A stretch of 64,000 nt of DNA from Alphaproteobacteria bacterium (lineage in GTDB: Bacteria; Pseudomonadota; Alphaproteobacteria; UBA9219), in contig JAQVZU010000002.1 in the NCBI GenBank assembly GCA_028708035.1, forward strand, positions 300 through 64,299, in the 5' to 3' direction. Numbering within the stretch: position 1 is the first letter of the stretch; every line of letters starts with the position of its first letter. Below the pieces are notes generated by a model, which made no database searches, was not told the origin of the DNA, and saw nothing but the letters and a program-made list of their open reading frames with translations. Made by a program: the position numbers and the translations under genes. Below are positions 1 to 64,000 of this stretch, piece by piece.

Positions 1-195
1 TTGAGCAAAACATAAAGCAAGGACCGTTTCTGCATTCTTGCGTCGCTTATATTCGGCCATGAAGTGCACGTCGTTTTTATCGTCCCACGTTGAGGGATTC
101 AGTAGCGTAATGCATCGACTGCTCAGGATATGTATTGTCGCCGCTAGATTTGTATAACGCCGAAAAGAAACCTGTCCCATAGTTTGCCGCCTCCT

Positions 196-3100
196 TTAAT
201 GACCCACAGCCTTTTTCCCTTCGCACATAAGTAATGTGTTGCCTTTTTGGCAAAGCCGTTCTTGCGTTAGCAAATCCTGAATTTGTGCTTCGATAACTTC
301 GCGCAACTGTGCGCTGGACGATTTAAAGCCGAACAAACGCAAAATCTCCGTTGGGAGCTGCTCTCGTTCCGCCCCGAAGTTTGTTTCGATTACGGTCAGA
401 ACAGCCTTTTTAATTTCACTGGGTGGCAGGTTCTCCGGCTTTTTTAGGCCAAGAGACGAAACGGCTCCGCGATCTCTAACCTTTATCTCCGCATCTTGTT
501 TGAAATAAAACTCCCCGTCTTTTGCGACAAGATTGCGCCGAACCGCATGGGCTAACCCCGCTTTTACTTTGTCCTGTATGCGACTACCCGCGCGACCAAG
601 ATTCCATAAGGTCCGAACACGGGTAATAATTTCGCTTTCATGGACCGGCATTTCGGCTTCGACAATCTTTGCAACAATCTCTGCCATTTCATTATCCCCC
701 AATTCATGCGGTTCACGATGAGACGGAACGGGGACAACGGCTTCTTGATATGGAACCGATAGGCTTTTCTCTCCGACGCTTACAAGAACATTGAGCATGT
801 TTCCGTCGTCGTAAGAGACGATCTCAAAAACCTGCTTTGCTTTTGGCCTTTCGTCTTCCTGTTCTTGTGCAACAAGGTTTTTCTTGGCCTGTTCTACTGC
901 GGCTACGGTCTTTTCGAGCTGTTCATTGGGCCGCCGAAACCAGTCCGTACTCCATATACGATGGATTATCCATCCATGGTCTTCAAGAACCGCCTGTCTC
1001 AACCTGTCGCGATCACGAGCAGAACGGGAACTATGATAACTTGCGCCGTCGCACTCAATGCCAAGGACAAAGCGTCCGGGTTTTTCGGGATCGACTATTC
1101 CGAGATCAACAAAGAACCCGGCAATTCCAATCTGGGTTTTAACGTCGTACCCGCGCGTCCGCAAAGCGGCGGCAACTTGTTCTTCGAAAACCGAGTCCGC
1201 TTCACGTTCCGTTGTGCGTCCAAAATCAAGCTTGCCCGTCTGTGCAAACTTCAAGAAGAGTTTAAGGGACGAAACGCCTGCGCCCTTTGCTCTTTCCAAA
1301 TCTATGTCGTCGGCAGTAATCGAAGAAAAAAGCTCACACCGACGCTTTGCGCGAGAAATCAAAACGTTTAAGCGACGCTCGCCGCCCTCTGAGCTAAGGG
1401 GGCCAAAACGCATTGCCATATAGCCGCTTGAATTGCGCCCATAGCCGACAGAAATAAAGATTACGTCGCGTTCGTCGCCCTGAATATTTTCGAGGTTCTT
1501 AACAAAAAATGGTTCGTCGATATGCGCCTGTGTAAAGAAAGTCTCCGTTTCCGGGTGCATACGGCGTAAGAGTTCAAGCTCATCGATAATCGCCTGTTTC
1601 TGTTTGATCGAAAAAGTTCCCACGCCGAGGGATAAATGCGGATAATCCTTCGCGTGTTGAATTACCGCTTTAGCTACGGCCTTGGCTTCTTGCGGATTCG
1701 TTGCCGTACCGCCGCTATCGAATGTTGCCTGCGGAAGATAATTGAACTTCAACCCCATGCCCGAAGCCGCATCATAGGGGCTGGGAATGATAAAGAGGCG
1801 ATTTTCGTAAAATTCGCGATTGGATACAGCAATTAACGACTGGTGTCTGCTCCGGTAATGCCATCGCAGCATGCTTTGTGGGAAACCCCGTGCCACGCAT
1901 AGGTTGAGAACGCTTTCAACATCTTGCACCGCAAGCGCAGCGTTGTCGTCATCATCGTTATCGTTTGCATTGTCGGTCACACGTGAAAAGAACTTTGTCG
2001 GAGGTAATTGGCGCGAGTCGCCAACAACGACAATTTGTTTCGCACGGGCAATCGCGCCAAGCGCATCGACAGGCTCAACCTGACTGGCTTCGTCCATAAC
2101 AAGCAAATCAAAAGTCATTGATCCCGGTTCAAGAAATTGAGCGACGGAAAGAGGACTCATCATAAAGACCGGCTTAATGGCTTGAATGGCAAGACCGGCA
2201 TGTTTAAGCAATTGACGGATGGGAAGGTGATTGCGCTTCTTTGAAATCTCCCCATTCAAGATTCCAAGTGCGCCGATGCCCCCTTCGCTTCGCGGCAACG
2301 AATTATAGTGTTTCTGTCGAATTTCAATTCTAGCCTGTTCGATCCGATGCAAATCATTAGCGCGGAAATTTTCAACCAAATTGGCATGAAGTTCGCCATC
2401 AAATTCCCGCAATAGCGGATGCTCCGTAAACACGACTTCCGTTAAAGTATCGTAATAAGCCCGCTCGAAAACGTCGTGCGCCTCATCCGGCAGCAAAGTT
2501 CCTTTCCACAACCTCTCGCCAAGGGTACGAAGCCCGCCTTCGCATATCGCATCGTATCGACCATTAAATGAAATCCACTTGGAAAGGGATTCCGTATTCC
2601 TTGCCCAACTCGTTAGCCTTTCGTGCAAAGCGTCCCGGTTAATTGCTTCGACGGTCGAAACGTCAAACGCAGCGCGTACATCGAGCTGCAAAGTCCTGAA
2701 CAATTCAGACAATTTAGAGAAAAACTCCGGCAATAGCTTTTCCAAGCTAGAGGCCGGGACGCTAAGCGTGGGGGCATTTTCAATCTTCGAACAAGAGACA
2801 AGAAAATCATTCGGGGATAAAGTATCGGGAACGGATTTTCTCCATGCAAGAACGTTATCGAGTTTTGCCCAGTCGGAATGGGTGCCTTGCCACAGTTTCC
2901 CAAAAGCTTTTCGTCCGGCCTCATCATGCTCTTTTAGAAGTGCAGCTAGTTGTTGCGCGGAGATTATGTCGTCGGCAAAAGCTAAGCGGTCTTCGTATTT
3001 TTTTGGCAGGGGGCCGGATGCAATCGAGGTCAACAGAACTATTGCCTGTCGATACGAGGGGAAGAAGACTCGAAGAAATGACTTTCCATGCAAAGCGATT

Positions 3101-5025
3101 TGTGTTCTGCATCCCGTAAGGTCGGTGCTCCACGCCAGTTGCGTCGCGTCTTTTGCAAGCCTTTCTGCCAAAGCCGAATATTTGCAACCGCTTTGGACAA
3201 TATCCCCAAGCAAAGAAAGGCCGTTTTGCCACAACGAGTCCCCAAACGCGGAAATGTCCGCTTCCGGTAAATTCGATGCCGCCTTTGCCGCACTCGCGGC
3301 GACATTAAGGGAGTGAAGGGTGCTTTCGGTTGAAGGTATTTTTTGTTCGACCTCGACGGCATTATTTAGGATGGCCTCGAACAGGTTTTGAAGGTCCGAT
3401 AGGCTGTCACAAAGACGATCATATTCGTTGGGCAACAACTGCGAACGACGAACGCCGCGCCAAGGATGTTGCACGGGAAAGCCGATTTCTTTGATTCTGG
3501 CTGTTATATCGGCGAGGCGCTCTTTTTTGTCCTTTTTGTCGGCGGCAGACCAATTTTCAGGACATTCTAGAACGACGCCGCGAACGTCGATCTTGTTTTG
3601 TCGAAGACGAACGGATTCCCCAATAATCTGATAGGCCGTCAATCCCGAAGGCTGGTGTTGCTGGTGTAGAACTTTTGCGTGTTCATTGAGCTTATTTCGA
3701 AGGGAGGCCAGTTGAGCAAGCGTTTCTTGTCCGTTGCAGTTTTTGGGTCGCCCGATTTCGCGGGTGCGCTGGATTTCTTCGAGAACCGCCCGTTTGTTGG
3801 ACTTATTGCTATGAAGTTCAAGACAAAGGGAGCCAAGGCCAATATTCGTCATGCGGCGGAAGACGACTTCCAAAGCAGACATTTTTTCTGCAACAAATAA
3901 AACTTTTTTACCGTCCGCAACCGCGTTAGCGATTATGTTCGTAATTGTTTGGGATTTTCCTGTCCCCGGCGGTCCTTGAATGACCAAGTTTCTTCCGCGA
4001 CGCACTTCTTCAATCGCAAGCGCCTGAGAACTGTCGGCGTCCATGACATGTAGGATTCGTTCCGGCGGTAAAAATTGGTCTATATTTTCGTCTTCGCCGA
4101 TCATACCGTCCGTTACAGGGAACCCATCGGTAAGCAATCCTGCAACAAGCGCGTTTTTGTCAATCTTCCCGTCGTCGGGCCAAACTTCCGGGGCAAGATC
4201 ACGGTACATAAGAAATTTAGCGAATGAAAAGAAGCCAAGAACCATATCGTCTTCGATAACTTCAAATCGTTTGTGTGCCTCAACCGCCATTCGAATGGAG
4301 TTCATAAAGGCAGAAATGTCGAGTTCGTCGGTTTGAGGCAAATCGGGCAAAACAAGGCCGAATTCAGCTTTTAACTTAGCTTGCAACGAAAGGTTCGCTG
4401 CGCAATCTTCATTGCGCCAACGCAATTTGAATTTCTGTGCGGCGTTTCCACGATCAAGGGTTACCGGTACTAAAAACAACGGCGCATAACGCGCTTCATC
4501 GGAGCTTTCCGCTTCGAACCACTTCAACATCCCTATAGCGAGATAGAGAATGTTGACGCCCTGTTCCTCTTCAAAGGTTCGTGCATCATAATAAAGGGAA
4601 AGAAGGCGCTTTTGTAAACCTTCCGAAGTCAGCAAAGTTTGCAACCGATGATCTTGGTGACGTTGGGCAACGCCATTTTCGGAAACCTCATCATCTTCCG
4701 GTTGGGGCAACTCTCCAAAATCATCGTCTTCTTGAGGTTGCGCTGCGGGGTCAATGTTTGTATCCACTGCCGCCTTTTGCTTCTCCCTTCCCGGAAGAAA
4801 GGTCAGGGTTTTCCCTTCGGATACCAATAAACGATAGGTTTCCGTGGCTTTCTCGTCGCAGATTTCTATTGTTTTGGCGCTTTTCTTCTGTCTGGGAACG
4901 TTGAGAAGCCTATTTCTTAAAGACAAATCAAGAAGAGCCTGACGGCTTGTTTCAAGTTGCGCTGCGACAGTTGCCATTTGTTTTCCGCCTTGCCGATCAT
5001 TCCGAGAAAGGAATGATAGCGCCAT
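196..5025 (-). CDS. Large multidomain SF1 (Upf1-like) helicase with an N-terminal DUF4011 region, split AAA_11/AAA_12 helicase core, a DUF559/Vsr-like PD-(D/E)xK endonuclease-like domain and C-terminal DUF3320
   Basis: 1609-aa ORF with ATG start. Walker A is GPPGTGKSQT and Walker B is LLVMDEASQ. C-proximal helicase motifs SLIAVSNREFYENRL and VIFISVGYGRNS are present. The following region GIECDGASYHS...DRLRQAVLEDHGWIIHRIWSTDWF is typical of DUF559 REase-like domains, and the N-terminal LYLAIGMLKW...PLFLVPVTL block is typical of DUF4011. Confidence 0.8.
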   Translation of the reverse strand: MALSFLSRNDRQGGKQMATVAAQLETSRQALLDLSLRNRLLNVPRQKKSAKTIEICDEKATETYRLLVSEGKTLTFLPGREKQKAAVDTNIDPAAQPQEDDDFGELPQPEDDEVSENGVAQRHQDHRLQTLLTSEGLQKRLLSLYYDARTFEEEQGVNILYLAIGMLKWFEAESSDEARYAPLFLVPVTLDRGNAAQKFKLRWRNEDCAANLSLQAKLKAEFGLVLPDLPQTDELDISAFMNSIRMAVEAHKRFEVIEDDMVLGFFSFAKFLMYRDLAPEVWPDDGKIDKNALVAGLLTDGFPVTDGMIGEDENIDQFLPPERILHVMDADSSQALAIEEVRRGRNLVIQGPPGTGKSQTITNIIANAVADGKKVLFVAEKMSALEVVFRRMTNIGLGSLCLELHSNKSNKRAVLEEIQRTREIGRPKNCNGQETLAQLASLRNKLNEHAKVLHQQHQPSGLTAYQIIGESVRLRQNKIDVRGVVLECPENWSAADKKDKKERLADITARIKEIGFPVQHPWRGVRRSQLLPNEYDRLCDSLSDLQNLFEAILNNAVEVEQKIPSTESTLHSLNVAASAAKAASNLPEADISAFGDSLWQNGLSLLGDIVQSGCKYSALAERLAKDATQLAWSTDLTGCRTQIALHGKSFLRVFFPSYRQAIVLLTSIASGPLPKKYEDRLAFADDIISAQQLAALLKEHDEAGRKAFGKLWQGTHSDWAKLDNVLAWRKSVPDTLSPNDFLVSCSKIENAPTLSVPASSLEKLLPEFFSKLSELFRTLQLDVRAAFDVSTVEAINRDALHERLTSWARNTESLSKWISFNGRYDAICEGGLRTLGERLWKGTLLPDEAHDVFERAYYDTLTEVVFTEHPLLREFDGELHANLVENFRANDLHRIEQARIEIRQKHYNSLPRSEGGIGALGILNGEISKKRNHLPIRQLLKHAGLAIQAIKPVFMMSPLSVAQFLEPGSMTFDLLVMDEASQVEPVDALGAIARAKQIVVVGDSRQLPPTKFFSRVTDNANDNDDDDNAALAVQDVESVLNLCVARGFPQSMLRWHYRSRHQSLIAVSNREFYENRLFIIPSPYDAASGMGLKFNYLPQATFDSGGTATNPQEAKAVAKAVIQHAKDYPHLSLGVGTFSIKQKQAIIDELELLRRMHPETETFFTQAHIDEPFFVKNLENIQGDERDVIFISVGYGRNSSGYMAMRFGPLSSEGGERRLNVLISRAKRRCELFSSITADDIDLERAKGAGVSSLKLFLKFAQTGKLDFGRTTEREADSVFEEQVAAALRTRGYDVKTQIGIAGFFVDLGIVDPEKPGRFVLGIECDGASYHSSRSARDRDRLRQAVLEDHGWIIHRIWSTDWFRRPNEQLEKTVAAVEQAKKNLVAQEQEDERPKAKQVFEIVSYDDGNMLNVLVSVGEKSLSVPYQEAVVPVPSHREPHELGDNEMAEIVAKIVEAEMPVHESEIITRVRTLWNLGRAGSRIQDKVKAGLAHAVRRNLVAKDGEFYFKQDAEIKVRDRGAVSSLGLKKPENLPPSEIKKAVLTVIETNFGAEREQLPTEILRLFGFKSSSAQLREVIEAQIQDLLTQERLCQKGNTLLMCEGKKAVGH

Positions 5026-5127
5026 ATTGTTTCAAGCTCAATCCATGGTTGAGGCGGCCCAAAATATGGATGCCGATCTATTTTTGGGGTGGAGAATGAG
5101 GGAAAAGGGCCTCGGCGAGTTATCTTA

Positions 5128-5199
5128 GCGGGCGAGGGGGATTTGAACCCCCATCATCCCGATCTTCAATCGGACGCTCTACCGTTGAGCTAGCGCCTG
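5128..5199 (-). tRNA. Probable tRNA-Phe (anticodon GAA); the acceptor stem as read has two mismatches
   Basis: Minus-strand sequence shows a D-arm TAGCTCAACGGTAGAGC, an anticodon stem-loop TCCGA-TTGAAGA-TCGGG (anticodon GAA) and a T-arm GGGGG-TTCAAAT-CCCCC. CCA is not encoded. Acceptor 5' CAGGCGC pairs imperfectly with 3' TCGCCCG. Confidence 0.6.
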
Positions 5200-5397
5200 A
5201 CAGTAAGATCGAGATAGGTCGGGTTCTCAAAGATACAAGGGGAGAAAACGAAAATCTTGACTGTTCACGCCGATTGCCGGAGCTTGTCTTCATTCGGCTT
5301 TTAAGGCCGCTAACTACCTAGGTACTACCTGAGACGGTGAAAACGGTTTTGGGAAAAAGAAGGGTCTGGACTAAGTCCATACACCACTTGAAGAAAG

Positions 5398-5472
5398 TGG
5401 TGGGTGCGACAGGGATTGAACCTGTGACCCCTACCGTGTGAAGGTAATGCTCTCCCGCTGAGCTACGCACCC
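5398..5472 (-). tRNA. tRNA-Val (anticodon CAC), CCA encoded
   Basis: Minus-strand GGGTGCG-TA-GCTCAGCGGGAGAGC-A-TTACC-TTCACAC-GGTAG-GGGTC-ACAGG-TTCAATC-CCTGT-CGCACCC-A-CCA forms a canonical cloverleaf with a perfect 7-bp acceptor stem. Confidence 0.85.
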
Positions 5473-5560
5473 GTTGCCAAACATTAAAGACAAAGTCTGG
5501 CCGGATTTCCACCATTTCCGAACAAGCGCAAATAGCTTCTTTGCATGCGCAGGTCAAGAA

Positions 5561-5604
5561 CATCAAAATAGAAAAACGCCGCCCTCCGGTCCCGAAGGCG
5601 GCGT
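5561..5604 (-). terminator. Intrinsic terminator downstream of phaB
   Basis: GC-rich hairpin ACGCCGCC...GGCGGCGT followed on the minus strand by TTTTTCTATTTT. Confidence 0.6.
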
Positions 5605-5627
5605 TTTGCTTCTTTTCTTGCCCTGTT

Positions 5628-6356
5628 TTAGGCGAAGTACTGCCCACCATTGATGGAGAAGGTTGCCCCTGTGGCAAATGCCGCTTTGTCGGAAGCAAGG
5701 AACAAAACCATTGAAGCAATCTCATCGGCCTTGCCGAGCCGCTTTACCGGTATCTTTTCCACGATCTTTGCCAAAACTTCAGGCGGAACCGCTCGAACCA
5801 TTTCGGTTTCGATATACCCCGGCGCGATGGCATTAACTGTGATGCCCTTGCTCGCAGACTCTTGAGCCAACGCTTTGGTGAAGCCAAGGATGCCTGCCTT
5901 GGCAGCCGCATAGTTCGTTTGCCCGACCTGGCCCGACTGCCCGTTAATCGAACTGATGTTGATAATGCGCCCGAACCCGCGCTCGCGCATCCCTTCGATC
6001 ACACATCGGCACATATTGAACACAGAGTCCAGATTTGTCTGAACGACTTCATGCCAATGCTTCGGCGTAGTCTTATGCAGAAACCCGTCGCGTGTGATGC
6101 CGGCATTGTTGACAAGAATGTCGATCGGGCCAAGCTCATCGGAGATCTTTTTGATGTTTTCGTTACAGGCATCAAAGCTGCCGACGTCGAACTTGAACGC
6201 CGGTATCCCCGTCTTTTCCGTAAACTTCTTGGCTGCGTCATCGTTGCCCGCATAGGTCGCCGCGACTTTATATCCGGCCTTGTCCAGAGCCTCGCAGATC
6301 GCCGCGCCGATCCCGCGCGTTCCGCCTGTCACTACCGCCACTTTGCTCATGTCCAT
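5628..6356 (-). CDS. phaB: Acetoacetyl-CoA reductase (SDR family, PhaB-like)
   Basis: Has the SDR cofactor motif VAVVTGGTRGIG, the NNAG motif, a YAAAKAG catalytic region and a PGYIETEM segment. It lies directly downstream of a thiolase gene. Start taken at MDMSKV; the ORF track extends further upstream. Confidence 0.85.
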   Translation of the reverse strand: MDMSKVAVVTGGTRGIGAAICEALDKAGYKVAATYAGNDDAAKKFTEKTGIPAFKFDVGSFDACNENIKKISDELGPIDILVNNAGITRDGFLHKTTPKHWHEVVQTNLDSVFNMCRCVIEGMRERGFGRIINISSINGQSGQVGQTNYAAAKAGILGFTKALAQESASKGITVNAIAPGYIETEMVRAVPPEVLAKIVEKIPVKRLGKADEIASMVLFLASDKAAFATGATFSINGGQYFA

Positions 6357-6363
6357 CTCCATA

Positions 6364-6420
6364 AAAAGATTGAAAAAGTCAAGTCTAAGACCAAGGCTCA
6401 GGCTTTCCCGAGCCTTGGTC
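6364..6420 (-). terminator. Hairpin/terminator between phaA and phaB
   Basis: Perfect 11-bp inverted repeat GACCAAGGCTC/GAGCCTTGGTC (6389-6420), followed on the minus strand by TTAGACTTGACTTTTTC. Confidence 0.5.
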
Positions 6421-6428
6421 TCCAAGCA

Positions 6429-7604
6429 CTATCTCTCGACACACATCGCGATACCCATGCCTCCGCCGATGCACAGCGTGGCAAGGCCTTTTTTGACGTT
6501 ACGCTTCTGCATTTCATGCAAAAGGGTCACGAGAATGCGCGCTCCCGATGCGCCGATAGGATGACCTAACGCCACAGCGCCGCCGTTGACGTTGACCTTC
6601 GATGTATCCCAGCCCATTTCCTTGTTAACCGCGCAAGCCTGGGACGCGAACGCTTCATTGGCCTCGATAAGATCGAGGTCGCCGACCTTCCACCCCGCTT
6701 TTTGTAGCGCTTTGCGGCTAGAGGGGATCGGCCCCGTTCCCATAATCGCCGGATCGACTCCTTCCGTCGCCCACGAGACAATCCGCGCCAGCGGCGTAAT
6801 CCCCCGCTTGGCCGCATCTTCTTCGGTCATCAAAACAACTGCCGCCGCACCGTCATTGATCGACGAAGCGTTGCCCGCCGTCACGGTCCCGTCCTTCTTG
6901 AAAGCGGGCCTGAGCTTGGCCAACCCTTCAAGAGTCGTCCCTGCGCGTGGATTTTCGTCCGTGTCGAAAGTCACGTCGCCCTTCTTGCCCTTGATAACGA
7001 CCGGAACAATCTCGTCCTTGAACCGGCCAGACTTAATCGCTGCTTCGGCCTTCGCCTGAGATGCAACCGAAAACTCGTCCTGCATTTCGCGCGTAATGCC
7101 AAACTTGGTTGCGACGTTTTCTGCCGTGATGCCCATGTGGTAATTATTGAAGATGTCCCACAGTCCATCACGGACCATTGTGTCAATCATCTCGGCATTG
7201 CCCAACTTAGTGGGCTGGCGAAGCAGAAGAGCGTGCGGGGCAAGGCTCATGCTTTCCATGCCGCCCGCGACGACGATTGAGGAGTCGCCCGCCTTGATCG
7301 ACATAAAACCATTGGCAACCGCGCGAAGACCAGATCCGCAAATCTGGTTAACGGCATAGGCGGGGCGTTCGACCGGGATGCCTGCATTGACCGCCGCAAA
7401 ACGAGCCGGACCTTGGCCTTGAGCCGCCCCCAAGACGTTGCCAAGAACAGTTTCAGATACTTCATTGGGTGCTGTTTTTGCGCGCGCCAATGCCTCTTTA
7501 ATACATAGGGTAGCAAGAGCTGAAGCGGTAAGAGAGGAGAGCCCGCCATTTAAGGTACCGATAGCCGTTCTTGCGGCTCCGGCGATCACAATAGAAGATG
7601 CCAT
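6429..7604 (-). CDS. phaA: Acetyl-CoA C-acetyltransferase (beta-ketothiolase)
   Basis: 391-aa thiolase with N-terminal [12 protein letters not shown], the active-site region [10 protein letters not shown] and C-terminal [18 protein letters not shown]. Confidence 0.9.
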
Positions 7605-7832
7605 TTTGTGTATCCTTGAGAAAGGGAAAGGAAGGAGATGTCACAGTAGGGCCGCGTGTAGAGCTAATCAAGAGAGTAGAAGTGCAGCGCACAAGGAGCT
7701 TGCAGCAATCATCAACTGGGAAAATTTCTTAGGCATCTTAATTCATAACCCAGTCTCTTTTTTAACCCGATTGACCAAACCGCTAACCCATATTAGATTT
7801 TAAAGAATCAGTTCTTCAGAGGAGTATGCGCC

Positions 7833-8150
7833 ATGACTGAAACGACCGTAACCCGCGCGCAATTAGCGGAAGCTGTTTTCACGGAAGTTGGTTTATCGCG
7901 CAATGATTCAGCCAAGCTGGTTGATGAAATTCTGGAAAAGATTAGCGTCGCTCTCATCGAAGGAGGATCTGTTAAACTGTCATCGTTCGGCAGCTTCCAG
8001 GTGCGCAGCAAAGGCCAACGCGTTGGACGCAATCCCAAAACCGGCGAAGAAGTTCCGATCAAGCCGCGCCGCGTTTTGATTTTCCGCGCTAGCCATGTGC
8101 TGAAAGACAAGATTAATCACGCTCTTCTTGGAACAAAGGGTGAAGCATGA
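7833..8150 (+). CDS. ihfA: Integration host factor alpha subunit
   Basis: 105-aa HU/IHF-fold protein with the IHF-alpha signature [17 protein letters not shown]. It is followed by a MerR gene, the ihfA-merR pairing conserved in alphaproteobacteria. Confidence 0.8.
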
Positions 8151-8644
8151 GCGAAGGACTGTTCTCAACTTCGGCGGAGCAGAGGCCTTCTTTGCCTCTT
8201 TCGACTGAAACCAAATCGCCGACTGCCTTCCGGACGATTAGTGAAGTGGCAGAGGGACTTTCTCTGCCTCAGCATGTCTTACGTTTCTGGGAAAGCAAGT
8301 TTCAGCAGATCAAACCGCTTAAGCGCGGCGGGGGGCGACGTTATTACCGTCCGGAAGATATCCTCATACTCCATGACATCAAGGACCTGCTTTACAATCA
8401 GGGATTCACGATTCGGGGCGTCCAAAAGCTGTTGAAAGAAAACGGAGCTGCCTCGATAGCGCGAGCAACAGCTCAGATTCCCACCACGATTCAGACGACG
8501 GCCCAACAGATGGCGGCAACGCAGATTGTAAAAACACAGCCTCATCAGGTTTCCGAGCTAACGATTGAAAAGCGTCGCGAAATCGAGGGCCTTCTCGCGG
8601 AACTAAAGTCCATTCGCAAGGTTCTCGCCCAAAGTGGTTTCTAG
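8147..8644 (+). CDS. MerR-family transcriptional regulator
   Basis: MerR-type HTH region [22 protein letters not shown]. Its start overlaps the ihfA stop by 4 bp. Confidence 0.75.
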
Positions 8645-8691
8645 AGACCGCTTAAGCCGGGATATGGTGACTCTAATGCTAAATTATGATT

Positions 8692-9168
8692 TTATCCGCC
8701 CGCATATTGCGGCATGGCTTTCCAACTTCCGTCCTGTTGCTGGCACGCTATGCTACGGCCCTGTTTCTGTATACCTTCGACCGTGACTGTTTGGCGAAAT
8801 TCACGGCAAAAAGACCCGCTGCTATCGTAGGCATCGCGCACAGCAACGATGGTTCCCGAATTTCCCGTTGAGGGGCTTATCCATGTTACCATTTGGCCTG
8901 ATGGGGCATTGGTGACTCTTTTTTCGGCCTGTTGATTTTTAACCCTATCTAAATCATTCATTGACGCGTTAATCTCGGGACTGGCCCAAGCGCCTAAAAG
9001 AATTCCAAGATCCGCCTTCGGCTTGCGGATAAGCGTTTTTCCGGGAGCAACGCCTGCGGCAGGGGCTAAGTCGGCCATTGGCAAGGTTTTGGGCTCTTCA
9101 GGAGCCATCTTGCATGACGTCAACGCAAACGGCAACACGAAGACCGCTATGGCAATTTTTCGGATCAT
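8692..9168 (-). CDS. Putative lipoprotein
   Basis: MIRKIAIAVFVLPFALTSC is a signal peptide with a lipobox (LTS-C). The ORF track's longer N-terminal extension is antisense to ybeY and was trimmed. Confidence 0.55.
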   Translation of the reverse strand: MIRKIAIAVFVLPFALTSCKMAPEEPKTLPMADLAPAAGVAPGKTLIRKPKADLGILLGAWASPEINASMNDLDRVKNQQAEKRVTNAPSGQMVTWISPSTGNSGTIVAVRDAYDSSGSFCREFRQTVTVEGIQKQGRSIACQQQDGSWKAMPQYAGG

Positions 9169-9266
9169 TTGTAAGAAAGGAAAGCAAGGATATTGGACAC
9201 AAGTACACCCAAAGATAAACTTTGCGCAAGGATGCGATGCGTAATAATGTGTTCTACGTGGCAGAT

Positions 9267-9773
9267 ATGACAATACTATTAAATTTCCTGACAGAAGAAA
9301 AAAAGTGGCTTCGCCTTCCCCGTCTTCGCGTAAAGCTGCAAGCGGCGGCAAGCGCAACGGCAAAATATCTTGGTGCTTCGCTCCAGGCGAAGGCTTCGGC
9401 GACAATACTTTTGACTGGCGATGCGGCGGTAAAACGCCTGAATGCGGATTTCCGCGGAATCGATAAGGCGACGAACGTCTTGTCCTTCCCGCAGCATGAG
9501 CCTGCGCGCGTTCGCCGATTAGCAAAAAAAAAGGCCGCGCTCGAGCTTGGCGATATCGCGCTTGCATACCGCTTTACATTCCTTGAGGCAAAAGACGAGG
9601 GGAAAAAGGTGCCCGATCACGCGGTTCATTTGGGCATCCATGGCCTTTTGCATCTCATGGGCTATAATCATGAAACTGAGGCAACGGCAAGGAAGATGGA
9701 GAAAGCCGAAATAGAGATTATGGCGTCCCTCGGACTGCCCGACCCTTACACAGACTCCCGTACAACTAAGTAG
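9267..9773 (+). CDS. ybeY: rRNA maturation endoribonuclease YbeY
   Basis: Carries the metal-binding motif HGLLHLMGYNHE that is characteristic of YbeY. It is followed by corC as in the conserved ybeY-corC cluster. Confidence 0.85.
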   Translation: MTILLNFLTEEKKWLRLPRLRVKLQAAASATAKYLGASLQAKASATILLTGDAAVKRLNADFRGIDKATNVLSFPQHEPARVRRLAKKKAALELGDIALAYRFTFLEAKDEGKKVPDHAVHLGIHGLLHLMGYNHETEATARKMEKAEIEIMASLGLPDPYTDSRTTK

Positions 9774-9776
9774 GCC

Positions 9777-10673
9777 ATGTGCGCAACCGATAAATCAACA
9801 ACTCCCCTTGCGCCTTCCGAAACACCGCGAAGCCTATGGCTTAGGCTTTGGCAAAAGGTCATCCATTTTATAAGTCCTCGGGCCGATGCGGAATCCCTGC
9901 GCGAAATGGTGGAGGAGCTTGTCGAAGATCCTCTTTCGGCATCTGGGCTGACGTCCGCTGAGCGGATGCTGCTTACAAATATTATCAAATTGCGTGAACG
10001 CAAAGTTATCGACTGTATGGTTCCGCGCGCCGATATTGTCGCGCTGGACGCAAGCGCTTCTCTCAAAGAGCTTGCCGAAGAGATGTCGAATAACGGGTAT
10101 AGCCGAATCCCTATTTATAGAGGCACGCTTGACGACGTGATCGGCATGGTGCACGTCAAGGATATAGTGCCGTTTCTCGCTCAGCAAAAACCTTGTGTCA
10201 TCCCGGATATTCTGCGGCCCGTTATGTATGTCGCACCGTCGATGCCTGCGTCTCGACTTTTGCTGCAAATGAGGCAGACGAGGCAGCATATGGCGGTTGT
10301 TATTGATGAATTTGGCGGCGTTGACGGGCTAGTGACCATTGAAGACCTCGTCGAAGAAATCGTCGGCGAAATCGAAGACGAACACGATATTCCGCCACCG
10401 CCGCCTGTTATTGCGCGCCCCGATGGAACCTTGCTTGCCGATGCGCGACTCGGCATTGAAGCGTTTGAGACACAGACGAAAATTTCTCTGCCGCGAGTCG
10501 ACGCCGAAGACGTGGATACACTTGGCGGCTATGTATCTCATTTGGCTGGAAAAGTACCTCAGGTCGGGGAGATCATCCAAGGACCAGGCGTTTCCTTCGA
10601 GGTCATTGAGATGGAACAAAGCAGGGTCAATCGTATTCGCATTCGCACGGTCCGGCGAATCCCCGAAAAGTAA
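9777..10673 (+). CDS. corC: CBS-domain Mg/Co efflux protein (CorC/TlyC family) with CorC_HlyC C-domain
   Basis: 298-aa protein with tandem CBS domains (MVPRADIVALDASASL..., IGMVHVKDIV) and a C-terminal transporter-associated domain. Confidence 0.8.
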   Translation: MCATDKSTTPLAPSETPRSLWLRLWQKVIHFISPRADAESLREMVEELVEDPLSASGLTSAERMLLTNIIKLRERKVIDCMVPRADIVALDASASLKELAEEMSNNGYSRIPIYRGTLDDVIGMVHVKDIVPFLAQQKPCVIPDILRPVMYVAPSMPASRLLLQMRQTRQHMAVVIDEFGGVDGLVTIEDLVEEIVGEIEDEHDIPPPPPVIARPDGTLLADARLGIEAFETQTKISLPRVDAEDVDTLGGYVSHLAGKVPQVGEIIQGPGVSFEVIEMEQSRVNRIRIRTVRRIPEK

Positions 10674-10838
10674 AAGTAAGTAATTATTAGGGACAAGAAA
10701 CGGGATAATCAGGCGAATATTGATTTGATTAAGCAATTTTTAAGAAGTATCGTTTAAATTGCCAAGCGACGCTCGGCCTCGACTATTATAGACTCGCGTC
10801 CTCTTTTCTATTCTCAACACCTCAAGGAGACGGCAAAA

Positions 10839-11468
10839 ATGTTTTCAAAAAACAAACCCTCGCAAGCGAGGAAGGGTTTTACCCTCACTGAAATTGCGAT
10901 CGTTCTTGGTATTATGGGGCTGATCCTGGGCGCCATTTGGACTGCGGCTTCAAGCGTTTACGCCAATCAACGTACAGCGCACGCACAAACGGCAATACTG
11001 CAAATTGCTCAGGGCGTCAGGACACTTTACACTTCACAGGGGGGCACGGGATACACAGCTTTAACGGATATTACGGTAAATCTGAATTCAGCAGGCGTAA
11101 TTCCAAGCGATCTTAACGGCGGAGCGACTGGACCCTTTCCCAATGGACGTTCGGGTATTATTGCAACAAGCGATGGGAACGGGTTCGTTGTCGTGGTAAC
11201 TGGTGTTCCTCAATCGAACTGCATTAACTTGATTGCAGGCATTGCGGGCGCAAACCGTGATCCCGGTCTGTTTTCAGCATCTGCCGTGGCTGATGCAGCC
11301 ATTGGTACTGGTGATGCAGGGACTGGGGCAACGTTCGCGCCCTTACAGGATGAAGTTTCACCGACAGAGGCTGCGGCAGCCACGGTAAACGATGGCAATG
11401 GCGCTCCTATCGGCGGTTGCAATCGTACCACACTCAGCAAAGTTCGGTTTGGCTTCTCGATTAAGTAA
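10839..11468 (+). CDS. Type IV pilin / pseudopilin (prepilin-type N-terminal cleavage/methylation domain)
   Basis: N-terminus MFSKNKPSQARKG|FTLTEIAIVLGIMGLILGAIW has the class III signal G/FTLxE followed by a hydrophobic helix. A Cys pair (C128...C195) could form a D-region. Confidence 0.7.
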   Translation: MFSKNKPSQARKGFTLTEIAIVLGIMGLILGAIWTAASSVYANQRTAHAQTAILQIAQGVRTLYTSQGGTGYTALTDITVNLNSAGVIPSDLNGGATGPFPNGRSGIIATSDGNGFVVVVTGVPQSNCINLIAGIAGANRDPGLFSASAVADAAIGTGDAGTGATFAPLQDEVSPTEAAAATVNDGNGAPIGGCNRTTLSKVRFGFSIK

Positions 11469-11491
11469 TTCGAGATATTTCTAGAAGAAAA

Positions 11492-11522
11492 GCGGGAGGC
11501 TTCGGCTTCCCGCTTTTTCTTT
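11492..11522 (+). terminator. Intrinsic terminator after the pilin gene
   Basis: GCGGGAGGC-TTCG-GCTTCCCGC hairpin followed by TTTTTCTTT. Confidence 0.7.
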
Positions 11523-11575
11523 ATGCGGGAGCATGCTACACGAGCTACACGTTTCTCCTGTATATATTCAATGTC

Positions 11576-13111
11576 ATGGTTGCTCGCGTTACGACAGTTG
11601 CCTTTGAAGGCACAAATGTTCTCGATATCGACGTTCAGGTTCAGATGTCCTCGGGAATGCCTCGGTTTAATCTCGTAGGCCTGCCCGACAAAGCCGTCGC
11701 CGAAAGCCGGGAGCGCGTTCGAGCGGCGCTGTTCGCCCTCGGCCTCTCTCTTCCTGCCAAACACATCGCGGTAAACCTTGCCCCTGCGGACGTTCTTAAA
11801 GAGGGCTCGCATTTCGATCTGCCGATAGCTCTTGGTTTGCTCGCGGCAATGGGCGTCGTTCCGCTTGAAGAGATTTCGGGTTATACGGCACTTGGAGAGC
11901 TTGCGTTAGATGGAGCTTTGTCTCCTGTCGCTGGAGTTCTTCCCGCGGCTGTAAACGCAAATGCTGCAGGGCGGGGATTAATATGCCCCGCAAAAAACGG
12001 CGGAGAAGCCGTCTGGGCCGGGGAAGCCCTTCAAGTCCTTGCCGCGCCTTCGCTCCTTGCGCTGATTAATCATTTTAAAGGCACGCAAGTGCTTGGCAGG
12101 CCCGAACCGCACATGCAGACGGATGATGGCACCATCGCCGATTTGCGCGATATTAAAGGGCAGGAAACGGCGAAGCGCGCGCTTGAAGTCGCTGCAGCGG
12201 GCGGTCACAACATGCTGATGATCGGGCCTCCGGGCGCGGGAAAAAGCATGTTGGCAGCGCGGCTCCCAGGAATTCTTCCTCCGCTTGCGCCGGACGAGGC
12301 GCTTGAAGTCTCGATGATTCATTCTCTTGCAGGACTGCTCGACGAAGGAAAGCTCAAGAGGCGCAGGCCGTTTCGGGACCCGCATCATTCCGCTTCGCTT
12401 CCATCCCTTATCGGCGGGGGACTGAAGGCAAAGCCGGGAGAAATTTCATTGGCGCACAACGGCGTCCTTTTCCTTGACGAATTGCCTGAATTTCAGCGGG
12501 GCACGCTAGAGGCGCTTCGGCAGCCTCTTGAAACCGGACGGGCCGTTGTCTCGCGCGCAAACCATCATGTTACCTACCCCGCACGTGTGCAATTCATAGC
12601 CGCAATGAACCCCTGCCGTTGTGGGCACATGGACGATCCTTCGCGCGCGTGTGGGCGAGCGCCCAAATGCGCGGCGGATTATCAATCCAGAATTTCCGGG
12701 CCTCTGTTCGACCGCATCGATCTTCACATCGACGTTCCGGCAGTCACGGCGGCTGACCTTAGCCTCCCTCCGGCGTCCGAAGGCTCGGCTATCGTTGCCG
12801 CGCGGGTTTACGCAGCGCGAGAAGTTCAAGCGGCCCGGTTCAAGGCCCTTGCAAACGACAACCCCCATGCGGCGGTTATTCGCACGAATGCCGAAGCGGA
12901 CGGCGAGCTTCTTGAACGCATTGCCGCGCCTGATCAAGAAGGCCGGGAACTTCTGACCCGCGCCGCCGATCAACTGAAGCTTTCCGCGCGCGGTTATCAC
13001 CGGGTTCTGCGAGTTGCACGAACTTTGGCCGACCTCGGGGGGCAAGAAGGGGTTAATCGGCTGCATATTGGCGAAGCGCTTAGTTACCGGCGGCTTAGCT
13101 TCGGGCGATAG
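11576..13111 (+). CDS. comM: YifB/ComM-family Mg-chelatase-like AAA+ ATPase
   Basis: 511-aa protein with an N-terminal Lon-protease-like/ChlI region, Walker A IGPPGAGKSM and C-terminal Mg_chelatase_C. Confidence 0.85.
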   Translation: MVARVTTVAFEGTNVLDIDVQVQMSSGMPRFNLVGLPDKAVAESRERVRAALFALGLSLPAKHIAVNLAPADVLKEGSHFDLPIALGLLAAMGVVPLEEISGYTALGELALDGALSPVAGVLPAAVNANAAGRGLICPAKNGGEAVWAGEALQVLAAPSLLALINHFKGTQVLGRPEPHMQTDDGTIADLRDIKGQETAKRALEVAAAGGHNMLMIGPPGAGKSMLAARLPGILPPLAPDEALEVSMIHSLAGLLDEGKLKRRRPFRDPHHSASLPSLIGGGLKAKPGEISLAHNGVLFLDELPEFQRGTLEALRQPLETGRAVVSRANHHVTYPARVQFIAAMNPCRCGHMDDPSRACGRAPKCAADYQSRISGPLFDRIDLHIDVPAVTAADLSLPPASEGSAIVAARVYAAREVQAARFKALANDNPHAAVIRTNAEADGELLERIAAPDQEGRELLTRAADQLKLSARGYHRVLRVARTLADLGGQEGVNRLHIGEALSYRRLSFGR

Positions 13112-13203
13112 GTTCTTCAACAAATTCTGTGTCTTTTCATCCTCTTGCACCAAGGCGGGCCTGAGGGGTATAAATGGACGGCCCCTGTTTTTGGAGAAAT
13201 TCG

Positions 13204-13659
13204 ATGTTACGCACGCAAATAAACGATGCGATGAAAGACGCACTTCGCGCGAAGGACGAGCGCACTTTGGGCACAACCCGCCTTATTATTTCGAAAATGC
13301 GCGATCTCGATATCGCCGCCCGGGCAAAGGGAAACAAAGAGGGGATCGGCGACGATGAGATCCTTTCAATGCTTCAGAGCATGGTCAAACAGCGCCGCGA
13401 GTCGATTGTAATGTACGAAAAAGGAAACCGCGCCGATCTGGTCAAGCAGGAAAGCGAAGAAATTGCGGTGATCGAGCGCTTTATGCCGAAGCAGATGGAT
13501 GAAGCCGCAATCAAAGAAGCGGTCGAAAAAGCGATCACGGCGACCGGCGCGTCGAGCGTCAAGGACATCGGCAAAGTCATGGGCGAGCTTAAGAAGGCTT
13601 ACGCCGGACAGATGGACTTCTCGCTTGCGGGGTCGTTGGTCAAAAAGCGGCTTGGCTAG
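13204..13659 (+). CDS. yqeY: GatB/YqeY domain protein
   Basis: Typical YqeY N-terminus MLRTQINDAMKDALRAKDE. It lies immediately upstream of dnaG. Confidence 0.8.
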   Translation: MLRTQINDAMKDALRAKDERTLGTTRLIISKMRDLDIAARAKGNKEGIGDDEILSMLQSMVKQRRESIVMYEKGNRADLVKQESEEIAVIERFMPKQMDEAAIKEAVEKAITATGASSVKDIGKVMGELKKAYAGQMDFSLAGSLVKKRLG

Positions 13660-15458
13660 TGTCTTTCCTTCCTTCTTTTCTTGAAGAAATACGCAACCGC
13701 TTGCCTCTTTCGGGCATTGTCGGCGCGCGAATCCGCATGGTTCGGGCAGGGCGCGAATTCAAAGGATGCTGTCCCTTTCATAACGAAAAGACTCCCAGTT
13801 TTTACGTTAATGACGACAAGCAGTTTTTCCATTGCTTCGGATGCGGCGCACATGGGGACGTTATCGGATTTCTGATGCGGTATGAGCATCAAAGCTTCCC
13901 CGAGGCGGTCGAGACCCTTGCGGCTCAGGCGGGTCTTCAGGTGCCGCGTGACACGCCGGTCGAGCGCGAGAAGTTTGACGCCGAAAAGCGGCTTTATCTG
14001 CTGCTTGAAAAGGCGACCGCGTGGTTCGAGGAGCAGCTATTTTTGCCCGCAGGCAAAGAAGGACTGGCTTATTTGCAGAGCCGTGGGCTTGCCGACGAAG
14101 CAATCCGGCGGTTTCGGCTGGGCTATGCGCCGAACGATGGGCAGTCGCTTATTCGCGCGATGTGCCGCGACGGAACCGATTTCAAGCCACAGGATCTTGT
14201 AACAGTCGGGCTCGCCAAAAAGGCGGAGGACCGGGGAGAACACTACAGTTTTTTTCGGCACCGCGTGATTTTCCCGGTGGGAGACAGGCGCGGGCGAACG
14301 GTGGCTTTCGGTGGCCGAGTGCTCGGCGACGGCGAGCCCAAATATCTTAATTCGCCAGACCATGCGCTGTTCCACAAAGGGCATTTGCTTTACGGTCTTT
14401 CGCGCGCGCGGACGGCCTTGTCGCAGGGCCAGCCCATCGTTGTCGTCGAAGGCTATATGGATGTCATCGCCCTTGTTGAAGCGGGGTACAGCGGAGCGGT
14501 CGCGCCGCTTGGTACGGCATTAACGGAAGATCAGATGCAGGTCCTGTGGAAGCTTGCGCCCCCGCTCGAAAGCCGCGACGCATCACGGGACTATAGTCCC
14601 ATTCTTTGTTTCGACGGAGACAATGCGGGTTTGCGTGCAGCTGCGCGTGCAGTGGATCGGGCACTGCCGTTAATTTCATCGGCTCAAACATTGCGCATCG
14701 CAACCATCACAGGGGCAAAAGACCCAGACGAGCTGATCCGTAAATCGGGCAAAGCGGCATTTGATGGGATTCTTAAGCAAGCGCTGCCGATGATCGACAT
14801 GCTCTGGAATCTTTCATTGGCCAGACGGCAGATCCGCACGCCCGAGGAACGAGGGGCTTTTACGGCAATGTTGAGACAGCGCGTCAACCAGATCAAAGAC
14901 GAGCCATTGCGTGAACTTTACAAAAACGAACTCAAGAAGCGAATAGATGAAAATTTTGGCTGGAAGCCCTCGGCAGAATTGAGAAGAGGCCGGAACGCTG
15001 ATGCGATGCAGAAGCCCTATATGGGCTCCAGGCGGCCTCCGCAGGATCGCCATCGGGCCAGAGAGAAAATTCTCCTCGCATTGATGGTCAATCACCCGGA
15101 ATTATTTAACGAGTTTGGCGAAAACTTTGCATTAGTGGATTTTTATACACCTGCTTTTGAAGCGCTCAGGCAAAAAATAGTCGATCTCCTTTCTCAAGGT
15201 TATGAGGAAAAGCCTACCCTGTCAGAGCTTCGGCGAGCGCTTGCGGCTTCGGATGATCCATTCGCGTATGATGGAAGTCGAGGGGTTCTTGACGAAGTTC
15301 TTTCGTCTTCAACCTATATGGGCGCCGGAAAAGCCGCACACCCCGACGCCTTGCTTGATGACGCTCGCGAAGCATGGAAAGCGATTTGGGCTTCTATTGA
15401 AGAAGAAAAAGTCGAGGCCGAGAGACTTCAACGCACGAAAGATGTGTTGGCTAATTAA
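13659..15458 (+). CDS. dnaG: DNA primase
   Basis: Zinc ribbon CPFHNEKTPSF...CFGCGAHGDVIGF and TOPRIM motifs (VVVEGYMDV, DGDNAG) are present. Confidence 0.9.
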   Translation: MSFLPSFLEEIRNRLPLSGIVGARIRMVRAGREFKGCCPFHNEKTPSFYVNDDKQFFHCFGCGAHGDVIGFLMRYEHQSFPEAVETLAAQAGLQVPRDTPVEREKFDAEKRLYLLLEKATAWFEEQLFLPAGKEGLAYLQSRGLADEAIRRFRLGYAPNDGQSLIRAMCRDGTDFKPQDLVTVGLAKKAEDRGEHYSFFRHRVIFPVGDRRGRTVAFGGRVLGDGEPKYLNSPDHALFHKGHLLYGLSRARTALSQGQPIVVVEGYMDVIALVEAGYSGAVAPLGTALTEDQMQVLWKLAPPLESRDASRDYSPILCFDGDNAGLRAAARAVDRALPLISSAQTLRIATITGAKDPDELIRKSGKAAFDGILKQALPMIDMLWNLSLARRQIRTPEERGAFTAMLRQRVNQIKDEPLRELYKNELKKRIDENFGWKPSAELRRGRNADAMQKPYMGSRRPPQDRHRAREKILLALMVNHPELFNEFGENFALVDFYTPAFEALRQKIVDLLSQGYEEKPTLSELRRALAASDDPFAYDGSRGVLDEVLSSSTYMGAGKAAHPDALLDDAREAWKAIWASIEEEKVEAERLQRTKDVLAN

Positions 15459-15710
15459 CCGGAAGCCAGTATGAAGATTAAAATGCTTTCACGCAGCAAA
15501 AATGCTGAAAAATCTGCATTTGCATCTTCTTGACCTTCGGAGGCTTCATAGCGTACGCTAAGACCATGTTTTGCAGTGACACAATCTCCTTCTTGCCTCA
15601 CAAGCTCGTCCTCGGGCTGACGCTGCTCCTGCGCGGCTAGCGCGCACATAGACATTCCTCAATTCACATGACAGATCCCATGCCGCCAAAACTAGGCGGC
15701 AAGAAGCACA

Positions 15711-17387
15711 TTGAAAGCACATATCATGAAGATCAATCCGTCCAAGAAATACCGTCCGTTTTCCCCCATAGACCTTCCGTCGCGCCAATGGCCTTCGCGC
15801 ACGCTTGTTAAAGCGCCCATCTGGTGCGCCGTCGATCTGCGCGACGGCAATCAGGCCTTGATTGATCCGATGGATTCTGCCCGGAAACACATGTTTTTCG
15901 ACATGTTGGTCAAGTGCGGATTCAAGGAAATAGAGATTGCATTTCCGTCGGCTTCGCAGACGGATTTTGATTTCACGCGCGAGCTGATCGAACGAGGCAA
16001 GGCAAAGAACGTCGTGTTGCAGGTTTTGACCCAAGCTCGTGAAGAATTGATTGACCGGACTTTTGAGGCGCTTTCAGGCGCGCCGCAGGCCATTATGCAC
16101 TTGTACAATTCGACATCGCCCGTTCAGCGCCGCGTCGTGTTCCAAAAAGAGCCTCATGAAATCGTTGCTCTTGCTGTACAGGGGGCAAAGCAAGTCCTGG
16201 AGCGCGTTAAACAGCATCCGGAAACAAAATGGATGCTCGAGTACTCTCCGGAAAGTTTCACCGGAACCGAGCTTGATTTTGCGCTTGAGATCACCGAAGC
16301 GGTGCTTAACGTATGGCAGCCGACTCCCGACAACAAAGTCATTGTCAATCTTCCGGCCACCGTCGAAATGTCAACGCCGAATGTTTATGCGGATCAGATC
16401 GAATATTTTTCCAACAAGGTTCGGGGACGCGAGAACATAATTCTCAGCGTGCACCCCCACAACGACCGGGGAACGGCGGTAGCCGCTTCCGAACTGGCGC
16501 TGATGGCAGGAGCCGAACGGCTTGAAGGAACTCTTTTTGGCAATGGAGAGCGAACGGGAAACGCGGATCTTGTGACCGTCGCGCTTAATCTTTTTTCGCA
16601 AGGAATTGATCCGGGGCTGGATTTCTCGAATATTCGCGAGATCGTCAAAGTGGTAGAGAATTGCAACCAGATCCCGGTACACATCAGGCATCCTTATGCG
16701 GGGGATCTTGTGTTTACCGCATTTTCAGGCTCGCATCAGGATGCCATCCGAAAAGGGCTTCGGGCGCGCAAGGACAACGAGGCTTGGGAGGTTCCTTATC
16801 TTCCCATTGACCCCGCCGATGTCGGGCGGGCGTACGAACCCATTATTCGCATTAACAGCCAATCGGGCAAGGGCGGCGTGGCATTTATTCTTGAACAAGA
16901 TCATGGGTTTGCCTTGCCCAAAAAGATGCAGGCCGAGTTCAGCCATGTCGTGCAGAAAATCACGGACAAAACAAAGCAGGCAATTAGTTCGCAGCAAGTG
17001 CTTGAGGCTTTCCTTGACGAGTATGTCCGGTGTATCGAGCCGTTCGCATTCATCGGCTATCAGGAAAAACCAGTGGGCGAGCAATGCTGCGGTTCCTTTA
17101 AGCTCCAGAAAACGGGGAAACCTTTGGCGTTTGAGGCCGCAGGTAACGGATTGCTTGACGCATTGACGAAAGGGCTCTCTGCACACTTGGGCTTTCCGCT
17201 TGATATTCTCTCATACACCGAACATGCCGCCACAGTGGGGTCAACCTCCAACGCTATCGCTTATGTCGAAACAGGCAGCGCGCTGTGGGAGTCCTCATTC
17301 GGGATTGGGATCGATTCGAATTTTGTCGTTGCGTCGATGAAAGCGATTTTGAACTCTTTGAACAGGGGGCTACGCGATCGTTCTTAG
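15711..17387 (+). CDS. leuA: 2-isopropylmalate synthase (long LeuA type)
   Basis: 558-aa protein with the typical long-form N-terminus KYRPFSPIDLPSRQWP...CAVDLRDGNQAL, an HxH metal site (SVHPHNDRG) and a C-terminal LeuA dimerisation/regulatory domain. Confidence 0.85.
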   Translation: MKAHIMKINPSKKYRPFSPIDLPSRQWPSRTLVKAPIWCAVDLRDGNQALIDPMDSARKHMFFDMLVKCGFKEIEIAFPSASQTDFDFTRELIERGKAKNVVLQVLTQAREELIDRTFEALSGAPQAIMHLYNSTSPVQRRVVFQKEPHEIVALAVQGAKQVLERVKQHPETKWMLEYSPESFTGTELDFALEITEAVLNVWQPTPDNKVIVNLPATVEMSTPNVYADQIEYFSNKVRGRENIILSVHPHNDRGTAVAASELALMAGAERLEGTLFGNGERTGNADLVTVALNLFSQGIDPGLDFSNIREIVKVVENCNQIPVHIRHPYAGDLVFTAFSGSHQDAIRKGLRARKDNEAWEVPYLPIDPADVGRAYEPIIRINSQSGKGGVAFILEQDHGFALPKKMQAEFSHVVQKITDKTKQAISSQQVLEAFLDEYVRCIEPFAFIGYQEKPVGEQCCGSFKLQKTGKPLAFEAAGNGLLDALTKGLSAHLGFPLDILSYTEHAATVGSTSNAIAYVETGSALWESSFGIGIDSNFVVASMKAILNSLNRGLRDRS

Positions 17388-18034
17388 CTTACAAAATTTC
17401 CTGTGATGAAGTACCACCCGATTCCAACGGTGAAAATCCAACAGCCGTAAAGGGAATGCTCGATGACCGCCCATTTGAGCGAATGGTGCTGCTGATAGCT
17501 TTGCGCAAAGATGATGCCGCCAATAACGCACAAAACTGGCGCTATCCAATTGTTCAGGACGATGTGGCTAAAGCCAAAAAGGACGCCATTCATCAGAACG
17601 GCACGCGTTTTTTTGCCGATCAGGTTTCCATAGCGCGAGAAGTAAAAGCTTCGAAAAAAAATTTCTTGGGGGATAACGGAAAGAACCGGATAAAGCCCCA
17701 TTACTGCCAGCCAAACCGAAAACCGTTGTACTGGCATGCTCATGAAGCGTCCTGGCATGGCGATTACCGTCAAAATAGTTAAAAGACAGGCGAAAAATAG
17801 AAACCTCACCCACGCTGCGCGGCGCGCAGAATCCGTCCATCCTTCGCCGTGCCAGAGCTTGCGCAAGGAAAACCCCGGCATTTTCCGGAGCATAATAAAT
17901 GCATAAACGCTGCTTCCCCAGGCGGCCATATAGACTCCCGTTCTTGATCTTATTTCAAAGAGAAGAAACGGAAGGACGACAAATAAAATCGCAAACTCCA
18001 GAAGGAGCGAAAGCGGGCCGGTTTTCTTTTGCAC
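17384..18034 (-). CDS. CPBP-family intramembrane metalloprotease (CAAX protease/Abi-like)
   Basis: Polytopic membrane protein with CPBP motifs QEIFFR (EExxxR-like), FGFSH (FxxxH) and H...N. Its stop overlaps the leuA stop convergently. Confidence 0.6.
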   Translation of the reverse strand: MQKKTGPLSLLLEFAILFVVLPFLLFEIRSRTGVYMAAWGSSVYAFIMLRKMPGFSLRKLWHGEGWTDSARRAAWVRFLFFACLLTILTVIAMPGRFMSMPVQRFSVWLAVMGLYPVLSVIPQEIFFRSFYFSRYGNLIGKKTRAVLMNGVLFGFSHIVLNNWIAPVLCVIGGIIFAQSYQQHHSLKWAVIEHSLYGCWIFTVGIGWYFITGNFVS

Positions 18035-18231
18035 GGCGATCCCGGTTGGATTTGAGAATACTAAAATGATACCATATTTAGCCCTACACCGGGAGCGTGA
18101 AAGGCCGAAACATCCTGCGTTTTGGCATGCGCTTGCAGCAAGGCTATTTCCTGATCCCGCTTAAAGAGCTTGTTATGTCCGCAGCTTCCGCTAATAGTCA
18201 GACTGTCTCCGTGCTCAACTCCCGGTGTATT

Positions 18232-19938
18232 ATGGAATTTCAGCCAAGCGGACTTTTATCCACGCTCGTCATCAGCCTTTTAGCGGCATTTGCGGGAGGA
18301 TTAGCTACTCGCGTCGCCAAACTTACGCCGATGCTTGGATATCTTATCGCGGGAATTCTTATCGGGCCTGCAGCCACAGGGATTGTGGCCGATCAAAGCG
18401 TAGCTTCTGAATTGGCGGAAGTCGGGGTCGCCCTTCTTCTGTTTAACGTCGGTTTACATTTTTCGTTTCGCGATCTTATGGCTGTTCGACATATCGTTTT
18501 ACGCGGAGCGGTCATTCAGATGCTTCTCGGTGGCACATTGGGTTTTTGTGTTGCCTATTTCGTTTTTGGGATGGAGGCCGTCGCTTCCGTTGTCTTGGCG
18601 CTTTCAATTTCAGTGGCCAGCACGGCTATTTCGTCTCATGTGCTTGGAGAAAAGCAACAATTGACCTCCTTTGTGGGCCGCGTTGCCATTGGCTGGCTCG
18701 TCGTACAAGATATCGCGGTTGTTTTAGCGATGGTGATCCTGCCGTCTTTTGTCGGAAAAAACCTTGATCTTGGGGCGCTTTTTGCCAGTTCCGGAAAAAT
18801 GGTGCTCCAGATCGCGGGATTTGCGGCGGTCATGCTTTTTGGCGCACGCGAATACATACCGCGCATGCTCGGCTATGTGGCTCGCGTTGGTTCGCGAGAA
18901 CTGTTCACTCTGGCGGTCATCGTTATCGCGCTTGGCATCGCTTATGGGTCTGCTGTTTTCTTTGGAGTTTCCATCGCATTAGGTGCGTTCTTCGCGGGCG
19001 TCGTAATCGGAGAAACGGATTTGAACCATTATGCGGCGGCGGAAGCGCTGTCGATGCAACAAATTTTCTCCATTTTGTTTTTCGTGTCCGCGGGAATGCT
19101 GTTCGATCCGCAGAGCCTTTTTCGAATGCCGATTCAAATTGTTGTGTACTATGTGATCCTTGTGCTTGGAATGGGGTTTGTGACATTTGCAACGCTTGTC
19201 CTTATGCATGCGCCGCCGCAGTCTGCCGCGCTTGTCGGCGCGACTTTCTCACAAGTGGGAGAGTTTTCGTTCATTCTGAGCCAGATGGGGTACAATTGGG
19301 GCATTCTTACCCGCGCGGATAGCGATTTTATTGTCGCCGTCGCGCTTCTCAGCATCATTTTAAATCCGGCCATGTCGAGAATTTTCATCTGGCTGGGAAA
19401 GCTTTCGGAATCGTCAAAAATTTTCCTGCGCTGGCAAAAGAACGGAATGGGTTCAATGCCCGAAGCGTTGCAACCGATGACGGGGCATGTCATTCTTGTT
19501 GGACATGGTCGCGTAGGGCAACGCGTAGCTTATGCGCTCAACAAAAACAGCATTCCGTGCATCACCATAGAATCAGACCGGCGGCTCACGGAGAATCTTC
19601 ATCGCAACGGCATCCCGGTGATCTTTGGCGATGCCACGCGCGAGTTGGTTATGGCCGCAGCACATCCCGAGTCCGCAAAACTTCTTATTATCGCAACGCC
19701 TCAGGGAGGTCAGGTAAGGCAGACTATTACTCTGGCGAGGCATTTAAATCCCAACCTCAAGATCGTGGTTCGCGTGCATGAAGGAACCGAAGCGCGTCAA
19801 GTCGCGCGCATGGGCATCAAATGCGCCGTGTTCGCGGAGCGAGAAATCGCAGTCGGATTATCCGCTTTCGCGCTTCAGCATTATGAGGTTGATCCTAATG
19901 GCGTTCTTCAGACCCTAAAGGAACTGAGACAAGAGTAG
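18232..19938 (+). CDS. CPA2-family monovalent cation:H+ antiporter with C-terminal TrkA-N/RCK domain (YbaL/KefB-like)
   Basis: N-terminal Na_H exchanger domain (LGYLIAGILIGP...) and C-terminal Rossmann motif ILVGHGRVGQRVA. Start chosen at MEFQPSG. Confidence 0.8.
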   Translation: MEFQPSGLLSTLVISLLAAFAGGLATRVAKLTPMLGYLIAGILIGPAATGIVADQSVASELAEVGVALLLFNVGLHFSFRDLMAVRHIVLRGAVIQMLLGGTLGFCVAYFVFGMEAVASVVLALSISVASTAISSHVLGEKQQLTSFVGRVAIGWLVVQDIAVVLAMVILPSFVGKNLDLGALFASSGKMVLQIAGFAAVMLFGAREYIPRMLGYVARVGSRELFTLAVIVIALGIAYGSAVFFGVSIALGAFFAGVVIGETDLNHYAAAEALSMQQIFSILFFVSAGMLFDPQSLFRMPIQIVVYYVILVLGMGFVTFATLVLMHAPPQSAALVGATFSQVGEFSFILSQMGYNWGILTRADSDFIVAVALLSIILNPAMSRIFIWLGKLSESSKIFLRWQKNGMGSMPEALQPMTGHVILVGHGRVGQRVAYALNKNSIPCITIESDRRLTENLHRNGIPVIFGDATRELVMAAAHPESAKLLIIATPQGGQVRQTITLARHLNPNLKIVVRVHEGTEARQVARMGIKCAVFAEREIAVGLSAFALQHYEVDPNGVLQTLKELRQE

Positions 19939-20054
19939 ATTTTTGCCGTTTTACTGCTAGAAAGTTTCTCTGAAAATCCGGGTTTTTGGCTGAATGTGGA
20001 AATTTGTCCTAAATGCCTCTTTCCTGCTCCCGCGTTAGTTATTAATGTTCACCT

Positions 20055-20990
20055 ATGCCCGATCCATATCAGACCCTCGGCGTCTCTAAAAACGCCTCTG
20101 CAAACGAAATTAAAAGCGCATACCGGAAGCTTGCAAAAAAGTTGCATCCAGACGTGAACCCCGGACGCAAGGACATTGAACAGCGATTTAAGGAAGTCAC
20201 GGCAGCATACGATCTTCTTTCCGATCCTGAAAAGCGAGCCAAATACGACCGCGGCGACATTGATGCTCAAGGACAGGAGCGCGGCTTTGGTGGCGGAGGT
20301 CCGTTCACCGGCGGCTTTCGAAGCGCACGAGGGGGCTACGGACAATCAGGCCAAGACCCTTTTTCCAATTTTGGCGGAATGGAAAATATTTTTGCTGAAT
20401 TTATGAACATGGGCGCAGGCCGCCGACGGCCCGGCGGGGCCGGCCCCACGGAAACAGGCGGAATGCGCGGAAGCGACGTGACATACCCGGTATCAATTTC
20501 CTTTATCGACGCCTGCCTTGGGGGCAAAAAAAGAATTACGCTGACAAACGATAAGACGGTTGACATCGCGATTCCGCCCGGCGTTGAGGATGGCCACAAA
20601 TTGCGCCTCAAAGGTCAGGGACTGGCAGGCTTCGGGGGATCCGCGGGCGATGCAATTATTGAGCTTCACGTTGAACCGCACCCGTATTTTACGAGAAAAG
20701 ATAAAGACATTTATCTTGATCTACCGATTACTCTGCAAGAAGCGATTTTGGGAGGATCGGTGACCGTTCCAACGCTGACAGGGCAGGTGACGCTTAAAAT
20801 CCCGAAGGGCTCCGGCTCGGGCGCAGCTTTGCGGTTGAAGGGGAAAGGCGTGGCGACAACGCCTCCCGGCGACATGTTTGTGAAACCCAAAATTGTCCTT
20901 CCAGACCCCTTGCCTCAAGATCTTTCCAATTTCGTTGAAAAATGGGCCAAGAAGAACGTTTACGACCCCCGAAAAAAAGCGGGGCTATAG
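20055..20990 (+). CDS. cbpA: DnaJ-class chaperone without zinc finger (CbpA-like curved-DNA-binding protein)
   Basis: J-domain DPYQTLGV...KLHPDVNP, a G/F-rich linker and DnaJ C-terminal domains. No CxxCxGxG repeats are present. Confidence 0.75.
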
Positions 20991-21149
20991 CCTAACCAAA
21001 AATGAAAGTTTGCTCACTTTTTCTAAAGGAATAAATTTTCTCTTTTGTTTCGTTCTTTCTTTTGCTTCGTAACATCTTTTATTCGAGCATAAAAAATCTA
21101 TGTGTGTTAATATTTAAAAACTTTTTTCTCAATCATGAGGAGTGGACTT

Positions 21150-21332
21150 ATGGCTCTTGAAGACCGTATCGAAGCCTTGAAAAAAAAACATGCTGATTTG
21201 GACAAACAGTTGCATGAGGAAACTTGTCGTGCGAGTGCCGATCAACAAACAATAACCAAGTTGAAATCCATGAAACTTGGCGTCAAGGACGAAATCGAAC
21301 GTCTTACAAAAGGCGATCGCGCCATAGCATAA
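21150..21332 (+). CDS. DUF465/YdcH-family small protein
   Basis: MALEDRIEALKKKHADLDKQLHEE...KLGVKDEIERL matches the DUF465 coiled-coil pattern. It has its own terminator. Confidence 0.6.
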   Translation: MALEDRIEALKKKHADLDKQLHEETCRASADQQTITKLKSMKLGVKDEIERLTKGDRAIA

Positions 21333-21350
21333 TTCTTACACTCAAGAAAA

Positions 21351-21379
21351 AGACCGGGCATTCCCGGTCTTTTTTTTAT
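21351..21379 (+). terminator. Intrinsic terminator
   Basis: GACCGGG-CATTC-CCGGTC hairpin followed by TTTTTTTT. Confidence 0.75.
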
Positions 21380-21476
21380 CCATTTCAAAATTCTTCCACT
21401 TTCCGTTTACTGTTGAAATCGGGTTTTCTTAAGCACATATTCTTAAAAGCGTTTAACTTTGGACAAGGGAGATCCC

Positions 21477-22187
21477 ATGACCGATCCTTTTTTCCGTTCC
21501 GGCGTAGCCGGTCTCGACCGCGTCACATTTGACGCCGGATTGCGTGCGCATATGCAGCGCATTTTCGGATACATGGCGGGTGGCCTTGCGCTGAGTGGCG
21601 CACTTGCCTGGATCACGGCAAACAGCGCTTTGGCGCAAATTCTTTTCGGATCGCCGCTTAAATGGCTTGTGATGCTCGCGCCACTGGCCTTCATCATGGT
21701 GATGAATTTCCGTATGAACACGATTAGTCTGGGATCCCTTAGAATGATGTTCTGGGCTTTCTGCGGTACCATGGGTTTGTCCATGGGGGCAATTTTCCTC
21801 ATTTACACCGACGCCAGCATCGCACGCGCATTCTTCATCACGGCCGCCACTTTCGGCGCAATGAGCCTGTGGGGCTATACAACAAAAGCTAATCTGGCGG
21901 GGTTTGGCTCATTTCTTGCCATGGGTGTTTTTGGCATTCTGATCGCTTCTGTCGTCAACATCTTTTTGCTGTCGCCTATGATGCAGTGGATGCTTTCGGT
22001 TGCTGGCGTTGTAATCTTTACAGGTTTAACGGCTTGGGATGTTCAGCGCATCAAGCAAACCTATGCCGAGTCCTATGGCATTGAGACGAACGAAAAAATG
22101 GCCGTGTTCAATGCGCTCAGTCTTTACCTGAATTTCGTCAACGCTTTCCAGTTTTTGCTGACGCTCTCCGGAGACCGGAGGAATTGA
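21477..22187 (+). CDS. Bax inhibitor-1/YccA-family membrane protein
   Basis: Seven-TM protein with the typical BI-1 N-terminus, then FGYMAGGLALSGALAW... and a C-terminal charged tail. Confidence 0.8.
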   Translation: MTDPFFRSGVAGLDRVTFDAGLRAHMQRIFGYMAGGLALSGALAWITANSALAQILFGSPLKWLVMLAPLAFIMVMNFRMNTISLGSLRMMFWAFCGTMGLSMGAIFLIYTDASIARAFFITAATFGAMSLWGYTTKANLAGFGSFLAMGVFGILIASVVNIFLLSPMMQWMLSVAGVVIFTGLTAWDVQRIKQTYAESYGIETNEKMAVFNALSLYLNFVNAFQFLLTLSGDRRN

Positions 22188-22202
22188 ACAGAGTTTCGGT
22201 AA

Positions 22203-22238
22203 AGAAAAAGCCCGCTCAGTAGAGCGGGCTTTTTTTAC
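22203..22238. terminator. Bidirectional intrinsic terminator
   Basis: GCCCGCTC-AGTA-GAGCGGGC hairpin flanked by an A-run and a T-run, lying between convergent genes. Confidence 0.75.
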
Positions 22239-23470
22239 GCCCTGCGAACTTCCTCGCGCGGCGGGATGGGAATTGATCGTTTATCCGGATCATGCAGATA
22301 CATATTAAGCGTAACAACCGCAGTGTCGACTCGCGGAATGGGCAGCGGCTTCTTTGCCGAAGTCTCGGCCATAAAGTGAGCCAAAGCCCCTGCCCCTTCG
22401 GTGTGAAACGCACGGCGCCCAAGGTTATTCAAGGGATACCAAAGGGAACGGTCTTCGGCGCGGAGCCACAAAAACGTCGCTGGAGCAAGAACGCCGCCAT
22501 TAGTCCTTGCCCAACGCAATGCGCCAAGCATTGCCGTTGTCCGCCAAGCATGCTGATCCATGACGGGCAGAAGTTTTCCCCCGATTTCAGGATCTTTCAG
22601 AATTCTTTTGATCTCGGCGATGATCTCGTGGTCTGGACGAAAGCCCTTGTCGGGAAACCAGCATTCTGAGATACGTCCTAAGAATGTATCGCTTTCTTCG
22701 CGCTTCTGAGCGCCTCTGAGCGCGAACCCCGCGAGTAAGGCTTTCATGTGCAACGGTAAAGAATCGATCCCGTTCCACCGCGGCCCCAACTGCTGAATAA
22801 ACGCGCGCCGGACAGCATCGCGCTCCGGTATCCCATTATTCACAGGGATGCGATGCCATGAAATCCATTCCTCGGGCGAAAGCGCTTCGCCGAAGTGCGG
22901 GATTTTGTCCGGCACCGTGCCCCCGAGAATACGCCCTGATTTGGATGGATTCAGCTTTACGATTGGTGAGAGCACTGGCCACATCTTGGCTTGGGTCGCA
23001 ATCAGGCTTTCAAGAGTATGCTTGGTCATGAATTTATAGCGCGGGGAAAACATGATGCTAAACCCGCCAATCCATAGCAACATGAAAAGAACAGGCCAGC
23101 GATAATAGCGCTCAACCTCGGCAGCGATGGGAGCAAGCGAATTAAGCGAAAGCTGATAGTATGACAATAAATCTTCACGCGGAAGCGATCTGAGAAGATC
23201 GACGCCAAAACACGCGTTTGCAGCCTGAATGACCTGGCCGCTCGGGCGCGGATCGTTGACCTGAGCGGTACGAAGGAAAGTTAGGCATGCATCGTAATTA
23301 TGCGTGAAAAGATTGACGATGAAAAGTTCTCCCCAGCGCAACCACCGCAAAACATAGTTAAGCCAGAAATCGCCAGTCATGCGCCAAAAAACGTATGACA
23401 CCACCGCAATTAGCAAAAGCAGCAGCACAAGAAGAATGCCGGGTTCACCGCCTTGGTTTTGAGCACTCAT
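22235..23470 (-). CDS. Hypothetical membrane protein (two N-terminal hydrophobic segments, large soluble C-terminal domain)
   Basis: 411-aa ORF with ATG start. TM segments ILLVLLLLLIAVVSYVFW and WPVLFMLLWIGGFSIMF precede an acidic/aromatic-rich C-terminal domain. No recognisable catalytic motif. Confidence 0.55.
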   Translation of the reverse strand: MSAQNQGGEPGILLVLLLLLIAVVSYVFWRMTGDFWLNYVLRWLRWGELFIVNLFTHNYDACLTFLRTAQVNDPRPSGQVIQAANACFGVDLLRSLPREDLLSYYQLSLNSLAPIAAEVERYYRWPVLFMLLWIGGFSIMFSPRYKFMTKHTLESLIATQAKMWPVLSPIVKLNPSKSGRILGGTVPDKIPHFGEALSPEEWISWHRIPVNNGIPERDAVRRAFIQQLGPRWNGIDSLPLHMKALLAGFALRGAQKREESDTFLGRISECWFPDKGFRPDHEIIAEIKRILKDPEIGGKLLPVMDQHAWRTTAMLGALRWARTNGGVLAPATFLWLRAEDRSLWYPLNNLGRRAFHTEGAGALAHFMAETSAKKPLPIPRVDTAVVTLNMYLHDPDKRSIPIPPREEVRRA

Positions 23471-23553
23471 GGGCTATAAATAATCCTTCAAAAAACAGGC
23501 TGGATTGTGCACCATTTTCAATGATCTCGCAACACTTTGAAAAGCGGTCCGGC

Positions 23554-24459
23554 CTAGCTTCTAAGCTTCTTGATGATGTCGTCAAGTTGGTCCAAATCAG
23601 TATAAAAAAGCGTTAACGTGCCTGATTTACCCTTGGTGGTTATCTTGACCTTCAATCCAATGACGCGCTCCAACTCTTTTTCAAGGGCCAGAACATCAGC
23701 ACCCTCGTCCGGGTTAGCCCGTTTTTTGTGAATTTCGGGATTATCCTGATCGCGTTTTGCAAGCGTCTCGGCTTGACGGACATTCAGTCCCTTTTTGATG
23801 ATTTCTTTTGCGAGCGCGGCGGGATTTTTCGTCACCACAAGGGCGCGCGCATGGCCATGAGTAAGCCTTCCATCTGAAACCATTTCCCTTACTTCACTAG
23901 GTAAAGTCAGCAATCGAAGCATATTCGTGATATGCGGTCTGCTCTTCCCTACTATCTTTGCAAGTCTTTCCTGCGTATGACCAAATTCCTCAAGGAGCCG
24001 TTTGTATGCCTCGGCTTCTTCGATTGCGTTCAGGTCTTCGCGCTGAACGTTCTCGATAATACCGAATTCCATGGCTTCACGGTCGGAGAGTTCGCGCACA
24101 AGCACCGGAACGTCATGAACACCCGCCATCTGCGCCGCACGCCATCTGCGCTCGCCAGCGACAATCTCATATTTGTTTTTTTCGCCGGGCATAGGGCGAA
24201 CCAGAAGCGGCTCGAGAATGCCGCGTTCCTGAATAGACGAGGCAAGTTCCGACAAAGCCTCATCGTCGAAATGCGTCCTCGGCTGGTACTTGCCCGATTG
24301 CAGGTAGGAAATCGGGAGGCGCTGCAAGCCGTTGGCAGCGTCGCCCGTCGAAGCGGACCCGGGTGCTCCGGCTGATGGCTTGAACGACGCGTCAATATCG
24401 CCGAGTAAAGCCGATAATCCGCGCCCAAGCGGAGACGGTTTTAATGATGTAGTGCTCAT
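23554..24459 (-). CDS. parB: Chromosome partitioning protein ParB
   Basis: ParB box II region IVAGERRWRAA and HTH SQERLAKIVGKSRPHITNMLRLL. Lies downstream of parA. Confidence 0.9.
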   Translation of the reverse strand: MSTTSLKPSPLGRGLSALLGDIDASFKPSAGAPGSASTGDAANGLQRLPISYLQSGKYQPRTHFDDEALSELASSIQERGILEPLLVRPMPGEKNKYEIVAGERRWRAAQMAGVHDVPVLVRELSDREAMEFGIIENVQREDLNAIEEAEAYKRLLEEFGHTQERLAKIVGKSRPHITNMLRLLTLPSEVREMVSDGRLTHGHARALVVTKNPAALAKEIIKKGLNVRQAETLAKRDQDNPEIHKKRANPDEGADVLALEKELERVIGLKVKITTKGKSGTLTLFYTDLDQLDDIIKKLRS

Positions 24460-24488
24460 TTATCCACCCTTAGAATCGTTTAGCTTTC

Positions 24489-25310
24489 TCAATTTCCAAC
24501 GGCCCAACGTTTGTCGTCGTCGCGATCATTCTTAATGCCGAATTCGCGCTTCAGAACTTCGCTTGCCAACTGCATATAAGCCCGTGATCCGCTGCACTTG
24601 AGATCGTACAGAAGCACCGGCTTGCCGTGAGACGGCGCTTCCGAAACGCGCACGTTCCGGGGTATAACGGTTTCGTAGACCTTTTCTCCGAAATATGAGC
24701 GCACATCGCTCGCCACAGCGTCCGAAAGGCTGTTGCGCTTGTCGTACATAGTTAGAATGACGCCCTGAATTTCAAGATCGGGATTGAATCTGGCCCGAAT
24801 GGCCTCGATAGTCTGAAGCAGGCTTGATACGCCTTCGAGCGCATAGAATTCCGGCTGCAACGGAATCATAATCGCATGAGCCGCCACCAACGCGTTGAGC
24901 GTAATGAGATTAAGCGACGGCGGACAGTCAATAAAAATAACGTCATAATCCTTGGCGCTGCGATCAAGCGCATCCTTCATCCGGAATTCGCGCCGGTCGA
25001 TAGTCACAAGCTGAATTTCCGCGCCCGCAAGATCGGCTGAAGATGTAATCACCGAGAGATTAGGCACCGCGGTCGGTTTTGCGACATCTTCGACGGACAT
25101 CCCGTCAAACATCAGCTCATAACATCCCGTTCCGCGTTCAGCGCGAACGAATCCGATGCCGGTCGACGCATTTCCCTGCGGATCGGCATCGACGACCAGA
25201 ACACGCTTGCCTACCGCCGCAAGAGCTGTGGCAAGATTGACTGTGGTTGTGGTTTTACCAACGCCGCCTTTTTGGTTGACAACAGCGATGATGCGGCAAT
25301 TTAAGGTCAT
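24489..25310 (-). CDS. parA: Chromosome partitioning ATPase ParA
   Basis: Deviant Walker A KGGVGKTTT and a ParA/MinD fold. Confidence 0.9.
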   Translation of the reverse strand: MTLNCRIIAVVNQKGGVGKTTTTVNLATALAAVGKRVLVVDADPQGNASTGIGFVRAERGTGCYELMFDGMSVEDVAKPTAVPNLSVITSSADLAGAEIQLVTIDRREFRMKDALDRSAKDYDVIFIDCPPSLNLITLNALVAAHAIMIPLQPEFYALEGVSSLLQTIEAIRARFNPDLEIQGVILTMYDKRNSLSDAVASDVRSYFGEKVYETVIPRNVRVSEAPSHGKPVLLYDLKCSGSRAYMQLASEVLKREFGIKNDRDDDKRWAVGN

Positions 25311-25319
25311 TTTAGGTAG

Positions 25320-25949
25320 TTAATGTTTTCGTCGGAGGTTTTTTATAACAACGATCTGCCCTGAAGCATCGCTTTGGCTTTGGTGAATTTCTGGATCGAA
25401 TGTCCAATATTTTTTAGCCTCTGTCAATTCTTCGCTCAGAGACTTCCCCTTTAAAAAAAGCCCTACAGAATCATTCTTCATCAAGGTCTTGGCGTATCTC
25501 AGAAGCTCTGGAAGCGCCTTAACTGCGCGCGCCGTGACGACATCAGCTTTCAAGTCTCGAATATCCTCCGCCCGTTCGCGCCGGACAACGACGTTTAGCC
25601 CAAGTTCATCAACGACAGACTGGAGAAAATCGGCTTTTTTTCCTGTGCTTTCTATTTCGTGGATCTCAAGCGGCAAGGCCTTTTCTTTAGCCAAAATAGC
25701 CAAAACAAGACCCGGAAACCCCGCCCCTGCCCCAATATCAGCTAGAATACTCGCTGTGTCCGGAATAAATGGCATAAGTTGCGCGCTATCAAGAAAATGA
25801 CGGCTATAGATTGTTTCTAGCGTACTTTTGGCCACAAGGTTGATTTTTTCATTCCACTGAATTAATGACTTTTTGTAAAGAGTTAGCCTGTGGATAGTTT
25901 CATAAGAAACAGAAAATGCGGAAAAGAAGCTTTTTTCGTCGTCGGTCAT
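25320..25949 (-). CDS. rsmG: 16S rRNA m7G527 methyltransferase RsmG (GidB)
   Basis: 209-aa protein with the SAM-binding motif [11 protein letters not shown]. Lies downstream of mnmG. Confidence 0.85.
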
Positions 25950-27844
25950 GAAATACCTCCTGAATAACGGCCCTGCTCCCCCTCGTTACGTTTTCTCTTC
26001 ACATAGCGCAAAAGGGCTATCACAGCCGCCGGAGTTACTCCCGGGATTCGCGCCGCCGCTCCCAGCGTTTCAGGCTTAATCTGTCGAAGCTTTTGCCGAA
26101 TTTCCGTCGAAAGGCTTCCAATAGACTCCACATCCAAATCCGCAGGCAAAATTAAAGCCTCATCCTTTTTGAACGCCCGGATATCAATTTCTTGGCGCTC
26201 CAAATACCCTGCGTATTTTCCCTCAATTTCAAGTTGCTCGGCAATTTCTGGTGAAATTCCAGCCAATTCGGGCCAAACGTCTATAAGCGTTTTTAGTCCG
26301 ATACTGACATAAGAAATCAGCTCTAGCGCCGAACGAACCACCCCATCGGCATTAATCCGTATACCTTTGGCCGCCAACTTGTTCGGGGAAGCGTTTAGCC
26401 GATCCATCAAGGCGCGCGCCTCGGCAAGCTCACGCATCTTATCGGAAAACGCCTTTTGACGATGCGGGCTGATACAGCCCAACGCGATTCCCATGGGTGT
26501 AAGCCGTTGGTCCGCATTATCGGCCCTCAGAGTCAGCCTGTACTCGGCTCGGGATGTAAACATCCGATAGGGCTCATTAACGCCTTTTGTAACCAGATCG
26601 TCTATCAGAACGCCTATATAAGCTTGGGTACGGTCAAGTGTGAAAGCGGGCTTTCCGCCAACCTTCAACGCCGCATTGATCCCTGCGATAAGCCCTTGAG
26701 CCGCAGCCTCTTCGTATCCTGTCGTTCCGTTGATTTGTCCCGCAAAGAAAAGCCCTGGTACGCGCTTGGTTTCAAGCGTCGCTTTTAGTTCTCGTGGATC
26801 GCAAAAGTCATATTCAATCGCATAGCCGTACCGAATAACCCGTACGTCGGCCAGCCCTTCAATAGAGCGGATAAATGCATCTTGAACATCCACCGGCATC
26901 GATGTCGAAATTCCATTTGGATAGACGGTGTCGTCATCAAGTCCTTCTGGTTCAAGAAAAACCTGGTGCCGTTTTTTGTCGGCAAAGCGAACGACTTTGT
27001 CTTCAATAGACGGACAATAGCGGGGTCCGCGGCTTTTTATTTGCCCGGAATACATAGGCGCGCGATGTAAATTCGCGCGAATGATTTCGAGCGTCTTATC
27101 CGTTGTGTGCGTAATCCCACATGAAACCTGTGTATTAGAAATATGGGCCGTAAGCGTCGAAAAAGGAACAAGCGGGTTATCTCCTGCCTGCATTTCCATA
27201 ACGCTCCAATCGATGGTTTTTCCATCGAGCCTCGATGGCGTCCCTGTCTTTAACCGCCCCAAGGTAAACCCAAGCCTCTCAAGCGCAATGCTTATTCCGC
27301 AAGAAGGTGGCTCATTGATACGTCCCGCGGGAGTTTGGGTCTCTCCCTGATGGATGATACCGCGAAGAAATGTCCCCGTCGTCACAACCACCGCGCCCGC
27401 ATAATACTTAGCGCCAGACGCTGTAACAACGCCAGAAATGCAGCCGTTTTCCGATGCAATCAGGTCTTCGACGGGATCGGCTCGCACTTCGAGATTCGAC
27501 TGGTTTTTCAGTGCCTCAAACATTGCGCGTCTGTAGAGCTTCCTGTCCGCTTGACAGCGGATCCCCTGCACTGCCGGACCCTTACTTCTATTTAAAACGC
27601 GAAACTGTATCCCCGCCGCATCCGCAACACGCCCCATAACACCGTCGAGAGCATCGATTTCGCGCACAAGGTGTCCTTTGCCAAGCCCACCGATAGCAGG
27701 GTTGCACGACATTTCCCCCACAGTTTCAAGCTTATGAGTCAACAATAGCGTGCATGCGCCCATGCGCGCTGCCGCTGCCGCCGCTTCGCATCCTGCGTGA
27801 CCGGCTCCAATGACGATAACATCGAAAGCAAACATCGCGGACAC
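25946..27844 (-). CDS. mnmG: tRNA uridine-5-carboxymethylaminomethyl modification enzyme MnmG (GidA)
   Basis: FAD-binding motif [14 protein letters not shown] and a conserved GidA core. 632 aa. Confidence 0.9.
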
Positions 27845-27962
27845 ATACGGGAAAAAGCCCGTAAAATCAACAATAACTGATTAAATCTGAATAATTAACA
27901 CTATCCTTATCATTATCCCGTACACTGTGACCATACTTAAAATCCCTGTATTTTGAGGGAAA

Positions 27963-28625
27963 ATGGGACGTTTATTAACGCTAGATGATTTACAGAAGCA
28001 ATTTGATATCACACGCGACTCCCTTGCGGTCGCGCGGAGAGAAATCCTTGGCGCATCGCCCCTGCCCCCGGACTATTCACGCGACAGTTACAGTTTCTCA
28101 TATCTCCGCGCCGAGCGCATCGGCATGGCGATCATTTCAAATCGGCTTGAAGACATCGCTTTCCTTCCCCTTCATCTCGACCCGCGCGTCGAAATCATGA
28201 TGGATAATAAAAATTCTTTCAAAAAATGGCTGTCCTCAACTTGCCAAGATCAGCCCGACAGTACACAGTTCGGAAACGATTTTATTCATGCTCTAACGCG
28301 CGTTGCCGTAACACAAGGTTGGCAAAGCCCTGAATTTAGATCCATGGCGTATCGCATCGGAGAATTGTTTCATGATCTCTCTTGTCTTATCGGTTTGATC
28401 TATTACGGCGTTTGGATGGCCGAAAATGGAATAGGCGGCGTGTTGGTTTCCGACCCTTATGATCTTGAACGCACAGCGAGAGAAATAGCCGATCTGGCCA
28501 TCTCTCCCGAAGTACAGGATCTCATCGCCGACAACAACAAGGCCAGGCGCAAGCACGGTCCAGATTTACATCTTGTCGAAACAGCCCCAGACGGTGGCGT
28601 TCCGCCACCATTTTCTGATAGATGA
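27963..28625 (+). CDS. Hypothetical protein (no recognisable domain)
   Basis: 220-aa ORF with ATG start. It is divergent from mnmG and co-directional with the downstream GGDEF gene. Confidence 0.5.
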   Translation: MGRLLTLDDLQKQFDITRDSLAVARREILGASPLPPDYSRDSYSFSYLRAERIGMAIISNRLEDIAFLPLHLDPRVEIMMDNKNSFKKWLSSTCQDQPDSTQFGNDFIHALTRVAVTQGWQSPEFRSMAYRIGELFHDLSCLIGLIYYGVWMAENGIGGVLVSDPYDLERTAREIADLAISPEVQDLIADNNKARRKHGPDLHLVETAPDGGVPPPFSDR

Positions 28626-28708
28626 TCTTTCTCTACGGCGTTAAAGACTTGATTACTAATCTTTGCATATGCTGAATCTATGACATATTTCAAGTTTTAT
28701 GGACCATT

Positions 28709-30073
28709 TTGGTCATGACGAAAAAGATCCGCATTCATCCAACCGATGCGCCGTCAAAGCTAACGCATATCAACCAGAAACAGGTCACACCGGATTTCCG
28801 CTCGTTTTTCGACGAATTTGTCCAAGGCATTATTGTTCACAGAAACTTCAAGCCGCTCTACGCAAACAATGCATTCGCGTCGTTGTTCGGTTATAAAAAT
28901 TCTGGCGAGGTTTTGGCTCTTCCCCTACTTCGCGAGCTTGTTCCTAATGATCTTTGGCCATCCGTCGAAATTGAATACGACGAAATGATGCGCGGCCTTA
29001 AAGAAGCCTACATTGGCCGTTCACGATGTGTCCACAAAAACGGACAGGAATTCTGGTGCGCTATAACGCTACGCGTCATCGATTGGCTAGACGGCCCTGC
29101 AATGATGCTTACTGCCTATGACATTACCCAACAAGTCGAACTCGAATATGGCCTTCTCACCAATGAGCAAAAGCTGCGGTCTGTTCTAGAAATTCTCCCG
29201 TATCCTATCTACATCTCGCGGCGCTCCGATGGACAAATTATGTTTGTCAACAGGAAAAGCTGCCTGTTGTTTCAGAAAAGCGCTGGACAGTTTCTACGTT
29301 CCACCGCCGACGAACTTTTTGTCGATCCGCAGGACAGGCAAAATCTTTTGAACCTGTTCCAAACAATTTCGGACGTTCGAGAGATCGAGGTCCGAATGAA
29401 GACCTCGCAAAACCGCTCGTTCATCGCAGAACTTGCCTCCATAGCTATCGACTATAATGGAGACAAAGCTTTTCTCGTCGCTCTCAACGACATTTCTCAA
29501 AGGAAAATACTTGAAGCCGAACTTTTCAGGCAGGCCTCCATTGATGCGCTGACAGGGATCAACAATCGTGGGCATTTCCAAAGTCTGGCGGAACAGGAAG
29601 TACGCCGCGCGCGGCGTTTTTCAAGAGCCCTCACCGCCTTGATGATAGACATCGATTTTTTTAAGCCTATCAACGATACCTTTGGACATGCAGCGGGAGA
29701 TGTCGTTCTTCAAGGAATTGTGAAACGCGCTACAGAAAGCTTGCGTCAATCCGACTGCATCGGTCGTGTCGGTGGAGAAGAATTTGCCGTATTATTGCCC
29801 GAAACGTCCATCTCGGCGGCTTATGACGTTGCCGATCGTCTTCGCAAACATATCGAGGAAAAACCTATTGTTGCCGGACATCAAGCCATCTCTTGCACAG
29901 TCAGCATAGGCATTGCCGAATTGATTCCCGAAGACAGCGGCATCGACGATCTCCTAAGGCGCGCCGATAAGGCCCTTTACGCTGCCAAGCAAGCAGGCCG
30001 CAACAGGGTAGAGCCCAAAAGGGAGCTTAGTGAATCAAAAATAAGCGTGGGAAAAAGGGCCTCTGATTCCTAA
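28709..30073 (+). CDS. PAS-domain diguanylate cyclase (GGDEF, intact GGEEF active site)
   Basis: C-terminal GGDEF domain with the RxxD-like I-site region and active-site GGEEF (RVGGEEFAVLLP). N-terminal PAS-like repeats are present. Confidence 0.8.
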   Translation: MVMTKKIRIHPTDAPSKLTHINQKQVTPDFRSFFDEFVQGIIVHRNFKPLYANNAFASLFGYKNSGEVLALPLLRELVPNDLWPSVEIEYDEMMRGLKEAYIGRSRCVHKNGQEFWCAITLRVIDWLDGPAMMLTAYDITQQVELEYGLLTNEQKLRSVLEILPYPIYISRRSDGQIMFVNRKSCLLFQKSAGQFLRSTADELFVDPQDRQNLLNLFQTISDVREIEVRMKTSQNRSFIAELASIAIDYNGDKAFLVALNDISQRKILEAELFRQASIDALTGINNRGHFQSLAEQEVRRARRFSRALTALMIDIDFFKPINDTFGHAAGDVVLQGIVKRATESLRQSDCIGRVGGEEFAVLLPETSISAAYDVADRLRKHIEEKPIVAGHQAISCTVSIGIAELIPEDSGIDDLLRRADKALYAAKQAGRNRVEPKRELSESKISVGKRASDS

Positions 30074-30096
30074 CGGGAAAACGAAGCCCCTGCCCT

Positions 30097-31473
<1,377 letters not shown>

Positions 31474-31479
31474 TATATC

Positions 31480-32130
31480 GGGAGAAATTACAGCGAGGTT
31501 GCCCTAACTGGACACGTTCGCTAATGCTGGGTGAGATTCCGGCGGTAGATAAAAAGAAGCACGAAAACTACTGCGCCGGAGCAGGGCCTTCTTTAGACAA
31601 AGGAACGACCAAAGTCAAGAAGTCCTTGCGGCATAAGCTCAAAAGAATGTTCGATATTAACCAAAAAAATGGCTTTCTTGAAATTTTTTGTCTGAAGGCT
31701 TGTAAATTTAGAAAAGATTAAGAAATTTCTTAAATTGTATGTTTTAAGATTTGTTAACTTCCTTTTATGAGTTTTCCCCTCTCTTTTTTCTTAATATAAA
31801 TATAATAAAAGATTGTAGAAGTAAGTTGTATCAGTGAGTTATGTGGATACAATATATTCAAACACTATCCCTTACTTCTGCACAAATTTTTTACGATTCA
31901 TAAATCCAAGTTAAAATTTCTAAACAGTTCGTAACTTCTCATTAATCCTTCTTTAACCTAGACTTGGATAAATCTGTGGAAAACGAGGATAACTAAGACC
32001 AAAAGTTATCCCACTTATTAACAAAGGGTAAACAATAATTAACCAAGATGGTGATAAAAGTATGAACCAAATTGCTTGAAGCGTATAAAAAACTTGCTAA
32101 CTGGTTTTTTTGCCAACTTATCCCCACTAT
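31480..32130. other. Putative chromosomal replication origin (oriC) in the AT-rich rho-DUF299 intergenic region
   Basis: GC content here is markedly lower than in the flanks. A perfect CtrA-type site TTAA-N7-TTAAC lies at 31942-31957. DnaA-box variants TGTGGATAC (31842-31850) and TGTGGAAAA (31975-31983) are each 8/9 matches to TTATCCACA. A 16-bp palindrome TTAAGAAATTTCTTAA lies at 31718-31733. The downstream gene is the DUF299 homolog that flanks Cori in Caulobacter and Rickettsia. Confidence 0.5.
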
Positions 32131-32138
32131 TAAGAGCT

Positions 32139-32954
32139 ATGGCCTATCACATTCATCTCGTTTCGGACTCTACTGGAGAAACCATTGAAGCCGTTGCCAG
32201 AGCTTGTCTTGCGCAGTTTGAAGAAGTGGGAGTTAAAAAGCACTACTGGAGTCTCATCAGATCTGAACGATTGATGAAAATGGTTCTCGAAGGAATTCAG
32301 GATAATTACGGCCTTGTCCTCTATACTTTCGTCGACAAGGATCTCAGATTTATGCTTGAGACCTATTGCCATGAGCACGAAGTTCCGTGCATTTCGATTT
32401 TACGACCGGTTTTAAGGGGATTGATTTCCCTTTTTGGCAAACAACCTGCCCATAATCCGGGAAGGCAGCATACGCTAGACGAAAAATATTTTGATCGTAT
32501 CGATGCGATGGATTTTGCAATCGCTCAAGACGATGGCCATGGAGAGCAGAAGCTTGCCGATTCTGACGTTATCGTTATAGGGGTTTCGAGAACATCCAAA
32601 ACGCCGACATGCATGTATTTGGCGGGTCGAGGCATACGCGCAGCAAATGTTCCGTTTGTTCCGGGGCGCGCAATGCCGGATTTTGAGGATATGACGAAGC
32701 CGCTGATCGTCGGTCTTACAAAAGATGTGGATAACCTGATCGCAATTCGCCGAAACCGGCTCAAGATGCTTAAGGAAGACCGTGAAACGGCCTACACGGA
32801 TCCAGAAATAGTGCGAGAGGAGTTGCAGGAAGCGCGTCGTTACTTTGCGCGACTGGGGTGTCCAGTCATCGACGTGTCGCGCCGGTCCATAGAAGAAACG
32901 GCGGCTGAGATCATGATGCTTTTGTCACGTAAAAAAGAGGTCCACGAGAATTAG
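32139..32954 (+). CDS. DUF299 kinase/pyrophosphorylase (PEP synthetase / PPDK regulatory protein family, PpsR/PDRP)
   Basis: N-terminal MAYHIHLVSDSTGETIE and a P-loop-like GVSRTSKTPT. The ORF track starts earlier, at 32076. Confidence 0.8.
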   Translation: MAYHIHLVSDSTGETIEAVARACLAQFEEVGVKKHYWSLIRSERLMKMVLEGIQDNYGLVLYTFVDKDLRFMLETYCHEHEVPCISILRPVLRGLISLFGKQPAHNPGRQHTLDEKYFDRIDAMDFAIAQDDGHGEQKLADSDVIVIGVSRTSKTPTCMYLAGRGIRAANVPFVPGRAMPDFEDMTKPLIVGLTKDVDNLIAIRRNRLKMLKEDRETAYTDPEIVREELQEARRYFARLGCPVIDVSRRSIEETAAEIMMLLSRKKEVHEN

Positions 32955-33046
32955 GATACGCAACGCATTTTATGAGAATAAGGGGTTGGCATTTAATGGC
33001 GTTTGAGTTAAGAAGTGCTTAACTTCGCTTCCGTTCAAGACCCATT

Positions 33047-33949
33047 ATGCCTGTTCGTCGTTCATCCTCCTTCAGATGGTATTCTTCCACGGACGTTCTA
33101 TCATGGCGTGGAGCATCACGAAGACTTTCGCCGGCGTTGTTTGTCGGCGCCGCAGTTTTCCTGATGATTTTATCGCGCGTTCAACCCGAAGCCGTTTCTT
33201 CCATGCGTGCGTCTACAGTAGATGTATTGACGCCATTGCTTGACGTTCTCTCAAGACCCGCCCAAGCAGTTCGGGATGTTGCCACATCCATGCGAGACAT
33301 CGTCTTGTTGCGAGCAGACAACGCGAAACTGCGTGAAGAAAACGCGCATATGATCGAATGGCAAAATGCCGTCGCTATACTCGAAAAAGAGAACCGCGAA
33401 TTGCGCGCTCTTCTGAACTTTAAAACCGAACCTCGCTCTTCTTATATATCAGCGCGGGTTATTGCAGACACCGGCAACGCATACAATCGCGGATTGATTA
33501 TCACGGCGGGCAAAGCCGACGGAGTAAGCGAAGGTATGGCGGCAATGACGGGTGAAGGTTTGATCGGTCGTGTGATTGAGGTTGGTGAATGGTCGTCGCG
33601 CGTATGGCTAATTTCCGATCTGAACTCTCGCATCCCTGTGACAATTGCAGAGACGGGAGATCGAGCCATTCTCGCAGGAGACAATACGACGCAGCCGAAA
33701 CTCCTCTTTTTGGCACGTGGCGCATCGATTCCAGAAGGCGCACACATAATTACTTCCGGTCATGGCGGAATTTTTCCACCTAATCTTCCCATTGGGACTA
33801 TTAAGGAAATTTCTCAAGGAAGTTATACTGTTATTCCAACTGCGGATCTTGGACGAGTTACCTATGTGCGCCTTGTTGATTTTGGGCTTGAGGGCAGGGC
33901 GTTAAATCGCATTGAAAGCAAGCTCAGGGCTGAAAGTAAAAATAAGTAA
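33047..33949 (+). CDS. mreC: Rod shape-determining protein MreC
   Basis: N-terminal TM segment, coiled coil (LRADNAKLREENAHM...LEKENRELRALL) and C-terminal beta domains. Followed by mreD and mrdA. Confidence 0.8.
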   Translation: MPVRRSSSFRWYSSTDVLSWRGASRRLSPALFVGAAVFLMILSRVQPEAVSSMRASTVDVLTPLLDVLSRPAQAVRDVATSMRDIVLLRADNAKLREENAHMIEWQNAVAILEKENRELRALLNFKTEPRSSYISARVIADTGNAYNRGLIITAGKADGVSEGMAAMTGEGLIGRVIEVGEWSSRVWLISDLNSRIPVTIAETGDRAILAGDNTTQPKLLFLARGASIPEGAHIITSGHGGIFPPNLPIGTIKEISQGSYTVIPTADLGRVTYVRLVDFGLEGRALNRIESKLRAESKNK

Positions 33950-34464
33950 TGGAAGCCTTGTGGCAACGCCTTGATTTATGGTTGAGAGCGGCGCTGCCTT
34001 TAGCATCGACGCTCTTTATGACGTTGCTCGGCTCAGGGGCATGGCCGATCCCGTATCTTGGAACCGTCATGCCGCCGCTGGCATTTATCGCTTTGTTCTA
34101 TTGGTCAGCACACAGACCTGATCTTTTTTCTCCCTCCGCCGCGTTTGGTATCGGGATACTGAACGATCTGGTTGGCGGAGGGGCAATGCTAGGGACCTCA
34201 GCTTTATTGTTCACAGTCGCCCACCAAATTATCTTTCAGCAAAGAAGCGTTTTTGCGGGGCGTTCGTTTTTGATGCTGTGGACGGGATATTGTATTGCGG
34301 CAACGGTCCTGATGCTACTGCAATGGACGATGCAGGGATTCCTTGAGTGGCGATTTGTTCCGATCCTTCCTGTCCTGACGCAAGCGGTCTTGGGCATTGT
34401 TCTCTTTCCGCTTCCCTGCTGGATTTTGATCCGGCTTCAACGATTTACGGCGAGCCCGAGCTGA
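33949..34464 (+). CDS. mreD: Rod shape-determining protein MreD
   Basis: 171-aa polytopic membrane protein lying between mreC and mrdA. Confidence 0.7.
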   Translation: MEALWQRLDLWLRAALPLASTLFMTLLGSGAWPIPYLGTVMPPLAFIALFYWSAHRPDLFSPSAAFGIGILNDLVGGGAMLGTSALLFTVAHQIIFQQRSVFAGRSFLMLWTGYCIAATVLMLLQWTMQGFLEWRFVPILPVLTQAVLGIVLFPLPCWILIRLQRFTASPS

Positions 34465-36323
34465 TGGCCGGTAATACCGAAAAGTCCCGTATTTTTACGC
34501 GCCGCGCCATACTGTTGGGCGGCGCGAAAGCCGCACTGTTTTCTTTGCTTGCCGGACGACTTTATTATTTACAGGTTATCGAGGGCAGTGATTATCGAAA
34601 AATGGCGGAAGAAAACCGCATTAATCTGCGCGTTATTGCACCGCCGCGAGGCCGTATTCTTGACCGCTTCGGTGTCCCGCTTGCGCTTAACGACCAAACA
34701 TTTCGCGTGGTTCTGTTGCCGGAACAGGTCGCCGAACTGAAGCCGCTTTTGGAAAAGCTTGGGGCCTATATCTCGATTGACGAAATGGATAGAAAACGCA
34801 TTGAACGCGACATGAGAGAGCGCAATGGATTTAACGCGATCATCGTTCGCGATAACCTGACGCGCGATCAAATGGACATAGTAGCTGTTCATACGCCTGA
34901 ACTCATAGGCATCGACATTGATGCGGGCGAAGTTCGATCCTATCCGTACGGAGAAACCACCGCGCATATTCTCGGCTACGTGGGCATCGCATCGAAAAAC
35001 GAGCTCGATAATGCCGAGGATGGCGAGAGCGATATTCTTGCCATGCCAGGCTTCCGCGTAGGAAAAAACGGCGTCGAAAAACGGTATGAAAAAGAAATGC
35101 GTGGGCGAGCAGGGAACGTCGAAATGGAAGTCAACGCCCATGGCCGGGTGGTGCGCGAACTTATGCGCCACGACCCCGTGCCGGGGCAGGATTTGTCTCT
35201 TACGATCGACATCGGGCTCCAGCAATTTGCCCAACAACGGTTGGCGAGCGAGGAAAGCGCATCGGCGGTCTTGATGGACATTTATACGGGCGAAGTTTTG
35301 GTGCTTGTGTCCCAACCGAGCTTCGATCCAAATCTCTTTACGTATGGAATCAGCAGAGAAGACTGGGATGCGCTTAATAAAGATATTCGTACGCCGTTAT
35401 TGAATAAAGCGATAGGCGGCGTTTATGCGCCGGGCTCGACCTTTAAGCCAATAACAGCCTTGGCTGGGTTGGAAGCAGGAATTGTTGATCCGAAGGCTCG
35501 CGTCAATTGTCCAGGCTACTATGAATTAGGTGAACACAAATTCCACTGCTGGAAAAAAGGCGGACATGGTTCCGTTAACATGGTCGAAGCGTTTGCGGGA
35601 TCGTGCGACACATATTTCTATGATCTAGGGAAGCGGGTAGGCATCGACAGAATTCAGGCTATGGCGAAACGCTTCGGCCTTGGAAGCAAGCTAAATATAG
35701 ACCTTCCTCACGAAAGAAGCGGTTTTGTGCCTAACCGGGCATGGAAGAAAAACAACAAACATCAGGAGTGGCAGCAGGGCGAAACGCTTGTCGCCGCGAT
35801 TGGGCAGGGCTTTCTCCTGACATCGCCTCTTCAATTAGCCGTTATGGCGGCAAGGATTGCAAACAATGGTTTCGCGGTTACGCCTCACGTGGCGCAAAAA
35901 ATAGGCGACAAAGTCGTGGCTTCGAAAGAGTGGGCATCAATGGGGCTGGATCCCGCAAACCTTGAAATAGTCCGCGAAGGCATGAATTCGGTGGTCAACG
36001 AACAGACTGGAACCGCCTATGCCGTAAGGATTGAAGAGGAAGAGATGGAAATGGCGGGGAAAACAGGTTCCGCCCAAGTCCGGCATATAAGCGAAGCGGA
36101 ACGTCTTGAAGGCGTCAGGAAAAACGAAAACCTTCCGTGGAACGAACGGGATCATGCCTTGTTCATAGGCTACGCACCTGTTTCAGCGCCGCGTTACGCC
36201 ATAGCCGTGGTTGTTGAACACGGCGGCAGCGGTGCGCATGATGCCGCGCCAATCGCGCGCGATATTCTCAAGAAATGTCAGGAAAGACGAAACAGGGAAA
36301 ACGCGAGCGCGCCATCGACATGA
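34464..36323 (+). CDS. mrdA: Penicillin-binding protein 2 (peptidoglycan D,D-transpeptidase MrdA)
   Basis: Carries the transpeptidase motifs STFK, SCD and KTG. Start taken at MAGNTEKSRIF (TGATG overlap with the mreD stop). The ORF track starts at 34347. Confidence 0.85.
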   Translation: MAGNTEKSRIFTRRAILLGGAKAALFSLLAGRLYYLQVIEGSDYRKMAEENRINLRVIAPPRGRILDRFGVPLALNDQTFRVVLLPEQVAELKPLLEKLGAYISIDEMDRKRIERDMRERNGFNAIIVRDNLTRDQMDIVAVHTPELIGIDIDAGEVRSYPYGETTAHILGYVGIASKNELDNAEDGESDILAMPGFRVGKNGVEKRYEKEMRGRAGNVEMEVNAHGRVVRELMRHDPVPGQDLSLTIDIGLQQFAQQRLASEESASAVLMDIYTGEVLVLVSQPSFDPNLFTYGISREDWDALNKDIRTPLLNKAIGGVYAPGSTFKPITALAGLEAGIVDPKARVNCPGYYELGEHKFHCWKKGGHGSVNMVEAFAGSCDTYFYDLGKRVGIDRIQAMAKRFGLGSKLNIDLPHERSGFVPNRAWKKNNKHQEWQQGETLVAAIGQGFLLTSPLQLAVMAARIANNGFAVTPHVAQKIGDKVVASKEWASMGLDPANLEIVREGMNSVVNEQTGTAYAVRIEEEEMEMAGKTGSAQVRHISEAERLEGVRKNENLPWNERDHALFIGYAPVSAPRYAIAVVVEHGGSGAHDAAPIARDILKKCQERRNRENASAPST

Positions 36324-36678
36324 AAGTCGGGTGCCGGAGCGGATTTCCATTTGCACGAAATCAAGCTCCGGCGACCAACGCCTAAGGCGGGAGCGGAAGG
36401 TCCGCGCTCCCTGCCTTCTCTCTACTCTAGGCCGATCAAAACTAGTCGAAAGCCAGAGCCAAAGTCAATCCGTTGTTCACGAAACGTTCCTAAAGAATAT
36501 AGACTTTTTATGTTGCAAAAAAAGACTTGTGAACAGCACAACATATTGATTTTTAAAGCATTTTAACCATGTTACGGCAGGTTAACGTTAAGATTTTTTG
36601 TCGACGCAATTAGCGTAAGGACACCCATCTTTTTGCTTGACGGTTAAAAACGCCCACCAGTTCTTAACCGCCGTTTCT

Positions 36679-37995
36679 CTACAAAATGAACTTCGACAGA
36701 TCTATGTTTTTGGCAAAATCGCTCAAGCGATCTCTGACATACGCTCCGTCAATGACGATAGTCTCCCCCGGCTTTTCGCTGGCGTCGAAGCTGATGTCTT
36801 CAAGAAGCTTTTCCAGCAAAGTGTGCAAGCGCCGCGCTCCGATGTTTTCGACGCTGTTGTTTACCTCGGCCGCAAGCCGCGCAATTTCATCTAAGGCATC
36901 GTCCGCAAATTCCAACGATACCTTTTCGGTCTCCATTAATGCCTTATACTGCTTGATGAGACTTGCTTCCGGCTCGGTCAGGATGCGCTTAAAGTCCTCG
37001 CGCGACAAAGGCTTGAGTTCAACGCGAATAGGCAACCGACCTTGAAGTTCCGGAAGTAGATCCGATGGCTTAGCCATATGAAAGGCGCCGGATGCGATAA
37101 ACAGGATGTAATCTGTCCGAACGGCTCCGTATTTCGTGGATACAGCAGTTCCTTCGATCAGCGGAAGGAGATCGCGTTGGACGCCTTCCCGACTTACATC
37201 GCCGCCGCCACGATAGGCGTCCGACCGCGCCGCGATCTTGTCTATCTCATCCAGAAAGACGATACCGTTTTGTTCGACCTCTTCAATGGCGATTTCGACA
37301 ACCTTGTCAGTATCTAAAAGCTTTTCAGCCTCTTCGTCGTGAAGGACTTTCAATGCCTCCGAAACGGACATCTTTCTGGTCTTTGTTCGCGCAGCGCCCA
37401 TTTTGCTAAAAACATCTCCAAGATTAATCATGCCCATCTGCGCGCCCGGCATTCCAGGTACATCGAACATCGGAAGCCCCTGTGCGCTTTGGTCCTGAAC
37501 CTGAATCTCGATTTCCTTATCGTTCAGCTCTCCGTTTTCAAGCATGTGCCTGAACTTGGTTCGCGTTTCGGGAGTCGCGCTTTCACCGACAAGGGCGTCG
37601 AGTGCCCGTTCTTGAGCCGCCTTTTCAGCGCGAGCATCGACCTCTTTGGCCATGCGCGCCCGAACCATCTTGATCGCCACGTCTAAAAGATCTCGAATAA
37701 TCTGCTCTACGTCGCGTCCAACATAACCGACTTCTGTAAACTTCGTCGCTTCGACTTTATAGAACGGCGCTTGCGCAAGTCGTGCCAACCGGCGAGCAAT
37801 TTCCGTTTTGCCGACTCCCGTGGGGCCGATCATCAAAATATTCTTTGGAACGACTTCCTCGCGCAAACCTTCGGGCAGTTGCTGCCTGCGCCAGCGATTG
37901 CGCAAGGCAATGGCGACGGCGCGTTTAGCCTCGTGCTGGCCAACGATGAAGCGATCAAGTTCCGCAGTAATTTCCTTGGGTGAAAGAGTTGTCAT
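36679..37995 (-). CDS. hslU: ATP-dependent protease ATPase subunit HslU
   Basis: Conserved N-terminus LTPKEI...[25 protein letters not shown] and Walker [16 protein letters not shown]. Confidence 0.9.
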
Positions 37996-38558
37996 TGAAT
38001 ATCTATGCTCTCCAAAGTGACGTTAGTGTTTGTGTAAACGCAAATACCGGCTGCGATGTCCAAAGCCTTGCGCGCAATCGTCTCGGCGTTCATCGAGTCC
38101 AGCGGATAAAGGGCGCGCGCCGCCGCAAGAGCATACGCGCCTCCGGACCCGATCCCGATAAGCCCATCCTCCGGCTCCAAAACATCGCCGTTACCCGAAA
38201 GAATAAGGCTTGTCTGTGCATCGGCCACCGCCATCATCGCTTCAAGATGCCGCAAATACCTGTCTGTGCGCCAATCCTTGGCCAATTCGACGCAGGCGCG
38301 CATAAGCTGTCCCGGGTGCTTTTCAAGTTTCCCTTCTAAACGTTCGAACAGCGCAAAAGCGTCGGCGGTTGCTCCGGCAAACCCCGCAATTACGGACTCG
38401 GCCCCCCCGGATTTAAGCCGTCTGACTTTTCGCGCGTTGCCTTTGACAATAGTATTGCCCATCGAAACTTGCCCGTCGCCAGCGACGACAACTTTGTTTT
38501 CCTTGCGAACGGCAATAATAGTCGTGCCGTGCCAGAGTGAAGGAGATGAATTGTTCAT
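37992..38558 (-). CDS. hslV: ATP-dependent protease subunit HslV
   Basis: N-terminal [10 protein letters not shown]..., the HslV threonine protease signature. Confidence 0.9.
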
Positions 38559-38747
38559 GAGATATCTGAGTTAGGGTTAATCAATACCAGCACAAAAGAA
38601 GATAAGAAATTTTTTCCATCAAACAAGGGGGCGCCTATGGAACCATTTGTATCCCTTTGGCAACAACAAACTTTGACTTAGCCCGAAGTGGATAATGAGT
38701 GCATTGATGATAAAAAGGGAAAAGGATAATATACCCGAATCAAAAAT

Positions 38748-39128
38748 ATGGGGGCTGCTTTGCAACAAAGCGTTGAAATTGCACCGTGGGCCGTGACTGA
38801 GCCTGAGATCATGGATGCGGACCGGTATCTGACGGGAGCCAATGCGCCTGAGTTCGAAGAAGATATTTCTCTTTGCATTCAAAGTGGCGCTCGCTCGATG
38901 ATCCTTGATTGCAGCCGCCTAACCTATATGACGTGCGCAGGAATGAGAGTGTTTTTTAGTATCGCTCATAAAATGAATGCGTGCGGAGGGACTGTTTTTA
39001 TAAAAGGCCTCAAAGGACAACCTCGCCACATTTATTTTTCATGCGGCATGGACGTCATCGTTCCTCTTGTCAAGGAAGAGCGCCGTTCTCCCGCCATACG
39101 TTCTTGCTCATCCGCGCCTAATCGTTAA
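38748..39128 (+). CDS. Possible STAS-domain protein (anti-sigma-factor antagonist-like)
   Basis: The pattern SMILDCSRLTYMTCAGMRVFFSIAHKMNACGGTVFIKGLKGQPRHIYFSCGMDVIVPL resembles a SpoIIAA-like fold. This is a weak call. Confidence 0.4.
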   Translation: MGAALQQSVEIAPWAVTEPEIMDADRYLTGANAPEFEEDISLCIQSGARSMILDCSRLTYMTCAGMRVFFSIAHKMNACGGTVFIKGLKGQPRHIYFSCGMDVIVPLVKEERRSPAIRSCSSAPNR

Positions 39129-39166
39129 ATCGGAACCTCGACCTGATTTTTAAATAAGGGAGTCCC

Positions 39167-39622
39167 ATGTCTTTTGTATCCGTGGCCATTGTTAAGCTAC
39201 CGCACGCTGAAGGCCTTGATCTTCCAGCTTACGCGACCGAGCACTCGGCGGGCATGGACATTTATGCTGCCGTCAAGGAAGACGTTATCCTTGCCCCCGG
39301 CGAGCGCAAGCTCATTCCGACCGGCTTGTCGATTGCGCTTCCCGAAGGTTACGAAGCGCAAGTTCGCCCTCGTTCGGGCTTGGCGTTAAAGAACGGCATC
39401 GCCGTTCTTAACAGCCCGGGCACCATCGACGCCGATTATCGCGGCGAAGTGCAGATTATTCTCGCCAACCTCGGAAGCGAAGCCTTTACGATCAAGCGCG
39501 GCATGCGCATCGCTCAAATGGTTATAGCCCCATACAGCAGGGTTTTATGGCAGCAAACCGACAGTCTTTCCGAAACAAAACGCGGATCAGGCGGCTTTGG
39601 GTCTACAGGGACAGGCTCTTAG
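39167..39622 (+). CDS. dut: dUTP diphosphatase
   Basis: dUTPase motifs [25 protein letters not shown] and the C-terminal GGFGSTG are all present. Confidence 0.9.
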
Positions 39623-40107
39623 TCGATGGCGACCACATAGCGCGGCGGATACAAAATATTTCTGGAACTTTTTTTAGGATCATACAAAACAGTCAGCCTT
39701 TTTGGATGCACCTCGCTGCTTGACCGCGTTGCCGTTCGGCCAGAGACTCTCAAGCCGCTTTCGTCATAAAAGTCGTAGGTAAGATTGAGATAACTTTTTC
39801 CGAAAAGATTAAAAGCCTCTTGTTCGCCGACAAGAAGGGCCTGAGTCATTTGACCAGAGGCGACTAAAGCTTTTTCACGATAAAGTCTGTAAAGAAGGAA
39901 AAACCAAAGCGTTCCGAAAAGTGCTGCATATAAAACAAGCGTCGGGGAAACTATTCCGCGTGTTACGTAAATGAACGCTGCCTGAGCCGCGCAAGACAGC
40001 CAAAGGAAAAGGCACGACAAAATTTCCAAATAAGCGGCTCGCCGCAGTTTTGTCTTGCGCGGAACAGATTGCGCCAAAACTTTTGGCGGCAGCCAGTCGG
40101 GGATCAC
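39619..40107 (-). CDS. Hypothetical membrane protein
   Basis: 162-aa ORF with two TM helices ([13 protein letters not shown]..., [17 protein letters not shown]). Its start overlaps the dut stop. Confidence 0.5.
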
Positions 40108-40110
40108 GGG

Positions 40111-40965
40111 CTACTTTGCCTTGCTCAGCAACCCGCGAACGGCGTCTTGAATATCGGCTGGAATAATGACGAACTTTCCATTCGTTGTGCCCGACATTTT
40201 CTCAAGCATCTTGATATATTTTTCGCCAAGAAGATAAGCCATAGGTCCATCACGATCGCCAATGGACTCGGCAACTTTCTTAATCGCCTCCGAGGAAGCG
40301 GTTGCAAGCGTCACCTGAGCCTCGGCATCGCGCTTGGCGGATTCCAGCCGGGCATCGGCCTGCAAAATCATCGATTGCTTTTCGCCTTCAGCCTTTGTGA
40401 CCATCGCCTTGCGTTCGCGTTCGGAGGCAGCTTGCATCTCCATGGCTTTCTGCATGGAAGCCGACGGCTTGATGTCTTGAATTTCAACCGATTTCACGGT
40501 TAAGCCCCAGTCCATCACTTCTTCCGCGATGCTCTCGCGCAGCCGGGCTTTAATCTTGTCGCGCGAGGATAAAGCGACATCCAGCTCCATTTCGCCTACG
40601 ATCGATCGCAACGCCGTCATAATCAGGTTACGAATGCCGTCGGCAAAATTGACAATGCCATAAACGGCTTTTACGGGGTTTGTCACTTTTACAAACGCGA
40701 TGGCATTGACGATCAATAACGCATTGTCCTTAGTGATGACTTCCTGCTGCGGCACGTCAAGCATAATGTCCTTGGTAATCACGCGGCTCGACACGCGATC
40801 CAGATAGGGGATCATGAAATTCAACCCCGGAAGAAAAGTGCCAAAATATTTTCCAAGCCGCTCGACCACCCATTCCTCGCCCTGAGGCACAATGCGCACG
40901 CCGCGCATGATGGTGAGAATGGCAAAAGCAACGAGAACAATCGTAAAAAATTGTCCGCCAGTCAT
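40111..40965 (-). CDS. SPFH/band-7 (stomatin-like) protein
   Basis: N-terminal TM segment followed by an SPFH domain (IVPQGEEWVVERLGKY...TKDNALLIVNAIAFVKVTNP) and a coiled-coil tail. Confidence 0.85.
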   Translation of the reverse strand: MTGGQFFTIVLVAFAILTIMRGVRIVPQGEEWVVERLGKYFGTFLPGLNFMIPYLDRVSSRVITKDIMLDVPQQEVITKDNALLIVNAIAFVKVTNPVKAVYGIVNFADGIRNLIMTALRSIVGEMELDVALSSRDKIKARLRESIAEEVMDWGLTVKSVEIQDIKPSASMQKAMEMQAASERERKAMVTKAEGEKQSMILQADARLESAKRDAEAQVTLATASSEAIKKVAESIGDRDGPMAYLLGEKYIKMLEKMSGTTNGKFVIIPADIQDAVRGLLSKAK

Positions 40966-40981
40966 ATTCGGTCTCCTTTGA

Positions 40982-41425
40982 TTAGGCTCGTGTGACTTTC
41001 AAAAGGCTTCCTTCGACGCTGACGACCTTGACGCGGGTGCCCGCCTCAATTTTTTCGTCAGAGATACATTCCCAAACGTCCGACCCGATCAAAGGCGTCT
41101 GAAACCGCACTTTTGCTTTCTTGAAGGGCTCCACATTGTTAACCAGCAATCCCACTTCGCCGATGGCTTCCGCAGACGAGCGTCCCGATGCTGTCTTATG
41201 AACGTGTGGTTTAAATACCTTGAACCATAGAATGACCAGCGCAATGGATGCGGACATCCATAGCAAAAGCTGGGCAATGAAGCTCATATTAGGAAGGGCT
41301 GCCAATAGGATAGCGACAAAAAGCCCCCCCAGGCCGAACCACACCAGAACAAAGGCGGGAACGACTAACTCCGAGGCGACAAGAACTATCCCCAAAACCG
41401 CCCAATGATACCATTCTAAAAGCAT
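40982..41425 (-). CDS. NfeD-family membrane protein (partner of the stomatin-like protein)
   Basis: 147-aa protein with N-terminal TM helices and a C-terminal OB-fold-like segment. It lies upstream of the SPFH gene, as in the ybbJ-ybbK type operon. Confidence 0.75.
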   Translation of the reverse strand: MLLEWYHWAVLGIVLVASELVVPAFVLVWFGLGGLFVAILLAALPNMSFIAQLLLWMSASIALVILWFKVFKPHVHKTASGRSSAEAIGEVGLLVNNVEPFKKAKVRFQTPLIGSDVWECISDEKIEAGTRVKVVSVEGSLLKVTRA

Positions 41426-41618
41426 GATAAAACCATGGCGAGAAGAGCTTAATATTTGATGAAGACCTGATTTTCATCTAAAAGAAGAATCTTCTAGCAA
41501 AAACGTGCTAATTTGTGCATAAAAGCGCACGATTTTGCAAGAGGCAAAACAACCGCAGGCCCACTGGACGACATCCTGGTCCCGGCGGTTTTTCAGAAAA
41601 GCCAAGAAGGAGTACCCG

Positions 41619-41888
41619 ATGTCGACGAAAGCCGAACACAAAAAGGAAATAATCACCAAGCACGCGCGGGCCAAAAACGATACAGGCTCGCCCGAAGTCC
41701 AGATTGCGCTCCTGACCGACCGCATCAACCAGCTGACGGCACACTTTGGAAAGCACGCCAAAGATCATCACTCGCGCCGCGGCCTTTTGATGCTGGTCAG
41801 TAATCGCCGTAGCTTGTTGAATTATCTCAAAAAAAAGAAGCCCGCCGTCTATGAAAAGCTGATCGGCGAGCTTGGCTTGCGCAAGTAA
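41619..41888 (+). CDS. rpsO: 30S ribosomal protein S15
   Basis: [43 protein letters not shown]... matches S15. An AAGGAG Shine-Dalgarno lies 7 nt upstream. The ORF track start is too early. Confidence 0.9.
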
Positions 41889-41993
41889 GCCTCCGCATGG
41901 TCCGCGCGACGGTGCCCGTAAAAATGGATAAACATCAGCCAAGGGCGCTGGTTACTCAGGACTTGCATATAAAAGAAAACTATCCCAGATTTC

Positions 41994-42022
41994 GGCGCAG
42001 GAAGGGCTTCCCTTCCGCGCCA
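41994..42022 (+). promoter_or_regulatory. Stable hairpin in the rpsO-pnp leader (candidate RNase III/PNPase autoregulatory site)
   Basis: GCGCAGGAAGGG-CTTC-CCTTCCGCGC stem-loop in the 240-nt rpsO-pnp spacer. Confidence 0.35.
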
Positions 42023-42127
42023 AAAGTTACGTTCATGAAGCAAAGCGCAGCATGAAAGGCCGTCCTGCATAGGGCAGGGCGGGACTCACCGGAAGGCAAG
42101 GCCTTCCATAGAAGAAAGAGGAACAAA

Positions 42128-44242
42128 ATGTTCAAAGTTTTCCGGAAAGAAATGGAATGGGGCGGCAGGATGCTGACGCTAGAGACGGGCCGCGTCGCGC
42201 GCCAAGCTGACGGCGCAGTTCTCGCAACATACGGCGGCACAACTGTCCTGTGCACAGTCGTCAGCGAGCAGAAGCCGAAGGAAGGCACAGATTTCTTTCC
42301 GCTCACGGTCAATTATCAGGAGAAAGCGTTCGCTGCGGGAAAAATTCCCGGCGGGTATTTTAAACGCGAAGGCCGCCCCAGCGAAAAAGAAACGCTGGTT
42401 AGCCGTTTGATCGATCGTCCCATCCGTCCGCTTTTTCCCGAAGGGTATCTTAATGACACGCAAGTCATTGCGACGGTTCTCAGCCATGATCTCGAAAACG
42501 ATGCCGACATTGTTGCCATGATCGGCTGTTCGGCAGCTCTTACGATCTCAGGCATCCCGTTTCTCGGCCCTATCGGCGCGGCGCGCGTCGGTTACAAAAA
42601 CGGCCAGTTCATGCTTAATCCCGTGCGCTCCGAACAAACCGACTCGCAGCTTGATCTTGTCGTCGCCGGAACCAAAGAAGGCGTCCTGATGGTCGAATCC
42701 GAAGCCCAGCAGCTTCCCGAAGCCACAATGCTTGAAGCGGTTGTCTTCGGTCACAACGGCTTCCAGCCCGTGATCGACTTGATTATCGCGCTGGCTGAAA
42801 TGGCTGCGAAGGAACCCCGCGAACTGCCGCCTCCGTCCTACGACAAGAAGGCGCTTCAAGCGCGCCTTAAGGACGTCATTGGGCCCGACATCACGGAGGG
42901 CTACAACGAAACGGCGAAACAAGCCCGTTATGCAAAGCTTAACGCCGCTCAAGAAAAGGCCATCGCCGCAATTCCCGAAACGGAATTCACGCCCAAGCAA
43001 ATCGCTGAAGGCATTGAGCAGATGAAGTACGATCATGTCCGCAACATGATCCTCGACTCGGGCCGTCGCATCGACGGGCGCGACACCAAGACGGTTCGCC
43101 CCATCGTTTGCGAAGTCGGCATTCTGCCGCGCGCCCATGGTTCCGCCTTGTTCACACGCGGCGAAACGCAGGCGCTTGTCGTCTCGACGCTGGGCACCGC
43201 GCAGGACGAGCAAATCGTCGATGCGCTTGAAGGCGAATATCGCGAGCCCTTCATGCTGCATTACAACTTCCCGCCCTACTCGGTCGGCGAAACGGGCCGC
43301 ATGGGAAGTCCGGGACGGCGCGAAATCGGTCATGGCAAGCTGGCGTGGCGCGCTATTCATCCGTTGCTTCCGCCGAAGGACAAGTTCCCGTACACAATTC
43401 GAGTTGTGTCAGAGATTACCGAGTCCAACGGTTCCAGCTCGATGGCGACGGTTTGCGGATCGTCTCTATCCTTGATGGATGCTGGCGTTCCGATGCCTGC
43501 TCCCGTCGCCGGAATCGCGATGGGTCTTATTAAGGAAGAGCGCGGCTTTGCGGTCCTGACCGACATTCTCGGCGACGAAGACCATCTCGGCGATATGGAT
43601 TTCAAGGTTGCCGGAACCGAAACGGGTGTCACTTCGCTTCAAATGGACATCAAAATCACGTCCATTACGCCGGAAATCATGAAAATCGCACTCGAGCAAG
43701 CCAAAGCTGGCCGCATGCACATCTTGGGCGAAATGGCCAAGGCTATCGGCACAGCACGCGAAAGCGTCAGCCAAAACGCTCCGCGCATCACGACCTTCAC
43801 GGTTCCGAAGGACAAGATCCGCGAAGTCATCGGTTCCGGCGGCAAAGTCATTCGCGAGATTTGCGAAACGACAGGGGCTAAGGTTGACATCGAGGACGAT
43901 GGCACCGTCAGCGTCGCCGCAATCGATCAAAAAGCAGCCGATGCCGCTATCAAGTGGATCAAGGGCATCGTGACCGAACCCGAAGTCGGCGTTATTTATA
44001 CCGGAAAAGTGGTCAAGATCGTGGACTTTGGTGCGTTCGTGAACTTCCTCGGTGCGCGCGACGGTCTCGTCCACATTTCGGAAATCAAGCCGCATCGCAT
44101 CGATAAAGTGGCGGATGTCCTGAAAGTTGGCGATGAAGTCAAAGTCAAGGTGCTTGGCATTGATGATAGAGGCAAAGTCAAGCTGTCAATGAAGGCCGTA
44201 GATCAGGCGACCGGCGAAGACTTGCAGAACAAGCAAGCCTAA
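42128..44242 (+). CDS. pnp: Polyribonucleotide nucleotidyltransferase (PNPase)
   Basis: 704-aa protein with two RNase PH domains and C-terminal KH and S1 domains ([28 protein letters not shown]). Confidence 0.9.
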
Positions 44243-44263
44243 TTTTAGAACGTAATTGCGAAA

Positions 44264-44298
44264 ACAAGCGGTTCTATCCGGGCCGCTTGTTTTTGCGT
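44264..44298 (+). terminator. Intrinsic terminator after pnp
   Basis: ACAAGCGG...CCGCTTGT hairpin followed by TTTTTGCGTTT. Confidence 0.7.
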
Positions 44299-44385
44299 TT
44301 ACCCTTTGGTAACGCTGATACTTTAGTGTTCTCGGTGAAGTCTCGCTGCGCTATTTCCGAGAGCCAACAACCTTGTGTGCCAAAA

Positions 44386-45135
44386 ATGAAAATTCTCGTC
44401 ACCGTCAAACGCGTTATCGACTATAACGTTAACATCCGCATCAAGTCGGACAACAGCGGAGTCGAAACCGCCAACGTCAAAATGTCGATGAATCCATTCG
44501 ACGAAATCGCGGTCGAGGAAGCTATCCGCCTGAAGGAAAAAGGCATTGCGACCGAAACTGTAGTGGTGACACTGGGCCCAGCCGCCGCGCAGGAAACGCT
44601 AAGAACCGCGCTTGCAATGGGCATTGATCGGGCCATCCACATTCCGGTGGACACCGAAGTCCAATCCCTCGGTGTCGCGCGTGCCTTGAAAAAAATTGTC
44701 GAAAAAGAAAAACCCGATCTTATCATTATGGGCAAGCAAGCCATCGATCAGGAAAGCAATCAAACAGGCGCCCTGCTGGCGGCAAAGCTTGGGTGGCCGC
44801 AAGGCACCTTTGTCTCGAAACTTGAGGTCGCCGACGGCCAAGCCAAAGCAACCCGTGAAATTGATGGCGGTCTTGAAACCATCTCCATTAAGCTTCCCGC
44901 CGTCATCACTGCCGATCTGCGCCTTAACACGCCACGTTTTGCAACGTTGCCAAATATCATGAAAGCTAAGAAGCGTCCGCTTGAAACCATCAATGCGGCG
45001 GATTTAGGCGTTGACTTGACGCCTACCATCCAGACGCTGAAGGTGACGCCTCCGCCCGCGCGCAAGGGCGGAATTAAGGTCCCTGACGTTGCCACGCTGG
45101 TCGATAAGCTTAAAAACGAAGCCAAAGTGATCTAG
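44386..45135 (+). CDS. etfB: Electron transfer flavoprotein beta subunit
   Basis: [15 protein letters not shown]... matches EtfB. The ORF track N-terminal extension overlaps the pnp terminator and was trimmed. Confidence 0.85.
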
Positions 45136-45139
45136 TTTA

Positions 45140-45790
45140 ATGGCCTCGCCGCTCACAACAGCCGTCTTCGATCTTGGCGGGGTTCTTATCGATTGGAACC
45201 CCGACTACCTCTATCGTTCGCTGATTCTGGACGACGGAGAGCGCAAGCGTTTTCTAACCGAAGTATGCTCTCCGGCATGGAACTACAAACAAGACGAAGG
45301 CCGGACCTTTGCCGAGGCAGAAGCCGAACTGATCGCAAGTTATCCTGAAAAGGCTGCTCTAATCAAAGCTTGGCGCGAACGCTATACCGAAACGATGAAA
45401 GGCCCAATTCAGGGCTCAGTCGATCTATTAAAGAAATTAGACCAAACTGGCATAAACCTTTATGCCCTGACCAACTGGTCCTCGGAAACATTCCCGATTG
45501 CGCGCAATCGGTTTGATTTTCTAGGCATCTTCCGCGAGATTGTCGTTTCCGGCGAGGAAAAGCTCGCCAAACCAAATCCACGTTTTTACGAAGTTCTTAT
45601 CGACCGCTGCCATATCGACCCGCGCCAATCATTCTACGTCGATGATAACCCTCCTAATGTCGAAGCGGCCAAACGCCTCGGTTTCATTGCACATCGCTTT
45701 ACAACGCCCGAAGACCTGAAAGAAGCGCTTGTCCTTAATGGACTTTTAAATACTGAAAGGAAATCCCATGCCAGTTCTTGTTGTCGCTGA
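45140..45790 (+). CDS. HAD-superfamily hydrolase (subfamily IA-like)
   Basis: Motif I VFDLGGVLID, and a C-terminal DD motif (YVDDNPPNVEAAKRLG). Confidence 0.7.
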   Translation: MASPLTTAVFDLGGVLIDWNPDYLYRSLILDDGERKRFLTEVCSPAWNYKQDEGRTFAEAEAELIASYPEKAALIKAWRERYTETMKGPIQGSVDLLKKLDQTGINLYALTNWSSETFPIARNRFDFLGIFREIVVSGEEKLAKPNPRFYEVLIDRCHIDPRQSFYVDDNPPNVEAAKRLGFIAHRFTTPEDLKEALVLNGLLNTERKSHASSCCR

Positions 45791-46694
45791 ACACGACCAT
45801 AAAAGCCTAAAATCCGCGACACTTAGCACCATTACGGCGGCGGCAAAGTTAGGCCCCGTCACGGTCCTCGTAGCCGGACAGAATGCTGTTGCCGCTGCGC
45901 AGGAAGCCGCTTCCATCCAGGGCGTAGCCGAGGTGCTTCATGCCGACGATGCGGCCTACGCGAACTTCCTTGCCGAAAACCTTGCCGCGCTCACAGCCAA
46001 GCTTGCGCCGAATTATTCGCATGTCCTTGCCCCAGCCACAAGCTTTGGCAAAAACGTTCTTCCCCGTGTGGCAGGCCTGTGCGACGTCGCCCAAATCTCC
46101 GACATCATCGGAATCGAAAGCGCGGACACGTTTATCCGCCCCATCTACGCGGGCAATGCCATTGCCACGGTCAAATCGACTGATAAAATCAAGTTCATCA
46201 CCGTGCGCGGCACAGCCTTCGACAAAGCCGCCAAGGGAGGAAACGCTTCGGTCAAAACGATCGAAGGGGCAGGGGACTCCGGCCTTTCTTCTTTTGTCGG
46301 CGCAGAACTGACAAAATCTGCGCGCCCGGAATTGACGGCGGCAACGATTGTCGTCTCAGGCGGTCGCGGCCTTGACTCCGCCGATAAGTTCAAAGCGACC
46401 ATCGAGCCTTTGGCCGACAAGCTCAAGGCGGCTATTGGCGCATCGCGCTCGGCAGTTGACGCAGGTTTTATCTCGAACGATTGCCAGGTCGGCCAAACAG
46501 GTAAGATTGTGGCTCCAAACCTCTACATCGCCATCGGCATCTCGGGCGCAATCCAGCACTTGGCGGGCATGAAGGACAGCAAGACAATCGTCGCGATCAA
46601 CAAAGATCCCGACGCTCCCATCTTCGCCGTCGCCGATTACGGTATCGTCGGCGATTTGTTTACGATCGTGCCAGAGCTGGTAAAGGTTCTATAA
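45768..46694 (+). CDS. etfA: Electron transfer flavoprotein alpha subunit
   Basis: N-terminal [10 protein letters not shown] and a C-terminal FAD-binding region ([34 protein letters not shown]). Confidence 0.85.
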
Positions 46695-46700
46695 GCGGCA

Positions 46701-46735
46701 CAAGAAAAAAAGGCCCCCGCCGGAACGGCGGCGGG
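46701..46735. terminator. GC hairpin terminator, with a U-run only on the minus strand
   Basis: CCGCC-GGAAC-GGCGG core hairpin. The T-run is on the minus strand only, so it terminates the small minus-strand ORF and may also stop etfA transcription as a hairpin alone. Confidence 0.5.
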
Positions 46736-46889
46736 GATGATGGTGATCGTACTCGCGGTTGAGGCCTCAGCAATTGCCCAAGCCAAAGCTTTTTTCCATC
46801 CGGCGCAGAGCCACTCCGGCATTAGAAAGGGCGCGGTCTTCTTCCCTATGATTCAACAGGGCCTCCAAGCATGCTTCCAAAGGTGCTTT

Positions 46890-47081
46890 TTAACGCCGGG
46901 CTTGCAAATACCAAGGCGTTTTTCCGAAAAGATTCCTCGGGCCAACAAATACGTCCAGTTGCATAGTGCGATGATAATCGATGGGAGGCACAGGGCCCGC
47001 TGTTTCGGAAGTGGGCGCAGTAGTCTGCCTTGCAGCTGCGGAAAAAGCTGCTCTTACTTCTTCTGATTTTCCATTATTCAT
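46890..47081 (-). CDS. Small hypothetical protein (63 aa)
   Basis: ATG start with an AAGGA Shine-Dalgarno 8 nt upstream. The ORF is followed on its own strand by the hairpin plus TTTTTTT terminator. Confidence 0.35.
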   Translation of the reverse strand: MNNGKSEEVRAAFSAAARQTTAPTSETAGPVPPIDYHRTMQLDVFVGPRNLFGKTPWYLQARR

Positions 47082-47249
47082 TTTAAATATCCTTTAGCTT
47101 TAAAGCTTGATTCCAAGGAATTTTATTCCTATCGCCGTATAATGGTCCATTTGTTTATTACTTTCTAGTGGTGGACAGAATTTGTTATTCCCGCCAAAGG
47201 GTTCGTTAGGGACTTCGGCTCTGTTTGACCCAAAGAGCTAAAATCCGCA

Positions 47250-48191
47250 TCAAATCAAGGGCGCTGGGGGCGAGAAGGTTTCGGCAACCCTGTTGATTTG
47301 TCCTTTAAGTTGTGTCCGGCTTGTGGCTGGAAAGACCCATTGACTTAATGGATGGTTCGGGATTTCCTCGGTAAACAAGGCTTGTCCTGGCGGAAGAAAC
47401 TGAACGCAAGGAATGTCTGCCAACACCGCGGATATAACGCCGGATTTGCCGTCCTCGCAGGCTCCGGAACGATGCCGCATGCAATCCAGAACGCCTTTGG
47501 TTGGCTCGTTAAAGCCCATGAGCTGTGCGGTTTTAACCAATCCCAGAAGATACGGATAGGGACTGGGCTTTTTGTGTTCAAGTGAAACTTCTTCGGCAGT
47601 AATTACATAATCCCACAAACGCCGTGCTTTTTTTAACACGAACATATTTGCTTCAAATATAGGCCTTTTACTGCCCGTCACAGCGCCGATGATCCAGTTA
47701 TGACTGTGAAGATTCTCAATAACGCCTTCGACACCCTCACGGGCGCGCAACAGATCCTTGTTTTTCAAAAACCCGGAAAGATGAAGATCCGTGATCGCGG
47801 CAATATCTTGTTTCATCTCGTTAACACCCACTTTTCCGGCGGCGATGCCGGGGTTCTGTTGACCAAGGATCCAGCAGGCGATGACGGAAGGATCTGATCC
47901 GCGCAAGTATTGATGGACCTTTACGAGGCTTCCGTTTTCCTGAAGGACAAAAATGGTGTGCATTTGGTCAAACATGGCGTCGGTTAGCGTGACGCCATAG
48001 GTTGCCGCCGCGTCAATCCATGACTGAACATGCGTTGCCTCGTTGTCGACGGCGCAGCCGTCTATATCCCAGTGCCACGCGCCTTGATGTCGGAACATAT
48101 CGAAGTATTCCGAGAAAGATGCTGGCCTTCGAGTTATATATTCAAGCGATCCGCCTGGATCCAACGAGTATGGAATCATGAGGACCCTCAT
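47250..48191 (-). CDS. HAD-superfamily hydrolase with an N-terminal extension
   Basis: Motif I WDIDGCAVD, motif III K...PSPYPY and motif IV EDGKSG. Confidence 0.65.
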   Translation of the reverse strand: MRVLMIPYSLDPGGSLEYITRRPASFSEYFDMFRHQGAWHWDIDGCAVDNEATHVQSWIDAAATYGVTLTDAMFDQMHTIFVLQENGSLVKVHQYLRGSDPSVIACWILGQQNPGIAAGKVGVNEMKQDIAAITDLHLSGFLKNKDLLRAREGVEGVIENLHSHNWIIGAVTGSKRPIFEANMFVLKKARRLWDYVITAEEVSLEHKKPSPYPYLLGLVKTAQLMGFNEPTKGVLDCMRHRSGACEDGKSGVISAVLADIPCVQFLPPGQALFTEEIPNHPLSQWVFPATSRTQLKGQINRVAETFSPPAPLI

Positions 48192-48332
48192 TAAAGGGCG
48201 CTGGATCGTACCACGACCAATGAACTATGAGTTGGTGACCCGCCGGGTTTTTTATCTGAGTGCGGTAGATCGTAGCGCGTTGAGACGCAGGCATGTTGAT
48301 GCGGGGCAAACGCGAGACGTATTAGCGGGAGG

Positions 48333-49262
48333 TTAATCGATGCGGGGCATCGTACGGCTGATACGCTTTTCTTGTTGGAAGAGGTACAAAGCCGAGGCAA
48401 TGATAATCGCCGAGCCGAAAAGCAAATGAGGTGTCGGCAAATCGCCCCAAATAAAATAGCCCAAAAGAGCGCCCCAAATGATCTGTGTATACTGAAATGG
48501 GGCCACAGCTGCCGCTGGCGCATATTTGTAGGCTTCAGCGAGCAATGCCCAACCGATGCCGCCTAAGACTCCCGAACTGCATAAGGCCAGAAAAACCGAC
48601 GGGTTAATTGATGTAAAGCCGGTAAAAGAACAAAGAAGAATGCCTCCCATGGCGAGAATAAGCCGGGAATAAAAAGCGGTGCTTTCGCTTTTTTCCTTGT
48701 CGGACACCAGTCGCAAAAGAAACATCTGCGTAGCCGAAGCCAACATGTTTCCGAACAGAAAAAGATAAGGCAGCCAAGAGCCATCATTTTGCGAAAGATG
48801 CAGATTGACCGCGAAGATGACGCCAACGAAGCCCATGGCGATGGCGGCCCATCGCTTCCAGTCCAAAGACTCTTTTAAAATGACCGAAGAAAAGCAGGCG
48901 ACAACAAGCGGAGCAAGAAACGATACAATGTACATATTCGCGAGAGGTAACCGCAGCAACGCGGCCATCCAATAGACAAAGCCTGCAAGCTGCAACAGTC
49001 CAAGCAAAACAAGTCCGCGCCACCTGTTGGGCTTTAAATGGTCGAGCATTCCCCTTGCTGCGGTAAACACGAAAAGGGTCGCCATGCTAGCCACGCCGCA
49101 AATCAAAAGAATTTCGCCTTGCGGAACTCCCGCCTCCCGCGCCATCTTCAGAAATGCATCGCTGACGGGCCATCCGGCAAAAACAAGAACCGCCAAAGAA
49201 GCCGCAAGAGGATAGTTTCTGTTTGGACGAAGAAACGAAAGCGGAAAAAGGCTGGAGGGCAA
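48333..49262 (-). CDS. DMT-superfamily transporter (EamA-like)
   Basis: About ten TM helices with a duplicated EamA-like architecture. Confidence 0.7.
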   Translation of the reverse strand: MPSSLFPLSFLRPNRNYPLAASLAVLVFAGWPVSDAFLKMAREAGVPQGEILLICGVASMATLFVFTAARGMLDHLKPNRWRGLVLLGLLQLAGFVYWMAALLRLPLANMYIVSFLAPLVVACFSSVILKESLDWKRWAAIAMGFVGVIFAVNLHLSQNDGSWLPYLFLFGNMLASATQMFLLRLVSDKEKSESTAFYSRLILAMGGILLCSFTGFTSINPSVFLALCSSGVLGGIGWALLAEAYKYAPAAAVAPFQYTQIIWGALLGYFIWGDLPTPHLLFGSAIIIASALYLFQQEKRISRTMPRID

Positions 49263-49274
49263 GAAAGTCTCCTG

Positions 49275-52013
49275 TTACTGGGCAACTCCGTGGCAGTGCT
49301 TGTATTTCTTCCCGGAGCCGCAGGGACAAGCCGCGTTGCGCGGGGTATCGCCCCAGGTATCGGGATTAGCCGGATCGAAGGGCTGGTTCTGCGCCGGAAC
49401 GGTGGCCATGGTCCCGCTTCGCACGACCATACCCTCGGGCATTGGCTCTGCGCCGAAGGGCAAAGCCCCCGCCGCATCTGCGCCGCTAAGCTCCTGCATC
49501 GCTGCCGCACGCTGCCGTTCAAGGATTTCCTCCATAGAAGGGAGTTGCATCCCGGCATGCATCAGGGTCTTCGTGACTTTCTCCTGGACTGCGATCCGCA
49601 TAAACTCATAAAGCCCAAATGCCTCGCGGCTGTATTCGTTCAAGGGATCGCGCTGCCCATAGCCGCGCAAATGGATGCCTTGGCGAAGCTGATCCAATGC
49701 GAGAAGATGTTCTTTCCAGATCTGATCGAGCGTTCCGAGCAACGCTGCTTTTTCTGCATGGCGCAAAGCGCTCGGGTCGATAACGGAAGTCTTCTCTTTA
49801 AGCTTCTCTTCGGCGGCCTTCTTGATGCGCTCTTCGATCTCGACCTCGCCGATGTTTTCCGATAACCAAGCGTCAATCGGCAGATCAAGCGCCAGAAAGT
49901 CCTTAATATGTTCCTTTAAGCCCTCAACGTCCCATTGCTCGACATAAGAATGGGGCGGAATGGCCGTAGCCACCATGCGATGAATAACCTCTTCGCGAAA
50001 ATCATTGATGATCTCCGAGACATCAGTCGATCCCATGATTTCGCGGCGCTGTTCGTAAATAACCTTGCGCTGATCGTTCATGACGTTGTCGAACTTCAGC
50101 AGATTCTTGCGAATGTCGAAGTTGCGCTCTTCGACTTTCTTCTGAGCCTTTTCCAAAGCGGTGGTAATCCACGGATGCGCAATCTTTTCGCCATCGCGCA
50201 GACCTAGCTTTGCAAGAATAGCCTGCGTCTGGTTATGCGCGCCGAAAATCCGCATCAAGTCGTCTTCCAGCGAAAGGAAAAACATTGAAGCTCCCGGATC
50301 GCCTTGGCGGCCCGATCTTCCGCGCAACTGGTTGTCAATGCGCCGGGATTCATGCCGTTCGGTGCCGATCACAAACAATCCGCCTGCTTTCCGGACCTCC
50401 TCGCGCGCCTCGTCAATTTCTTTGCGCAGAGCGGTGACGGTGCTTTCGTCAGGCTCGCCCTTCGACCTTAATTCCGCAAGCCGCGCCTCGAAATTGCCCC
50501 CCAACTGAATATCGGTGCCCCGGCCCGCCATGTTCGTCGCGATGGTAACGGCTCCTGGACGCCCCGCCTGTGCGATGATCCCCGCTTCCTGATCGTGAAA
50601 CCGGGCATTAAGCACGTTATGCGGAATGCCCCGCTTCTTCAGCAAACCGGAAAGGAATTCCGACTTTTCGATCGACACGGTTCCAACAAGCGTTGGTTGC
50701 TTGCGCTTACGGCACTCGTCAATCAAGCGAATGATCGCTTCGTTCTTCTCCGAAAGGGTCCCATAAACCTCATCGTCCATATCGTTGCGAATTACCGGCA
50801 CGTTAGTCGGAATTTCAACAACCTCAAGGTTATAGATCTCAGCGAACTCCGCCGCTTCGGTTAAAGCCGTACCGGTCATGCCCGACAGCTTCGGATAAAG
50901 GCGGAAATAGTTCTGAAACGTAATGCTGGCCAAGGTCTGGTTTTCGCGCTGGATCGTGACGTGCTCCTTCGCCTCCAAAGCCTGATGCAGCCCGTCCGAA
51001 TAACGGCGACCCTCCATCATGCGGCCCGTAAACTCGTCGATGATGATGACCTTATCGTTCTTGACAATATAATCGACGTCGCGGGCAAACAGCTTATGTG
51101 CGCGCAAAGCCTGGTTCACGTGGTGAACAATGGATACATTGGCCGCATCGTAAAGCCCATTCGAGTTCGGAGCCAAAAGACCAGCTTCGCCCAGAAGCAC
51201 CTCGATCCTCTCGTTGCCCTGTTCTGTCAGAACGACGGTTTTGGCCTTCTCGTCCTTTTCGAAATCCGCGGCTTCAAGTTTCGGAATAATCTCGTTGACG
51301 CGGATATAAAGCTCGGAAGAATCTTCAGCGGGCCCCGAAATAATCAAAGGCGTCCGAGCCTCATCGATCAAAATACTGTCGACTTCGTCAACAATGGCAA
51401 AATTGAATGCGCGCTGAACCAGATCTTTGCGCGCGAATTTCATGTTGTCGCGCAAATAATCAAATCCGAATTCGTTGTTCGTTCCGTAGGTGATGTCTGC
51501 GTTGTATTGAGCGCGCCGCTCGTCGTCGTCGAGCCCATGAACGATGCAACCTACCGAGAGCCCCAAAAAGGCGTGAATTTGCCCCATCCACGCGCTGTCG
51601 CGTTGAGCCAGATAATCATTGACGGTTACAACATGCACGCCTTTGCCCGTCAGCGCGTTCAAATAGCTTGGTAAGACGGCAACCAAAGTCTTTCCTTCGC
51701 CCGTGCGCATCTCGGAAATCTTTCCCTGATGCAAAACGATGCCGCCGCGCAGCTGAACATCAAAAGGCCTTTGTCCCAAAACGCGCCAAGCTGCCTCCCT
51801 GACAGTTGCGAAAGCCTCGGGAAGCAATGAATCCAAAGGTTCACCCTTGTCGAGCCGGGCTTTAAACTCTTCCGTCTTTGCCCGCAGGGCTTCGTCGGAA
51901 AGAGATTTAAACTGGGACTCCAACGCATTAATCCGCTCGATAACAGGCGTTTGATCCTGTAAAACGCGGTCGTTATGGGACCCAAAAATTTTGCGAACGA
52001 TGGAAGATATCAT
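49275..52013 (-). CDS. secA: Preprotein translocase ATPase SecA
   Basis: Conserved N-terminus ...[11 protein letters not shown]...[12 protein letters not shown] and the C-terminal zinc motif [14 protein letters not shown]. Confidence 0.9.
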
Positions 52014-52173
52014 TATATGTCGCCGACCCTGAGGTGATTGATCGCATGCTTTGATATGCGCGCTTCTTTAGATGGCGGCTTTGGCGTCAAAATGCAAGAG
52101 ATTGTGGCATTTTCTTTGGACGCAACGATACATCCGGCATTTTATCGCCAAAGCTTATTTTTATGCTGAAATG

Positions 52174-53229
52174 CTATTGAATCGAACCTTTTGTTCCGCG
52201 CACGATCCAAGAATCTCCTTGGGCTTCGATCGCAACAACCTTGCCGATGCTCTCGACGGCATCACCTACATGCACCTTCTTAAAATCATTGGTTTCGGCA
52301 TTTTTGGCAATCAACCCTTCGCCGGGCGCCGCCGCACGTAAAACCCATGTGGTTGCTGGCTCGGAATTAACGGCGCTCTTACGAGCTTTGGGGGCCATTT
52401 TATGTCTTATGCTTTTCTTGACGGCTGCGCCAGCCTCATCCGACGCGGCGCCTTCAATGTTTGCGCTTTGCCCCACCTGCTTGCGGCCGATGCGCTTTTC
52501 AAGCTGTTTTAGCCGTTCTTCAAGGTTCTTTTTGGAAGCAGAAGAATCGTCTTCGATCTGGCTCAATTGTTGATTTGCCAAATCAAGAGCTTTTTGAAGA
52601 TCTTCAACGCGTGTGGTCAGTGTATCTATCCGGTTTTGGGCGTCACTAGTTGCGGTTGGCGCCTGAGCAGCCGGGGGCGGTGGCAGCGGCACAGCTTGAA
52701 CATGCGAGGCATCCGTGGAAACTGTGGCGGGCTGAGGCGATGGCGGTAACGAAAGCGGCGCCGGAGCTGCTGCTACGGAAGCTGGGGTTGGTTCAGCCGG
52801 GATAGCTTGAACTTCTGGTGTTGGCACAGGGACGGGGGCTGGCGTCTCTGAAACTTGGGTGCCGCCATTGCTTTGATCGGAGACAAGAGCAGGAGCTTCA
52901 TTCGGCGGAGGCGCTGGGCGCGTAGCGTCTTCGCCCGCTGGAGCTTGTGCCAAGTTTATTTCTTTCATGGATTTTCCGCCCATTTGCCACCAAGCGGTAC
53001 CGCCCAAAAGAACGATGCCCGCTAAAGCAACTGCAAGAGGAAGCGCGGCAGATCTCTTTGCCGGAGCGGCTGCTATTTCATCGGGAGGAAGCTCGTCGGA
53101 GAACTCGTATTCCGAAGGCGCTTCGGCAGGAGGGGCTTCTATGGAAGAATCCTGAACGTCCTTCAATGCGTTATCAGCGGACATATTTTCATTATTATCT
53201 TGCGGCGATGAGCCGAAGGTATCTGTCAT
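52174..53229 (-). CDS. Bitopic Pro/Ala-rich periplasmic protein, candidate DotF/IcmG-like type IVB secretion component
   Basis: Acidic cytoplasmic N-terminus, one TM segment (LPLAVALAGIVLLGGTAWW), a long P/A-rich linker, a coiled coil (LTTRVEDLQKALDLANQQLSQIEDD...LEERLKQLEKR) and a small C-terminal beta domain. It follows the VirB9-like and VirB10-like genes on the same strand. Start taken at MTDTFG (AGGAG 8 nt upstream). Confidence 0.5.
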   Translation of the reverse strand: MTDTFGSSPQDNNENMSADNALKDVQDSSIEAPPAEAPSEYEFSDELPPDEIAAAPAKRSAALPLAVALAGIVLLGGTAWWQMGGKSMKEINLAQAPAGEDATRPAPPPNEAPALVSDQSNGGTQVSETPAPVPVPTPEVQAIPAEPTPASVAAAPAPLSLPPSPQPATVSTDASHVQAVPLPPPPAAQAPTATSDAQNRIDTLTTRVEDLQKALDLANQQLSQIEDDSSASKKNLEERLKQLEKRIGRKQVGQSANIEGAASDEAGAAVKKSIRHKMAPKARKSAVNSEPATTWVLRAAAPGEGLIAKNAETNDFKKVHVGDAVESIGKVVAIEAQGDSWIVRGTKGSIQ

Positions 53230-53275
53230 GGAAAGCTCCTGCAATGTCTGCCGGGCGGGGTGCCCAGCGTCTCAG

Positions 53276-54799
53276 TTAGTTCTTGTTTTGGACGTAAGGC
53301 GTGTTGGCGTTGTTGCGTCCCGAGATAGAACCGCTGCCATTATAGCCGGTATTCACGCCGTTATAAGGGCCATTTTGTGAATTTACATAAGCGCCCGCCT
53401 CGCCGGGAAAATTCGACCTTCCTGGCGCATAGTTGACGCTGTATCCTTGACTGTACCCTTGGCTATATCCTTGATCGACAGTTGTGCTCTGTTGCGCCGG
53501 AGAAGAACCCTTGACCGCAGTCAAAAAGAACATGCCAAACGGCGTTCCCGGCGCGACGCGAACCAAAGGCCTCGTCACGCTGGCTTGTTGTTGAAAAAAC
53601 TGCCCGACCGTGTTGGCAGCCTGCCCTAATCCGGCATACATGCCTTGCTCAAATCCGGCTCGCGCTTGCGTTGTAATGGTTGTTGTGCCGGTATTGGTGA
53701 TCGATGTATCTCCCTGTCCCATCGCCTGCCCAATACCTTGAATAAAGCTGGCGGCGGCCGGAAGAACAACGCGCGAGAAATATCTTTCGTCAACCTCCGT
53801 CGCCATGCCCCCAAGAGTGGTTTCGGGATCCAGCGCAATAGCGTTGATCGAGTAATCCTTGCCGTTTTTGTCTGCCAGCGAAAACCTCATAACCAGATAT
53901 TTTTCATATCCGTCGGCGACCTGAAAAGAGCCTATCGCCCTCGCTCCAGTAAGGGGTCCCGACACAATCTGCGCAAGAATGGGACCCGGAACGTCAGAAT
54001 TGGCTTCCGACAAAAGCTGAGCATAACTGACGGTGCCTGGCGAAATAATCGGCTTCTGTTCGACCACCACCGCAGCAGCTGTTGATTCCACGCCCATGGG
54101 GACGTCTCCGCCCATAATTCTGTCGTTGCCGCCTACAAAGTCGGCATTAGCGTTTCCGCTGCTGGTGTTTTTGTTCTCATCCTTAAGAGAAACGGTAACC
54201 GCCTTCATGCCCTGCGCCTGCCAACTCGACATCAATTGGTTTAATTGTCTTTGCATGGCATCCGCGAGCGAATTGTCAAAATTCTCAGTTGGCCGCGTGG
54301 TCTTTTGCTGTTCGCGAACCTGCCGTTTAAGCTGCTCCGTCTCAGCGCGAAGTTCCTTCAGAGGATCGGCTCCCTTGTTGTTCAGGGCATTGCTCGAAAT
54401 ATCTGTCGTCTGCCCCAGCGGGGTTGGGATGGCACTTCCGCCCGTATTAAGCGCCTGCTCAACACGTTGATTGTTGGCAAGTTCGGTCTGCTGGCGCAAA
54501 TACGGAGATGCTTTGCCTCCGGGAGCTTCCTTAATAGATGGTGGGCGCGAGAGATGAGCAACCTCCTTCCCCTCATTGCTGCTGCCGAAGAATTTGATCG
54601 CGGCAGCGCCTACCGCAAAAACGCCAATGACCAGAGCCGTAAACTTAAACAAAGGCTTTTCGCGCAATGCCTCAACGATGGTTCCTATGCCGCTTTTTGG
54701 CGCGGATTCATCCACGGGTTCCATTTCGCTGTCGGAAAACTCGTTATTTTCCGTATTTTCGTCGTTCTCGCCGTTTTCATTTCCAAAATCAGTTGTCAT
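53276..54799 (-). CDS. VirB10/TrbI-family type IV secretion protein (DotG/IcmE-like)
   Basis: Acidic N-terminus, a single TM segment (FKFTALVIGVFAVGAAAIKFF), a coiled coil and a C-terminal domain matching the VirB10/TrbI signature (LSEANSDVPGPILAQIVSG...GSFQVADGYEKYLVMRFSLADKNGKDYSINAIALDPETTLGGMATEVDERYF). Start set at MTTDFG to remove the overlap with the upstream gene. Confidence 0.65.
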   Translation of the reverse strand: MTTDFGNENGENDENTENNEFSDSEMEPVDESAPKSGIGTIVEALREKPLFKFTALVIGVFAVGAAAIKFFGSSNEGKEVAHLSRPPSIKEAPGGKASPYLRQQTELANNQRVEQALNTGGSAIPTPLGQTTDISSNALNNKGADPLKELRAETEQLKRQVREQQKTTRPTENFDNSLADAMQRQLNQLMSSWQAQGMKAVTVSLKDENKNTSSGNANADFVGGNDRIMGGDVPMGVESTAAAVVVEQKPIISPGTVSYAQLLSEANSDVPGPILAQIVSGPLTGARAIGSFQVADGYEKYLVMRFSLADKNGKDYSINAIALDPETTLGGMATEVDERYFSRVVLPAAASFIQGIGQAMGQGDTSITNTGTTTITTQARAGFEQGMYAGLGQAANTVGQFFQQQASVTRPLVRVAPGTPFGMFFLTAVKGSSPAQQSTTVDQGYSQGYSQGYSVNYAPGRSNFPGEAGAYVNSQNGPYNGVNTGYNGSGSISGRNNANTPYVQNKN

Positions 54800-56045
54800 G
54801 TTCTTCTTCCCGCAAAATTTGAGCGCGAACGAGCGCGCCATTATCCGATAGCACAAGGACGGGCGCGGACCCTACTTCATATACGGACGTGCCATCCGGC
54901 GATACCATGCTGGCATTCCATGCGGGCGAAAGAAGGGTCAAAGGCGTGCGTACATAAACCTTATCGCCAATGGCCCACGCCTTTGTTCTTTGATCCAATC
55001 CCCCTACTTTGACGCGCGTCGCTCCTGGGGGCGGCGTAGTCTCAAGAAAGTGGGCCAGAGTATCATCACCGGCCTGGGGCCTGGAGAAACTGCTACGTTC
55101 GACAAGAGGCGGCTTGGCTTGAGGTCCTGATTTATCGATGCGCGCATCATAGCGTAGATCAACGGTAGGCCCTCCTGACGAAAGTCTGAAAATGACAGGC
55201 GTCGGAAGATTTTTAAGCATGACAGAGAGATTGCCTACGCCGATGCGCGTCAAAGGCATGACGCGAACCACATGGGACCCAGCCCCGGTTGGCGTTACTT
55301 CAAAATTGCCGCCGATGCCGACATCCAGGATTGGCCAAGGTTCCCCGGTTGAATCCACAATAGTAATCGTTGTTATAAATCCAGCGTTCAGATTAATCTG
55401 CGGTGGCGAAACGCCCGGATCGAGAGACACAGGAATCAAACGTGTAATTCCTTTTGGCGTGCCTTCATAAGGAGGTTGCGATGCCTGCTGAGTTTGTTCC
55501 AATCGCCGCATGAAATCGCGAATTTGGTCCGGAGATAGCGGCAGAAGTCCGTTTGATGCCTTGTCGTAGGATTTGGCGTTATACTCGCGCTCTCTCTTCA
55601 AGGCCTCTGCATCTGCATCAGCCTCAGCTTGAAGGGCTGCTTGTGAGGCTTCCTGCGCCAGCTTCGCCGGATCGGAAGAAAATGCCGATGCAGGCGGCGG
55701 GGACGGAATATCGATGCCCGATGAACTGGACACAATTTTCTTCGGTGGCGTTGCCGCAGGCGGATTTGTTGCAGGAGGAGGATTTCCAACCGGTTGCGGC
55801 GCGACATCTGGCGTTGAAGAATCCGCTGCCGGAGATATGTCTGCGATTGTGGGCAGGACAACGGGTGCTGAAGAGGATTTTGAATCAGTCGGCGCGTTGG
55901 GAATGGCAATGCCTGATGGAGCACTAGAAGCAGAAGGCGAAGCCCCTGAAACGGCAAGCAGGACTCCCACTGTAAGCAGGAAGATTTTTCTCCGTCTTGT
56001 CGAGAGGTGAAGCGGCTGGTTCAGCAAAGGACATCTCCGGAGCAA
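54789..56045 (-). CDS. VirB9/TrbG-family secreted protein (DotH/IcmK-like)
   Basis: Sec signal peptide (RRRKIFLLTVGVLLAVSGASPSASSA), a P-rich region and a C-terminal region with the VirB9-like pattern (...IGDKVYVRTPLTLLSPAWNASMVSPDGTSVYEVGSAPVLVLSDNGALVRAQI). Confidence 0.6.
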   Translation of the reverse strand: MLRRCPLLNQPLHLSTRRRKIFLLTVGVLLAVSGASPSASSAPSGIAIPNAPTDSKSSSAPVVLPTIADISPAADSSTPDVAPQPVGNPPPATNPPAATPPKKIVSSSSGIDIPSPPPASAFSSDPAKLAQEASQAALQAEADADAEALKREREYNAKSYDKASNGLLPLSPDQIRDFMRRLEQTQQASQPPYEGTPKGITRLIPVSLDPGVSPPQINLNAGFITTITIVDSTGEPWPILDVGIGGNFEVTPTGAGSHVVRVMPLTRIGVGNLSVMLKNLPTPVIFRLSSGGPTVDLRYDARIDKSGPQAKPPLVERSSFSRPQAGDDTLAHFLETTPPPGATRVKVGGLDQRTKAWAIGDKVYVRTPLTLLSPAWNASMVSPDGTSVYEVGSAPVLVLSDNGALVRAQILREEEHDN

Positions 56046-56199
56046 AAGCTCTAATCAATAGAATCTACTTGTTTGACCACAGGAAAGTTAATAGTAAGTT
56101 TACTTATAGCCATCGTTTATTCCCTAATTCAAGCCCCACAGAAACATAAAAAATCGTGAAACAACAACAATCTTTCATCGGCTCGAATTAACCAAAAGG

Positions 56200-56610
56200 T
56201 TGCCCATGGCCAAACTTCACATTGTGCCGCTCTATGCGGGTATTTTAGGCCTCTTTTTAGTAGTTTTGTCGTTCAACATGCTCCGGGTGTGGATGCAACA
56301 GAAGGACGCCGAGGGAAATCGAGAGCTTTTGCGAGCCGAAGCGCTGGTCTCGAGCTTCGGCGAGTATGTTCCCTTGGCGCTGCTTCTCCTGTTATGCGCG
56401 GAAATAGCGGGAGTTCCAAGCTGGGCATCGCATATGCTTGGCGCCGCGCTTGTCGCCGCGCGGGTTATGCATGCTTTTGGCAGCAACGCCGCGCGCGGTT
56501 CCGCTCTTTTGCGTTTTGCTGGTGCGCAGCTAACCTATCTTGTCATCAGCCTTGCGAGCTTTTCATGCCTGTTTTTCTACGCGGTGCCGGGCGCTGCCAA
56601 CCTCAAATAA
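56200..56610 (+). CDS. Small four-TM membrane protein, possibly MAPEG family
   Basis: 136-aa protein with four hydrophobic helices and an RVMHAF...RFAG pattern. This is a weak call. Confidence 0.35.
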   Translation: MPMAKLHIVPLYAGILGLFLVVLSFNMLRVWMQQKDAEGNRELLRAEALVSSFGEYVPLALLLLLCAEIAGVPSWASHMLGAALVAARVMHAFGSNAARGSALLRFAGAQLTYLVISLASFSCLFFYAVPGAANLK

Positions 56611-56657
56611 ATGCGCAGTTGATCTTTGGTTTTGTTTGCCAAATCGAATTGATAGCT

Positions 56658-58166
56658 CTAGTCACGCTTCGTTTCCATCGCATCCTGATCGAGCAAGGGC
56701 TTCCCAGTTTCTTTGCCTTCGTCAAAATGCGCAGTTCTCAAAAGCCGCAGCAAAAGCTCGACATCCTCGCGAAACGCCGCGTCATATGCCGATAATTCCT
56801 CAATCTTTCTTACTGCATGAATGACAGTGGTGTGGTCGCGCCCGCCGAATTTGCGTCCAATTTCAGGAAGGCTTCGCGGCGTCAGTTGCTTGGCCAGATA
56901 CATCGCGACTTGCCGAGGCCGCGCTACAGCCCGCGACCGGCGCGCCGAATGCATGTCGGCCACGCGAACGTTATAATGTTCAGCGACTTTTTTCTGAATT
57001 TCATCGATCGTAACCCGCCGTTCGGATGCGCGAAGCATGTCCGAAAGGACTTCTTGCGTCATTTCCAGAGAAATCGTTCTCCCCACAAGCTGCGCATGCG
57101 CCACAATGCGGTTCAGCGCGCCTTCAAGTTCGCGCACGTTCGACGCGATCTTATGCGCTAGAAATTCCATGACCTTATCAGGCACCGGGCATCCAAGCTT
57201 CTCGGCCTTGGCATACAGAATCCCGAGCCGCAACTCGTAGTTGACCGGGTGCAGATCCGCAACCAATCCCCATCCCAAGCGAGAGCGCAGCCGCTCCTCC
57301 ATCCGGTCCAAGTCCTGCGGGGATTTGTCCGCCGAGATAATAACCTGGCGATTTCTGTCAACCAGCGCATTGAATGTATGGAAAAATTCCTCTTGCGTGG
57401 AATCCTTTCCGCCAATGAACTGAACGTCGTCAATCATCAAAACGTCAACGGACCGGAATTGTTCTTTAAATGAAACAGTGTCCTTAAACCGAAGAGCCCG
57501 CACGAATTGATACATAAACTTTTCGGCCGACATGTAAATAACGCGGCGATGCGGGTAATTCTTTCTGATGTGCCAAGCAATGGCGTGCATAAGATGGGTT
57601 TTTCCTAGCCCGACGCCTCCGTAAAGGAAAAGAGGATTGAATGCCGGAGTCTCGGTGTCGGCGACGCGACGAGCGGCGGCATAAGCAAGTTCATTGGGCT
57701 TTCCGACAACAAAATTGTCGAAGGTAAATCGCGGATCAAGTTCTGCCGAAAGCTCGCCGCTAAAACTTCCCGATCCCGCTGGTGCCGAAACGGGCAGCCT
57801 TCCTATGGGCGCAAGAGGAGCGGCAGCCGCTGCATCGATAGCAGTTTTAGCTTGCGCCGCCTTTGACAAAGGAGAAAGAACTGAAAAACTGACACTCCCG
57901 CGAGGCGACATCTCCTGCCACAAGGAAAGAATGGCTTCGCCGTAATGCGCCTCGACCCAATCGCGCATAAAGCGGGTGGGCAATACCAGCGCGGCGCATT
58001 TGCAGCCCGAAGCCTCATGAACGACAGCGCCGGTCATGGGTTCAAGCCATCTGCGAAAAGCTGTTTCGCCAAATCGACTGCGCATTGAGGCGCGCAAAGT
58101 TCCAAAGGCTATCTCAGGATTACCGGAATCTTCTTCTTTAGAAATCGCGTTTGATAGGACCTTCAT
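56658..58166 (-). CDS. dnaA: Chromosomal replication initiator DnaA
   Basis: Walker A GGVGLGKTHLMHA, box VII, sensor regions and the C-terminal DNA-binding domain (VAMYLAKQLT...GGRDHTTVIHAVRKIE). The ORF track begins at a GTG at 58169. Confidence 0.9.
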   Translation of the reverse strand: MKVLSNAISKEEDSGNPEIAFGTLRASMRSRFGETAFRRWLEPMTGAVVHEASGCKCAALVLPTRFMRDWVEAHYGEAILSLWQEMSPRGSVSFSVLSPLSKAAQAKTAIDAAAAAPLAPIGRLPVSAPAGSGSFSGELSAELDPRFTFDNFVVGKPNELAYAAARRVADTETPAFNPLFLYGGVGLGKTHLMHAIAWHIRKNYPHRRVIYMSAEKFMYQFVRALRFKDTVSFKEQFRSVDVLMIDDVQFIGGKDSTQEEFFHTFNALVDRNRQVIISADKSPQDLDRMEERLRSRLGWGLVADLHPVNYELRLGILYAKAEKLGCPVPDKVMEFLAHKIASNVRELEGALNRIVAHAQLVGRTISLEMTQEVLSDMLRASERRVTIDEIQKKVAEHYNVRVADMHSARRSRAVARPRQVAMYLAKQLTPRSLPEIGRKFGGRDHTTVIHAVRKIEELSAYDAAFREDVELLLRLLRTAHFDEGKETGKPLLDQDAMETKRD

Positions 58167-58514
58167 CACAACCCCGCAAAAAACGAAACCATCGACAAAA
58201 GAAACTACAGACCCGAAAAGAGTCTCCGGGCTTTTAATCGGACAGACTTTTAGGACGTAGAGCGAGAGGAAGGACCGGCGCAGGAAAAACAGCGATCAAA
58301 AACGGGTTGTGATTTATATCCGTTCATAGTTTTGATCCTATCCACCGGCATCAAATCCAAAGTGGAGCGACCATAAATCAAACCGAAGCCACTTGTCCAC
58401 AGGACCGAAGAGAGAACGACTGAAAAAATTTTTTCTCAAACAGAAAAAATTTCTTGCCACGCTAAAATGTGCAACAACAAAAGGACGAAATAAAAAATTG
58501 ATGAAGTGAAGCAG

Positions 58515-58563
58515 AAAAAAAATCCAAAATAAAATCGCCGCATTCACATCGAACACGGCGATT
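58515..58563 (-). terminator. Intrinsic terminator after rpsT
   Basis: ATCGCCG...CGGCGAT hairpin followed on the minus strand by TTTATTTTGGATTTTTTTT. Confidence 0.6.
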
Positions 58564-58587
58564 GGTAAAACTAAAAAAGGGAAGAAG

Positions 58588-58857
58588 TTACGCTTTCTTG
58601 GCAGCAGCTTTAGCGCGCTTTGCCAAACGCGAAGTCTTGCGCGCGGCAGTCTTCCAATGAAGCGTCTTTCCAGCGTCCTTCGAGAGTGCGGACTCGGCTC
58701 GACGCAATGCCTTGACTGAAGCGGCGCTGTCTCCCGCGGTTGCCGCGGTTTCCGCTTCCTTGGACAAGGTGCGGATCGCCGAACGACGCGAACGATTGGT
58801 TTCATTGCGCTTGACGGTCTGGCGCGCGCGCTTTTTAGCGGATTTGTGGTTTGCCAT
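58588..58857 (-). CDS. rpsT: 30S ribosomal protein S20
   Basis: MANHKSAKKRARQTVKRNETNRSRRS... matches S20. The ORF track start is too early. Confidence 0.85.
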   Translation of the reverse strand: MANHKSAKKRARQTVKRNETNRSRRSAIRTLSKEAETAATAGDSAASVKALRRAESALSKDAGKTLHWKTAARKTSRLAKRAKAAAKKA

Positions 58858-59108
58858 AATCTTTCCTGAATCCCATTTCGAGTTAATGCTCCGCGCGGAA
58901 GATCCGCGGGATCTTTTCACGCGAGCGAGAACTCATACGCTAACGCCCTCAAAATGGTCAAGAAAAATCGGATAAACAAGGACTTTCGCGAACCCGCACG
59001 CTCAGCAAATTGGTTCTGGACCCTGAAGGAACAAGATCTTATGTTCATCTTTAAAGACGCGGCCTAGTTGCGCCTTTGTGTGAAATCACGGAACGGAACG
59101 GCTTACCC

Positions 59109-59753
59109 ATGACCGAGCATAATTTCTTACAGGAAGTTCAAGAAGACTTCGAGCGCAAGAAACTCGAAGCGCTTTGGGGAAAATACGGGTTTTGGATCAT
59201 TCTTGCGGCGGTCGGCATCGTCGTTTCGACGGCGAGCTCGACAGCTTACCGTTCGTGGAAGCTTGATCGCAACCGAGACCTCACGCAAAAACTTCTGACC
59301 GCAAACCGCGAACAGCCTGAAATCTCGAAGAATATCGACCTGTTCGAAAAATTTGCCGATGAACACAAAGGCGCAAGCCAAACTGCGCTCGCATATTTGC
59401 GCGCAGGATCGCTAGCGCTTAACCAGAAAGACAATGCTAAAGCCATCGCTTACTTCAACAAGCTGTCTTCCGACGAAAAAACCGACCCGATTTTTCGCGA
59501 CCTTGCCACATTGCTTTCTGTCCAGGCGCAGATGGACGTTGGGAAGCCAACGGAACTTTTCGAACGCCTCAAACCTGTAGCTGCTGACTCCTCGGCTTTC
59601 CGCTATTCTGCGCTCGAGGCGCAGGGTTATCTTTCTCTTCGTGCGGGAGACAAGGCGGCGGCGCAGACGATTTTCACGCGCCTGTCGCAGGATGCGCAAG
59701 CGCCGAAAAGCCTTGCGGCGCGCGCCACTGATGTTCTTCGTGCCCTTAACTAA
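59109..59753 (+). CDS. YfgM-like TPR-containing membrane-anchored protein (UPF0070), upstream partner of bamB-der
   Basis: Single N-terminal TM segment (FWIILAAVGIVVS) followed by a TPR-like helical domain. It sits in the yfgM-bamB-der gene order. Confidence 0.6.
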   Translation: MTEHNFLQEVQEDFERKKLEALWGKYGFWIILAAVGIVVSTASSTAYRSWKLDRNRDLTQKLLTANREQPEISKNIDLFEKFADEHKGASQTALAYLRAGSLALNQKDNAKAIAYFNKLSSDEKTDPIFRDLATLLSVQAQMDVGKPTELFERLKPVAADSSAFRYSALEAQGYLSLRAGDKAAAQTIFTRLSQDAQAPKSLAARATDVLRALN

Positions 59754-59820
59754 CGATCGCGTCGGCGCGATGACAAAAAATTGGCGCGTTCGACGGATGA
59801 CGCTAACCACAAGGACCCAG

Positions 59821-61146
59821 ATGACCCGAAAAACCTTTAATCGCGCAGTTCTGCTTTCTTTAGCGATGGCGGTTGCTGCATGCGGCAACAATCAGAACAA
59901 AATCGGCTCGACAATCAAAGGCGATCGCATTTCCGTCATCGAGCAGGCCAAGGTTCTCGAACCCGACAAAGACCTCGCTGAAATGAAACCATCGCTTCCG
60001 CGCGAAATTGTCAACCTGTCATGGCCTCAAGCCGCCTACGACAGCCAGAACGCCGTTCCCAATGCGCAAGCCTCGACAAGCCCCAAGATTTTGTGGAAAG
60101 CCGACATCGGCGCTGGATCAAGCTCCGATTTCAAGCTTCTCGCCCATCCCGTCGCATCGCGAGGATTCATTTACACAATGGATGCCGAGGGCCGCGTACG
60201 CTGTTTGGACGCCGAAACCGGCCGGAGAGTTTGGGATGTCGATACGACTCCTAAAGAGAGCGACGAACCCGCGATGGGCGGTGGCTTGGCCATTGATGGC
60301 GATACGCTTTATGCCACGACTGGTTTTGGCGACGTGTATGCGTTAGACTTAAAATCAGGCAAAACCAAATGGCAAAAATCGCTGCTCAAACCATTGCGCG
60401 CCGCGCCCGCTGTATTCGATAATCGCATCTATGTCGTAAGCGTCGACAACGACCTCAACGCGCTTGATGCTGCCGATGGGCAGATCCTCTGGCATCAATC
60501 GGGCATCACCGAAAGCGCGGCGTTGATGGGCGCAGCCAGTCCCGCCGTTCAGGGCGACGTTGTCGTGGTTGCCTATAATTCGGGCGAACTGTTCGGCCTG
60601 CGCACGCAAAACGGACGCGTGTCATGGAATTATTCTCTGGCCGCGCCCGCTCAGGTCGGGGCGCTTCCGGCTATAGCTGATATCCGCGGCCTTCCGGTCA
60701 TCGATCACGGACAAGTCTTTGCCATTAGCCACAGCGGGCGCATTGCCACTATCGATCAAAAAACCGGCGACCGCATATGGGAATCCGATATAGGCGGTAT
60801 CAATACGCCGGTGGTGGCGCGCGATGCCGTTTTCATCTATGGCGGAGATAACGAATTAATTGCGCTCACGCGCGCAACGGGCCGCCCCATCTGGGTTGTC
60901 AAGCTCCAAAAGAATGAAGACCCCGAAGACAAAGGCTCGGATCGCGTGGTCTGGACGGGTCCTATTATGGCAGGCGAAAAGCTTTGGATGGTTAATTCAC
61001 TGGGAGAGTTCAAAAGCTTTTCTCCGCAGACCGGCGCTGCTGAAACCAAGATAGATCTTGGCTCGGCTGCATATCTGTCGCCCATCGTTGCCAATAAAAC
61101 GTTTTACGTTGTGACCGACAACGGAAAACTGCTCGCATTGCGGTAA
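59821..61146 (+). CDS. bamB: Outer membrane protein assembly factor BamB (PQQ-repeat beta-propeller lipoprotein)
   Basis: Lipoprotein signal MTRKTFNRAVLLSLAMAVAAC and PQQ-like repeats (GFIYTMDAEGRVRCLDAETGRRVWD, ALDLKSGKTKWQ, ALDAADGQILWH and others). Start chosen at 59821; the ORF track starts at 59641. Confidence 0.8.
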   Translation: MTRKTFNRAVLLSLAMAVAACGNNQNKIGSTIKGDRISVIEQAKVLEPDKDLAEMKPSLPREIVNLSWPQAAYDSQNAVPNAQASTSPKILWKADIGAGSSSDFKLLAHPVASRGFIYTMDAEGRVRCLDAETGRRVWDVDTTPKESDEPAMGGGLAIDGDTLYATTGFGDVYALDLKSGKTKWQKSLLKPLRAAPAVFDNRIYVVSVDNDLNALDAADGQILWHQSGITESAALMGAASPAVQGDVVVVAYNSGELFGLRTQNGRVSWNYSLAAPAQVGALPAIADIRGLPVIDHGQVFAISHSGRIATIDQKTGDRIWESDIGGINTPVVARDAVFIYGGDNELIALTRATGRPIWVVKLQKNEDPEDKGSDRVVWTGPIMAGEKLWMVNSLGEFKSFSPQTGAAETKIDLGSAAYLSPIVANKTFYVVTDNGKLLALR

Positions 61147-61152
61147 GAAAAA

Positions 61153-62505
61153 ATGGCCTTTACTGTTGTTATTGCCGGACGGCCCAATGTCGGAAAGTCC
61201 ACCCTGTTCAATCGTCTGGTTGGAAAGCAAATGGCGCTGGTCCACGATGAGCCCGGCGTCACGCGCGACTGGCGCGAAGGCGAAGGCCATCTTTACGATC
61301 TGGCGTTCCGTGTTATCGACACCGCGGGCCTTGAAGCCGTGCGCCCCAAGGGCAGCTACTCCGCTCGCACGGCCAAGCAAACTCAGGATGCGCTCAAGCA
61401 GGCCGATGTCATTCTTTTAATTGTGGACGCGCGCGAAGGGCTGATGCACGACGACGAAACCATTGCACGAGAGCTGCGTAAGACGGGCAAGCCCATCGTT
61501 CTTCTCGGCAATAAGTGCGAAAGCGACACTCTCCCTCCGGCCATGCAGGAAGCCGCTGGCTTGGGCTTCGGCGACCCTTTGCCAATTTCCGCTGCGCATG
61601 GCGACGGAATGATGGACCTTTTTGAGGCGCTTTCCAAATACGCTCCCGTTAAAAGCCCCGAAGAAGAGAAAGAAGCGGAAGAAAAAAGCCTTATCCTCGC
61701 TGTGGTAGGCCGCCCGAATGCCGGAAAATCAACGCTTATCAATCGCCTGATCGGCGAAGAGCGAATGCTGACCGGCCCCGAGCCCGGCCTTACGCGCGAT
61801 GCGATTCCGATTGCATGGGAGCATCACAATAAACCCGTGCGTCTTATCGACACGGCAGGTATGCGCCGTCGCGCGCGTGTGACTGAAGACCTTGAACGTC
61901 TTAGCGTTCACGAAACGCTTCGTGCTATTCGCTTGGCCAACGCGGTCATCCTTGTTCTCGACGCGACGCAGCCGTTCGATAAGCAGGACCTTGTCATTGC
62001 GCGCCATGTGATCGAAGAAGGCCGCGCGTTGATCGTCGCGCTCAACAAATGGGATCAAGTAAAGGACAAAAAATTGGTTGCCAGGCAAATCCGCGAGAAA
62101 GCGGAAGCGTCTTTAGCGCAAGTCGAAGGCGTGCCGCTTGTCCCCGTTTCCGCGCTCGAGGGCGAAGGAATGAAAGACCTGATGCGCGAAACCATGCGCA
62201 TGGTCGAAAACTGGAATGTTCGCGTTTCGACCGGCAAATTGAACCGCTGGCTTCAGGACATGGAAGAGTCCCATCCGCCGCCCATTACCGGAGGCCGCCG
62301 CCTCAAGCTACGTTACATTACGCAAATCAAAAGCAGACCTCCGACGTTCTCCCTATGGGTCAACAAGCCGGTCGATCTTCCGGAAAGTTACCTGCGCTTT
62401 TTGACGCATGGCTTGCGTGCGGCGTTCAAGCTCGATGGGGTACCCATCCGCTGGCAAGCGAAAAAAAGCGAGAACCCGTATGAAGAGAAAAAGAAGAAGA
62501 GATAA
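61153..62505 (+). CDS. der: Ribosome-associated GTPase Der (EngA)
   Basis: Tandem GTPase domains (GRPNVGKSTLFN and GRPNAGKSTLIN) and a C-terminal KH-like domain. Confidence 0.9.
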   Translation: MAFTVVIAGRPNVGKSTLFNRLVGKQMALVHDEPGVTRDWREGEGHLYDLAFRVIDTAGLEAVRPKGSYSARTAKQTQDALKQADVILLIVDAREGLMHDDETIARELRKTGKPIVLLGNKCESDTLPPAMQEAAGLGFGDPLPISAAHGDGMMDLFEALSKYAPVKSPEEEKEAEEKSLILAVVGRPNAGKSTLINRLIGEERMLTGPEPGLTRDAIPIAWEHHNKPVRLIDTAGMRRRARVTEDLERLSVHETLRAIRLANAVILVLDATQPFDKQDLVIARHVIEEGRALIVALNKWDQVKDKKLVARQIREKAEASLAQVEGVPLVPVSALEGEGMKDLMRETMRMVENWNVRVSTGKLNRWLQDMEESHPPPITGGRRLKLRYITQIKSRPPTFSLWVNKPVDLPESYLRFLTHGLRAAFKLDGVPIRWQAKKSENPYEEKKKKR

Positions 62506-62583
62506 TAGAGAAAAGGAAAGCATCCGATTATCCATCGTCTCTCCATTCCAGATCGGCAATTAAGCCTTTTATTTTACGCGAAG

Positions 62584-63984
62584 ATGCTTCTTTTCGCAGC
62601 GGCGTTGCTGACGGTAACGGGTTTCCGCGTTTGTAACATTCTTGAGAGAAGCGTCGGCGCTGATTTTTACCAATATTGGGCGATAGGTCTTGGCCCCGAA
62701 CTGAGCAAGGGCGCTTTAAAAAGCCCCTACGTTCAGCTTCCCGAATATGTGTCGGCGTTCGACGCGCAAGCCAAAAAAACCAGCGATCTCCGCCTGTTTG
62801 CGGTCAACAAGCTTGGTCATCGCTGGTATGAAAAAGGACTCGATATACCCGGTACCCCGCTGCTGTATGCGCTATTTGGGGCGTCCTCGTTTGACTACTC
62901 AAAAACATTCACAGTCTTTTCTATCGCCAAGGCGCTTCTGTTCGTTGGTGCTACATGCTTGTTTCTTGTGTGCTGGCAAACAAAGCTCCATCTGCTGTTG
63001 CCGTTGTCGCTTGCTATTGCCTTTGGTTACGGTCCACTGATAAATGACTTTCGCGTAGGCAATCTGGCCGCGCTTCAATACGCCATTATCCTCGCGCTAT
63101 CTTTTTTTTTGGACTCCTTACAAAAAGAATCCCCCAGACGTTTCCCGGAAATTTTCTTCATAAGCTTCCTGGCATTTTTGGTTCTTGTTAAGCCCAATAT
63201 CCTTCTTGTCGCGCTTGCTTTATCGGCTGTTTTCTGGCGCAAGCGCGGCGGCAAGGCTTTCGTTGTCTCCGCCTTAAGCGCCACGTTTTTAAGCTTATTT
63301 CTGATCGCGCTTCCTTGTATCCATTACGGCTCGCCGTCCGTCTGGAACGATTGGCTGGGATATCTCTCAGCCCTTGAAAGCAAGCGCTTTTACCCGATCA
63401 AAGACGGCAACTCTTCGTTGACGCTTGCGCTTGCTGACGCATTGGGAACACCACCAACTATTGTCTGCGCGTTGGTCGCTTTTCTTCTTCTCACGCACGT
63501 GCTGTATGCCGTTCATAAAAACAGGCCCGCGGAAGTCCCTCGCTTTGATTACGCCAAGGCCGCAATATCCGCCTTCATGCAAGATGCTTTTCTGTGCGTA
63601 TCCGCCGCTATTGTCGTAACTCTCGCGACTTCCCCATTGGTGTGGCAGCATTACTATGTTCTCTCGCTGATCCCCGCATTCTGGCTCATCGCAAAAAGTT
63701 CTTCGTCAAGTCGCTTGGCATTCCTCGCACTGCTCTCTCTTGCGCTTTCCTCGGGCTTGTTACCAATGGCAGTTCCCTTTTTCAGAAAAGGCGCGGCCCA
63801 ATACATCGTCGTTGCAACCGCATGGATGCCTTTGTGGTTCGGAATCCAAACCGTCGTAGCTAATAGGTTGAAAAACCTTACATTTTTAAAATTTGAAAAG
63901 CCTACGGATGCCCTTTCGGATTCTGAAAATCAACGTCCGCATACTTGCGTTCCGGCGCAGGAAAAGCGCATGATAGGGAAATGA
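62584..63984 (+). CDS. Polytopic membrane protein, possibly a DUF2029/GT87-like glycosyltransferase
   Basis: 466-aa protein with more than ten TM helices and a large first loop. This is a weak family call. Confidence 0.4.
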   Translation: MLLFAAALLTVTGFRVCNILERSVGADFYQYWAIGLGPELSKGALKSPYVQLPEYVSAFDAQAKKTSDLRLFAVNKLGHRWYEKGLDIPGTPLLYALFGASSFDYSKTFTVFSIAKALLFVGATCLFLVCWQTKLHLLLPLSLAIAFGYGPLINDFRVGNLAALQYAIILALSFFLDSLQKESPRRFPEIFFISFLAFLVLVKPNILLVALALSAVFWRKRGGKAFVVSALSATFLSLFLIALPCIHYGSPSVWNDWLGYLSALESKRFYPIKDGNSSLTLALADALGTPPTIVCALVAFLLLTHVLYAVHKNRPAEVPRFDYAKAAISAFMQDAFLCVSAAIVVTLATSPLVWQHYYVLSLIPAFWLIAKSSSSSRLAFLALLSLALSSGLLPMAVPFFRKGAAQYIVVATAWMPLWFGIQTVVANRLKNLTFLKFEKPTDALSDSENQRPHTCVPAQEKRMIGK

Positions 63985-64000
63985 AAAGCCCTTTATTTTC

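Follow-up and report, generated by a model that had tools for sequence, protein, structure and literature searches.

A giant open reading frame that joins a helicase to a nuclease, and that begins close to a tRNA-like sequence, raises the question of what the encoded protein does and whether it belongs to a segment exchanged at a tRNA gene. We addressed it on a 64,000-nt stretch of alphaproteobacterial DNA (hereafter the window), at whose beginning the gene lies; all the features described below are on the minus strand, and the loci compared with it are referred to as L001, L006 and so on. We consider it likely that the gene encodes a stand-alone enzyme against phages or mobile DNA, of the same kind as Hhe, ProA and PDC-S37, and that it lies in a segment subject to horizontal exchange and inserted at the 3' end of tRNA-Val(CAC).

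Gene and domain architecture

The ORF listing places an open frame of 1609 codons at 196..5025. The ORF call and Pfam searches bore out the single 1609-aa frame of five-part architecture given in a preliminary description of this DNA, as well as its start about 100 bp from the 3' end of the adjacent tRNA-Phe, the first ATG being 103 nt away. The true start is probably the second ATG, at 4977, giving a protein of 1593 aa and a probable coding sequence at 196..4977 (DUF4011, Upf1-like helicase, Vsr-type nuclease, DUF3320), because an identical NCBI protein (P0001, 1593 aa) begins there, because the upstream frame contains a stop codon in L006, and because a conserved promoter-like element, TTGAGC-17 nt-TATCAT (5041..5013), overlaps the first ATG. 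This element, predicted by a consensus scan and lying before the probable start, is identical in L006, and the sequence just upstream of the block is not conserved.

Specifically, the protein opens with a DUF4011 domain (ORF aa 31-218, 4372..4935; Pfam E 1.6e-44), followed by the first part of a helicase RecA1 domain (AAA_11 at aa 331-450, 3676..4035; Pfam AAA_11/AAA_19/AAA_30) that carries the Walker A motif GPPGTGKS (aa 351-358, nt 3952-3975). The remainder of RecA1 together with RecA2 occupies 1336..2235 (a second stretch of AAA_11, and AAA_12 at aa 1045-1230) and contains the Walker B motif DEASQ (aa 978-982, nt 2080-2094), the motif VGDSRQLPPT (nt 1996-2025) and the RecA2 motifs QGDERDVI and GGERRLNVLISRA, all of them invariant in the homologues. 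SF1B motifs I (GPPGTGKS), II (DEASQ), III, V and VI are present and invariant in 120 homologues. In a PDB comparison the helicase core matched IGHMBP2, DNA2, Upf1 and Sen1 over short motif blocks only, with an E value of 6e-7 at best.

Between the two halves of RecA1 the AF2 model places an all-alpha insertion (ORF aa ~441-910, 2296..3705), which is the most variable part of the protein. The preliminary description rightly recognised a helicase split by an insertion but put its size at about 550 aa; it measures roughly 470 aa, because Walker A and Walker B are separated by 620 residues here and by about 160 in IGHMBP2. A search for structural relatives of DUF4011 and of the helical insertion detected none, and the literature yielded neither a solved structure nor a described mechanism for the family. 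Since neither region has structural relatives, much could be learnt from the structure or biochemistry of any family member.

The endonuclease domain (aa 1280-1376, 898..1188) was assigned to the Vsr/DUF559 type by the Pfam model MTES_1575, whose score of 124.7 bits (E 1.6e-36) is well above the gathering threshold of 38.2; the nuclease-like domain reported earlier is upheld by this match, though the DUF559 model itself stays below its threshold (17.7 against 20.6 bits). Residues D1307, E1324, D1326 and H1331 (ORF numbering) do not vary among 66-120 homologues, and in an alignment with the DUF559 structure 3HRL they fall on its vD / E.DG / H motif; they are presumably catalytic, and all are retained, so that the loss of catalytic residues, which the preliminary description had named as grounds for abandoning its reading, does not apply. 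The C-terminal region (196..714) consists of DUF3320 (aa 1438-1485, nt 571-714; Pfam E 3e-12) and a conserved tail. DUF3320 overlaps a winged helix-turn-helix (Anantharaman et al. 2013, PMC3710099), and we assume a putative DNA-binding role for this region.

The tRNA junction and the variable segment

Upstream of the gene, ARAGORN and Infernal both identified a tRNA-Val(CAC) gene with encoded CCA (5398..5472), whose 3' end reads …GGTTCAATCCCTGTCGCACCCACCA. This tRNA gene is identical in L006, L061, L063, L064, L066 and L067. The backbone relatives all carry phaA-phaB-tRNA-Val, and four different sequences directly follow the CCA. L006 shares with the window not only the gene but also the spacer and the tRNA-Phe-like element. 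In L066/L067 a P4-type integrase lies 145 bp downstream of tRNA-Val, in a different island from which the gene is absent, and two further lineages, L064 and L068/L069, lack the gene after phaB/tRNA-Val. The presence of the gene is thus variable among relatives, and the earlier suggestion of an island beside a tRNA holds, since the relatives diverge after the tRNA 3' end. For the same reason the likely integration site is tRNA-Val(CAC), and not the tRNA-Phe that had been proposed as the anchor. Within an uncultured lineage of Alphaproteobacteria, the region would offer a clean natural case of an integration hotspot at tRNA-Val, with cargo that differs between relatives.

Divergence and composition were also informative. 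Over the first 468 nt of the gene, the portion present on the single 1.9-kb contig of L006, dS is 0.40 and dN 0.028 (dN/dS about 0.07), against a pS of 0.82, which is saturated, for phaB; the spacer upstream of tRNA-Val is unalignable with its L006 counterpart (44% identity). The compositional shift anticipated for an island is present and modest, the gene having a GC3 of 0.487, 2 sd below the 0.578 +/- 0.042 of the other window genes. In conclusion, the locus differs from one relative to another and is of more recent date than the backbone on either side.

These data bear on a different reading, in which the protein is a housekeeping genome-maintenance helicase-nuclease that acts on repair or replication intermediates in a Dna2- or Vsr-like manner, is vertically inherited and lies near tRNAs by chance. 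The presence of the gene at the same position in L006, its low dN there, indicative of strong purifying selection, and the likeness of the helicase core to DNA2 all speak for such a role; its absence after phaB/tRNA-Val in L064, L066/L067 and L068/L069, a synonymous divergence far below that of phaB and the deviating GC3 speak against it. The homologues described in the next section add to both sides.

No integrase was found within positions 1..5397, and the variable segment runs past the window edge; nor does the 64-kb window hold a second copy of the 3' end of tRNA-Val or of the tRNA-Phe-like element, the far border being expected beyond position 1. The window copy may nevertheless be mobile, as its setting among the relatives suggests. 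As stated previously, the edge cuts off further content: a second, small gene begins at 180 and continues beyond position 1 (1..180), its homologues being about 91 aa long. One of them, P0121, is located in an integrase island beside GmrSD and an MmeI-like RM gene, and the window gene is probably further cargo of the variable segment. Neither the 60-aa fragment nor the 91-aa homologue matched Pfam or NCBIfam; a resemblance of the fragment to DUF2971, noticed by eye, was discarded since neither collection supports it. The lack of an integrase or att repeat within the window, together with the degenerate look of the neighbouring tRNA-like element, could be taken to mean that the gene is inactive and now functionless, left over from an old island whose integrase has been lost. 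This is hardly credible for a gene with a 4.8-kb open frame, a conserved promoter-like element and a dN/dS about 0.07; with every catalytic motif retained, the protein is intact.

The tRNA-Phe(GAA)-like element itself (5128..5199; ARAGORN, Infernal) folds into a cloverleaf with a GAA anticodon and scores 51.6 bits with the Rfam tRNA model, against a gathering score of 29. Its acceptor stem was described from the outset as imperfect, and both Infernal (pairs 2-71 and 7-66) and ARAGORN agree, with mismatches A2.C71 and C7.U66. The copy in L006 is 96% identical and has a differently defective stem, with no compensatory change. In addition, the sequence ends ...TCGCCCG-C-TAAG without an encoded CCA, which the neighbouring tRNA-Val does have, and it carries C73 and G37. 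A73 and A37 are the bacterial norm for tRNA-Phe. The element is absent after tRNA-Val in L064 and L066/L067. The supposed tRNA-Phe is a non-canonical tRNA-like element and itself part of the variable segment.

Between this element and tRNA-Val lies a 198-nt spacer (5200..5397), the first stretch of the variable segment, which the window has in common only with L006. The element and the spacer are 96% and 88% identical, respectively, between the window and L006, against about 70% at neighbouring neutral sites, and their two-sequence alignment contains one compensatory pair only. The spacer belongs to no Rfam family and its folding energy is not unusual (z-score +0.42); on these values, and with no Rfam or ARAGORN call, a two-piece tmRNA or other known RNA was rejected. 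The tRNA-like element had no match in viral contigs, and no such element was found directly upstream of the homologues in L001, L002, L007, L008 and L010.

Because the element is constrained, is defective in its stem in both copies and is absent from the backbone relatives that lack the gene, one may ask whether element and spacer form a functional RNA module transferred with the helicase-nuclease gene, an idea that we find distinctly doubtful. Such a module could serve as a signal, tRNA-like in form, for processing or stability; it could be an RNA that acts as decoy or sensor for the Upf1-like motor; or it could provide the element with an attachment site of its own. That a constrained tRNA-like element accompanies the gene is in its own right a small unexplained finding.

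A related reading gives the whole protein an RNA-directed surveillance role: the motor would act on phage or tRNA-like RNA (compare Mokosh), the nuclease-like domain would bind or cleave RNA, and the tRNA-like element would be its partner. In its favour, it is RNA helicases, namely IGHMBP2, Upf1 and Sen1, that the helicase core most resembles, the protein matches the Mokosh models MkoA and MkoC, the tRNA-like element accompanies the gene and is conserved beyond the level of neutral sites, and the nuclease domain aligns weakly (E 0.017) with RAP domains, which are RNA-binding. Nonetheless, Vsr/DUF559-type domains are DNA endonucleases where they have been studied, DUF3320 overlaps a winged helix assumed to bind DNA, the homologues named above have no tRNA-like element directly upstream, and between the element and the probable start codon lies a conserved promoter-like site that belongs to the gene itself. 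An RNA-directed role is thus very improbable.

Homologues and proposed activity

The closest homologues of the protein (63-66% identity) reside in integrase islands at tRNA-Phe and tRNA-Cys. Specifically, in L001 tRNA-Phe is followed by a P4-type integrase, then the gene, then DarT/Macro, and in L010 tRNA-Cys is followed by an integrase, Toprim/DUF927 and the gene. The homologue in L008 is accompanied by an integrase, AlpA and a relaxase, and in L007 the homologue P0002 (67% identical) adjoins a Phage_Mu_F gene. No att repeat was found within the DNA examined for L001 or L066. The neighbours differ in L001, L002/3, L007, L008/9 and L010, where the window's downstream gene is absent as well. 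Since they differ in every context examined, this is a single-gene system; the gene stands alone and needs no conserved partner.

More widely, matches of 60-61% identity were found in Bacteroidetes and Ktedonobacteraceae MAGs, and a scan of genome contigs returned two relatives only, at 38-39%. Plasmids are a frequent location: 472 plasmid records hold homologues, 212 of them on conjugative plasmids, and nearly all the Ralstonia megaplasmid records found (108 records) carry one. Several of these Ralstonia copies are broken by IS elements or group II introns, and the gene is therefore dispensable there. An alignment-based scan of viral contigs (IMG/VR) yielded 46 loci with relatives, the best at 49% identity, and a single-protein scan of the same kind of contigs gave no match; in sequenced phages the family is rare (3 weak matches). 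Apart from the identical P0001, the protein is at most 67% identical to anything else in the searched collection.

This distribution returns us to the housekeeping reading. A DUF4011 gene is core in P. aeruginosa, being present in every isolate (PMC10250203), and therefore a gene of the wider family can be a permanent part of the chromosome; the near-constant presence on Ralstonia megaplasmids and the JGI annotation of homologues as 'very-short-patch-repair endonuclease' point the same way. Against this stand the location of the closest homologues in integrase islands beside DarTG and similar genes, the matches of about 60% identity across phyla, the interrupted Ralstonia copies and the anti-phage label carried by the curated family models. 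Weighing these together with the evidence from the tRNA-Val locus, we regard a housekeeping function as unlikely.

It is also conceivable that the protein mainly serves the mobile element carrying it, by excluding rival plasmids, satellites or helper phages or by stabilising the island. The closest homologues are indeed carried by elements of the P4-type integrase / AlpA / primase kind and by a mobilisable one that has a relaxase, and the plasmid records and IMG/VR loci fit the same picture. Such a role is hard to separate from defence at the molecular level, as the same activity protects the host; however, no element machinery lies beside the gene in the window, and the L006 copy likewise follows directly after the tRNAs. 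We see in it a minor possibility, and continue with the reading of the protein as a stand-alone defence enzyme.

For such an enzyme the following course of events can be envisaged. Until a phage gives a cue, which might be phage DNA, a replication intermediate or a phage protein, the enzyme would be held in check, or guided, by DUF4011 and the helical insertion of ~470 aa; since neither region has structural relatives, this sensing step is put forward by pure inference. The motor would then load on single-stranded nucleic acid and move 5'->3' in the manner of Upf1/Dna2-type helicases, a direction of translocation and unwinding that we infer by analogy. The C-terminal winged-helix region (DUF3320) would hold the DNA and the Vsr-type nuclease would cut that of the invader. 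The outcome might be restriction that is direct and needs no DNA modification, the mode of action which Anantharaman et al. put forward for proteins of the MTES_1575 type, and the end result either selective degradation of phage DNA or abortive infection, between which the sequence does not separate.

Comparison with known systems

Like tRNA-integrated P4-type islands and defence hotspots, the locus shows a variable segment that begins at a tRNA 3' end. P4-type islands have an integrase, whereas here the gene itself follows the tRNA and the window contains no att repeat. At the protein level, Upf1-like SF1B helicases (IGHMBP2, Upf1/NAM7, Sen1, DNA2) share motifs I, II and VI with this protein, but have no counterpart to its RecA1 insertion. 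The matches to Mokosh MkoA and MkoC are weak (97 and 78 bits), and the PLD nuclease of Mokosh is absent here. As for the search for experiments on this protein or on a close homologue (at least 50% identity), none was found.

A closer likeness is that to the giant proteins of the MTES_1575 type. MTES_1575, a REase of the Vsr type, occurs there in fusion with an SF1 helicase and a wHTH, and a modification-independent defence was predicted for it (PMC3710099). The nuclease family, followed by DUF3320/wHTH, and the fusion to an SF1 helicase are common to both; these giants have HEPN or transglutaminase domains, whereas Pfam detected none here, the N-terminus being DUF4011 instead.

In Hhe as in this protein, where Pfam shows it, a single polypeptide unites DUF4011 with an SF1 helicase and a nuclease of the Vsr type. 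The defence activity of Hhe was reportedly validated experimentally by Gao et al. in 2020. In NCBIfam Hhe goes by the description 'DUF4011 domain-containing anti-phage protein', and in a review table hhe appears with the defence systems for which Gao et al. 2020 (Science 369:1077) is cited. The Hhe model (NF042953.1) is the second-best NCBIfam match, scoring 1105.8, below its cut-off of 2000; a strong alignment is confined to the ~650 C-terminal residues (aa 743-1399), the PADLOC Hhe match amounts to 838 bits in 3 stretches, and the Hhe models are longer by 200-300 positions. The protein belongs to a sister family of Hhe and is no orthologue of it.

The NCBIfam equivalog model ProA (NF058533.1) is exceeded by a small margin (1566.4 against a cut-off of 1500), with an alignment that is continuous over positions 350-1902 of 1903 and so falls short of the whole model. 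Its first ~350 positions have no counterpart in this protein, because the gene starts ~150 nt after the tRNA-like element, and the score is about half of that expected of a core member of so long a model. Five homologues behave in the same short-form way, scoring 1547-1645 with ProA and having Hhe second. The literature search did not retrieve the publication behind the ProA name.

The statement in the preliminary description that the role of this architecture is not established is in this respect outdated: the architecture is that of Hhe, NCBIfam names the match 'anti-phage protein ProA' and PADLOC holds it as the candidate system PDC-S37. The defence-type reading put forward there draws support from the same ProA and PDC-S37 matches. 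We take the PDC prefix to mark a candidate defence system proposed from genomic association, rather than a validated one. PDC systems are not described in the PADLOC 2022 paper, and no paper mentioning PDC-S37 by name was found in our literature search. As one further and rather divergent addition to a very large family already present in defence catalogues, this protein alone changes little. Among the systems compared, its match to PDC-S37 (1907.6 bits, E 0; PADLOC-DB v2.0.0) extends from end to end, with aa 19-1598 aligned to positions 5-1544 of the 1550-position model; both consist of a single gene, and no difference between them is detectable at the sequence level.

Architecture and start of the DUF4011 gene

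The gene occupies a single open frame of 1609 codons (196..5025, minus strand). The preliminary description called this frame correctly, but not its start: translation most likely begins at the second ATG, at 4977, giving a putative product of 1593 aa, because the identical NCBI protein (P0001) begins there, because the related contig L006 carries a stop codon in the upstream frame, and because a promoter-like sequence, TTGAGC-17-TATCAT (5041..5013, minus strand), identical in L006, overlaps the first ATG.

Specifically, Pfam searches identified DUF4011 at aa 31-218 (E 1.6e-44) and, for the helicase, AAA_11 (two stretches, of which aa 331-450 is the first) and AAA_12 (aa 1045-1230). These are followed by MTES_1575, a family of Vsr-type REases (aa 1280-1376, E 1.6e-36), and by DUF3320 (aa 1438-1485); the DUF559 model stayed below the Pfam threshold (17.7 against 20.6 bits). 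Walker A (GPPGTGKS) occupies aa 351-358 and Walker B (DEASQ) aa 978-982; the two lie 620 residues apart, compared to about 160 in IGHMBP2, and therefore an insert of roughly 470 residues interrupts the helicase core. Together, the ORF call, the Pfam matches and the Walker spacing bear out in substance the order DUF4011, split helicase, Vsr-type nuclease and DUF3320 first proposed.

The helicase motifs GPPGTGKSQ, DEASQ, VGD..QLPPT, WHYRS, QGDERDVI and GGERRLNVLISRA, as well as the nuclease block GF..D / G.ECDG..YH / SARDRDRLRQ / W..HR.W., are invariant in 120 homologues and present here. The nuclease domain could be aligned with the DUF559 structure 3HRL, with the vD, E.DG and H positions common to both. 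Structure matches of the helicase were limited to motif blocks (IGHMBP2, DNA2, Upf1, Sen1), and no solved structure of a close relative was found. The insert is the most variable region (30-56% identity vs 48-69% in the N-terminal region), as might be expected if it were the part meeting phage-specific cues. That the gene is a dead remnant is contradicted by its intact motifs and by a dN/dS of about 0.07; the helicase-nuclease is intact and under selection, and its family is listed as anti-phage in the defence catalogues.

A small gene (1-180, minus strand, cut at the window edge) starts 16 nt past the stop codon. Its homologues measure about 91 aa, and neither the fragment nor a homologue of that length matched any family in Pfam and NCBIfam. 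One homologue (L011, 10001-10276) has GmrSD and an MmeI-like RM gene on one side and a 1003-aa, weakly NACHT/STAND-like NTPase on the other, within an island that carries a P4-type integrase.

The tRNA-Val(CAC) hotspot and the tRNA-Phe-like element

The far side of the tRNAs is made up of housekeeping genes: acetoacetyl-CoA reductase (phaB), thiolase and MerR, followed farther on by Mg-chelatase-like, YqeY and DnaG genes. An exact-pattern scan recovered L006, a 1.9-kb metagenome contig with the same order of phaB, tRNA-Val (in the window at 5398..5472, minus strand, ARAGORN call), tRNA-Phe-like element and DUF4011 gene start. Nucleotide identity to L006 is markedly uneven: 75.7% in phaB, 44% in the phaB to tRNA-Val spacer, 100% in tRNA-Val, 88% in the 198-nt spacer between tRNA-Val and the tRNA-Phe-like element, 96% in the element itself and 90.9% in the DUF4011 coding sequence. 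By the Nei-Gojobori method, synonymous sites in phaB are saturated (pS 0.82, dN 0.079), while the DUF4011 fragment shows dS 0.40 and dN 0.028; therefore, the two lineages have shared the segment from tRNA-Val onwards far more recently than their backbones split.

A strong intrinsic-terminator-like hairpin (5573-5607, minus strand; 14 pairs, 8 of them G-C, then a T-run) marks the end of phaB, just ahead of the tRNA-Val promoter region, within the poorly conserved spacer, which cannot be aligned with L006.

Further backbone relatives were reached through proteins 84-90% identical to PhaB. MerR, HU, thiolase, phaB and tRNA-Val are present in L060/L061, L064 and L066/L067 (tRNAs were scanned in L060-L067). 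After tRNA-Val, L064 carries type I secretion genes, and L066/L067 a P4-type integrase 145 bp away, then small HTH genes; in L068/L069 phaB is followed by an HTH gene and a peptidase gene. L060 and L061 break off no more than about 100 nt past the tRNA, short of any downstream content. Alignment showed identity through the tRNA-Val CCA and four different sequences directly after it, which identifies an integration hotspot at tRNA-Val(CAC). L066/L067 thus carry another island at this site; a search of the DNA examined for L066 detected no att repeat.

This island (L066 10801-16835, PhaB 87% identical; also L067 9107-10090) comprises, besides the integrase, an unknown protein of 398 aa and several small HTH_3 genes, and is followed by argininosuccinate synthase. 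In L060 (PhaB 90% identical), the tRNA after phaB (4452-4526) is called tRNA-Val(GAC) rather than CAC and differs in the anticodon arm; thus, the resident tRNA is not identical across all relatives.

The presence/absence comparison suggested in the preliminary description reveals a variable gene, found in none of the relatives reached through PhaB, and the composition check it also suggested gives the lowest GC3 of the 24 window genes (0.487 vs 0.578 +/- 0.042). Its tRNA-linked variable segment is thus upheld, but with a different anchor: divergence starts after the CCA of tRNA-Val(CAC), not at tRNA-Phe. Neither an integrase nor a second copy of the tRNA-Val or tRNA-Phe-like 3' end occurs within the window, and the segment runs on beyond position 1. 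The DUF4011 gene, a single gene with its own promoter-like site, is one among several alternative cargoes of this horizontally exchanged hotspot.

The element called tRNA-Phe(GAA) by ARAGORN (5128..5199, minus strand) scores 51.6 bits, above the Rfam tRNA threshold. The imperfect acceptor stem noticed at first reading is real, with non-canonical pairs at 2-71 (A.C) and 7-66 (C.U). The element also has C73 and G37 and lacks an encoded CCA, features which together make a working tRNA-Phe unlikely; tRNA-Val next to it is canonical and does encode CCA. The L006 copy matches the element exactly in the D, anticodon and T arms but has other acceptor-stem defects, none of them offset by a compensatory change. 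The element is absent from the relatives scanned for tRNAs (L060-L067) and belongs to the variable segment. Element and spacer together (5128-5397) exceed in identity to L006 the neutral proxies nearby (about 69-72%; binomial P 1e-7 to 1e-10). The spacer folding energy is not unusual (z +0.42), and the spacer has no Rfam match. The conserved stretch may be the relic of an attachment site, may serve as a processing signal or may encode an RNA connected with the defence gene. An RNA-directed role of the protein is suggested by its Upf1-like core and by the adjoining tRNA-like element, although other homologues lack such an element.

Settings of the closest homologues

The closest homologues reside in mobile and defence-rich settings. 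In L001 (66% identity), a canonical tRNA-Phe is followed by a P4-type integrase, SocA_Panacea, AlpA, AAA_25, a terminase-like gene and the DUF4011 gene. In L010 (65%), tRNA-Cys, integrase, HTH_17, Toprim_3 and DUF927 precede the DUF4011 gene and DUF4145. Integrase, AlpA, relaxase and MobC adjoin the gene in L008/L009 (63%), and a Phage_Mu_F gene adjoins it in L007 (67%); L002/L003 (64%) have a tRNA-Gly nearby and DUF927/Toprim farther along. No neighbouring gene is common to these loci, which fits a single-gene system, and none of them carries a homologue of the small downstream gene.

Two of these neighbourhoods contain further genes. In L001 (14773-17776), a 444-aa protein lies 9 nt 3' of the homologue, followed by a DarT / Macro (DarG-like) pair; it has no significant Pfam match and, by eye, a coiled-coil look and hydrophobic C-terminal helices. 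Beside the homologue in L002 (16865-22234) and L003 (9537-14906), a small gene group contains a cyclodipeptide synthase (CDPS), a YcaO protein, an HTH regulator, DUF2268 and a nitroreductase-like gene; it resembles a natural-product cluster lying within the variable region or adjacent to it.

Homologues at E <= 1e-10 number more than 8000 proteins, a very large family with two length classes (about 1580-1600 and about 1860-1900 aa). The best non-self match among those listed reaches 67% identity, and matches at 60-61% in Bacteroidetes and Ktedonobacteraceae MAGs point to horizontal transfer. Plasmid homologues, all below 60% identity, occur on 472 records, chiefly Klebsiella plasmids and Ralstonia megaplasmids; sequenced phages gave three weak matches only, and IMG/VR 46 loci with a top identity of 49%. 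In many Ralstonia solanacearum megaplasmids, insertion of an IS1405-family IS5 element or of a group II intron (ltrA) has broken a homologue of ~47% identity into 2-3 parts, and therefore the gene has been repeatedly inactivated there. A housekeeping repair enzyme would agree with the presence of a DUF4011 gene in the P. aeruginosa core genome (PMC10250203) and with the L006 gene at the same position; it is contradicted by these interrupted copies, by the island contexts of homologues, by the backbone relatives devoid of the gene and by the dS contrast with phaB.

Comparison with catalogued defence families

By sequence, three curated libraries place the protein in a known defence family. PDC-S37 of PADLOC matched over practically its full length (1907.6 bits; positions 5-1544/1550), followed by a partial match to Hhe (838 bits), with Mokosh helicases far behind. 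The NCBIfam equivalog NF058533.1 ('anti-phage protein ProA') passed its cut-off of 1500 with 1566.4, but the match is limited to positions 350-1902 of the 1903-position model; the NCBIfam model 'DUF4011 domain-containing anti-phage protein Hhe' scored 1105.8, under its cut-off of 2000. Since five homologues of both length classes score 1547-1645 with ProA, the whole clade falls barely within a permissive cut-off and not in the ProA core. The PADLOC and NCBIfam anti-phage matches agree with the defence-type reading originally given; the accompanying statement that the role is not established is outdated, given the PDC-S37, ProA and Hhe models.

Hhe was reportedly tested experimentally by Gao and colleagues in 2020. 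Genome surveys use the names 'Gao Hhe' or 'DUF4011 domain-containing protein', and the table of defence systems in one review includes hhe, credited there to Gao et al. 2020 (its reference 20). Anantharaman et al. 2013 (PMC3710099) defined MTES_1575 as a novel Vsr-family REase, noted the overlap of DUF3320 with a winged-helix domain, and predicted modification-independent restriction of invading DNA by the giant SF1-helicase / Vsr / wHTH proteins. A literature search for 'ProA' or 'PDC-S37' found no paper.

The protein probably functions as an anti-phage or anti-MGE helicase-nuclease; any detail of sensing is far less certain. By family analogy, the SF1B motor, of Upf1/Dna2 type, would travel 5'->3' along single strands, the Vsr/DUF559-type domain would cleave DNA and the C-terminal winged-helix region would bind it, while DUF4011 and the helical insert may gate or target the enzyme upon infection. 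Invading DNA would be destroyed independently of modification, through either selective restriction or abortive infection. Such defence is hard to tell apart from a function that benefits the carrier element in inter-element competition. What remains of interest are the DUF4011 and insert domains, both uncharacterised, and the constraint on the tRNA-like element.

In conclusion, the hotspot is an ordinary, tRNA-linked one, and the DUF4011 protein adds a fairly divergent new member to a known type of single-gene defence.

Follow-up and report, generated by a model that had tools for sequence, protein, structure and literature searches.

An old gene order with a divergent orphan gene beside mnmG in uncultured Alphaproteobacteria, and a conserved tail peptide that might contact ClpX

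In Alphaproteobacteria, e.g. Caulobacter, the canonical gene cluster that includes the partition genes has the order rho-mnmE-mnmG-rsmG-parA-parB. By way of PopA, c-di-GMP gates the CpdR/RcdA/PopA pathway, and the folded domain of SspB, a specificity-enhancing adaptor of ClpXP, is rich in β-structure. The ClpX-binding (XB) peptide of E. coli SspB is RGGRPALRVVK (PMC3983244), and the XB peptide acts on ClpX's zinc-binding domain at any position in a polypeptide (PMC12373786). RcdA is a helical adaptor of Alphaproteobacteria, the disordered C-terminal tail of which serves as a tether and degron for ClpX (bioRxiv 10.1101/2020.06.12.148478).

The window described here (the whole stretch of DNA that was analysed, 64 kb in length) shares with the canonical cluster an intact mnmG-rsmG-parA-parB block with rho just beyond it, as had been stated in an earlier note on this DNA and as ORF and Pfam calls bear out. 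It differs in that (i) an extra, divergently transcribed orphan gene encoding a 220-aa protein lies between mnmG and the position of mnmE, (ii) in the sub-clade to which the window belongs mnmE has been relocated and a cyclase gene is found there, and (iii) a DotM-like gene comes after parB. The confirmed order is parB-parA-rsmG-mnmG on the reverse strand, the 220-aa ORF and a PAS-PAS-GGDEF ORF on the forward strand, and rho again on the reverse strand (Table 1). The divergent intergenic region between mnmG and the 220-aa ORF comprises 118 bp, and the spacer between the 220-aa ORF and the cyclase ORF comprises 83 bp or 89 bp, depending on whether TTG or ATG is taken as the start of the latter. 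The DotM-like gene is found beyond parB in the relatives as well, and the source lineage represents uncultured Alphaproteobacteria with type IVB secretion genes. An AT-rich, origin-like region with DnaA-box-like sites is located at 31474-32075, in agreement with the origin that had been presumed nearby. The parS sequence TGTTTCACGTGAAACA has no match in the window at up to 3 mismatches; in relatives, parS-like sites occur where rsmG and mnmG meet and also in certain mnmG/220-aa intergenic regions. Except for two tRNAs, no Rfam family, riboswitches included, was detected in the whole window.

Table 1. Coordinates of genes and candidate sequence elements in the window
Feature	Position	Strand	Basis or remark
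parB	23554-24459	-	ORF and domain calls
parA	24489-25310	-	ORF and domain calls
rsmG	25320-25949	-	ORF and domain calls
mnmG (gidA)	25946-27844	-	Pfam GIDA, 565 bits; first gene of the mnmG-rsmG-parA-parB block
Operator-like element TTAACACTATCCTTA	27895..27909	+	conserved upstream of the 220-aa start
-10-like TACACT (TAnnnT), putative promoter of the 220-aa gene	27921..27926	+	11 nt after the operator-like element
220-aa ORF	27963-28625	+	orphan-family protein; diverges from mnmG
Tail motif PDLHLV, residues 200-205	28560..28577	+	resembles the SspB XB peptide
Terminator-like hairpin GGTGGCG-TTC-CGCCACC, then ATTTTCT	28593..28609	+	3' end of the 220-aa ORF
Extended -10-like TGACATATT, putative cyclase promoter	28681..28689	+	begins 34 nt before the ATG
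PAS-PAS-GGDEF ORF	28709-30073 (TTG start) or 28715-30073 (ATG start)	+	Pfam
rho	30097-31473	-	Pfam Rho_N, Rho_RNA_bind, ATP-synt_ab; convergent with the cyclase gene

The earlier note had pointed out that mnmE is absent between rho and mnmG and had proposed that the 220-aa gene and the cyclase gene replaced it. The absence is corroborated by domain calls and by a tblastn search with three MnmE proteins from relatives, which failed to locate mnmE anywhere in the 64-kb window: the sole matches are the two GTPase domains of der (61.1-61.9 kb), and no gene combining TrmE_N, MnmE_helical and a G domain is present in 27845-30096 or elsewhere in the window. The MnmE of the window's own MAG was not found among the 120 MnmE homologues listed, the closest of which exhibits 72% identity to a relative's MnmE; from its relatives we infer that this genome carries mnmE. 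In two relatives having the window's gene order, mnmE resides on the same contig, at distances of 56 kb and 361 kb, and hence it was relocated and not lost. The proposed replacement, on the other hand, is not supported. In several deeper relatives (L022, L025, L026 and the P0222 contig) mnmE directly follows the 220-aa gene in convergent orientation, and in L019 it is found a few genes beyond; the 220-aa gene thus occupies the same position together with mnmE, did not replace it, and constitutes an ancestral neighbour of mnmG. As far as the 220-aa gene is concerned, this is the situation that the earlier note had itself named as speaking against a replacement.

The gene order of the window is common to about 18 MAGs of related uncultured Alphaproteobacteria, and the pair of ORFs is real and conserved; the succession of the dotM-like gene, parB, parA, rsmG, mnmG, the 220-aa gene, the PAS-GGDEF gene and rho is the same in L002-L015, L017, L018 and L030, and rho is 88-97% identical between the window and its relatives. 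Consequently, the arrangement with the cyclase is old within the clade, and we are highly confident that the gene order represents an old, clade-wide arrangement and not a recent replacement. Moreover, the 220-aa gene adjoins mnmG divergently in every locus with enough flanking sequence (22 loci together with L030, L033, L037 and the P0222 contig), one lineage excepted, and this adjacency persists in family members that are only 31-32% identical. The genes downstream of it, in turn, vary across relatives and include the cyclase, mnmE, DUF6600, TrmB, MurJ and AhpC. The comparison shows that the orphan gene, which is lineage-specific, was inserted early between mnmG and mnmE, in divergent orientation relative to mnmG, and has remained at this site along with a conserved palindromic promoter element of its own; within the sub-clade of the window, mnmE has shifted to another chromosomal position and a PAS-PAS-GGDEF gene has come to stand between the orphan gene and rho.

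A position that persistent might be functional, and the 220-aa protein could then be an accessory of tRNA modification or maturation, e.g. a partner or regulator of MnmE-MnmG. Apart from the adjacency to mnmG and the placement of the gene between mnmG and mnmE in the four deeper loci named above, such a role would be in line with the neighbourhood in the exceptional lineage (P0226, L031/L032), where TrmB (Methyltransf_4) and RNase T are the immediate neighbours and TsaD lies three genes away, and with L016, where TrmB is the gene downstream. However, the 220-aa gene is always divergent from mnmG and possesses its own conserved promoter element, adjacency by descent amounts to one or two events instead of 25, and other divergent family members adjoin aroB or a dnaE-like gene. 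Furthermore, the gene stayed with mnmG when mnmE left, and its acidic domain exhibits neither a recognisable RNA-binding or enzyme fold nor a match to a known tRNA-modification family. We thus regard a role in tRNA modification as unlikely. It is likewise rather improbable that the position is devoid of functional meaning, with a lineage-specific housekeeping gene that landed once and was kept by synteny inertia, and with the cyclase as a second, independent insertion. Few blocks in these genomes are as stable as mnmG-rsmG-parA-parB, the genes downstream of the 220-aa gene vary widely, and divergent members are found in other contexts, all of which would agree with inertia; yet inertia leaves unexplained that the mnmG adjacency survives at 31-32% identity while the other side changed. 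It is also silent on the role of the protein and compatible with the ClpX-tether model, our low-confidence working hypothesis.

Purifying selection (pN 0.12 versus pS 0.77 against L002, the closest relative) and the existence of 77 homologues at 90% clustering identify the 220-aa ORF as a genuine gene, and the ORF is conserved among the relatives. The family is small: a profile search of 1.84 billion representatives yielded 36 representatives at 50% identity, without a single fusion protein among them, and its members are mostly full-length, single-domain proteins of about 205-250 residues, along with some shorter fragments. The protein had been described as lacking a recognisable domain, and indeed no match was obtained (i) in Pfam, NCBIfam, PHROGs or PADLOC, (ii) in Pfam at E<=10 for 27 family members, (iii) among PDB sequences searched with the family profile, or (iv) for the helical AF2 model among solved or viral structures. 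This model has a pLDDT of 90.6 and is confident for residues 1-195, falling to a pLDDT of ~60 in the tail. The resulting layout comprises an acidic helical domain (residues ~1-195; pI ~5), followed by a disordered linker of basic character and, towards the C-terminus, a conserved peptide, the pI of the tail being ~10, and the division into acidic and basic parts holds across the 77 members. With a maximal 19-residue hydropathy of 1.35 a membrane protein was rejected. A Dot/Icm effector is unlikely as well, considering that the rate of evolution of the protein is about as low as that of RsmG, that its gene belongs to a housekeeping block and that its tail is not rich in Glu.

A second conserved feature lies in cis. 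Upstream of the 220-aa start, at a distance of 65-147 nt, all 25 of 25 loci contain an operator-like element, the family consensus of which is the palindrome TTAACGATATCGTTA(A), i.e. TTAA-N8-TTAA; it is also present in L033, where the protein is 32% identical. The element spans 15-16 bp, conforms to TTAA-N8-TTA(A/T) in all loci, and occurs just once in the window and once per locus. Its N8 spacing is not that of a CtrA box, TTAA-N7-TTAA(C), which was rejected for this reason; true N7 sites of the CtrA type are located in the oriC-like region instead. On comparison by eye, the palindrome is unlike the consensus sequences of LexA, NrdR, Fur/Zur and FNR/CRP. In most loci, a TAnnnT hexamer follows at a fixed offset of 11 nt, and since no good -35 is found at a spacing of 16-18 nt, the palindrome presumably overlaps the -35/spacer region of a putative promoter for the 220-aa gene. 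A palindrome before the gene in every locus is typical of autoregulators, the divergent promoter region is shared with the mnmG operon, and the C-terminal tail is basic. One might hence consider the 220-aa protein to be an autoregulated DNA-binding factor that recognizes the palindrome and might act on the mnmG-parAB promoter or on origin-proximal DNA, but we judge this to be very unlikely.

The ClpX-tether model departs from the tail peptide instead. The family tail motif reads (K/R)-P-x-L-(R/H)-(V/L)-(I/V), with KKGRPVLRVIEN as the consensus tail, and is kept family-wide though the linkers vary: its strict form is present in 78 of the 96 full-length members, and the remainder, as listed, have a relaxed form. 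Among the 504 proteins predicted from the window and the loci, its occurrence within the last 45 residues is exclusive to the 220-aa family. The core of the family tail, RP-x-LRV(I/V), is identical to the core of SspB tails from enterobacteria, which are the tails compared and show little diversity. The similarity extends over 6-8 residues and was noticed post hoc. The window's version of the motif, GPDLHLVE, resembles SspB less closely than the family consensus does.

Comparison with SspB reveals both likeness and difference. On the one hand, the 220-aa family resembles SspB in (i) a three-part layout of folded binding domain, flexible linker and short conserved peptide, and (ii) the peptide core RP-x-LRV(I/V) as it occurs in the E. 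coli XB peptide. On the other hand, the folded domains resemble each other neither in sequence nor in fold, that of the 220-aa protein being helical and devoid of PF04386; the linker is acidic in SspB but basic in the 220-aa family; and the motif, which in SspB forms the extreme C-terminus, is followed by 8-15 further residues in the family. Because the SspB domain PF04386 was matched neither in Pfam at E<=10 with 27 members nor in searches of PDB sequences and folds, we do not file the 220-aa protein as a member of the SspB family. The same Pfam and fold searches reveal no similarity of the folded domain to RcdA, and the protein has neither the RcdA (DUF1465) profile nor a three-helix-bundle fold. 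Furthermore, no gene for ClpX, SspB or a known substrate was found in the window or in the neighbourhood of any relative.

Under the ClpX-tether model, a partner or cargo would be bound by the helical, acidic domain, while the flexible basic linker would present a peptide mimicking the XB peptide of SspB, which would dock on ClpX at its N-terminal zinc-binding domain. The 220-aa protein would then be an adaptor of ClpXP, or else a ClpXP substrate or an anti-adaptor. Judged from the sequence, we propose with low confidence that it is a ClpX-tethered adaptor or substrate.

The neighbouring gene encodes a protein of 454 residues when read from TTG, or 452 residues when read from the ATG at 28715, which is the start in the Logan gene call, and its intact GGEEF motif had been recognized in the earlier note. 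Two PAS domains (PAS1, residues ~30-146; PAS2, ~155-264) precede a GGDEF domain (~274-435), which matches PF00990 with 153.2 bits (cut-off 23.8) over profile positions 1-161 of 161 and TIGR00254 with 179.4 bits (cut-off 37.4). PAS matches above cut-off are those to PAS_9 (76 bits, two stretches), PAS (46 bits) and PAS_8 (44 bits), and TIGR00229 matches two stretches with 70 bits. Both GGEEF and the RxxD I-site (RQSD), which is situated five residues before it (RQSD-CIGRV-GGEEF), are invariant in 16 orthologues. The protein shares with PleD/DgcA-type cyclases having PAS domains the GGEEF motif, the I-site at canonical spacing and the tandem PAS domains ahead, and differs from them by having no receiver domain and no NCBIfam equivalog. 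Since no equivalog cut-off of NCBIfam is reached (the best is SiaD with 171 bits versus 290), none of the named cyclases is its orthologue. The I-site is an optional feature of GGDEF cyclases that marks the product-inhibited ones. It looks canonical and catalytically competent, and family knowledge would make it a soluble cytoplasmic diguanylate cyclase with product inhibition, based on GGEEF and the I-site, with the two PAS domains gating the activity on a signal. An extended -10-like element of the form TGn(T/C)AnnnT precedes the ATG by 34-40 nt in 9 of the 16 loci with an orthologue (500 shuffling trials: mean 3.0, maximum 7), so that at least part of the transcription of the cyclase gene probably starts at a promoter of its own; the promoters, like the terminator at the end of the 220-aa ORF, were called as consensus matches only.

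According to the earlier note, the cyclase may have its sensor or regulator in the 220-aa protein. If so, the two would form a functional pair, possibly coupling c-di-GMP to the origin, partition or the cell cycle. The adjacency on the same strand stands: the two genes are 66-254 bp apart in the 16 orthologous loci that were aligned, and ~18 genomes overall have the same order; the pair lies one gene from the oriC-like region and near parAB; and should the 220-aa protein be an adaptor of ClpX, the PopA/RcdA precedent of Caulobacter would tie c-di-GMP to adaptor-driven proteolysis. The regulatory part of the suggestion is weakly supported, however, and several observations speak against it. A PAS-GGDEF neighbour is missing from the 220-aa gene in L016, L019-L026, L031, L036, L037 and the P0222 contig, and in L033 a small GGDEF gene is located ~3.5 kb away on the opposite strand. 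The cyclase has PAS sensors and a promoter-like element of its own, the 220-aa protein shows no recognisable motif for binding c-di-GMP, and a terminator-like hairpin closes the 220-aa ORF in the window; terminator-like hairpins are not enriched over shuffles in the region, and this one is a candidate. The 220-aa gene is tied to mnmG, and because the cyclase gene has a separate promoter-like element and, in deeper relatives, is missing from the neighbourhood of the 220-aa gene, the two do not constitute an obligate pair. A functional pairing is hence highly improbable.

Returning to the ClpX-tether model, RcdA of the Caulobacter CpdR/RcdA/PopA hierarchy is likewise alphaproteobacterial and helical and has a disordered C-terminal tail; its pathway is gated by c-di-GMP, and here a cyclase gene lies next door to the 220-aa gene. 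It is tempting to speculate that the family represents a new class of ClpX-docking adaptors, in which a novel helical fold is combined with an SspB-like XB tail, and which is restricted to this lineage and locked to the origin-proximal mnmG-parAB cluster. In the window's sub-clade it might then work together with the cyclase, c-di-GMP gating the proteolysis of some factor of replication, segregation or the cell cycle, which would constitute an independent analogue of CpdR/RcdA/PopA. In this full form we deem the idea highly improbable. Our best explanation as a whole, comprising the clade-wide gene order, the cyclase and the ClpX tether, is offered as a tentative one.

As regards gene order, the finding is a modest one: a cluster as stable as rho-mnmE-mnmG-rsmG-parAB is nevertheless open to remodelling, and the order of the steps can be dated, with the orphan gene being inserted first and mnmE departing later. 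The more useful product is a well-defined orphan family, the fold of which is confidently modelled but unmatched, and in which both a cis-element and a tail peptide are conserved. For a lineage without cultured representative, the tail provides a cheap and falsifiable hypothesis, namely binding to the N-domain of ClpX. Should this turn out to be true, the family would represent a new adaptor architecture, and XB-like peptides might serve as a guide when genomes are mined for further adaptors of ClpX.

Definition of the genes by ORF listing and Pfam scans confirmed the gene anatomy claimed in the earlier note (see the table), and a Logan contig carries identical DNA with the same gene calls. 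mnmE is indeed missing between rho and mnmG: tblastn of three MnmE queries from relatives against the 64 kb matched only the GTPase domains of der. Compared with the canonical alphaproteobacterial order rho-mnmE-mnmG-rsmG-parAB, the gene order here represents a clade-specific variant. A scan of GTDB species genomes yielded 25 loci encoding members of the 220-aa protein family, which were then compared by tblastn with the window's proteins. In each of the 22 that include upstream flank, the gene is transcribed divergently from mnmG-rsmG-parA-parB. Where contig reach suffices, the full order (dotM-like, parB, parA, rsmG, mnmG, 220-aa gene, PAS-GGDEF, rho, PPDK regulator, mreC) recurs in L002–L015, L017 and L018, and likewise on a 585-kb JGI contig (L030), while the more distant loci L016 and L019–L026 lack the cyclase gene at this site. 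According to Pfam scans, L022, L025 and L026 have mnmE directly downstream of, and convergent with, the 220-aa gene, L019 has it several genes farther away, and the contig of a very divergent family member (P0222) reads mnmG(-), 220-aa gene(+), mnmE(-). Members of 31–32% identity (P0219 in L033, P0213 in L037) are also divergent from mnmG. The three exceptions seen are P0226, between TrmB and RNase T, P0216, after aroB, and P0223, preceding a dnaE-like C-terminus identified by eye. Since relatives keep the 220-aa gene here together with mnmE, it is not a replacement of mnmE, contrary to what the earlier note had proposed for it and the cyclase, and the synteny indicates that it was already present when mnmE disappeared from here. 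Two relatives encode MnmE elsewhere on the same contig, in differing surroundings: about 56.5 kb from the 220-aa gene (P0169; 173-kb contig of L012) and about 361 kb away (P0152; contig of L030). We infer that mnmE is present elsewhere in the genome of the window's own MAG, too.

Features of the window discussed in the text
Feature	Position	Strand	Basis or remark
Helicase-nuclease gene	196-5025	-	
tRNA-Phe	5128-5199	-	
tRNA-Val	5398-5472	-	
Type IV pilin-like gene	10839-11468	+	
DotM/IcmP-like gene	22235-23470	-	
parB	23554-24459	-	ORF listing, Pfam scan
parA	24489-25310	-	ORF listing, Pfam scan
rsmG	25320-25949	-	ORF listing, Pfam scan
mnmG	25946-27844	-	ORF listing, Pfam scan
mnmG start region	27845-27880	-	
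Palindrome	27895-27909	+	TTAACACTATCCTTA
220-aa ORF	27963-28625	+	ORF listing
Terminator-like hairpin	28593-28609	+	such sites not enriched over shuffles; weak evidence
Extended -10-like element of cyclase gene	28681-28689	+	TGACATATT
PAS-PAS-GGDEF ORF	28709-30073 (ATG at 28715)	+	ORF listing, Pfam scan
rho	30097-31473	-	ORF listing, Pfam scan
Origin-like intergenic region	31474-32075		
TrbI/VirB10/DotG-like gene	53276-54856	-	
dnaA	56658-58169	-	

Several further observations concern the surroundings. Directly upstream of mnmG, in the window as in relatives, a conserved TTG(A/C)TT(T/C)-N17-TAT (e.g., TTGATTTTACGGGCTTTTTCCCGTAT) overlaps the annotated GTG start, which suggests either a promoter very near the start codon or a true start codon further inside the ORF. 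The 600-bp AT-rich region between rho and the PPDK-regulator gene (34% GC versus about 50% for the window) is a likely chromosomal origin, judging from sequence features: DnaA-box-like 9-mers are roughly 10 times as dense as in the window overall, gene orientation switches at this region, and the cumulative GC skew has a local minimum there. The AT-richness and the DnaA-box-like 9-mers were seen again in most of eight relatives examined, along with a conserved TTAA-N7-TTAA site (TTAATCCTTnTTTAA); dnaA lies about 25 kb away. Although parAB is intact, the parS consensus TGTTTCACGTGAAACA has no match with up to 3 mismatches in the whole window. Many relatives (among L003, L007, L010, L011, L015, L017–L025 and L037) carry parS-like 14-mers at the rsmG/mnmG junction or inside mnmG, and L020, L021 and L037 carry them in the mnmG/220-aa intergenic region; at these places there are none in the window or its closest relative, L002. 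Directly after parB, and conserved there in the close clade, lies the DotM/IcmP-like gene (DotM_C domain, 159 bits; under the NCBIfam equivalog cut-off), 30 kb from the TrbI/VirB10/DotG-like gene, so type IVB secretion components seem to be scattered among housekeeping regions of this uncultured alphaproteobacterium. The 1609-aa helicase-nuclease (DUF4011, AAA_11/AAA_12, MTES_1575 REase domain, DUF3320) gives a full-length match (1908 bits) to PDC-S37, a candidate defence model of PADLOC, and also matches Hhe; its gene adjoins the two tRNA genes, as with a defence island. The pilin-like gene, whose product has an N-terminal methylation motif and the PilS N-terminal domain, is a solitary one, flanked by CorC-like and ComM/YifB-like genes identified by eye.

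Among PAS-GGDEF proteins the cyclase is a new but ordinary member, and it reaches no NCBIfam equivalog cut-off. Its active site (RQSD-CIGRV-GGEEF) combines the GGEEF reported earlier, intact as stated, with a canonical RxxD I-site, both invariant among the orthologues of 16 loci (63–84% identity). The two genes are separated by 83 bp (TTG start) or 89 bp (ATG) in the window and by 66–254 bp across the 16 loci, in which the pair is real and conserved. An obligate pair is argued against by sequence comparison, because (i) deeper lineages keep the orphan family without an adjacent PAS-GGDEF gene, (ii) an extended -10-like element TGn(T/C)AnnnT precedes the cyclase ATG by 34–40 nt in 9 of 16 loci (500 shuffling trials: mean 3.0, maximum 7), (iii) the cyclase carries two PAS sensor domains of its own and, as weak evidence, (iv) the window contains a terminator-like hairpin. 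Read-through co-transcription may nonetheless occur. That the 220-aa protein is the sensor or regulator of the cyclase, as had been suggested, appears quite improbable.

An orphan without known relatives outside its family, the 220-aa ORF is nevertheless a genuine and conserved gene (pN 0.12 and pS 0.77 against the closest relative, with synonymous sites saturated); in the NCBI record of an Alphaproteobacteria MAG its product is a hypothetical protein (locus tag PHW76_00500). Clustering at 90% leaves 77 homologues, the named ones all from uncultured Alphaproteobacteria except for one MAG labelled Bdellovibrionales, under which NCBI places Micavibrio. When 1.84 billion representatives were searched exhaustively with a profile, only 36 family proteins were returned, mostly full-length and single-domain (about 205–250 aa) with some shorter fragments, and none fused to other domains. 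As noted earlier, no domain is recognisable: 27 members had no match in Pfam, NCBIfam, PHROGs, PADLOC or PDB sequences at permissive thresholds. The protein is computed to be soluble, and a confident AlphaFold2 model based on the family alignment (mean pLDDT 90.6, pTM 0.80) comprises nine helices and a two-stranded sheet in residues 1–195, followed by a low-confidence tail. Family-wide, an acidic domain with a median pI of 5.05 contrasts with a basic tail with a median pI of 10.1.

In each of the 25 loci a 15–16-bp palindrome (consensus TTAACGATATCGTTA(A)) precedes the 220-aa start by 65–147 nt, one copy per locus and one in the window, with a TAnnnT hexamer a fixed 11 nt after it in most. It is retained in L033, where the protein is just 32% identical, and in long intergenic regions it tracks the 220-aa gene, not mnmG. 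Assignment as a CtrA box was rejected on spacing (TTAA-N8-TTAA). The 220-aa protein might be an autoregulatory factor binding this palindrome, but its acidic domain disfavours such self-recognition, and we regard this as very unlikely. A tRNA-related role would agree with the persistent mnmG/mnmE adjacency and with the flanking TrmB (tRNA m7G46 methyltransferase) and RNase T genes, with TsaD nearby, in the sole lineage where the orphan left mnmG (L031/L032); it is rendered rather doubtful by the divergent transcription, the other contexts (aroB, dnaE-like gene) and the lack of an RNA-binding or enzyme signature in the protein. TrmB is also the downstream neighbour in L016, and the recurrence of tRNA-maturation genes around the family may or may not be meaningful. 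Pure synteny inertia, itself compatible with the tethering described below, is about equally doubtful.

Every full-length family member listed carries, after a Lys/Arg-rich linker of variable length, a tail motif (K/R)-P-x-L-(R/H/Q)-(V/L)-(I/V), usually followed by E/x-N (GRPVLRVIEN in many members; GPDLHLVE, residues 199–206, in the window). Of the 504 predicted proteins of the window and all loci, only those of this family have P-x-L-[RH]-[VLI]-[VI] within the last 45 residues, and just one further protein has it at any position. The core of the motif matches RGGRPALRVVK, the XB peptide with which E. coli SspB binds ClpX (PMC3983244); enterobacterial variants read RP(A/S/T)LRV(V/I/M)K. XB binds the zinc-binding N-domain of ClpX wherever it is placed in a polypeptide and is enough to tether proteins for degradation (PMC12373786), and in the helical Caulobacter adaptor RcdA the C-terminal tail is both tether and degron (bioRxiv 10.1101/2020.06.12.148478). 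The 220-aa protein failed the defining-domain tests for SspB and RcdA and its folded domain is related to neither; it is thus a member of neither family, but by analogy may work like them. Like tethering adaptors, it joins a folded domain through a flexible linker to a docking peptide, which leads us to propose, tentatively given a short motif spotted post hoc, that it might dock on ClpX via its tail peptide as adaptor, anti-adaptor or substrate. While the synteny finding is of moderate to low interest, an orphan family with a testable ClpX hypothesis is of somewhat higher interest.

Follow-up and report, generated by a model that had tools for sequence, protein, structure and literature searches.

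A probable replication origin retained beside the DUF299 gene in Azospirillum-related Alphaproteobacteria from whose locus the heme genes have gone

The DUF299 (COG1806) gene is a canonical boundary gene of replication origins, and the spacer between hemE and COG1806 is the predicted origin of Rickettsia (PMC1914354). In the 64-kb stretch of alphaproteobacterial DNA analysed here (the window), a DUF299 gene is instead faced by rho across an AT-rich spacer, which raises the question of whether an origin can still lie there when hemE does not. From its motif content and comparison with relatives, the segment at 31773-32138 is probably the chromosomal oriC, an orthologue of the origin that lies between hemE and DUF299 in Caulobacter, Rickettsia and Azospirillum. 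The element is of a known origin type in a rearranged neighbourhood, and current understanding is not overturned.

The rho-DUF299 spacer and the missing heme genes

A first-pass annotation of this DNA had proposed an oriC in the spacer with the DUF299 gene as its downstream border, and protein family matches identify that gene as expected. The parts, from left to right, are:

30097-31473, minus strand: rho, the left boundary gene (NCBIfam TIGR00767, E = 5.8e-212)
31474-31640, minus strand: rho promoter-like element with a leader of ~110 nt, a block of normal GC conserved in six subclade genomes
31641-31772, no strand: variable AT-rich linker, poorly conserved and of varying length in alignment A1
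31773-32138, plus strand: putative origin module, the homologue of the hemE|DUF299 spacer in relatives
32139-32954, plus strand: PDRP/DUF299 gene (COG1806, yqfL-type), the right boundary gene (NCBIfam NF003742, E = 6.8e-95; Pfam PF03618)

GC content falls to 24-30% (about 0.29) in the core at 31640-32140, vs. about 51% in the 64-kb window. The original description of the spacer as AT-rich therefore holds for this core and fails for the leftmost ~165 bp (31474-31640), where GC is normal; since that stretch is a conserved, non-AT-rich rho promoter/leader, rho does not quite abut the AT-rich part, as had been claimed. A -35-like TTGACT (31618-31613) and a -10-like TAAAGA (31595-31590) in this block would, as we read them, make up the rho promoter, and the block is outside the origin module. 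The rho-side hairpin CCGGCG/CGCCGG is conserved, yet without covariation, and Rfam matched no RNA family, whether in the spacer (E ≤ 1) or in the full 64-kb window, so that a known riboswitch or sRNA in the spacer is unsupported. The variable linker contains a 16-bp palindrome, TTAAGAAATTTCTTAA, at 31718-31733, and in the relatives L083 and L084 an insertion of ~450 bp. Small spacer ORFs (65 aa in L001; 49, 62 and 142 aa in L083) were rejected, not being conserved between relatives; no Pfam family was found in the 142-aa ORF.

Comparison was made with about 160 related loci, 15 of whose spacers enter the alignments. In about 120 outgroup loci the gene immediately upstream of DUF299 is hemE, whereas hemE, hemH and hemJ are all absent from the locus in the window's subclade (L002-L004, L082-L084, L085 and L086), and none of the three occurs anywhere in the 64-kb window, in agreement with the first suggestion that hemE had been lost or relocated. 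The hemE-hemH(-hemJ) block has been deleted or moved in the subclade, and the rho promoter/leader now joins the putative origin through the AT-rich linker. hemE is also gone, independently, in the distant locus L156, where the module is kept. A metagenome scan for members of the subclade added little more than a sister genome (L087) and a distant lineage without hemE (L156/L157). The lineage of the window is uncultured, Dot/Icm-bearing and Azospirillum-related. With the conserved module kept intact and the heme genes gone, the spacer probably holds an element of the expected kind in a rearranged neighbourhood.

The blocks that flank the spacer point away from it, and gene-strand bias is only about 50:50 on either side. 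Housekeeping genes of the origin-proximal kind found nearby are parAB, mnmG, rsmG, rho, dnaA and dnaG. The mnmG-rsmG-parAB block lies to the left on the minus strand here, but Azospirillum and L061 have it to the right on the plus strand, a swap of sides as expected of inversion around an origin.

Conservation and binding-site content of the module

An nhmmer profile built from nine hemE-type outgroup spacers, with the window's subclade left out, produced a single forward hit in the window, at 31773-32158 (model positions 4-407 of 410, E = 2.3e-17), and no second independent match; homology to the hemE|DUF299 spacers of relatives thereby extends over nearly the whole module at 31773-32138. This homology, together with conserved boxes, AT tract and trio-like repeats, bears out the proposal of a candidate oriC in the spacer. 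The same ordered elements (AT tract, TAG-type trio-like repeats, DnaA box, TTAA-N7-TTAAC, three tandem boxes and two inverted boxes) recur in 15 genomes, in spacers that are otherwise about 43% identical; the peaks of conservation coincide with the AT tract plus trios, with the left and tandem boxes and with the box nearest to PDRP. A like design is seen in Azospirillum and Skermanella, and also in L156. The elements, with one site beyond the DUF299 gene, are:

31784-31815, no strand: AT-rich tract, a candidate DNA-unwinding element, >90% A+T (mean column identity 0.63-0.73, 15 genomes)
31816-31825, plus strand: DnaA-trio-like repeats TAG AAG (T) AAG, conserved in 15/15 aligned spacers and in L156
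31842-31850, minus strand: left DnaA box TGTGGATAC (8/9), 16 nt from the trios
31910-31914, minus strand: GTTAA half-site, at the aligned position in 7/8 closest genomes
31942-31957, plus strand: CtrA-type full site TTAATCCTTCTTTAAC (TTAA-TCCTTCT-TTAAC), with TTAATC.....T.AAC invariant in six subclade genomes
31963-31992, minus strand: three co-oriented DnaA boxes, CTTGGATAA (31963-31971), TGTGGAAAA (31975-31983) and CGAGGATAA (31984-31992)
32006-32014, plus strand: inverted DnaA-box-like TTATCCCAC, with TTAT.C at ≥90% across 15 genomes (alignment A2, positions 247-252)
32118-32126, plus strand: DnaA box TTATCCCCA (8/9), 12 nt before the PDRP start codon
33007-33023, no strand: second CtrA-type site, the palindromic GTTAAGAAGTGCTTAAC, in the PDRP-mreC spacer

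Two DnaA-box variants and several TTATCC(C)AC-type motifs had been listed at the outset; the former are the boxes TGTGGATAC and TGTGGAAAA above, the latter the two plus-strand elements at 32006 and 32118. Against 1000 dinucleotide-preserving shuffles of the spacer, DnaA boxes with ≤1 mismatch (3 observed vs. 0.17 expected), those with ≤2 mismatches (10 vs. 2.2) and TATCC cores (6 vs. 1.07) all reached counts attained by 0 of the 1000 shuffles, while TTAA words occurred at the expected frequency and GANTC showed no enrichment over the shuffles. A DnaA-box scan, which had been put forward as a check, thus found a cluster above chance and the densest in the 64 kb: among all its 500-bp segments the top density is that of the spacer (9 boxes at ≤2 mismatches; mean 1.27, sd 1.21), and no other intergenic region of the window has comparable binding-site content. 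The PDRP gene itself contains a perfect DnaA box at 32726, which was set aside as incidental, being common to L082 only.

Conservation differs from box to box. In the left box G..GGAT is invariant in the 15 genomes (A2 positions 84-89), and 11 of them have an aligned box with ≤2 mismatches; in the tandem array all 15 share the TGTG of the middle box and the G of the third, and boxes with ≤2 mismatches recur at the aligned positions in 11/15 (middle) and 8/15 (third). The PDRP-proximal box is the most constant, with 7 of the 8 columns of TTATCCCC invariant in 15 genomes and a box at ≤2 mismatches in 15/15.

The left end of the module resembles the BUS of Bacillus subtilis, which consists of DnaA boxes, DnaA-trios and an AT-rich region (PMC8287927, PMC10721633) and for which there are search rules, namely at least three NAN trios, a spacer of ≤16 nt, a box with ≤2 mismatches and an adjacent AT-rich region (PMC8287927). 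Here a single strand carries, from its 5' end, the AT tract at 31784-31815, at least three NAN trios (TAG AAG .. AAG; AAG/TAG/AAG at 31816-31825, the consensus among relatives being GTAGTAGTAGGTAGTTGG), a 16-nt spacer and TGTGGATAC with 1 mismatch. AT-rich DNA readily fits such a pattern, and the match draws its weight from conservation of the block in 15 genomes. Unlike the BUS, the module has a single clear box by the trios, with no obvious tandem pair, and one base interrupts the trio frame. For the orientation of these parts we followed the strand numbering used for the BUS and what is known of E. coli oriC, from which the rule is deduced and not from any explicit statement of it.

The perfect CtrA-type full site that had been reported at 31942-31957 is indeed there. 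It is perfect in 5 of the six subclade genomes and has 1 mismatch in L082; in L002-L004 the spacer copy is the only full site within the 12-20 kb examined per genome. One such site in the spacer, vs. 0.06 expected (0.46 in 64 kb), is marginal by itself (P about 0.05), and most outgroup spacers are without it. Two near-sites from the same annotation fared less well: TTAA-N7-TAAAC is present at 32018-32033 and has little weight, being conserved only in the three closest genomes, and TTAA-N7-AAAC is present at 31911-31925 (1 nt off the position first given), with only its GTTAA half conserved. The only other full site in the 64 kb, at 33007-33023, is conserved in L082 and L083 and has one mismatch in L003 and L004. 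A tblastn search with an approximate Caulobacter CtrA query had no match in the window or in 164 loci, a result uninformative about the genome.

Comparison with known origins and a possible mode of action

The origin of Caulobacter crescentus, Cori, was defined experimentally and lies between hemE (CC3763) and CC0001/COG1806. It shares with the module the DUF299/COG1806 neighbour, an AT-rich tract, clustered imperfect DnaA boxes, a TTAA-N7-TTAA(C) CtrA-type site near those boxes, and rho, mnmG, rsmG and parAB in the vicinity. Cori differs in having five CtrA sites, where the module has one full CtrA-type site and a conserved half-site; here, unlike in Cori, hemE is missing, the rho promoter/leader adjoins, dnaA (56658-58169) is 25 kb away, GANTC is not enriched, and the IHF consensus is wanting. 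As to IHF, the strict WATCAANNNNTTR is absent from the spacer, and its two loose WATCAN5WTR matches are not conserved; since IHF sites are variable among predicted origins, this absence lowers the resemblance to Cori more than it does the origin call.

Azospirillum is the nearest named genus, and its predicted oriC, between yqfL (DUF299) and hemE (Ori-Finder 2022 / DoriC ORI97017823; preprint 10.64898/2026.09.14.751567), is orthologous in position to the module. Each contains about six DnaA boxes, among them co-oriented repeats and a single inverted box; in each, a short AT tract leads into purine-rich NAN repeats and then a TGTGGA(A/T)AA box. Azospirillum differs in retaining hemE-hemH-hemJ, in having the mnmG-parAB block on the opposite side of the origin, and in a spacer with about 10 GANTC sites and zero CtrA-type sites; in the window's module the left box is separated from the tandem array by an additional ~110 bp, and it is in this stretch that the CtrA-type site lies.

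A precedent for rearranged origin boundaries with a persisting origin comes from the Rickettsiales, whose predicted origins lie at hemE-COG1806 in Rickettsia and at COG1253-hemE in Wolbachia, Ehrlichia and Anaplasma, in AT-rich spacers 380-620 bp long that carry DnaA boxes, 0-7 CtrA sites and reported IHF sites (Ioannidis et al. 2007, PMC1914354), the last not found in the spacer here. In Wolbachia, Ehrlichia and Anaplasma the origin is with hemE and COG1806 has been lost, whereas here the module is with COG1806 and hemE has been lost; because the predicted origin of Wolbachia stayed with hemE, adjacency to COG1806 alone is not decisive.

If the module is an origin, DnaA would bind the box at 31842-31850 and oligomerise leftwards onto the plus-strand trio repeats at 31816-31825, and the oligomer would then melt the AT tract at 31784-31815 and allow helicase loading. 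The tandem boxes (31963-31992) and the inverted boxes at 32006 and 32118 may build and orient the remainder of the DnaA complex. The CtrA-type site at 31942-31957 separates this unwinding unit from the tandem array, whose first box is 5 bp away, and phosphorylated CtrA might there hinder DnaA assembly; this step, modelled on Caulobacter, is the least certain of the scheme, and we offer it tentatively.

Rival readings and significance

An unlikely alternative, though the best of those considered, is that the module is a conserved DnaA-bound (perhaps CtrA-bound) regulatory region, whether a PDRP promoter/operator or a DnaA-titrating or reactivating site, and that initiation occurs elsewhere, e.g., at a relocated hemE or outside the window. 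The invariant TTATCCCCA box sits in the likely 5' region of PDRP and would suit such a role, the departure of the Wolbachia predicted origin with hemE, not COG1806 (PMC1914354), sets an example, and besides the missing IHF site no canonical parS (≤3 mismatches) was found within the 64 kb. Nor is there a GC-skew switch at the spacer: in a regression corrected for gene strand, within a window too short to settle the point, t was -0.5 at 31.8 kb over all positions, and the side coefficient at codon position 3 had the wrong sign (t = -2.2). The strongest skew breakpoint in the window, at ~20-25 kb, also has the wrong sign for an origin, and cumulative skew falls on to the right end, so that the skew minimum which had been looked for at the spacer finds no support over this short span. 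A regulatory role is harder to square with constraint on the entire module in the hemE-less subclade and in the independently hemE-less L156, with a hemE-proximal AT tract and trios that have no obvious PDRP promoter role at a distance of 300 bp, and with the lack of anything comparable in the 64 kb, the surroundings of dnaA included.

An origin beside dnaA (about 58.2-59.6 kb), with the rho-PDRP spacer an unrelated AT-rich intergenic region, seems very improbable. dnaA is within the window and the cumulative skew is still falling towards that end, but 58170-59640 (49% GC) has DnaA boxes at background density (5 with ≤2 mismatches in 1471 bp, one of them with ≤1) and no AT tract comparable to that of the spacer, a skew breakpoint at 58.25 kb is unsupported (t = -1.5), and known alphaproteobacterial origins are not beside dnaA; we therefore rejected the region. 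Finally, the notion that an AT-rich divergent-promoter spacer acquired its DnaA- and CtrA-like words from composition, to which the marginal lone CtrA-type site and the unremarkable TTAA frequency lend something, is effectively refuted by the shuffles, by motifs that stay unchanged at homologous sites of up to 15 genomes and by the outgroup-profile match.

Taking the module as an origin, we can ask whether CtrA gates it directly, by way of a site that the subclade and its sister group gained and fixed; we regard this as doubtful. If true, gain of the site would roughly coincide with the departure of the heme genes from the origin's flank, initiation under direct CtrA control would have arisen or persisted outside Caulobacterales and Rickettsiales, and the gating might be tied to a host-associated, heme-scavenging lifestyle.

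The module gives a probable replication origin to a lineage of Alphaproteobacteria that is uncultured and represented by metagenome bins only, and the position of an origin helps in orienting assemblies and in estimating growth rates from coverage. It suggests that the alphaproteobacterial origin module can remain by DUF299 after the heme genes have departed, the reverse of the course inferred for Wolbachia. The alignment provides a clean footprint of origin design across Azospirillum-related genomes, comprising AT tract, TAG-type repeats, box and tandem boxes, and the conserved, lineage-restricted CtrA-type site is a testable hint on the reach of direct CtrA control of initiation.

Conserved blocks and homology of the spacer

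The first-pass annotation had proposed a candidate oriC in the 665-bp spacer between rho and the PDRP/DUF299 gene, and all of the features it listed there were present, with coordinates off by 1 nt at most. When the spacer was compared with 1000 dinucleotide-preserving shuffles of itself, none equalled its counts of DnaA boxes at up to one mismatch (3 observed vs. 0.17 expected) or up to two (10 vs. 2.2), or of TATCC cores (6 vs. 1.07); the one perfect TTAA-N7-TTAAC (0.06 expected) was marginal only, P ~0.05, and GANTC was not enriched. Among all 500-bp windows of the 64 kb, DnaA-box density was highest in the spacer (9 vs. 1.27 +/- 1.21), whose right-hand 500 bp has a G+C content of 24-30% vs. 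~51% in the window. A perfect DnaA box, TGTGGATAA, also lies within the PDRP coding sequence (32726-32734); only the subclade relative L082 shares that box, so it is probably incidental.

Six spacers of the window's subclade aligned at ~46% identity overall, yet with invariant blocks, and addition of nine hemE-type outgroup spacers (15 in total) gave identical blocks in identical order. Conservation peaks (0.71-0.81 mean column identity vs. 0.43 overall) were located on these blocks, which are listed here after the two segments to their left.

31474-31640, minus: rho upstream block, with a promoter-like CTTGACTTT-N17-TAAAGA (TTGACT-N17-TAAAGA), then a conserved leader of ~110 nt
31641-31772: AT-rich linker, poorly conserved
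31784-31815: AT tract, conserved block of the 15-spacer alignment
31816-31825: GTAGTAGTAGGTAGTTGG-type repeats (TAG AAG T AAG), conserved block
31842-31850: DnaA box G(T/G)GGAT(A/T)A, TGTGGATAC; G..GGAT invariant in 15/15
31963-31971, 31975-31983, 31984-31992: three co-oriented DnaA boxes; TGTG invariant in 15/15
32006-32012: inverted TTATCCC, conserved block
32118-32126: TTATCCCCA; 7/8 columns of TTATCCCC invariant in 15/15

Homology was tested with a profile for which only the nine outgroup spacers of hemE type were used; it recovered the spacers of all subclade members. It gave one forward match in the window, at 31773-32158 (model positions 4-407 of 410, E = 2.3e-17), its sole other match (E = 4e-4) being weak, on the reverse strand and inside the same region. 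We therefore define an origin-like module, 31,773-32,138, orthologous to the intergenic region between hemE and DUF299. From the interval annotated as a candidate oriC (31474-32140) we retain this module, by profile homology, and drop the left 165 bp (31474-31640) as rho promoter-like and leader sequence. The rho leader has a conserved CCGGCG/CGCCGG hairpin and CTCACC, with no covariation in the hairpin and no Rfam family match; it is possibly autoregulatory. One subclade relative (L083 8852-10000, L084 768-1916) carries a ~450-bp linker insertion between rho leader and origin module, with a 139-142-aa ORF belonging to no Pfam family.

Gene order and absence of hemE

The window derives from a metagenome bin classed as an uncultured 'Alphaproteobacteria bacterium'. 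The neighbourhood of the spacer is of the core, origin-proximal type, with dnaG, secA, der and bamB likewise encoded in the window, and its gene order is as follows.

left of spacer, minus: dotM-like gene, parB, parA, rsmG, mnmG
between mnmG and rho, plus: 220-aa unknown and PAS-GGDEF protein
30097-31473, minus: rho (TIGR00767, E = 6e-212)
32139-32954, plus: PDRP/DUF299 gene (NF003742, E = 7e-95)
right of spacer, plus: PDRP, then mreC, mreD, mrdA
right of mrdA, minus: hslUV, followed by further genes up to dnaA
56.7-58.2 kb, minus: dnaA

Species-representative genomes contributed 80 loci to the comparison set and metagenomes another 80, to which several neighbourhoods around the closest PDRP homologues were added. 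At ~120 loci, those of Azospirillum, Skermanella and numerous uncultured lineages among them, rho, (hemJ), hemH and hemE occupy one strand in that order and PDRP the other, across a hemE|PDRP spacer of 360-670 bp. None of hemE, hemH and hemJ is at the locus in the window's subclade (L002-L004, L082-L084, L085 and L086; PDRP 72-83% identical), where rho and PDRP are 590-1140 bp apart, nor does any occur within the whole 64-kb window; the annotation was thus correct in reading hemE as lost or relocated. A much more distant lineage (L156/L157; PDRP 50% identical; 3.7-Mb contig) likewise has a rho|PDRP boundary without hemE. Its heme-gene loss was probably independent, and since so distant a lineage shares the boundary, the hemE-less rearrangement probably arose more than once. 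The order of origin elements is unchanged at L156 4380-5010 (contig WLWI01000002.1, 3.73 Mb). The mnmG-rsmG-parAB block, left of the spacer and on the minus strand here, is found in Azospirillum and at L061 to the right, in plus-strand orientation; it points away from the spacer both ways, a pattern consistent with inversions symmetric about an origin.

Other features of the window include the absence of mnmE between rho and mnmG (27963-30073), where the 220-aa protein of unknown family and the PAS-GGDEF diguanylate cyclase are found instead. Dot/Icm type IVB secretion genes are dispersed among core housekeeping genes of this MAG (22235-23470, 53276-54856, 54789-56045, 10839-11468): DotM/IcmP adjoining parB (an adjacency kept in L083), a TrbI/DotG-like gene and DotH/IcmK adjoining dnaA, and a PilS-like pilin. 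Taken with the lack of heme genes, they hint at a host-associated lifestyle. A large helicase-nuclease of 1609 aa (196-5025, minus) has DUF4011, AAA_11/AAA_12 helicase, REase_MTES_1575 nuclease and DUF3320 domains; proteins of this kind are often tied to defence or repair.

CtrA-type sites, methylation motifs and strand asymmetry

TTAATC.....T.AAC is invariant in 6/6 subclade genomes, as a perfect TTAA-N7-TTAAC in five and with one mismatch in L082. The site is degenerate in sister hemE-bearing genomes (L005, L087, L006) and absent at the aligned position in other outgroups, as it is from Azospirillum. In L072 and L078 a full site lies ~10 nt from that position. For each of L002, L003 and L004 the origin site is the sole full site in the 12-20 kb examined, and L083 has two extra full sites at 9775-9813. 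The two near-sites of the annotation fared unequally: that at 32018 is kept in the three closest genomes only, and at 31910-31914 a GTTAA half-site is conserved. The only other full site in the window is a perfect palindrome, GTTAAGAAGTGCTTAAC (33007-33023), in the PDRP-mreC spacer upstream of mreC; it follows a conserved GTTGGCA and is itself conserved in the three closest genomes. By locus, it is kept in L082 and L083 and has one mismatch in L003 and L004. The palindrome suggests that mreCD-mrdA may share a regulator with the origin site. Invariance in the subclade and the distribution of sites make it plausible that a protein of CtrA-like specificity binds here; that CtrA itself would act on the module is a tentative proposal, which we hold somewhat improbable.

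Azospirillum hemE|PDRP spacers (L015-L073, e.g., L015 9565-9994 and L035 9488-9994) have ~10 CcrM-type GANTC motifs in 430-500 bp, whereas those of the window's subclade have 0-3, suggesting that origin methylation may be used differently in the two groups. No strict IHF consensus occurs in the spacer. The parS consensus TGTTTCACGTGAAACA had no match at <=3 mismatches in the 64 kb, despite parAB at 23.5-25.3 kb. A divergent parS is possible, as is one beyond the window.

Within the 64 kb, the GC-skew check that the annotation had proposed for the whole replicon gave no signal: when per-gene skew was regressed on gene strand and side of spacer, the side effect was nil for all positions (t = -0.5) and in the wrong direction for an origin at third codon positions (t = -2.2). 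Cumulative skew did dip locally at 31-32 kb, but the curve falls on to the window's right end. Gene-strand bias is ~50:50 either side of the spacer, and the 64-kb skew and strand data are neither for nor against an origin. The strongest breakpoint in strand-corrected third-codon-position skew (~20-25 kb, t about -4.6) has the plus strand G-richer on the left, a sign opposite to that of an origin, and may be a compositional boundary.

The module as a probable chromosomal origin

In Caulobacter crescentus the origin has been located by experiment between hemE and COG1806(DUF299), in the intergenic region, and in Rickettsia it is predicted there; this setup is regarded as the ancestral alphaproteobacterial configuration, its boundary genes being rearranged in Anaplasmataceae (PMC1914354). 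Published search rules for the basal unwinding system (BUS) specify a DnaA box with <=2 mismatches, a spacer of <=16 bp, >=3 NAN trios and an adjoining AT-rich region (PMC8287927), and the left part of the module has this arrangement. The trio pattern alone is permissive in AT-rich DNA; the trio block is credible because it is conserved in 15+ genomes. Azospirillum and Skermanella spacers resemble the module, with a short AT tract followed by purine-rich NAN repeats and then TGTGGA(A/T)AA with an abutting second box. For BUS orientation we drew in part on what is known of E. coli oriC. The module reads 5'-AT tract, trios, spacer, TGTGGATAA-3', in agreement with that and with the orientation we inferred from cryo-EM strand numbering (PMC10721633); neither of the two BUS papers spells the rule out.

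The proposal of a candidate oriC in the spacer is thus supported by the conserved DnaA-box, AT and trio blocks and by homology to hemE|DUF299 regions, and we consider it quite probable that the module is the functional chromosomal origin. Its serious rival, a conserved DnaA-binding regulatory region with initiation elsewhere (e.g., by a relocated hemE), would be allowed by the Wolbachia precedent, but in two lineages that separately lack hemE constraint persists over the whole module, down to the hemE-proximal AT tract and the trios 300 bp from PDRP, and we judge this rival unlikely. An origin adjacent to dnaA (58170-59640) was rejected, the region having 49% G+C and a DnaA-box density at background. 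Chance origin of the motifs is excluded by the shuffles, the 15-spacer conservation and the outgroup-profile match.

Read as an origin, the module is the expected alphaproteobacterial one with a rearranged left boundary. The main value of the locus is a clean comparative footprint of origin design in Azospirillum-related genomes, together with a conserved CtrA-type site confined to one lineage.

Follow-up and report, generated by a model that had tools for sequence, protein, structure and literature searches.

Three genes between dnaA and secA

The window, that is, the whole 64-kb stretch of alphaproteobacterial DNA analysed here, carries on its minus strand three co-directional open reading frames (ORFs) at 54789-56045 (418 aa from a TTG codon), 53276-54856 (526 aa) and 52174-53244 (356 aa), flanked by dnaA (56658-58169) and secA (49275-52013). 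These positions and flanks bear out an earlier note on this DNA, which had proposed a Dot/Icm-like trio at this site. We read the genes as dotH/icmK (54789..56027), dotG/icmE (53276..54799; 507 aa from ATG 54799) and a putative dotF/icmG-traP-like gene (52174..53229; 351 aa from ATG 53229). The dotH ORF does reach TTG 56045, giving the 418-aa product of the earlier note, but the TTG at 56027, which has a GGAGA Shine-Dalgarno sequence upstream, is the more likely start; a separate gene prediction for this sequence likewise gives the resulting length of 412 aa. GenBank lists the protein as 'DotH/IcmK family' (MDD4615615.1) from a shorter start, with 314 aa.

The dotG start codon (ATG, 54799-54797) falls within the final codons of dotH (stop codon 54791-54789), so that the two genes overlap by 11 nt (ATGACAACTGA), and the identical overlap is called in four other loci. 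The spacing of 10–46 bp proposed before is right for dotG and dotF, which are 46 nt apart, but the supposed 10-bp gap between dotH and dotG gives way to the overlap; the 160 nt from dotF to secA agree with the previous figure. An AGGAG Shine-Dalgarno sequence precedes the dotF ATG at 53229, and no minus-strand terminator-like site was found within the two short gene junctions, which, with the overlap, are signs of an operon. The distance of about 600 bp between dnaA and dotH also stands, but the interval is not empty, as it holds a plus-strand gene of the MAPEG family (56200-56610; Pfam, 8.9e-14). Divergent from this gene, the trio is preceded by an AT-rich region of its own, ~155–175 nt long and read from the sequence at 56028..56199 (minus strand). 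This is presumably the promoter region of the trio, and no sigma-70 consensus match was found in it. No relaxase, integrase or tRNA gene adjoins the trio, the GC content of which equals that of its surroundings.

Family assignment of the three proteins

The first protein matches Pfam PF12293 (T4BSS_DotH_IcmK) over model positions 1–237 of 238 (E = 2.7e-70; 236.6 bits against a curated cut-off of 25 bits), and a phmmer search aligned its residues 118–408 with residues 67–356 of Legionella pneumophila IcmK in PDB 6x62 (E = 2.5e-46). A Sec signal peptide, consisting of a basic RRRK, the hydrophobic stretch IFLLTVGVLLAV and then SGA, can be read by eye from the translation, and the N-terminal region of ~150 aa is rich in Pro, Ala and Ser. 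Both the signal peptide and the resemblance to VirB9 had been recognized before, and the protein is assigned by homology as DotH, the outer-membrane-associated, VirB9-like subunit of the core complex.

The second protein matches the NCBIfam IcmE/DotG model NF033900 with E = 1.1e-46 and 159.5 bits, only at model positions 726–1005 of 1008 and below the equivalog cut-off of 750 bits. It also aligns with positions 10–375 of 381 in TraO_IncI1 (E = 3.9e-23, 82 bits), with Pfam TrbI (E = 2.9e-14, 53.8 bits; cut-off 35) and with residues 771–1043 of L. pneumophila DotG in PDB 7muc/9ngw (E = 3.6e-21). Legionella DotG has a long central region that is absent here, and the C-terminal tail is rich in G, Y, S, N and Q. 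The VirB10/TrbI signature that the earlier note saw in the C terminus of this 507-aa bitopic product is supported by these matches, and the profiles place the protein in the type IVB DotG/TraO group and not in a family foreign to type IV secretion systems (T4SSs). On homology, DotG is a bitopic VirB10/TrbI-like channel subunit of type IVB; within the DotG/TraO group it is classed with the short, TraO-like members and not as a Legionella-type equivalog.

A type IVA virB9–virB10 pair followed by an unrelated protein would be compatible with the place of the DotG C-terminal domain in the TrbI/VirB10 superfamily. We rejected this explanation, which can practically be dismissed: the VirB10 equivalog model gave DotG 14 bits, against 82 bits for TraO and 159 bits for IcmE, the match of DotH to a Pfam family specific to type IVB was full-length, and the PDB matches were to IcmK and DotG. 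The previous preference for type IVB over type IVA is upheld by the same scores.

The product of the third gene, which directly follows dotG, matches NCBIfam IcmG_DotF with E = 6.7e-5 and 22.7 bits, below the curated cut-off of 200. The same model was matched independently by eight of nine orthologues (E < 0.05, best 2.2e-8), all below the curated cut-off, and two of the nine matched the TraP model. In an hhalign comparison with plasmid TraP, the C termini aligned end to end (P = 4e-4, probability 34%). An alignment of the orthologues displays an acidic cytoplasmic N terminus, one transmembrane helix, and a variable Pro/Ala-rich linker, followed by a coiled coil and, at the C terminus, by a conserved beta domain of ~65 aa, which the bitopic inner-membrane topology places in the periplasm. 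This architecture, devoid of an ATPase, confirms that the protein is not VirB11. The expected similarity to DotF was found in the sub-cut-off profile matches but not in PDB sequence and fold searches, which returned no DotF match. The weak but consistent profile matches, together with position and architecture, suggest that the third gene may be dotF/icmG-traP-like.

Solitary dotM and dotO genes

The immediate neighbours of the trio include no other T4SS genes, as the earlier note had it, but the statement does not hold for the whole window, which contains, at a distance of 29 kb from the trio, a solitary dotM/icmP (22235-23470, minus strand) that closes a gidA-gidB-parA-parB string. Its product, 'hypothetical protein PHW76_00475' in GenBank, matches Pfam DotM_C (E = 1.3e-46, 159 bits; cut-off 27), NCBIfam DotM_IcmP (E = 5.8e-50; 170 bits, below the equivalog cut-off of 230) and residues 86–364 of DotM in PDB 6sz9 (E = 3e-25), and is assigned by these matches as the inner-membrane subunit of the type IV coupling complex. 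DotA, DotB, DotC, DotD, DotI, DotL, DotN and IcmT were not found within the 64-kb window.

On another contig, a dotO gene (MDD4616979.1, named IcmB by NCBI), which would encode the VirB4-family ATPase of the system, has only phaR and an SH3-domain gene as neighbours. Its accession lies ~1,400 after those of the window's proteins, the contig comes from a sequencing run (SRR22315502) in which a copy of the window locus with 99.96% identity occurs as well, and the GC contents compare as 0.519 against 0.517. Accession order, shared run and GC content, rather than a shared contig, indicate that it very probably belongs to the same metagenome-assembled genome (MAG) as the window. At the level of homology, the identity of DotH, DotG, DotM and DotO is well established.

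With dotM at a distance and dotO probably in the same MAG, a secretion system split into dispersed loci, one of two possibilities raised earlier, is better supported than a divergent module. Such a module, in which a DotH–DotG–DotF ring would act alone or serve another apparatus, for example one with the type IVb-like pilin of the window (a PilS-like gene at 10839-11468), would fit the transcriptional separation of the trio from all other type IVB secretion system (T4BSS) genes. We give this little credence, as DotM and DotO, both specific to the type IVB machine, have been kept and are conserved in this lineage and no partner genes of another apparatus lie beside the trio.

Conservation in related genomes

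The earlier note had suggested looking for trio orthologues at the same position in relatives, and the order rpsT-dnaA-MAPEG-dotH-dotG-dotF-secA is kept in six loci. The order gidAB-parAB-dotM-Bax1 recurs in a JGI contig, and the closest metagenomic relatives of the dotO gene (78–81% identity) likewise have phaR-dotO, with no other T4BSS genes found within 10 kb. At 70–73% DotO identity, relatives carry a contiguous dotI-dotI'-dotH-dotG-dotF-traQ-x-dotN-dotO-dotM-x-dotL cluster, and partly split intermediates between the contiguous and scattered layouts occur. Among the subunits not found in the window, DotI, DotN and DotL occur in the clusters of related MAGs. Because the scattered positions recur in related MAGs and the contiguous cluster is found in more distant ones, we infer that the lineage fragmented an ancestral cluster. 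Database cluster representatives number more than 1,000 for IcmB, more than 675 for DotM and more than 450 for DotH. MAG homologues with the synteny of the window are labelled 'Bdellovibrionales bacterium', an order under which NCBI files Micavibrio, and the lineage probably belongs to GTDB Micavibrionales or next to it.

Synonymous sites are saturated in the trio comparisons (pS 0.65–0.79), and pN is 0.14–0.20 for dotH, 0.19–0.27 for dotG and 0.31–0.42 for dotF. As pN lies far below saturated pS, all three genes are under purifying selection. A cluster in the course of being lost, with the trio, dotM and dotO as leftovers and no secretion machine, would explain the fragmentation into singletons, the non-synonymous change that is 2–4 times faster in the trio than in dnaA or secA, and the absence of further subunits from the 64 kb read of this genome. 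We consider such decay improbable, given that all ORFs are intact in the relatives examined, without exception, that positions are kept across lineages with saturated synonymous sites and pN far below pS, and that the solitary DotO copies are 78–81% identical.

The trio could also belong to an integrated mobile element, as part of its IncI-like conjugation apparatus (MPF type I). TraN, TraO and TraP, the homologues of DotH, DotG and DotF, occur in the same order on thousands of conjugative plasmids, and an alphaproteobacterial megaplasmid, that of Methylorubrum extorquens AM1, carries such a cluster. However, identity to the plasmid proteins is only 30–37%, Dot/Icm models outscore Tra models, and relaxase, integrase and repeats are absent nearby, where GC content equals that of the flanks. 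The dnaA–secA position is fixed across species, dotL is not followed by a relaxase in relatives, and neither the window nor the 10-kb stretches flanking related clusters contained a relaxase. Conjugation is therefore a very improbable function of the trio.

Discussion

We propose, with a probability of roughly 0.8, that the trio is a small operon for the envelope core of a chromosomal Dot/Icm (type IVB) system, the ancestral cluster of which is now scattered among housekeeping genes. The fixed pieces of the former single cluster would be dotHGF between dnaA/MAPEG and secA, dotM after parB and dotO after phaR; the conservation of the scattered positions and the contiguous cluster in relatives are directly observed. 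DotH would be exported by Sec and seated beneath the outer membrane, DotG would be anchored in the inner membrane and form the channel with its VirB10-like C-terminal domain, and the DotF-like protein, likewise anchored, would extend its C-terminal domain to the ring in the periplasm and outer membrane. If Legionella is a guide, the three may join the DotC/DotD lipoproteins and be linked to the DotO ATPase and the DotL–DotM–DotN coupling complex, giving a machine that would deliver protein effectors into a target cell on contact. We infer that the scattered genes still form one working machine, that the remaining subunits are encoded elsewhere in the genome and that the substrates are proteins.

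Region II of the L. pneumophila Dot/Icm system has the order icmL-icmK-icmE-icmG-icmC-icmD-icmJ-icmB. The present genes resemble this system in the direct matches of DotH, the DotG C-terminal domain and DotM to solved Legionella proteins, and in the dotH-dotG-dotF order; related MAGs keep dotI-dotH-dotG-dotF-traQ/icmC-like-x-dotN-dotO, which follows the order of region II. They differ in that the host is an alphaproteobacterium and not a member of the Legionellales, that DotG has 507 aa without the long central region, that DotH and DotF contain long Pro/Ala-rich segments, and that the genes stand singly among housekeeping genes. IncI-type TraN–TraO–TraP is also similar: DotG resembles TraO in length and full-length alignment, the C-terminal domain of the DotF-like protein aligns with the TraP C terminus, and an annotated IncK2/Z plasmid has DotI-DotH-TraO-TraP-TraQ, so that the gene order recognized in the earlier note recurs there as well as in the related MAG clusters. 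By contrast, DotH identity is ~37%, and the present genes are chromosomal, fixed and scattered, without relaxase or plasmid context. The Rickettsiales rvh system is a chromosomal T4SS of an alphaproteobacterial lineage with genes in several islets; the analogy concerns genome organization only, since rvh belongs to type IVA (VirB/VirD4) and has no family-level relationship with the type IVB genes described here.

The reviews consulted treat the effector-translocating Dot/Icm system as a hallmark of the Legionellales and a few other Gammaproteobacteria, and one analysis termed IcmG/DotF Legionella-specific. In part the system was already known: GenBank names DotH, and Dot/Icm-type systems (pT4SSi) are listed, as detections only, for marine Micavibrionales genomes (Needham et al. 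2022, PMC9418006), the same system type in probably the same broad lineage. What is unusual is the scattered layout. Detection in that study relied on contiguous (ordered-replicon) gene clusters (Methods, PMC9418006), so a scattered system like the present one would probably escape it, and cluster-based tools in general probably miss Dot/Icm systems once their genes are scattered.

The system may go with a host-associated or intracellular lifestyle, as the earlier note suggested, or equally well with predation on bacteria. A bolder proposal, which we regard as unlikely, is that a large radiation of uncultured Alphaproteobacteria with a worldwide distribution, probably Micavibrionales-like, carries a chromosomal, vertically inherited Dot/Icm system with which the relatives of Micavibrio, an epibiotic predator, inject effectors into bacterial prey. 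The system would still function with its genes dispersed as singletons next to dnaA, parB and phaR and, if the proposal is true, would be the first Dot/Icm-type system serving bacterial predation. On the main reading, a Dot/Icm machine including a DotF/TraP-like gene would be a fixed chromosomal feature of a widespread lineage of uncultured Alphaproteobacteria. More bacteria than hitherto recognized would then probably inject proteins into other cells, and the ancestral parts of Dot/Icm could be sought by comparison with an independent lineage. Should the lineage consist of predators like Micavibrio, its targets could be bacterial cells and not protists.

A type IVB gene trio between dnaA and secA

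Three minus-strand open reading frames (ORFs) at 52174-56045, read as 418, 526 and 356 aa, were examined for their starts, spacing and family membership. The most likely starts are TTG 56027 for dotH (412 aa, preceded by GGAGA), ATG 54799 for dotG (507 aa, from direct reading of the junction) and ATG 53229 for the DotF-like gene (351 aa, preceded by AGGAG), and genes called independently on a contig of 99.96% identity have the same sizes of 412, 507 and 351 aa. The earlier note had placed the genes 10-46 bp apart; the 46 nt from the dotG stop to the start of the DotF-like gene agree with this, but dotG starts within the last dotH codons (dotH stop 54791-54789), so that the two genes share 11 nt, ATGACAACTGA. 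This overlap, together with the short spacing in the trio, suggests translational coupling of three subunits that belong to one assembly. The DotF-like gene ends 160 nt before the secA start, as had been claimed. The reported distance of about 600 bp between dnaA and dotH was also correct, although the interval holds a MAPEG-family membrane protein gene on the opposite strand (56200-56610, plus), so that the trio is preceded by a divergent, AT-rich region of its own. A promoter scan found no sigma-70 consensus site upstream of dotH. The MAPEG gene is kept at this position in the related loci L001, L002, L004, L010 and L097.

Profile searches confirmed that the first product, previously described as VirB9-like, is DotH: it matched the Pfam T4BSS_DotH_IcmK model end to end (E=2.7e-70) and IcmK in the core-complex structure of Legionella pneumophila (6x62; E=2.5e-46). 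GenBank already assigns DotH of the source metagenome-assembled genome (MAG; NCBI 'Alphaproteobacteria bacterium', PHW76 locus tags) to the 'DotH/IcmK family'. The second product, correctly recognized as DotG/VirB10-like, matched the IcmE/DotG model (E=1.1e-46) only at positions 726-1005 of 1008 and L. pneumophila DotG at residues 771-1043, and aligned with the IncI TraO model near full length (E=3.9e-23). The second product is therefore a short DotG of TraO length that lacks the long central stretch of its Legionella counterpart. After the VirB10-like domain comes a C-terminal tail (53276-53500, minus strand) of about 75 residues, with many G, Y, S, N and Q (GYSQGYSQGYS...), which lies past the end of the Legionella DotG match. 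The VirB10 model itself scored only 14 bits; the profile scores thus refute a type IVA reading and decide for type IVB, as the earlier note had argued.

Evidence for the third product is weaker but consistent. The single protein gave a weak match to the IcmG/DotF model (E about 7e-5); eight of nine orthologues matched that model independently (best 2.2e-8), and two of the nine matched TraP. In an alignment of these nine sequences, conservation falls on one transmembrane helix, a coiled coil and a C-terminal domain of some 65 residues, and hhalign placed the C-terminus of the DotF-like protein on that of annotated plasmid TraP (P=4e-4). The annotated order on an IncK2/Z plasmid is DotI-DotH-TraO-TraP-TraQ. 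Position, architecture and profile matches therefore favour the proposed DotF assignment, best worded as DotF/TraP-like; however, PDB searches with the single sequence or the nine-sequence profile returned only chance coiled-coil matches, and fold searches with single-sequence models also failed to recover DotF.

Conservation and lineage

The suggestion that relatives would carry an orthologous trio at the dnaA-secA position was borne out: the order rpsT-dnaA-MAPEG-dotH-dotG-dotF-secA is kept in L001, L002, L004, L005, L010 and L097 (MAGs and metagenome contigs). In one Kiruna MAG (L003/L008), dotHGF lies away from dnaA-secA, with yceG on one side and a curli-like csgF/csgG cluster on the other, which indicates that the trio has changed place more than once, each time as a unit. 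Synonymous sites between relatives are saturated (pS 0.65-0.79), and non-synonymous differences are 0.14-0.42 in the trio and 0.07-0.11 in dnaA and secA; the trio is thus maintained by selection while evolving faster than core housekeeping genes. That the genes are a decaying remnant is unlikely, since they are intact and conserved.

Origin from an integrated conjugative element is likewise disfavoured, because the proteins share only 30-37% identity with plasmid systems, no relaxase was found in the window or in the 10-kb flanks of related clusters and no integrase near the trio, the GC content of the trio equals that of its surroundings and its location is fixed across species. A mobile-element reading was rejected as well, GC shift, tRNA, integrase and relaxase all being absent near the trio; the only tRNA genes in the window lie at 5.1-5.5 kb, far away. 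An unannotated MPF type I cluster (dotI-dotH-dotG-...-dotN) was found in a cultured alphaproteobacterium, on the 1.26-Mb megaplasmid of Methylorubrum extorquens AM1 (674944-705705), with 29-34% identity to the MAG proteins.

Some homologues are labelled 'Bdellovibrionales bacterium', one of them with the exact synteny of the window. Micavibrio, an alphaproteobacterial predator, is filed under Bdellovibrionales in NCBI taxonomy, and Dot/Icm-type systems have been detected in seven marine Micavibrionales genomes (Needham et al. 2022, PMC9418006); the 2011 Micavibrio aeruginosavorus genome paper reported a type IV secretion system to be absent. Our inference places the lineage in or near GTDB Micavibrionales. 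A Holosporales affiliation was rejected because Holosporales reportedly depend on type VI secretion.

Solitary dotM and the rest of the window

Forty more ORFs, scanned against Pfam, show the window to be an origin-proximal housekeeping region, including dnaG, leuA, dnaJ, gidA, gidB, parA, parB, rho, mreCD, PBP2, hslUV, pnp, etfBA, secA, dnaA, rpsT and der. Directly after parB lies dotM/icmP (22235-23470, minus strand; 411 aa), which matched Pfam DotM_C (1.3e-46), an NCBIfam model (5.8e-50) and PDB DotM (3e-25) and is labelled hypothetical in GenBank. The claim that no other type IV secretion genes adjoin the trio holds for its immediate neighbours, but this solitary gene in the same window had been missed. 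Its position, gidAB-parAB-dotM-Bax1, is kept in L009, a 585-kb JGI contig. When all 13 proteins of a related MAG's cluster were compared with the window, only the trio and dotM gave a match, and exact look-up of the window's DotM in the contig index gave no match.

Other genes of the window were recorded alongside. Flanked by corC and a Mg-chelatase-like gene is a lone pilin gene (10839-11468, plus strand), whose product combines an N-terminal methylation motif with a PilS-like domain (type IVb, IncI thin-pilus type); L009 has a pilin-like gene with an N-methylation motif at the matching place. The PHB genes phaA and phaB lie at 5628-7604. A 1609-aa protein (196-5025, minus strand) combining DUF4011, a superfamily 1 helicase (AAA_11/AAA_12), a REase_MTES_1575 nuclease and DUF3320 adjoins tRNA-Phe (5128-5199) and tRNA-Val (5398-5472), and could be defence- or mobile-element-related. 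A HAD-family hydrolase gene (45140-45790, plus strand) is inserted between etfB (44287-45135) and etfA (45768-46694), which are directly adjacent in L010 and L097. Next to der, a 466-aa protein without a Pfam match (62584-63984, plus strand) is conserved yet fast-evolving (56% identity in L001), with two tandem copies in L002.

Solitary dotO and a probable cluster fragmentation

In more distant MAGs, whose DotH is about 63% identical, the cluster is contiguous and lies beside aconitase, in the order x-dotI-dotI'-dotH-dotG-dotF-traQ/icmC-like-x-dotN-dotO-dotM-x-dotL. Among homologues of its DotO, accession look-up identified P0329 (MDD4616979.1), an IcmB/DotO protein whose accession number follows those of the window's proteins by about 1,400. 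It is encoded on an 8.5-kb contig of run SRR22315502, which also contains the window locus, and the GC content of the dotO contig is 0.519 versus 0.517. Based on accession, shared run and GC content, P0329 is probably encoded by the same MAG as the window. Here dotO is solitary, with a phaR-like gene and an SH3-domain gene as its neighbours; no PDB entry for DotO was matched. The window's clade was absent among the 120 DotO homologue matches listed. In loci L013 (4585-7581), L016, L030 and L070, of the window's clade, icmB/dotO is solitary and directly follows a phaR-like (PHB_acc) gene.

Eighty metagenomic DotO loci were surveyed. Those nearest to P0329, at 78-81% identity, were all phaR-dotO, with no other cluster genes within 10 kb. 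Relatives at 70-73% had the full contiguous cluster, several loci were partly split, and a group at 56-60% showed dotI-dotH-dotG-(dotF)-traQ-x-dotN-dotO, the Legionella region II order. Solitary phaR-dotO loci and the dnaA-trio-secA locus occur together in one JGI sample, Ga0265297. All this is most simply explained by stepwise dispersal of an ancestral cluster resembling that of Legionella, with the window's clade as the most fragmented state seen. That DotM and DotO are retained speaks against repurposing of the trio as a stand-alone module.

Discussion

We consider it probable (roughly 0.8) that the dispersed genes together still specify a single functional machine for protein translocation. 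In Legionella, DotH, DotG and DotF form the outer-membrane cap and periplasmic ring with the lipoproteins DotC and DotD, DotO and DotB energise the machine, and DotL-DotM-DotN recruit effectors; PDB entries 6x62 and 7muc are solved complexes of this machine. By the same scheme, DotH, DotG and the DotF-like protein would build cap and ring with DotC and DotD, energy would come from DotO and DotB, and effectors would be recruited by DotL-DotM-DotN.

GenBank already gave the family assignment of DotH, and Dot/Icm-type systems in Micavibrionales have been noted once, in passing. No paper found by literature searches described dispersal of Dot/Icm genes into housekeeping loci, solitary dotM and dotO, or the breadth of the alphaproteobacterial radiation, which comprises >1,000 DotO cluster representatives. 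This genome organisation is unusual for a Dot/Icm-type system. The target may be a protist host, by analogy with Legionellales, or bacterial prey, by analogy with Micavibrio, and the finding would be of greater interest if the system does act on bacterial prey.
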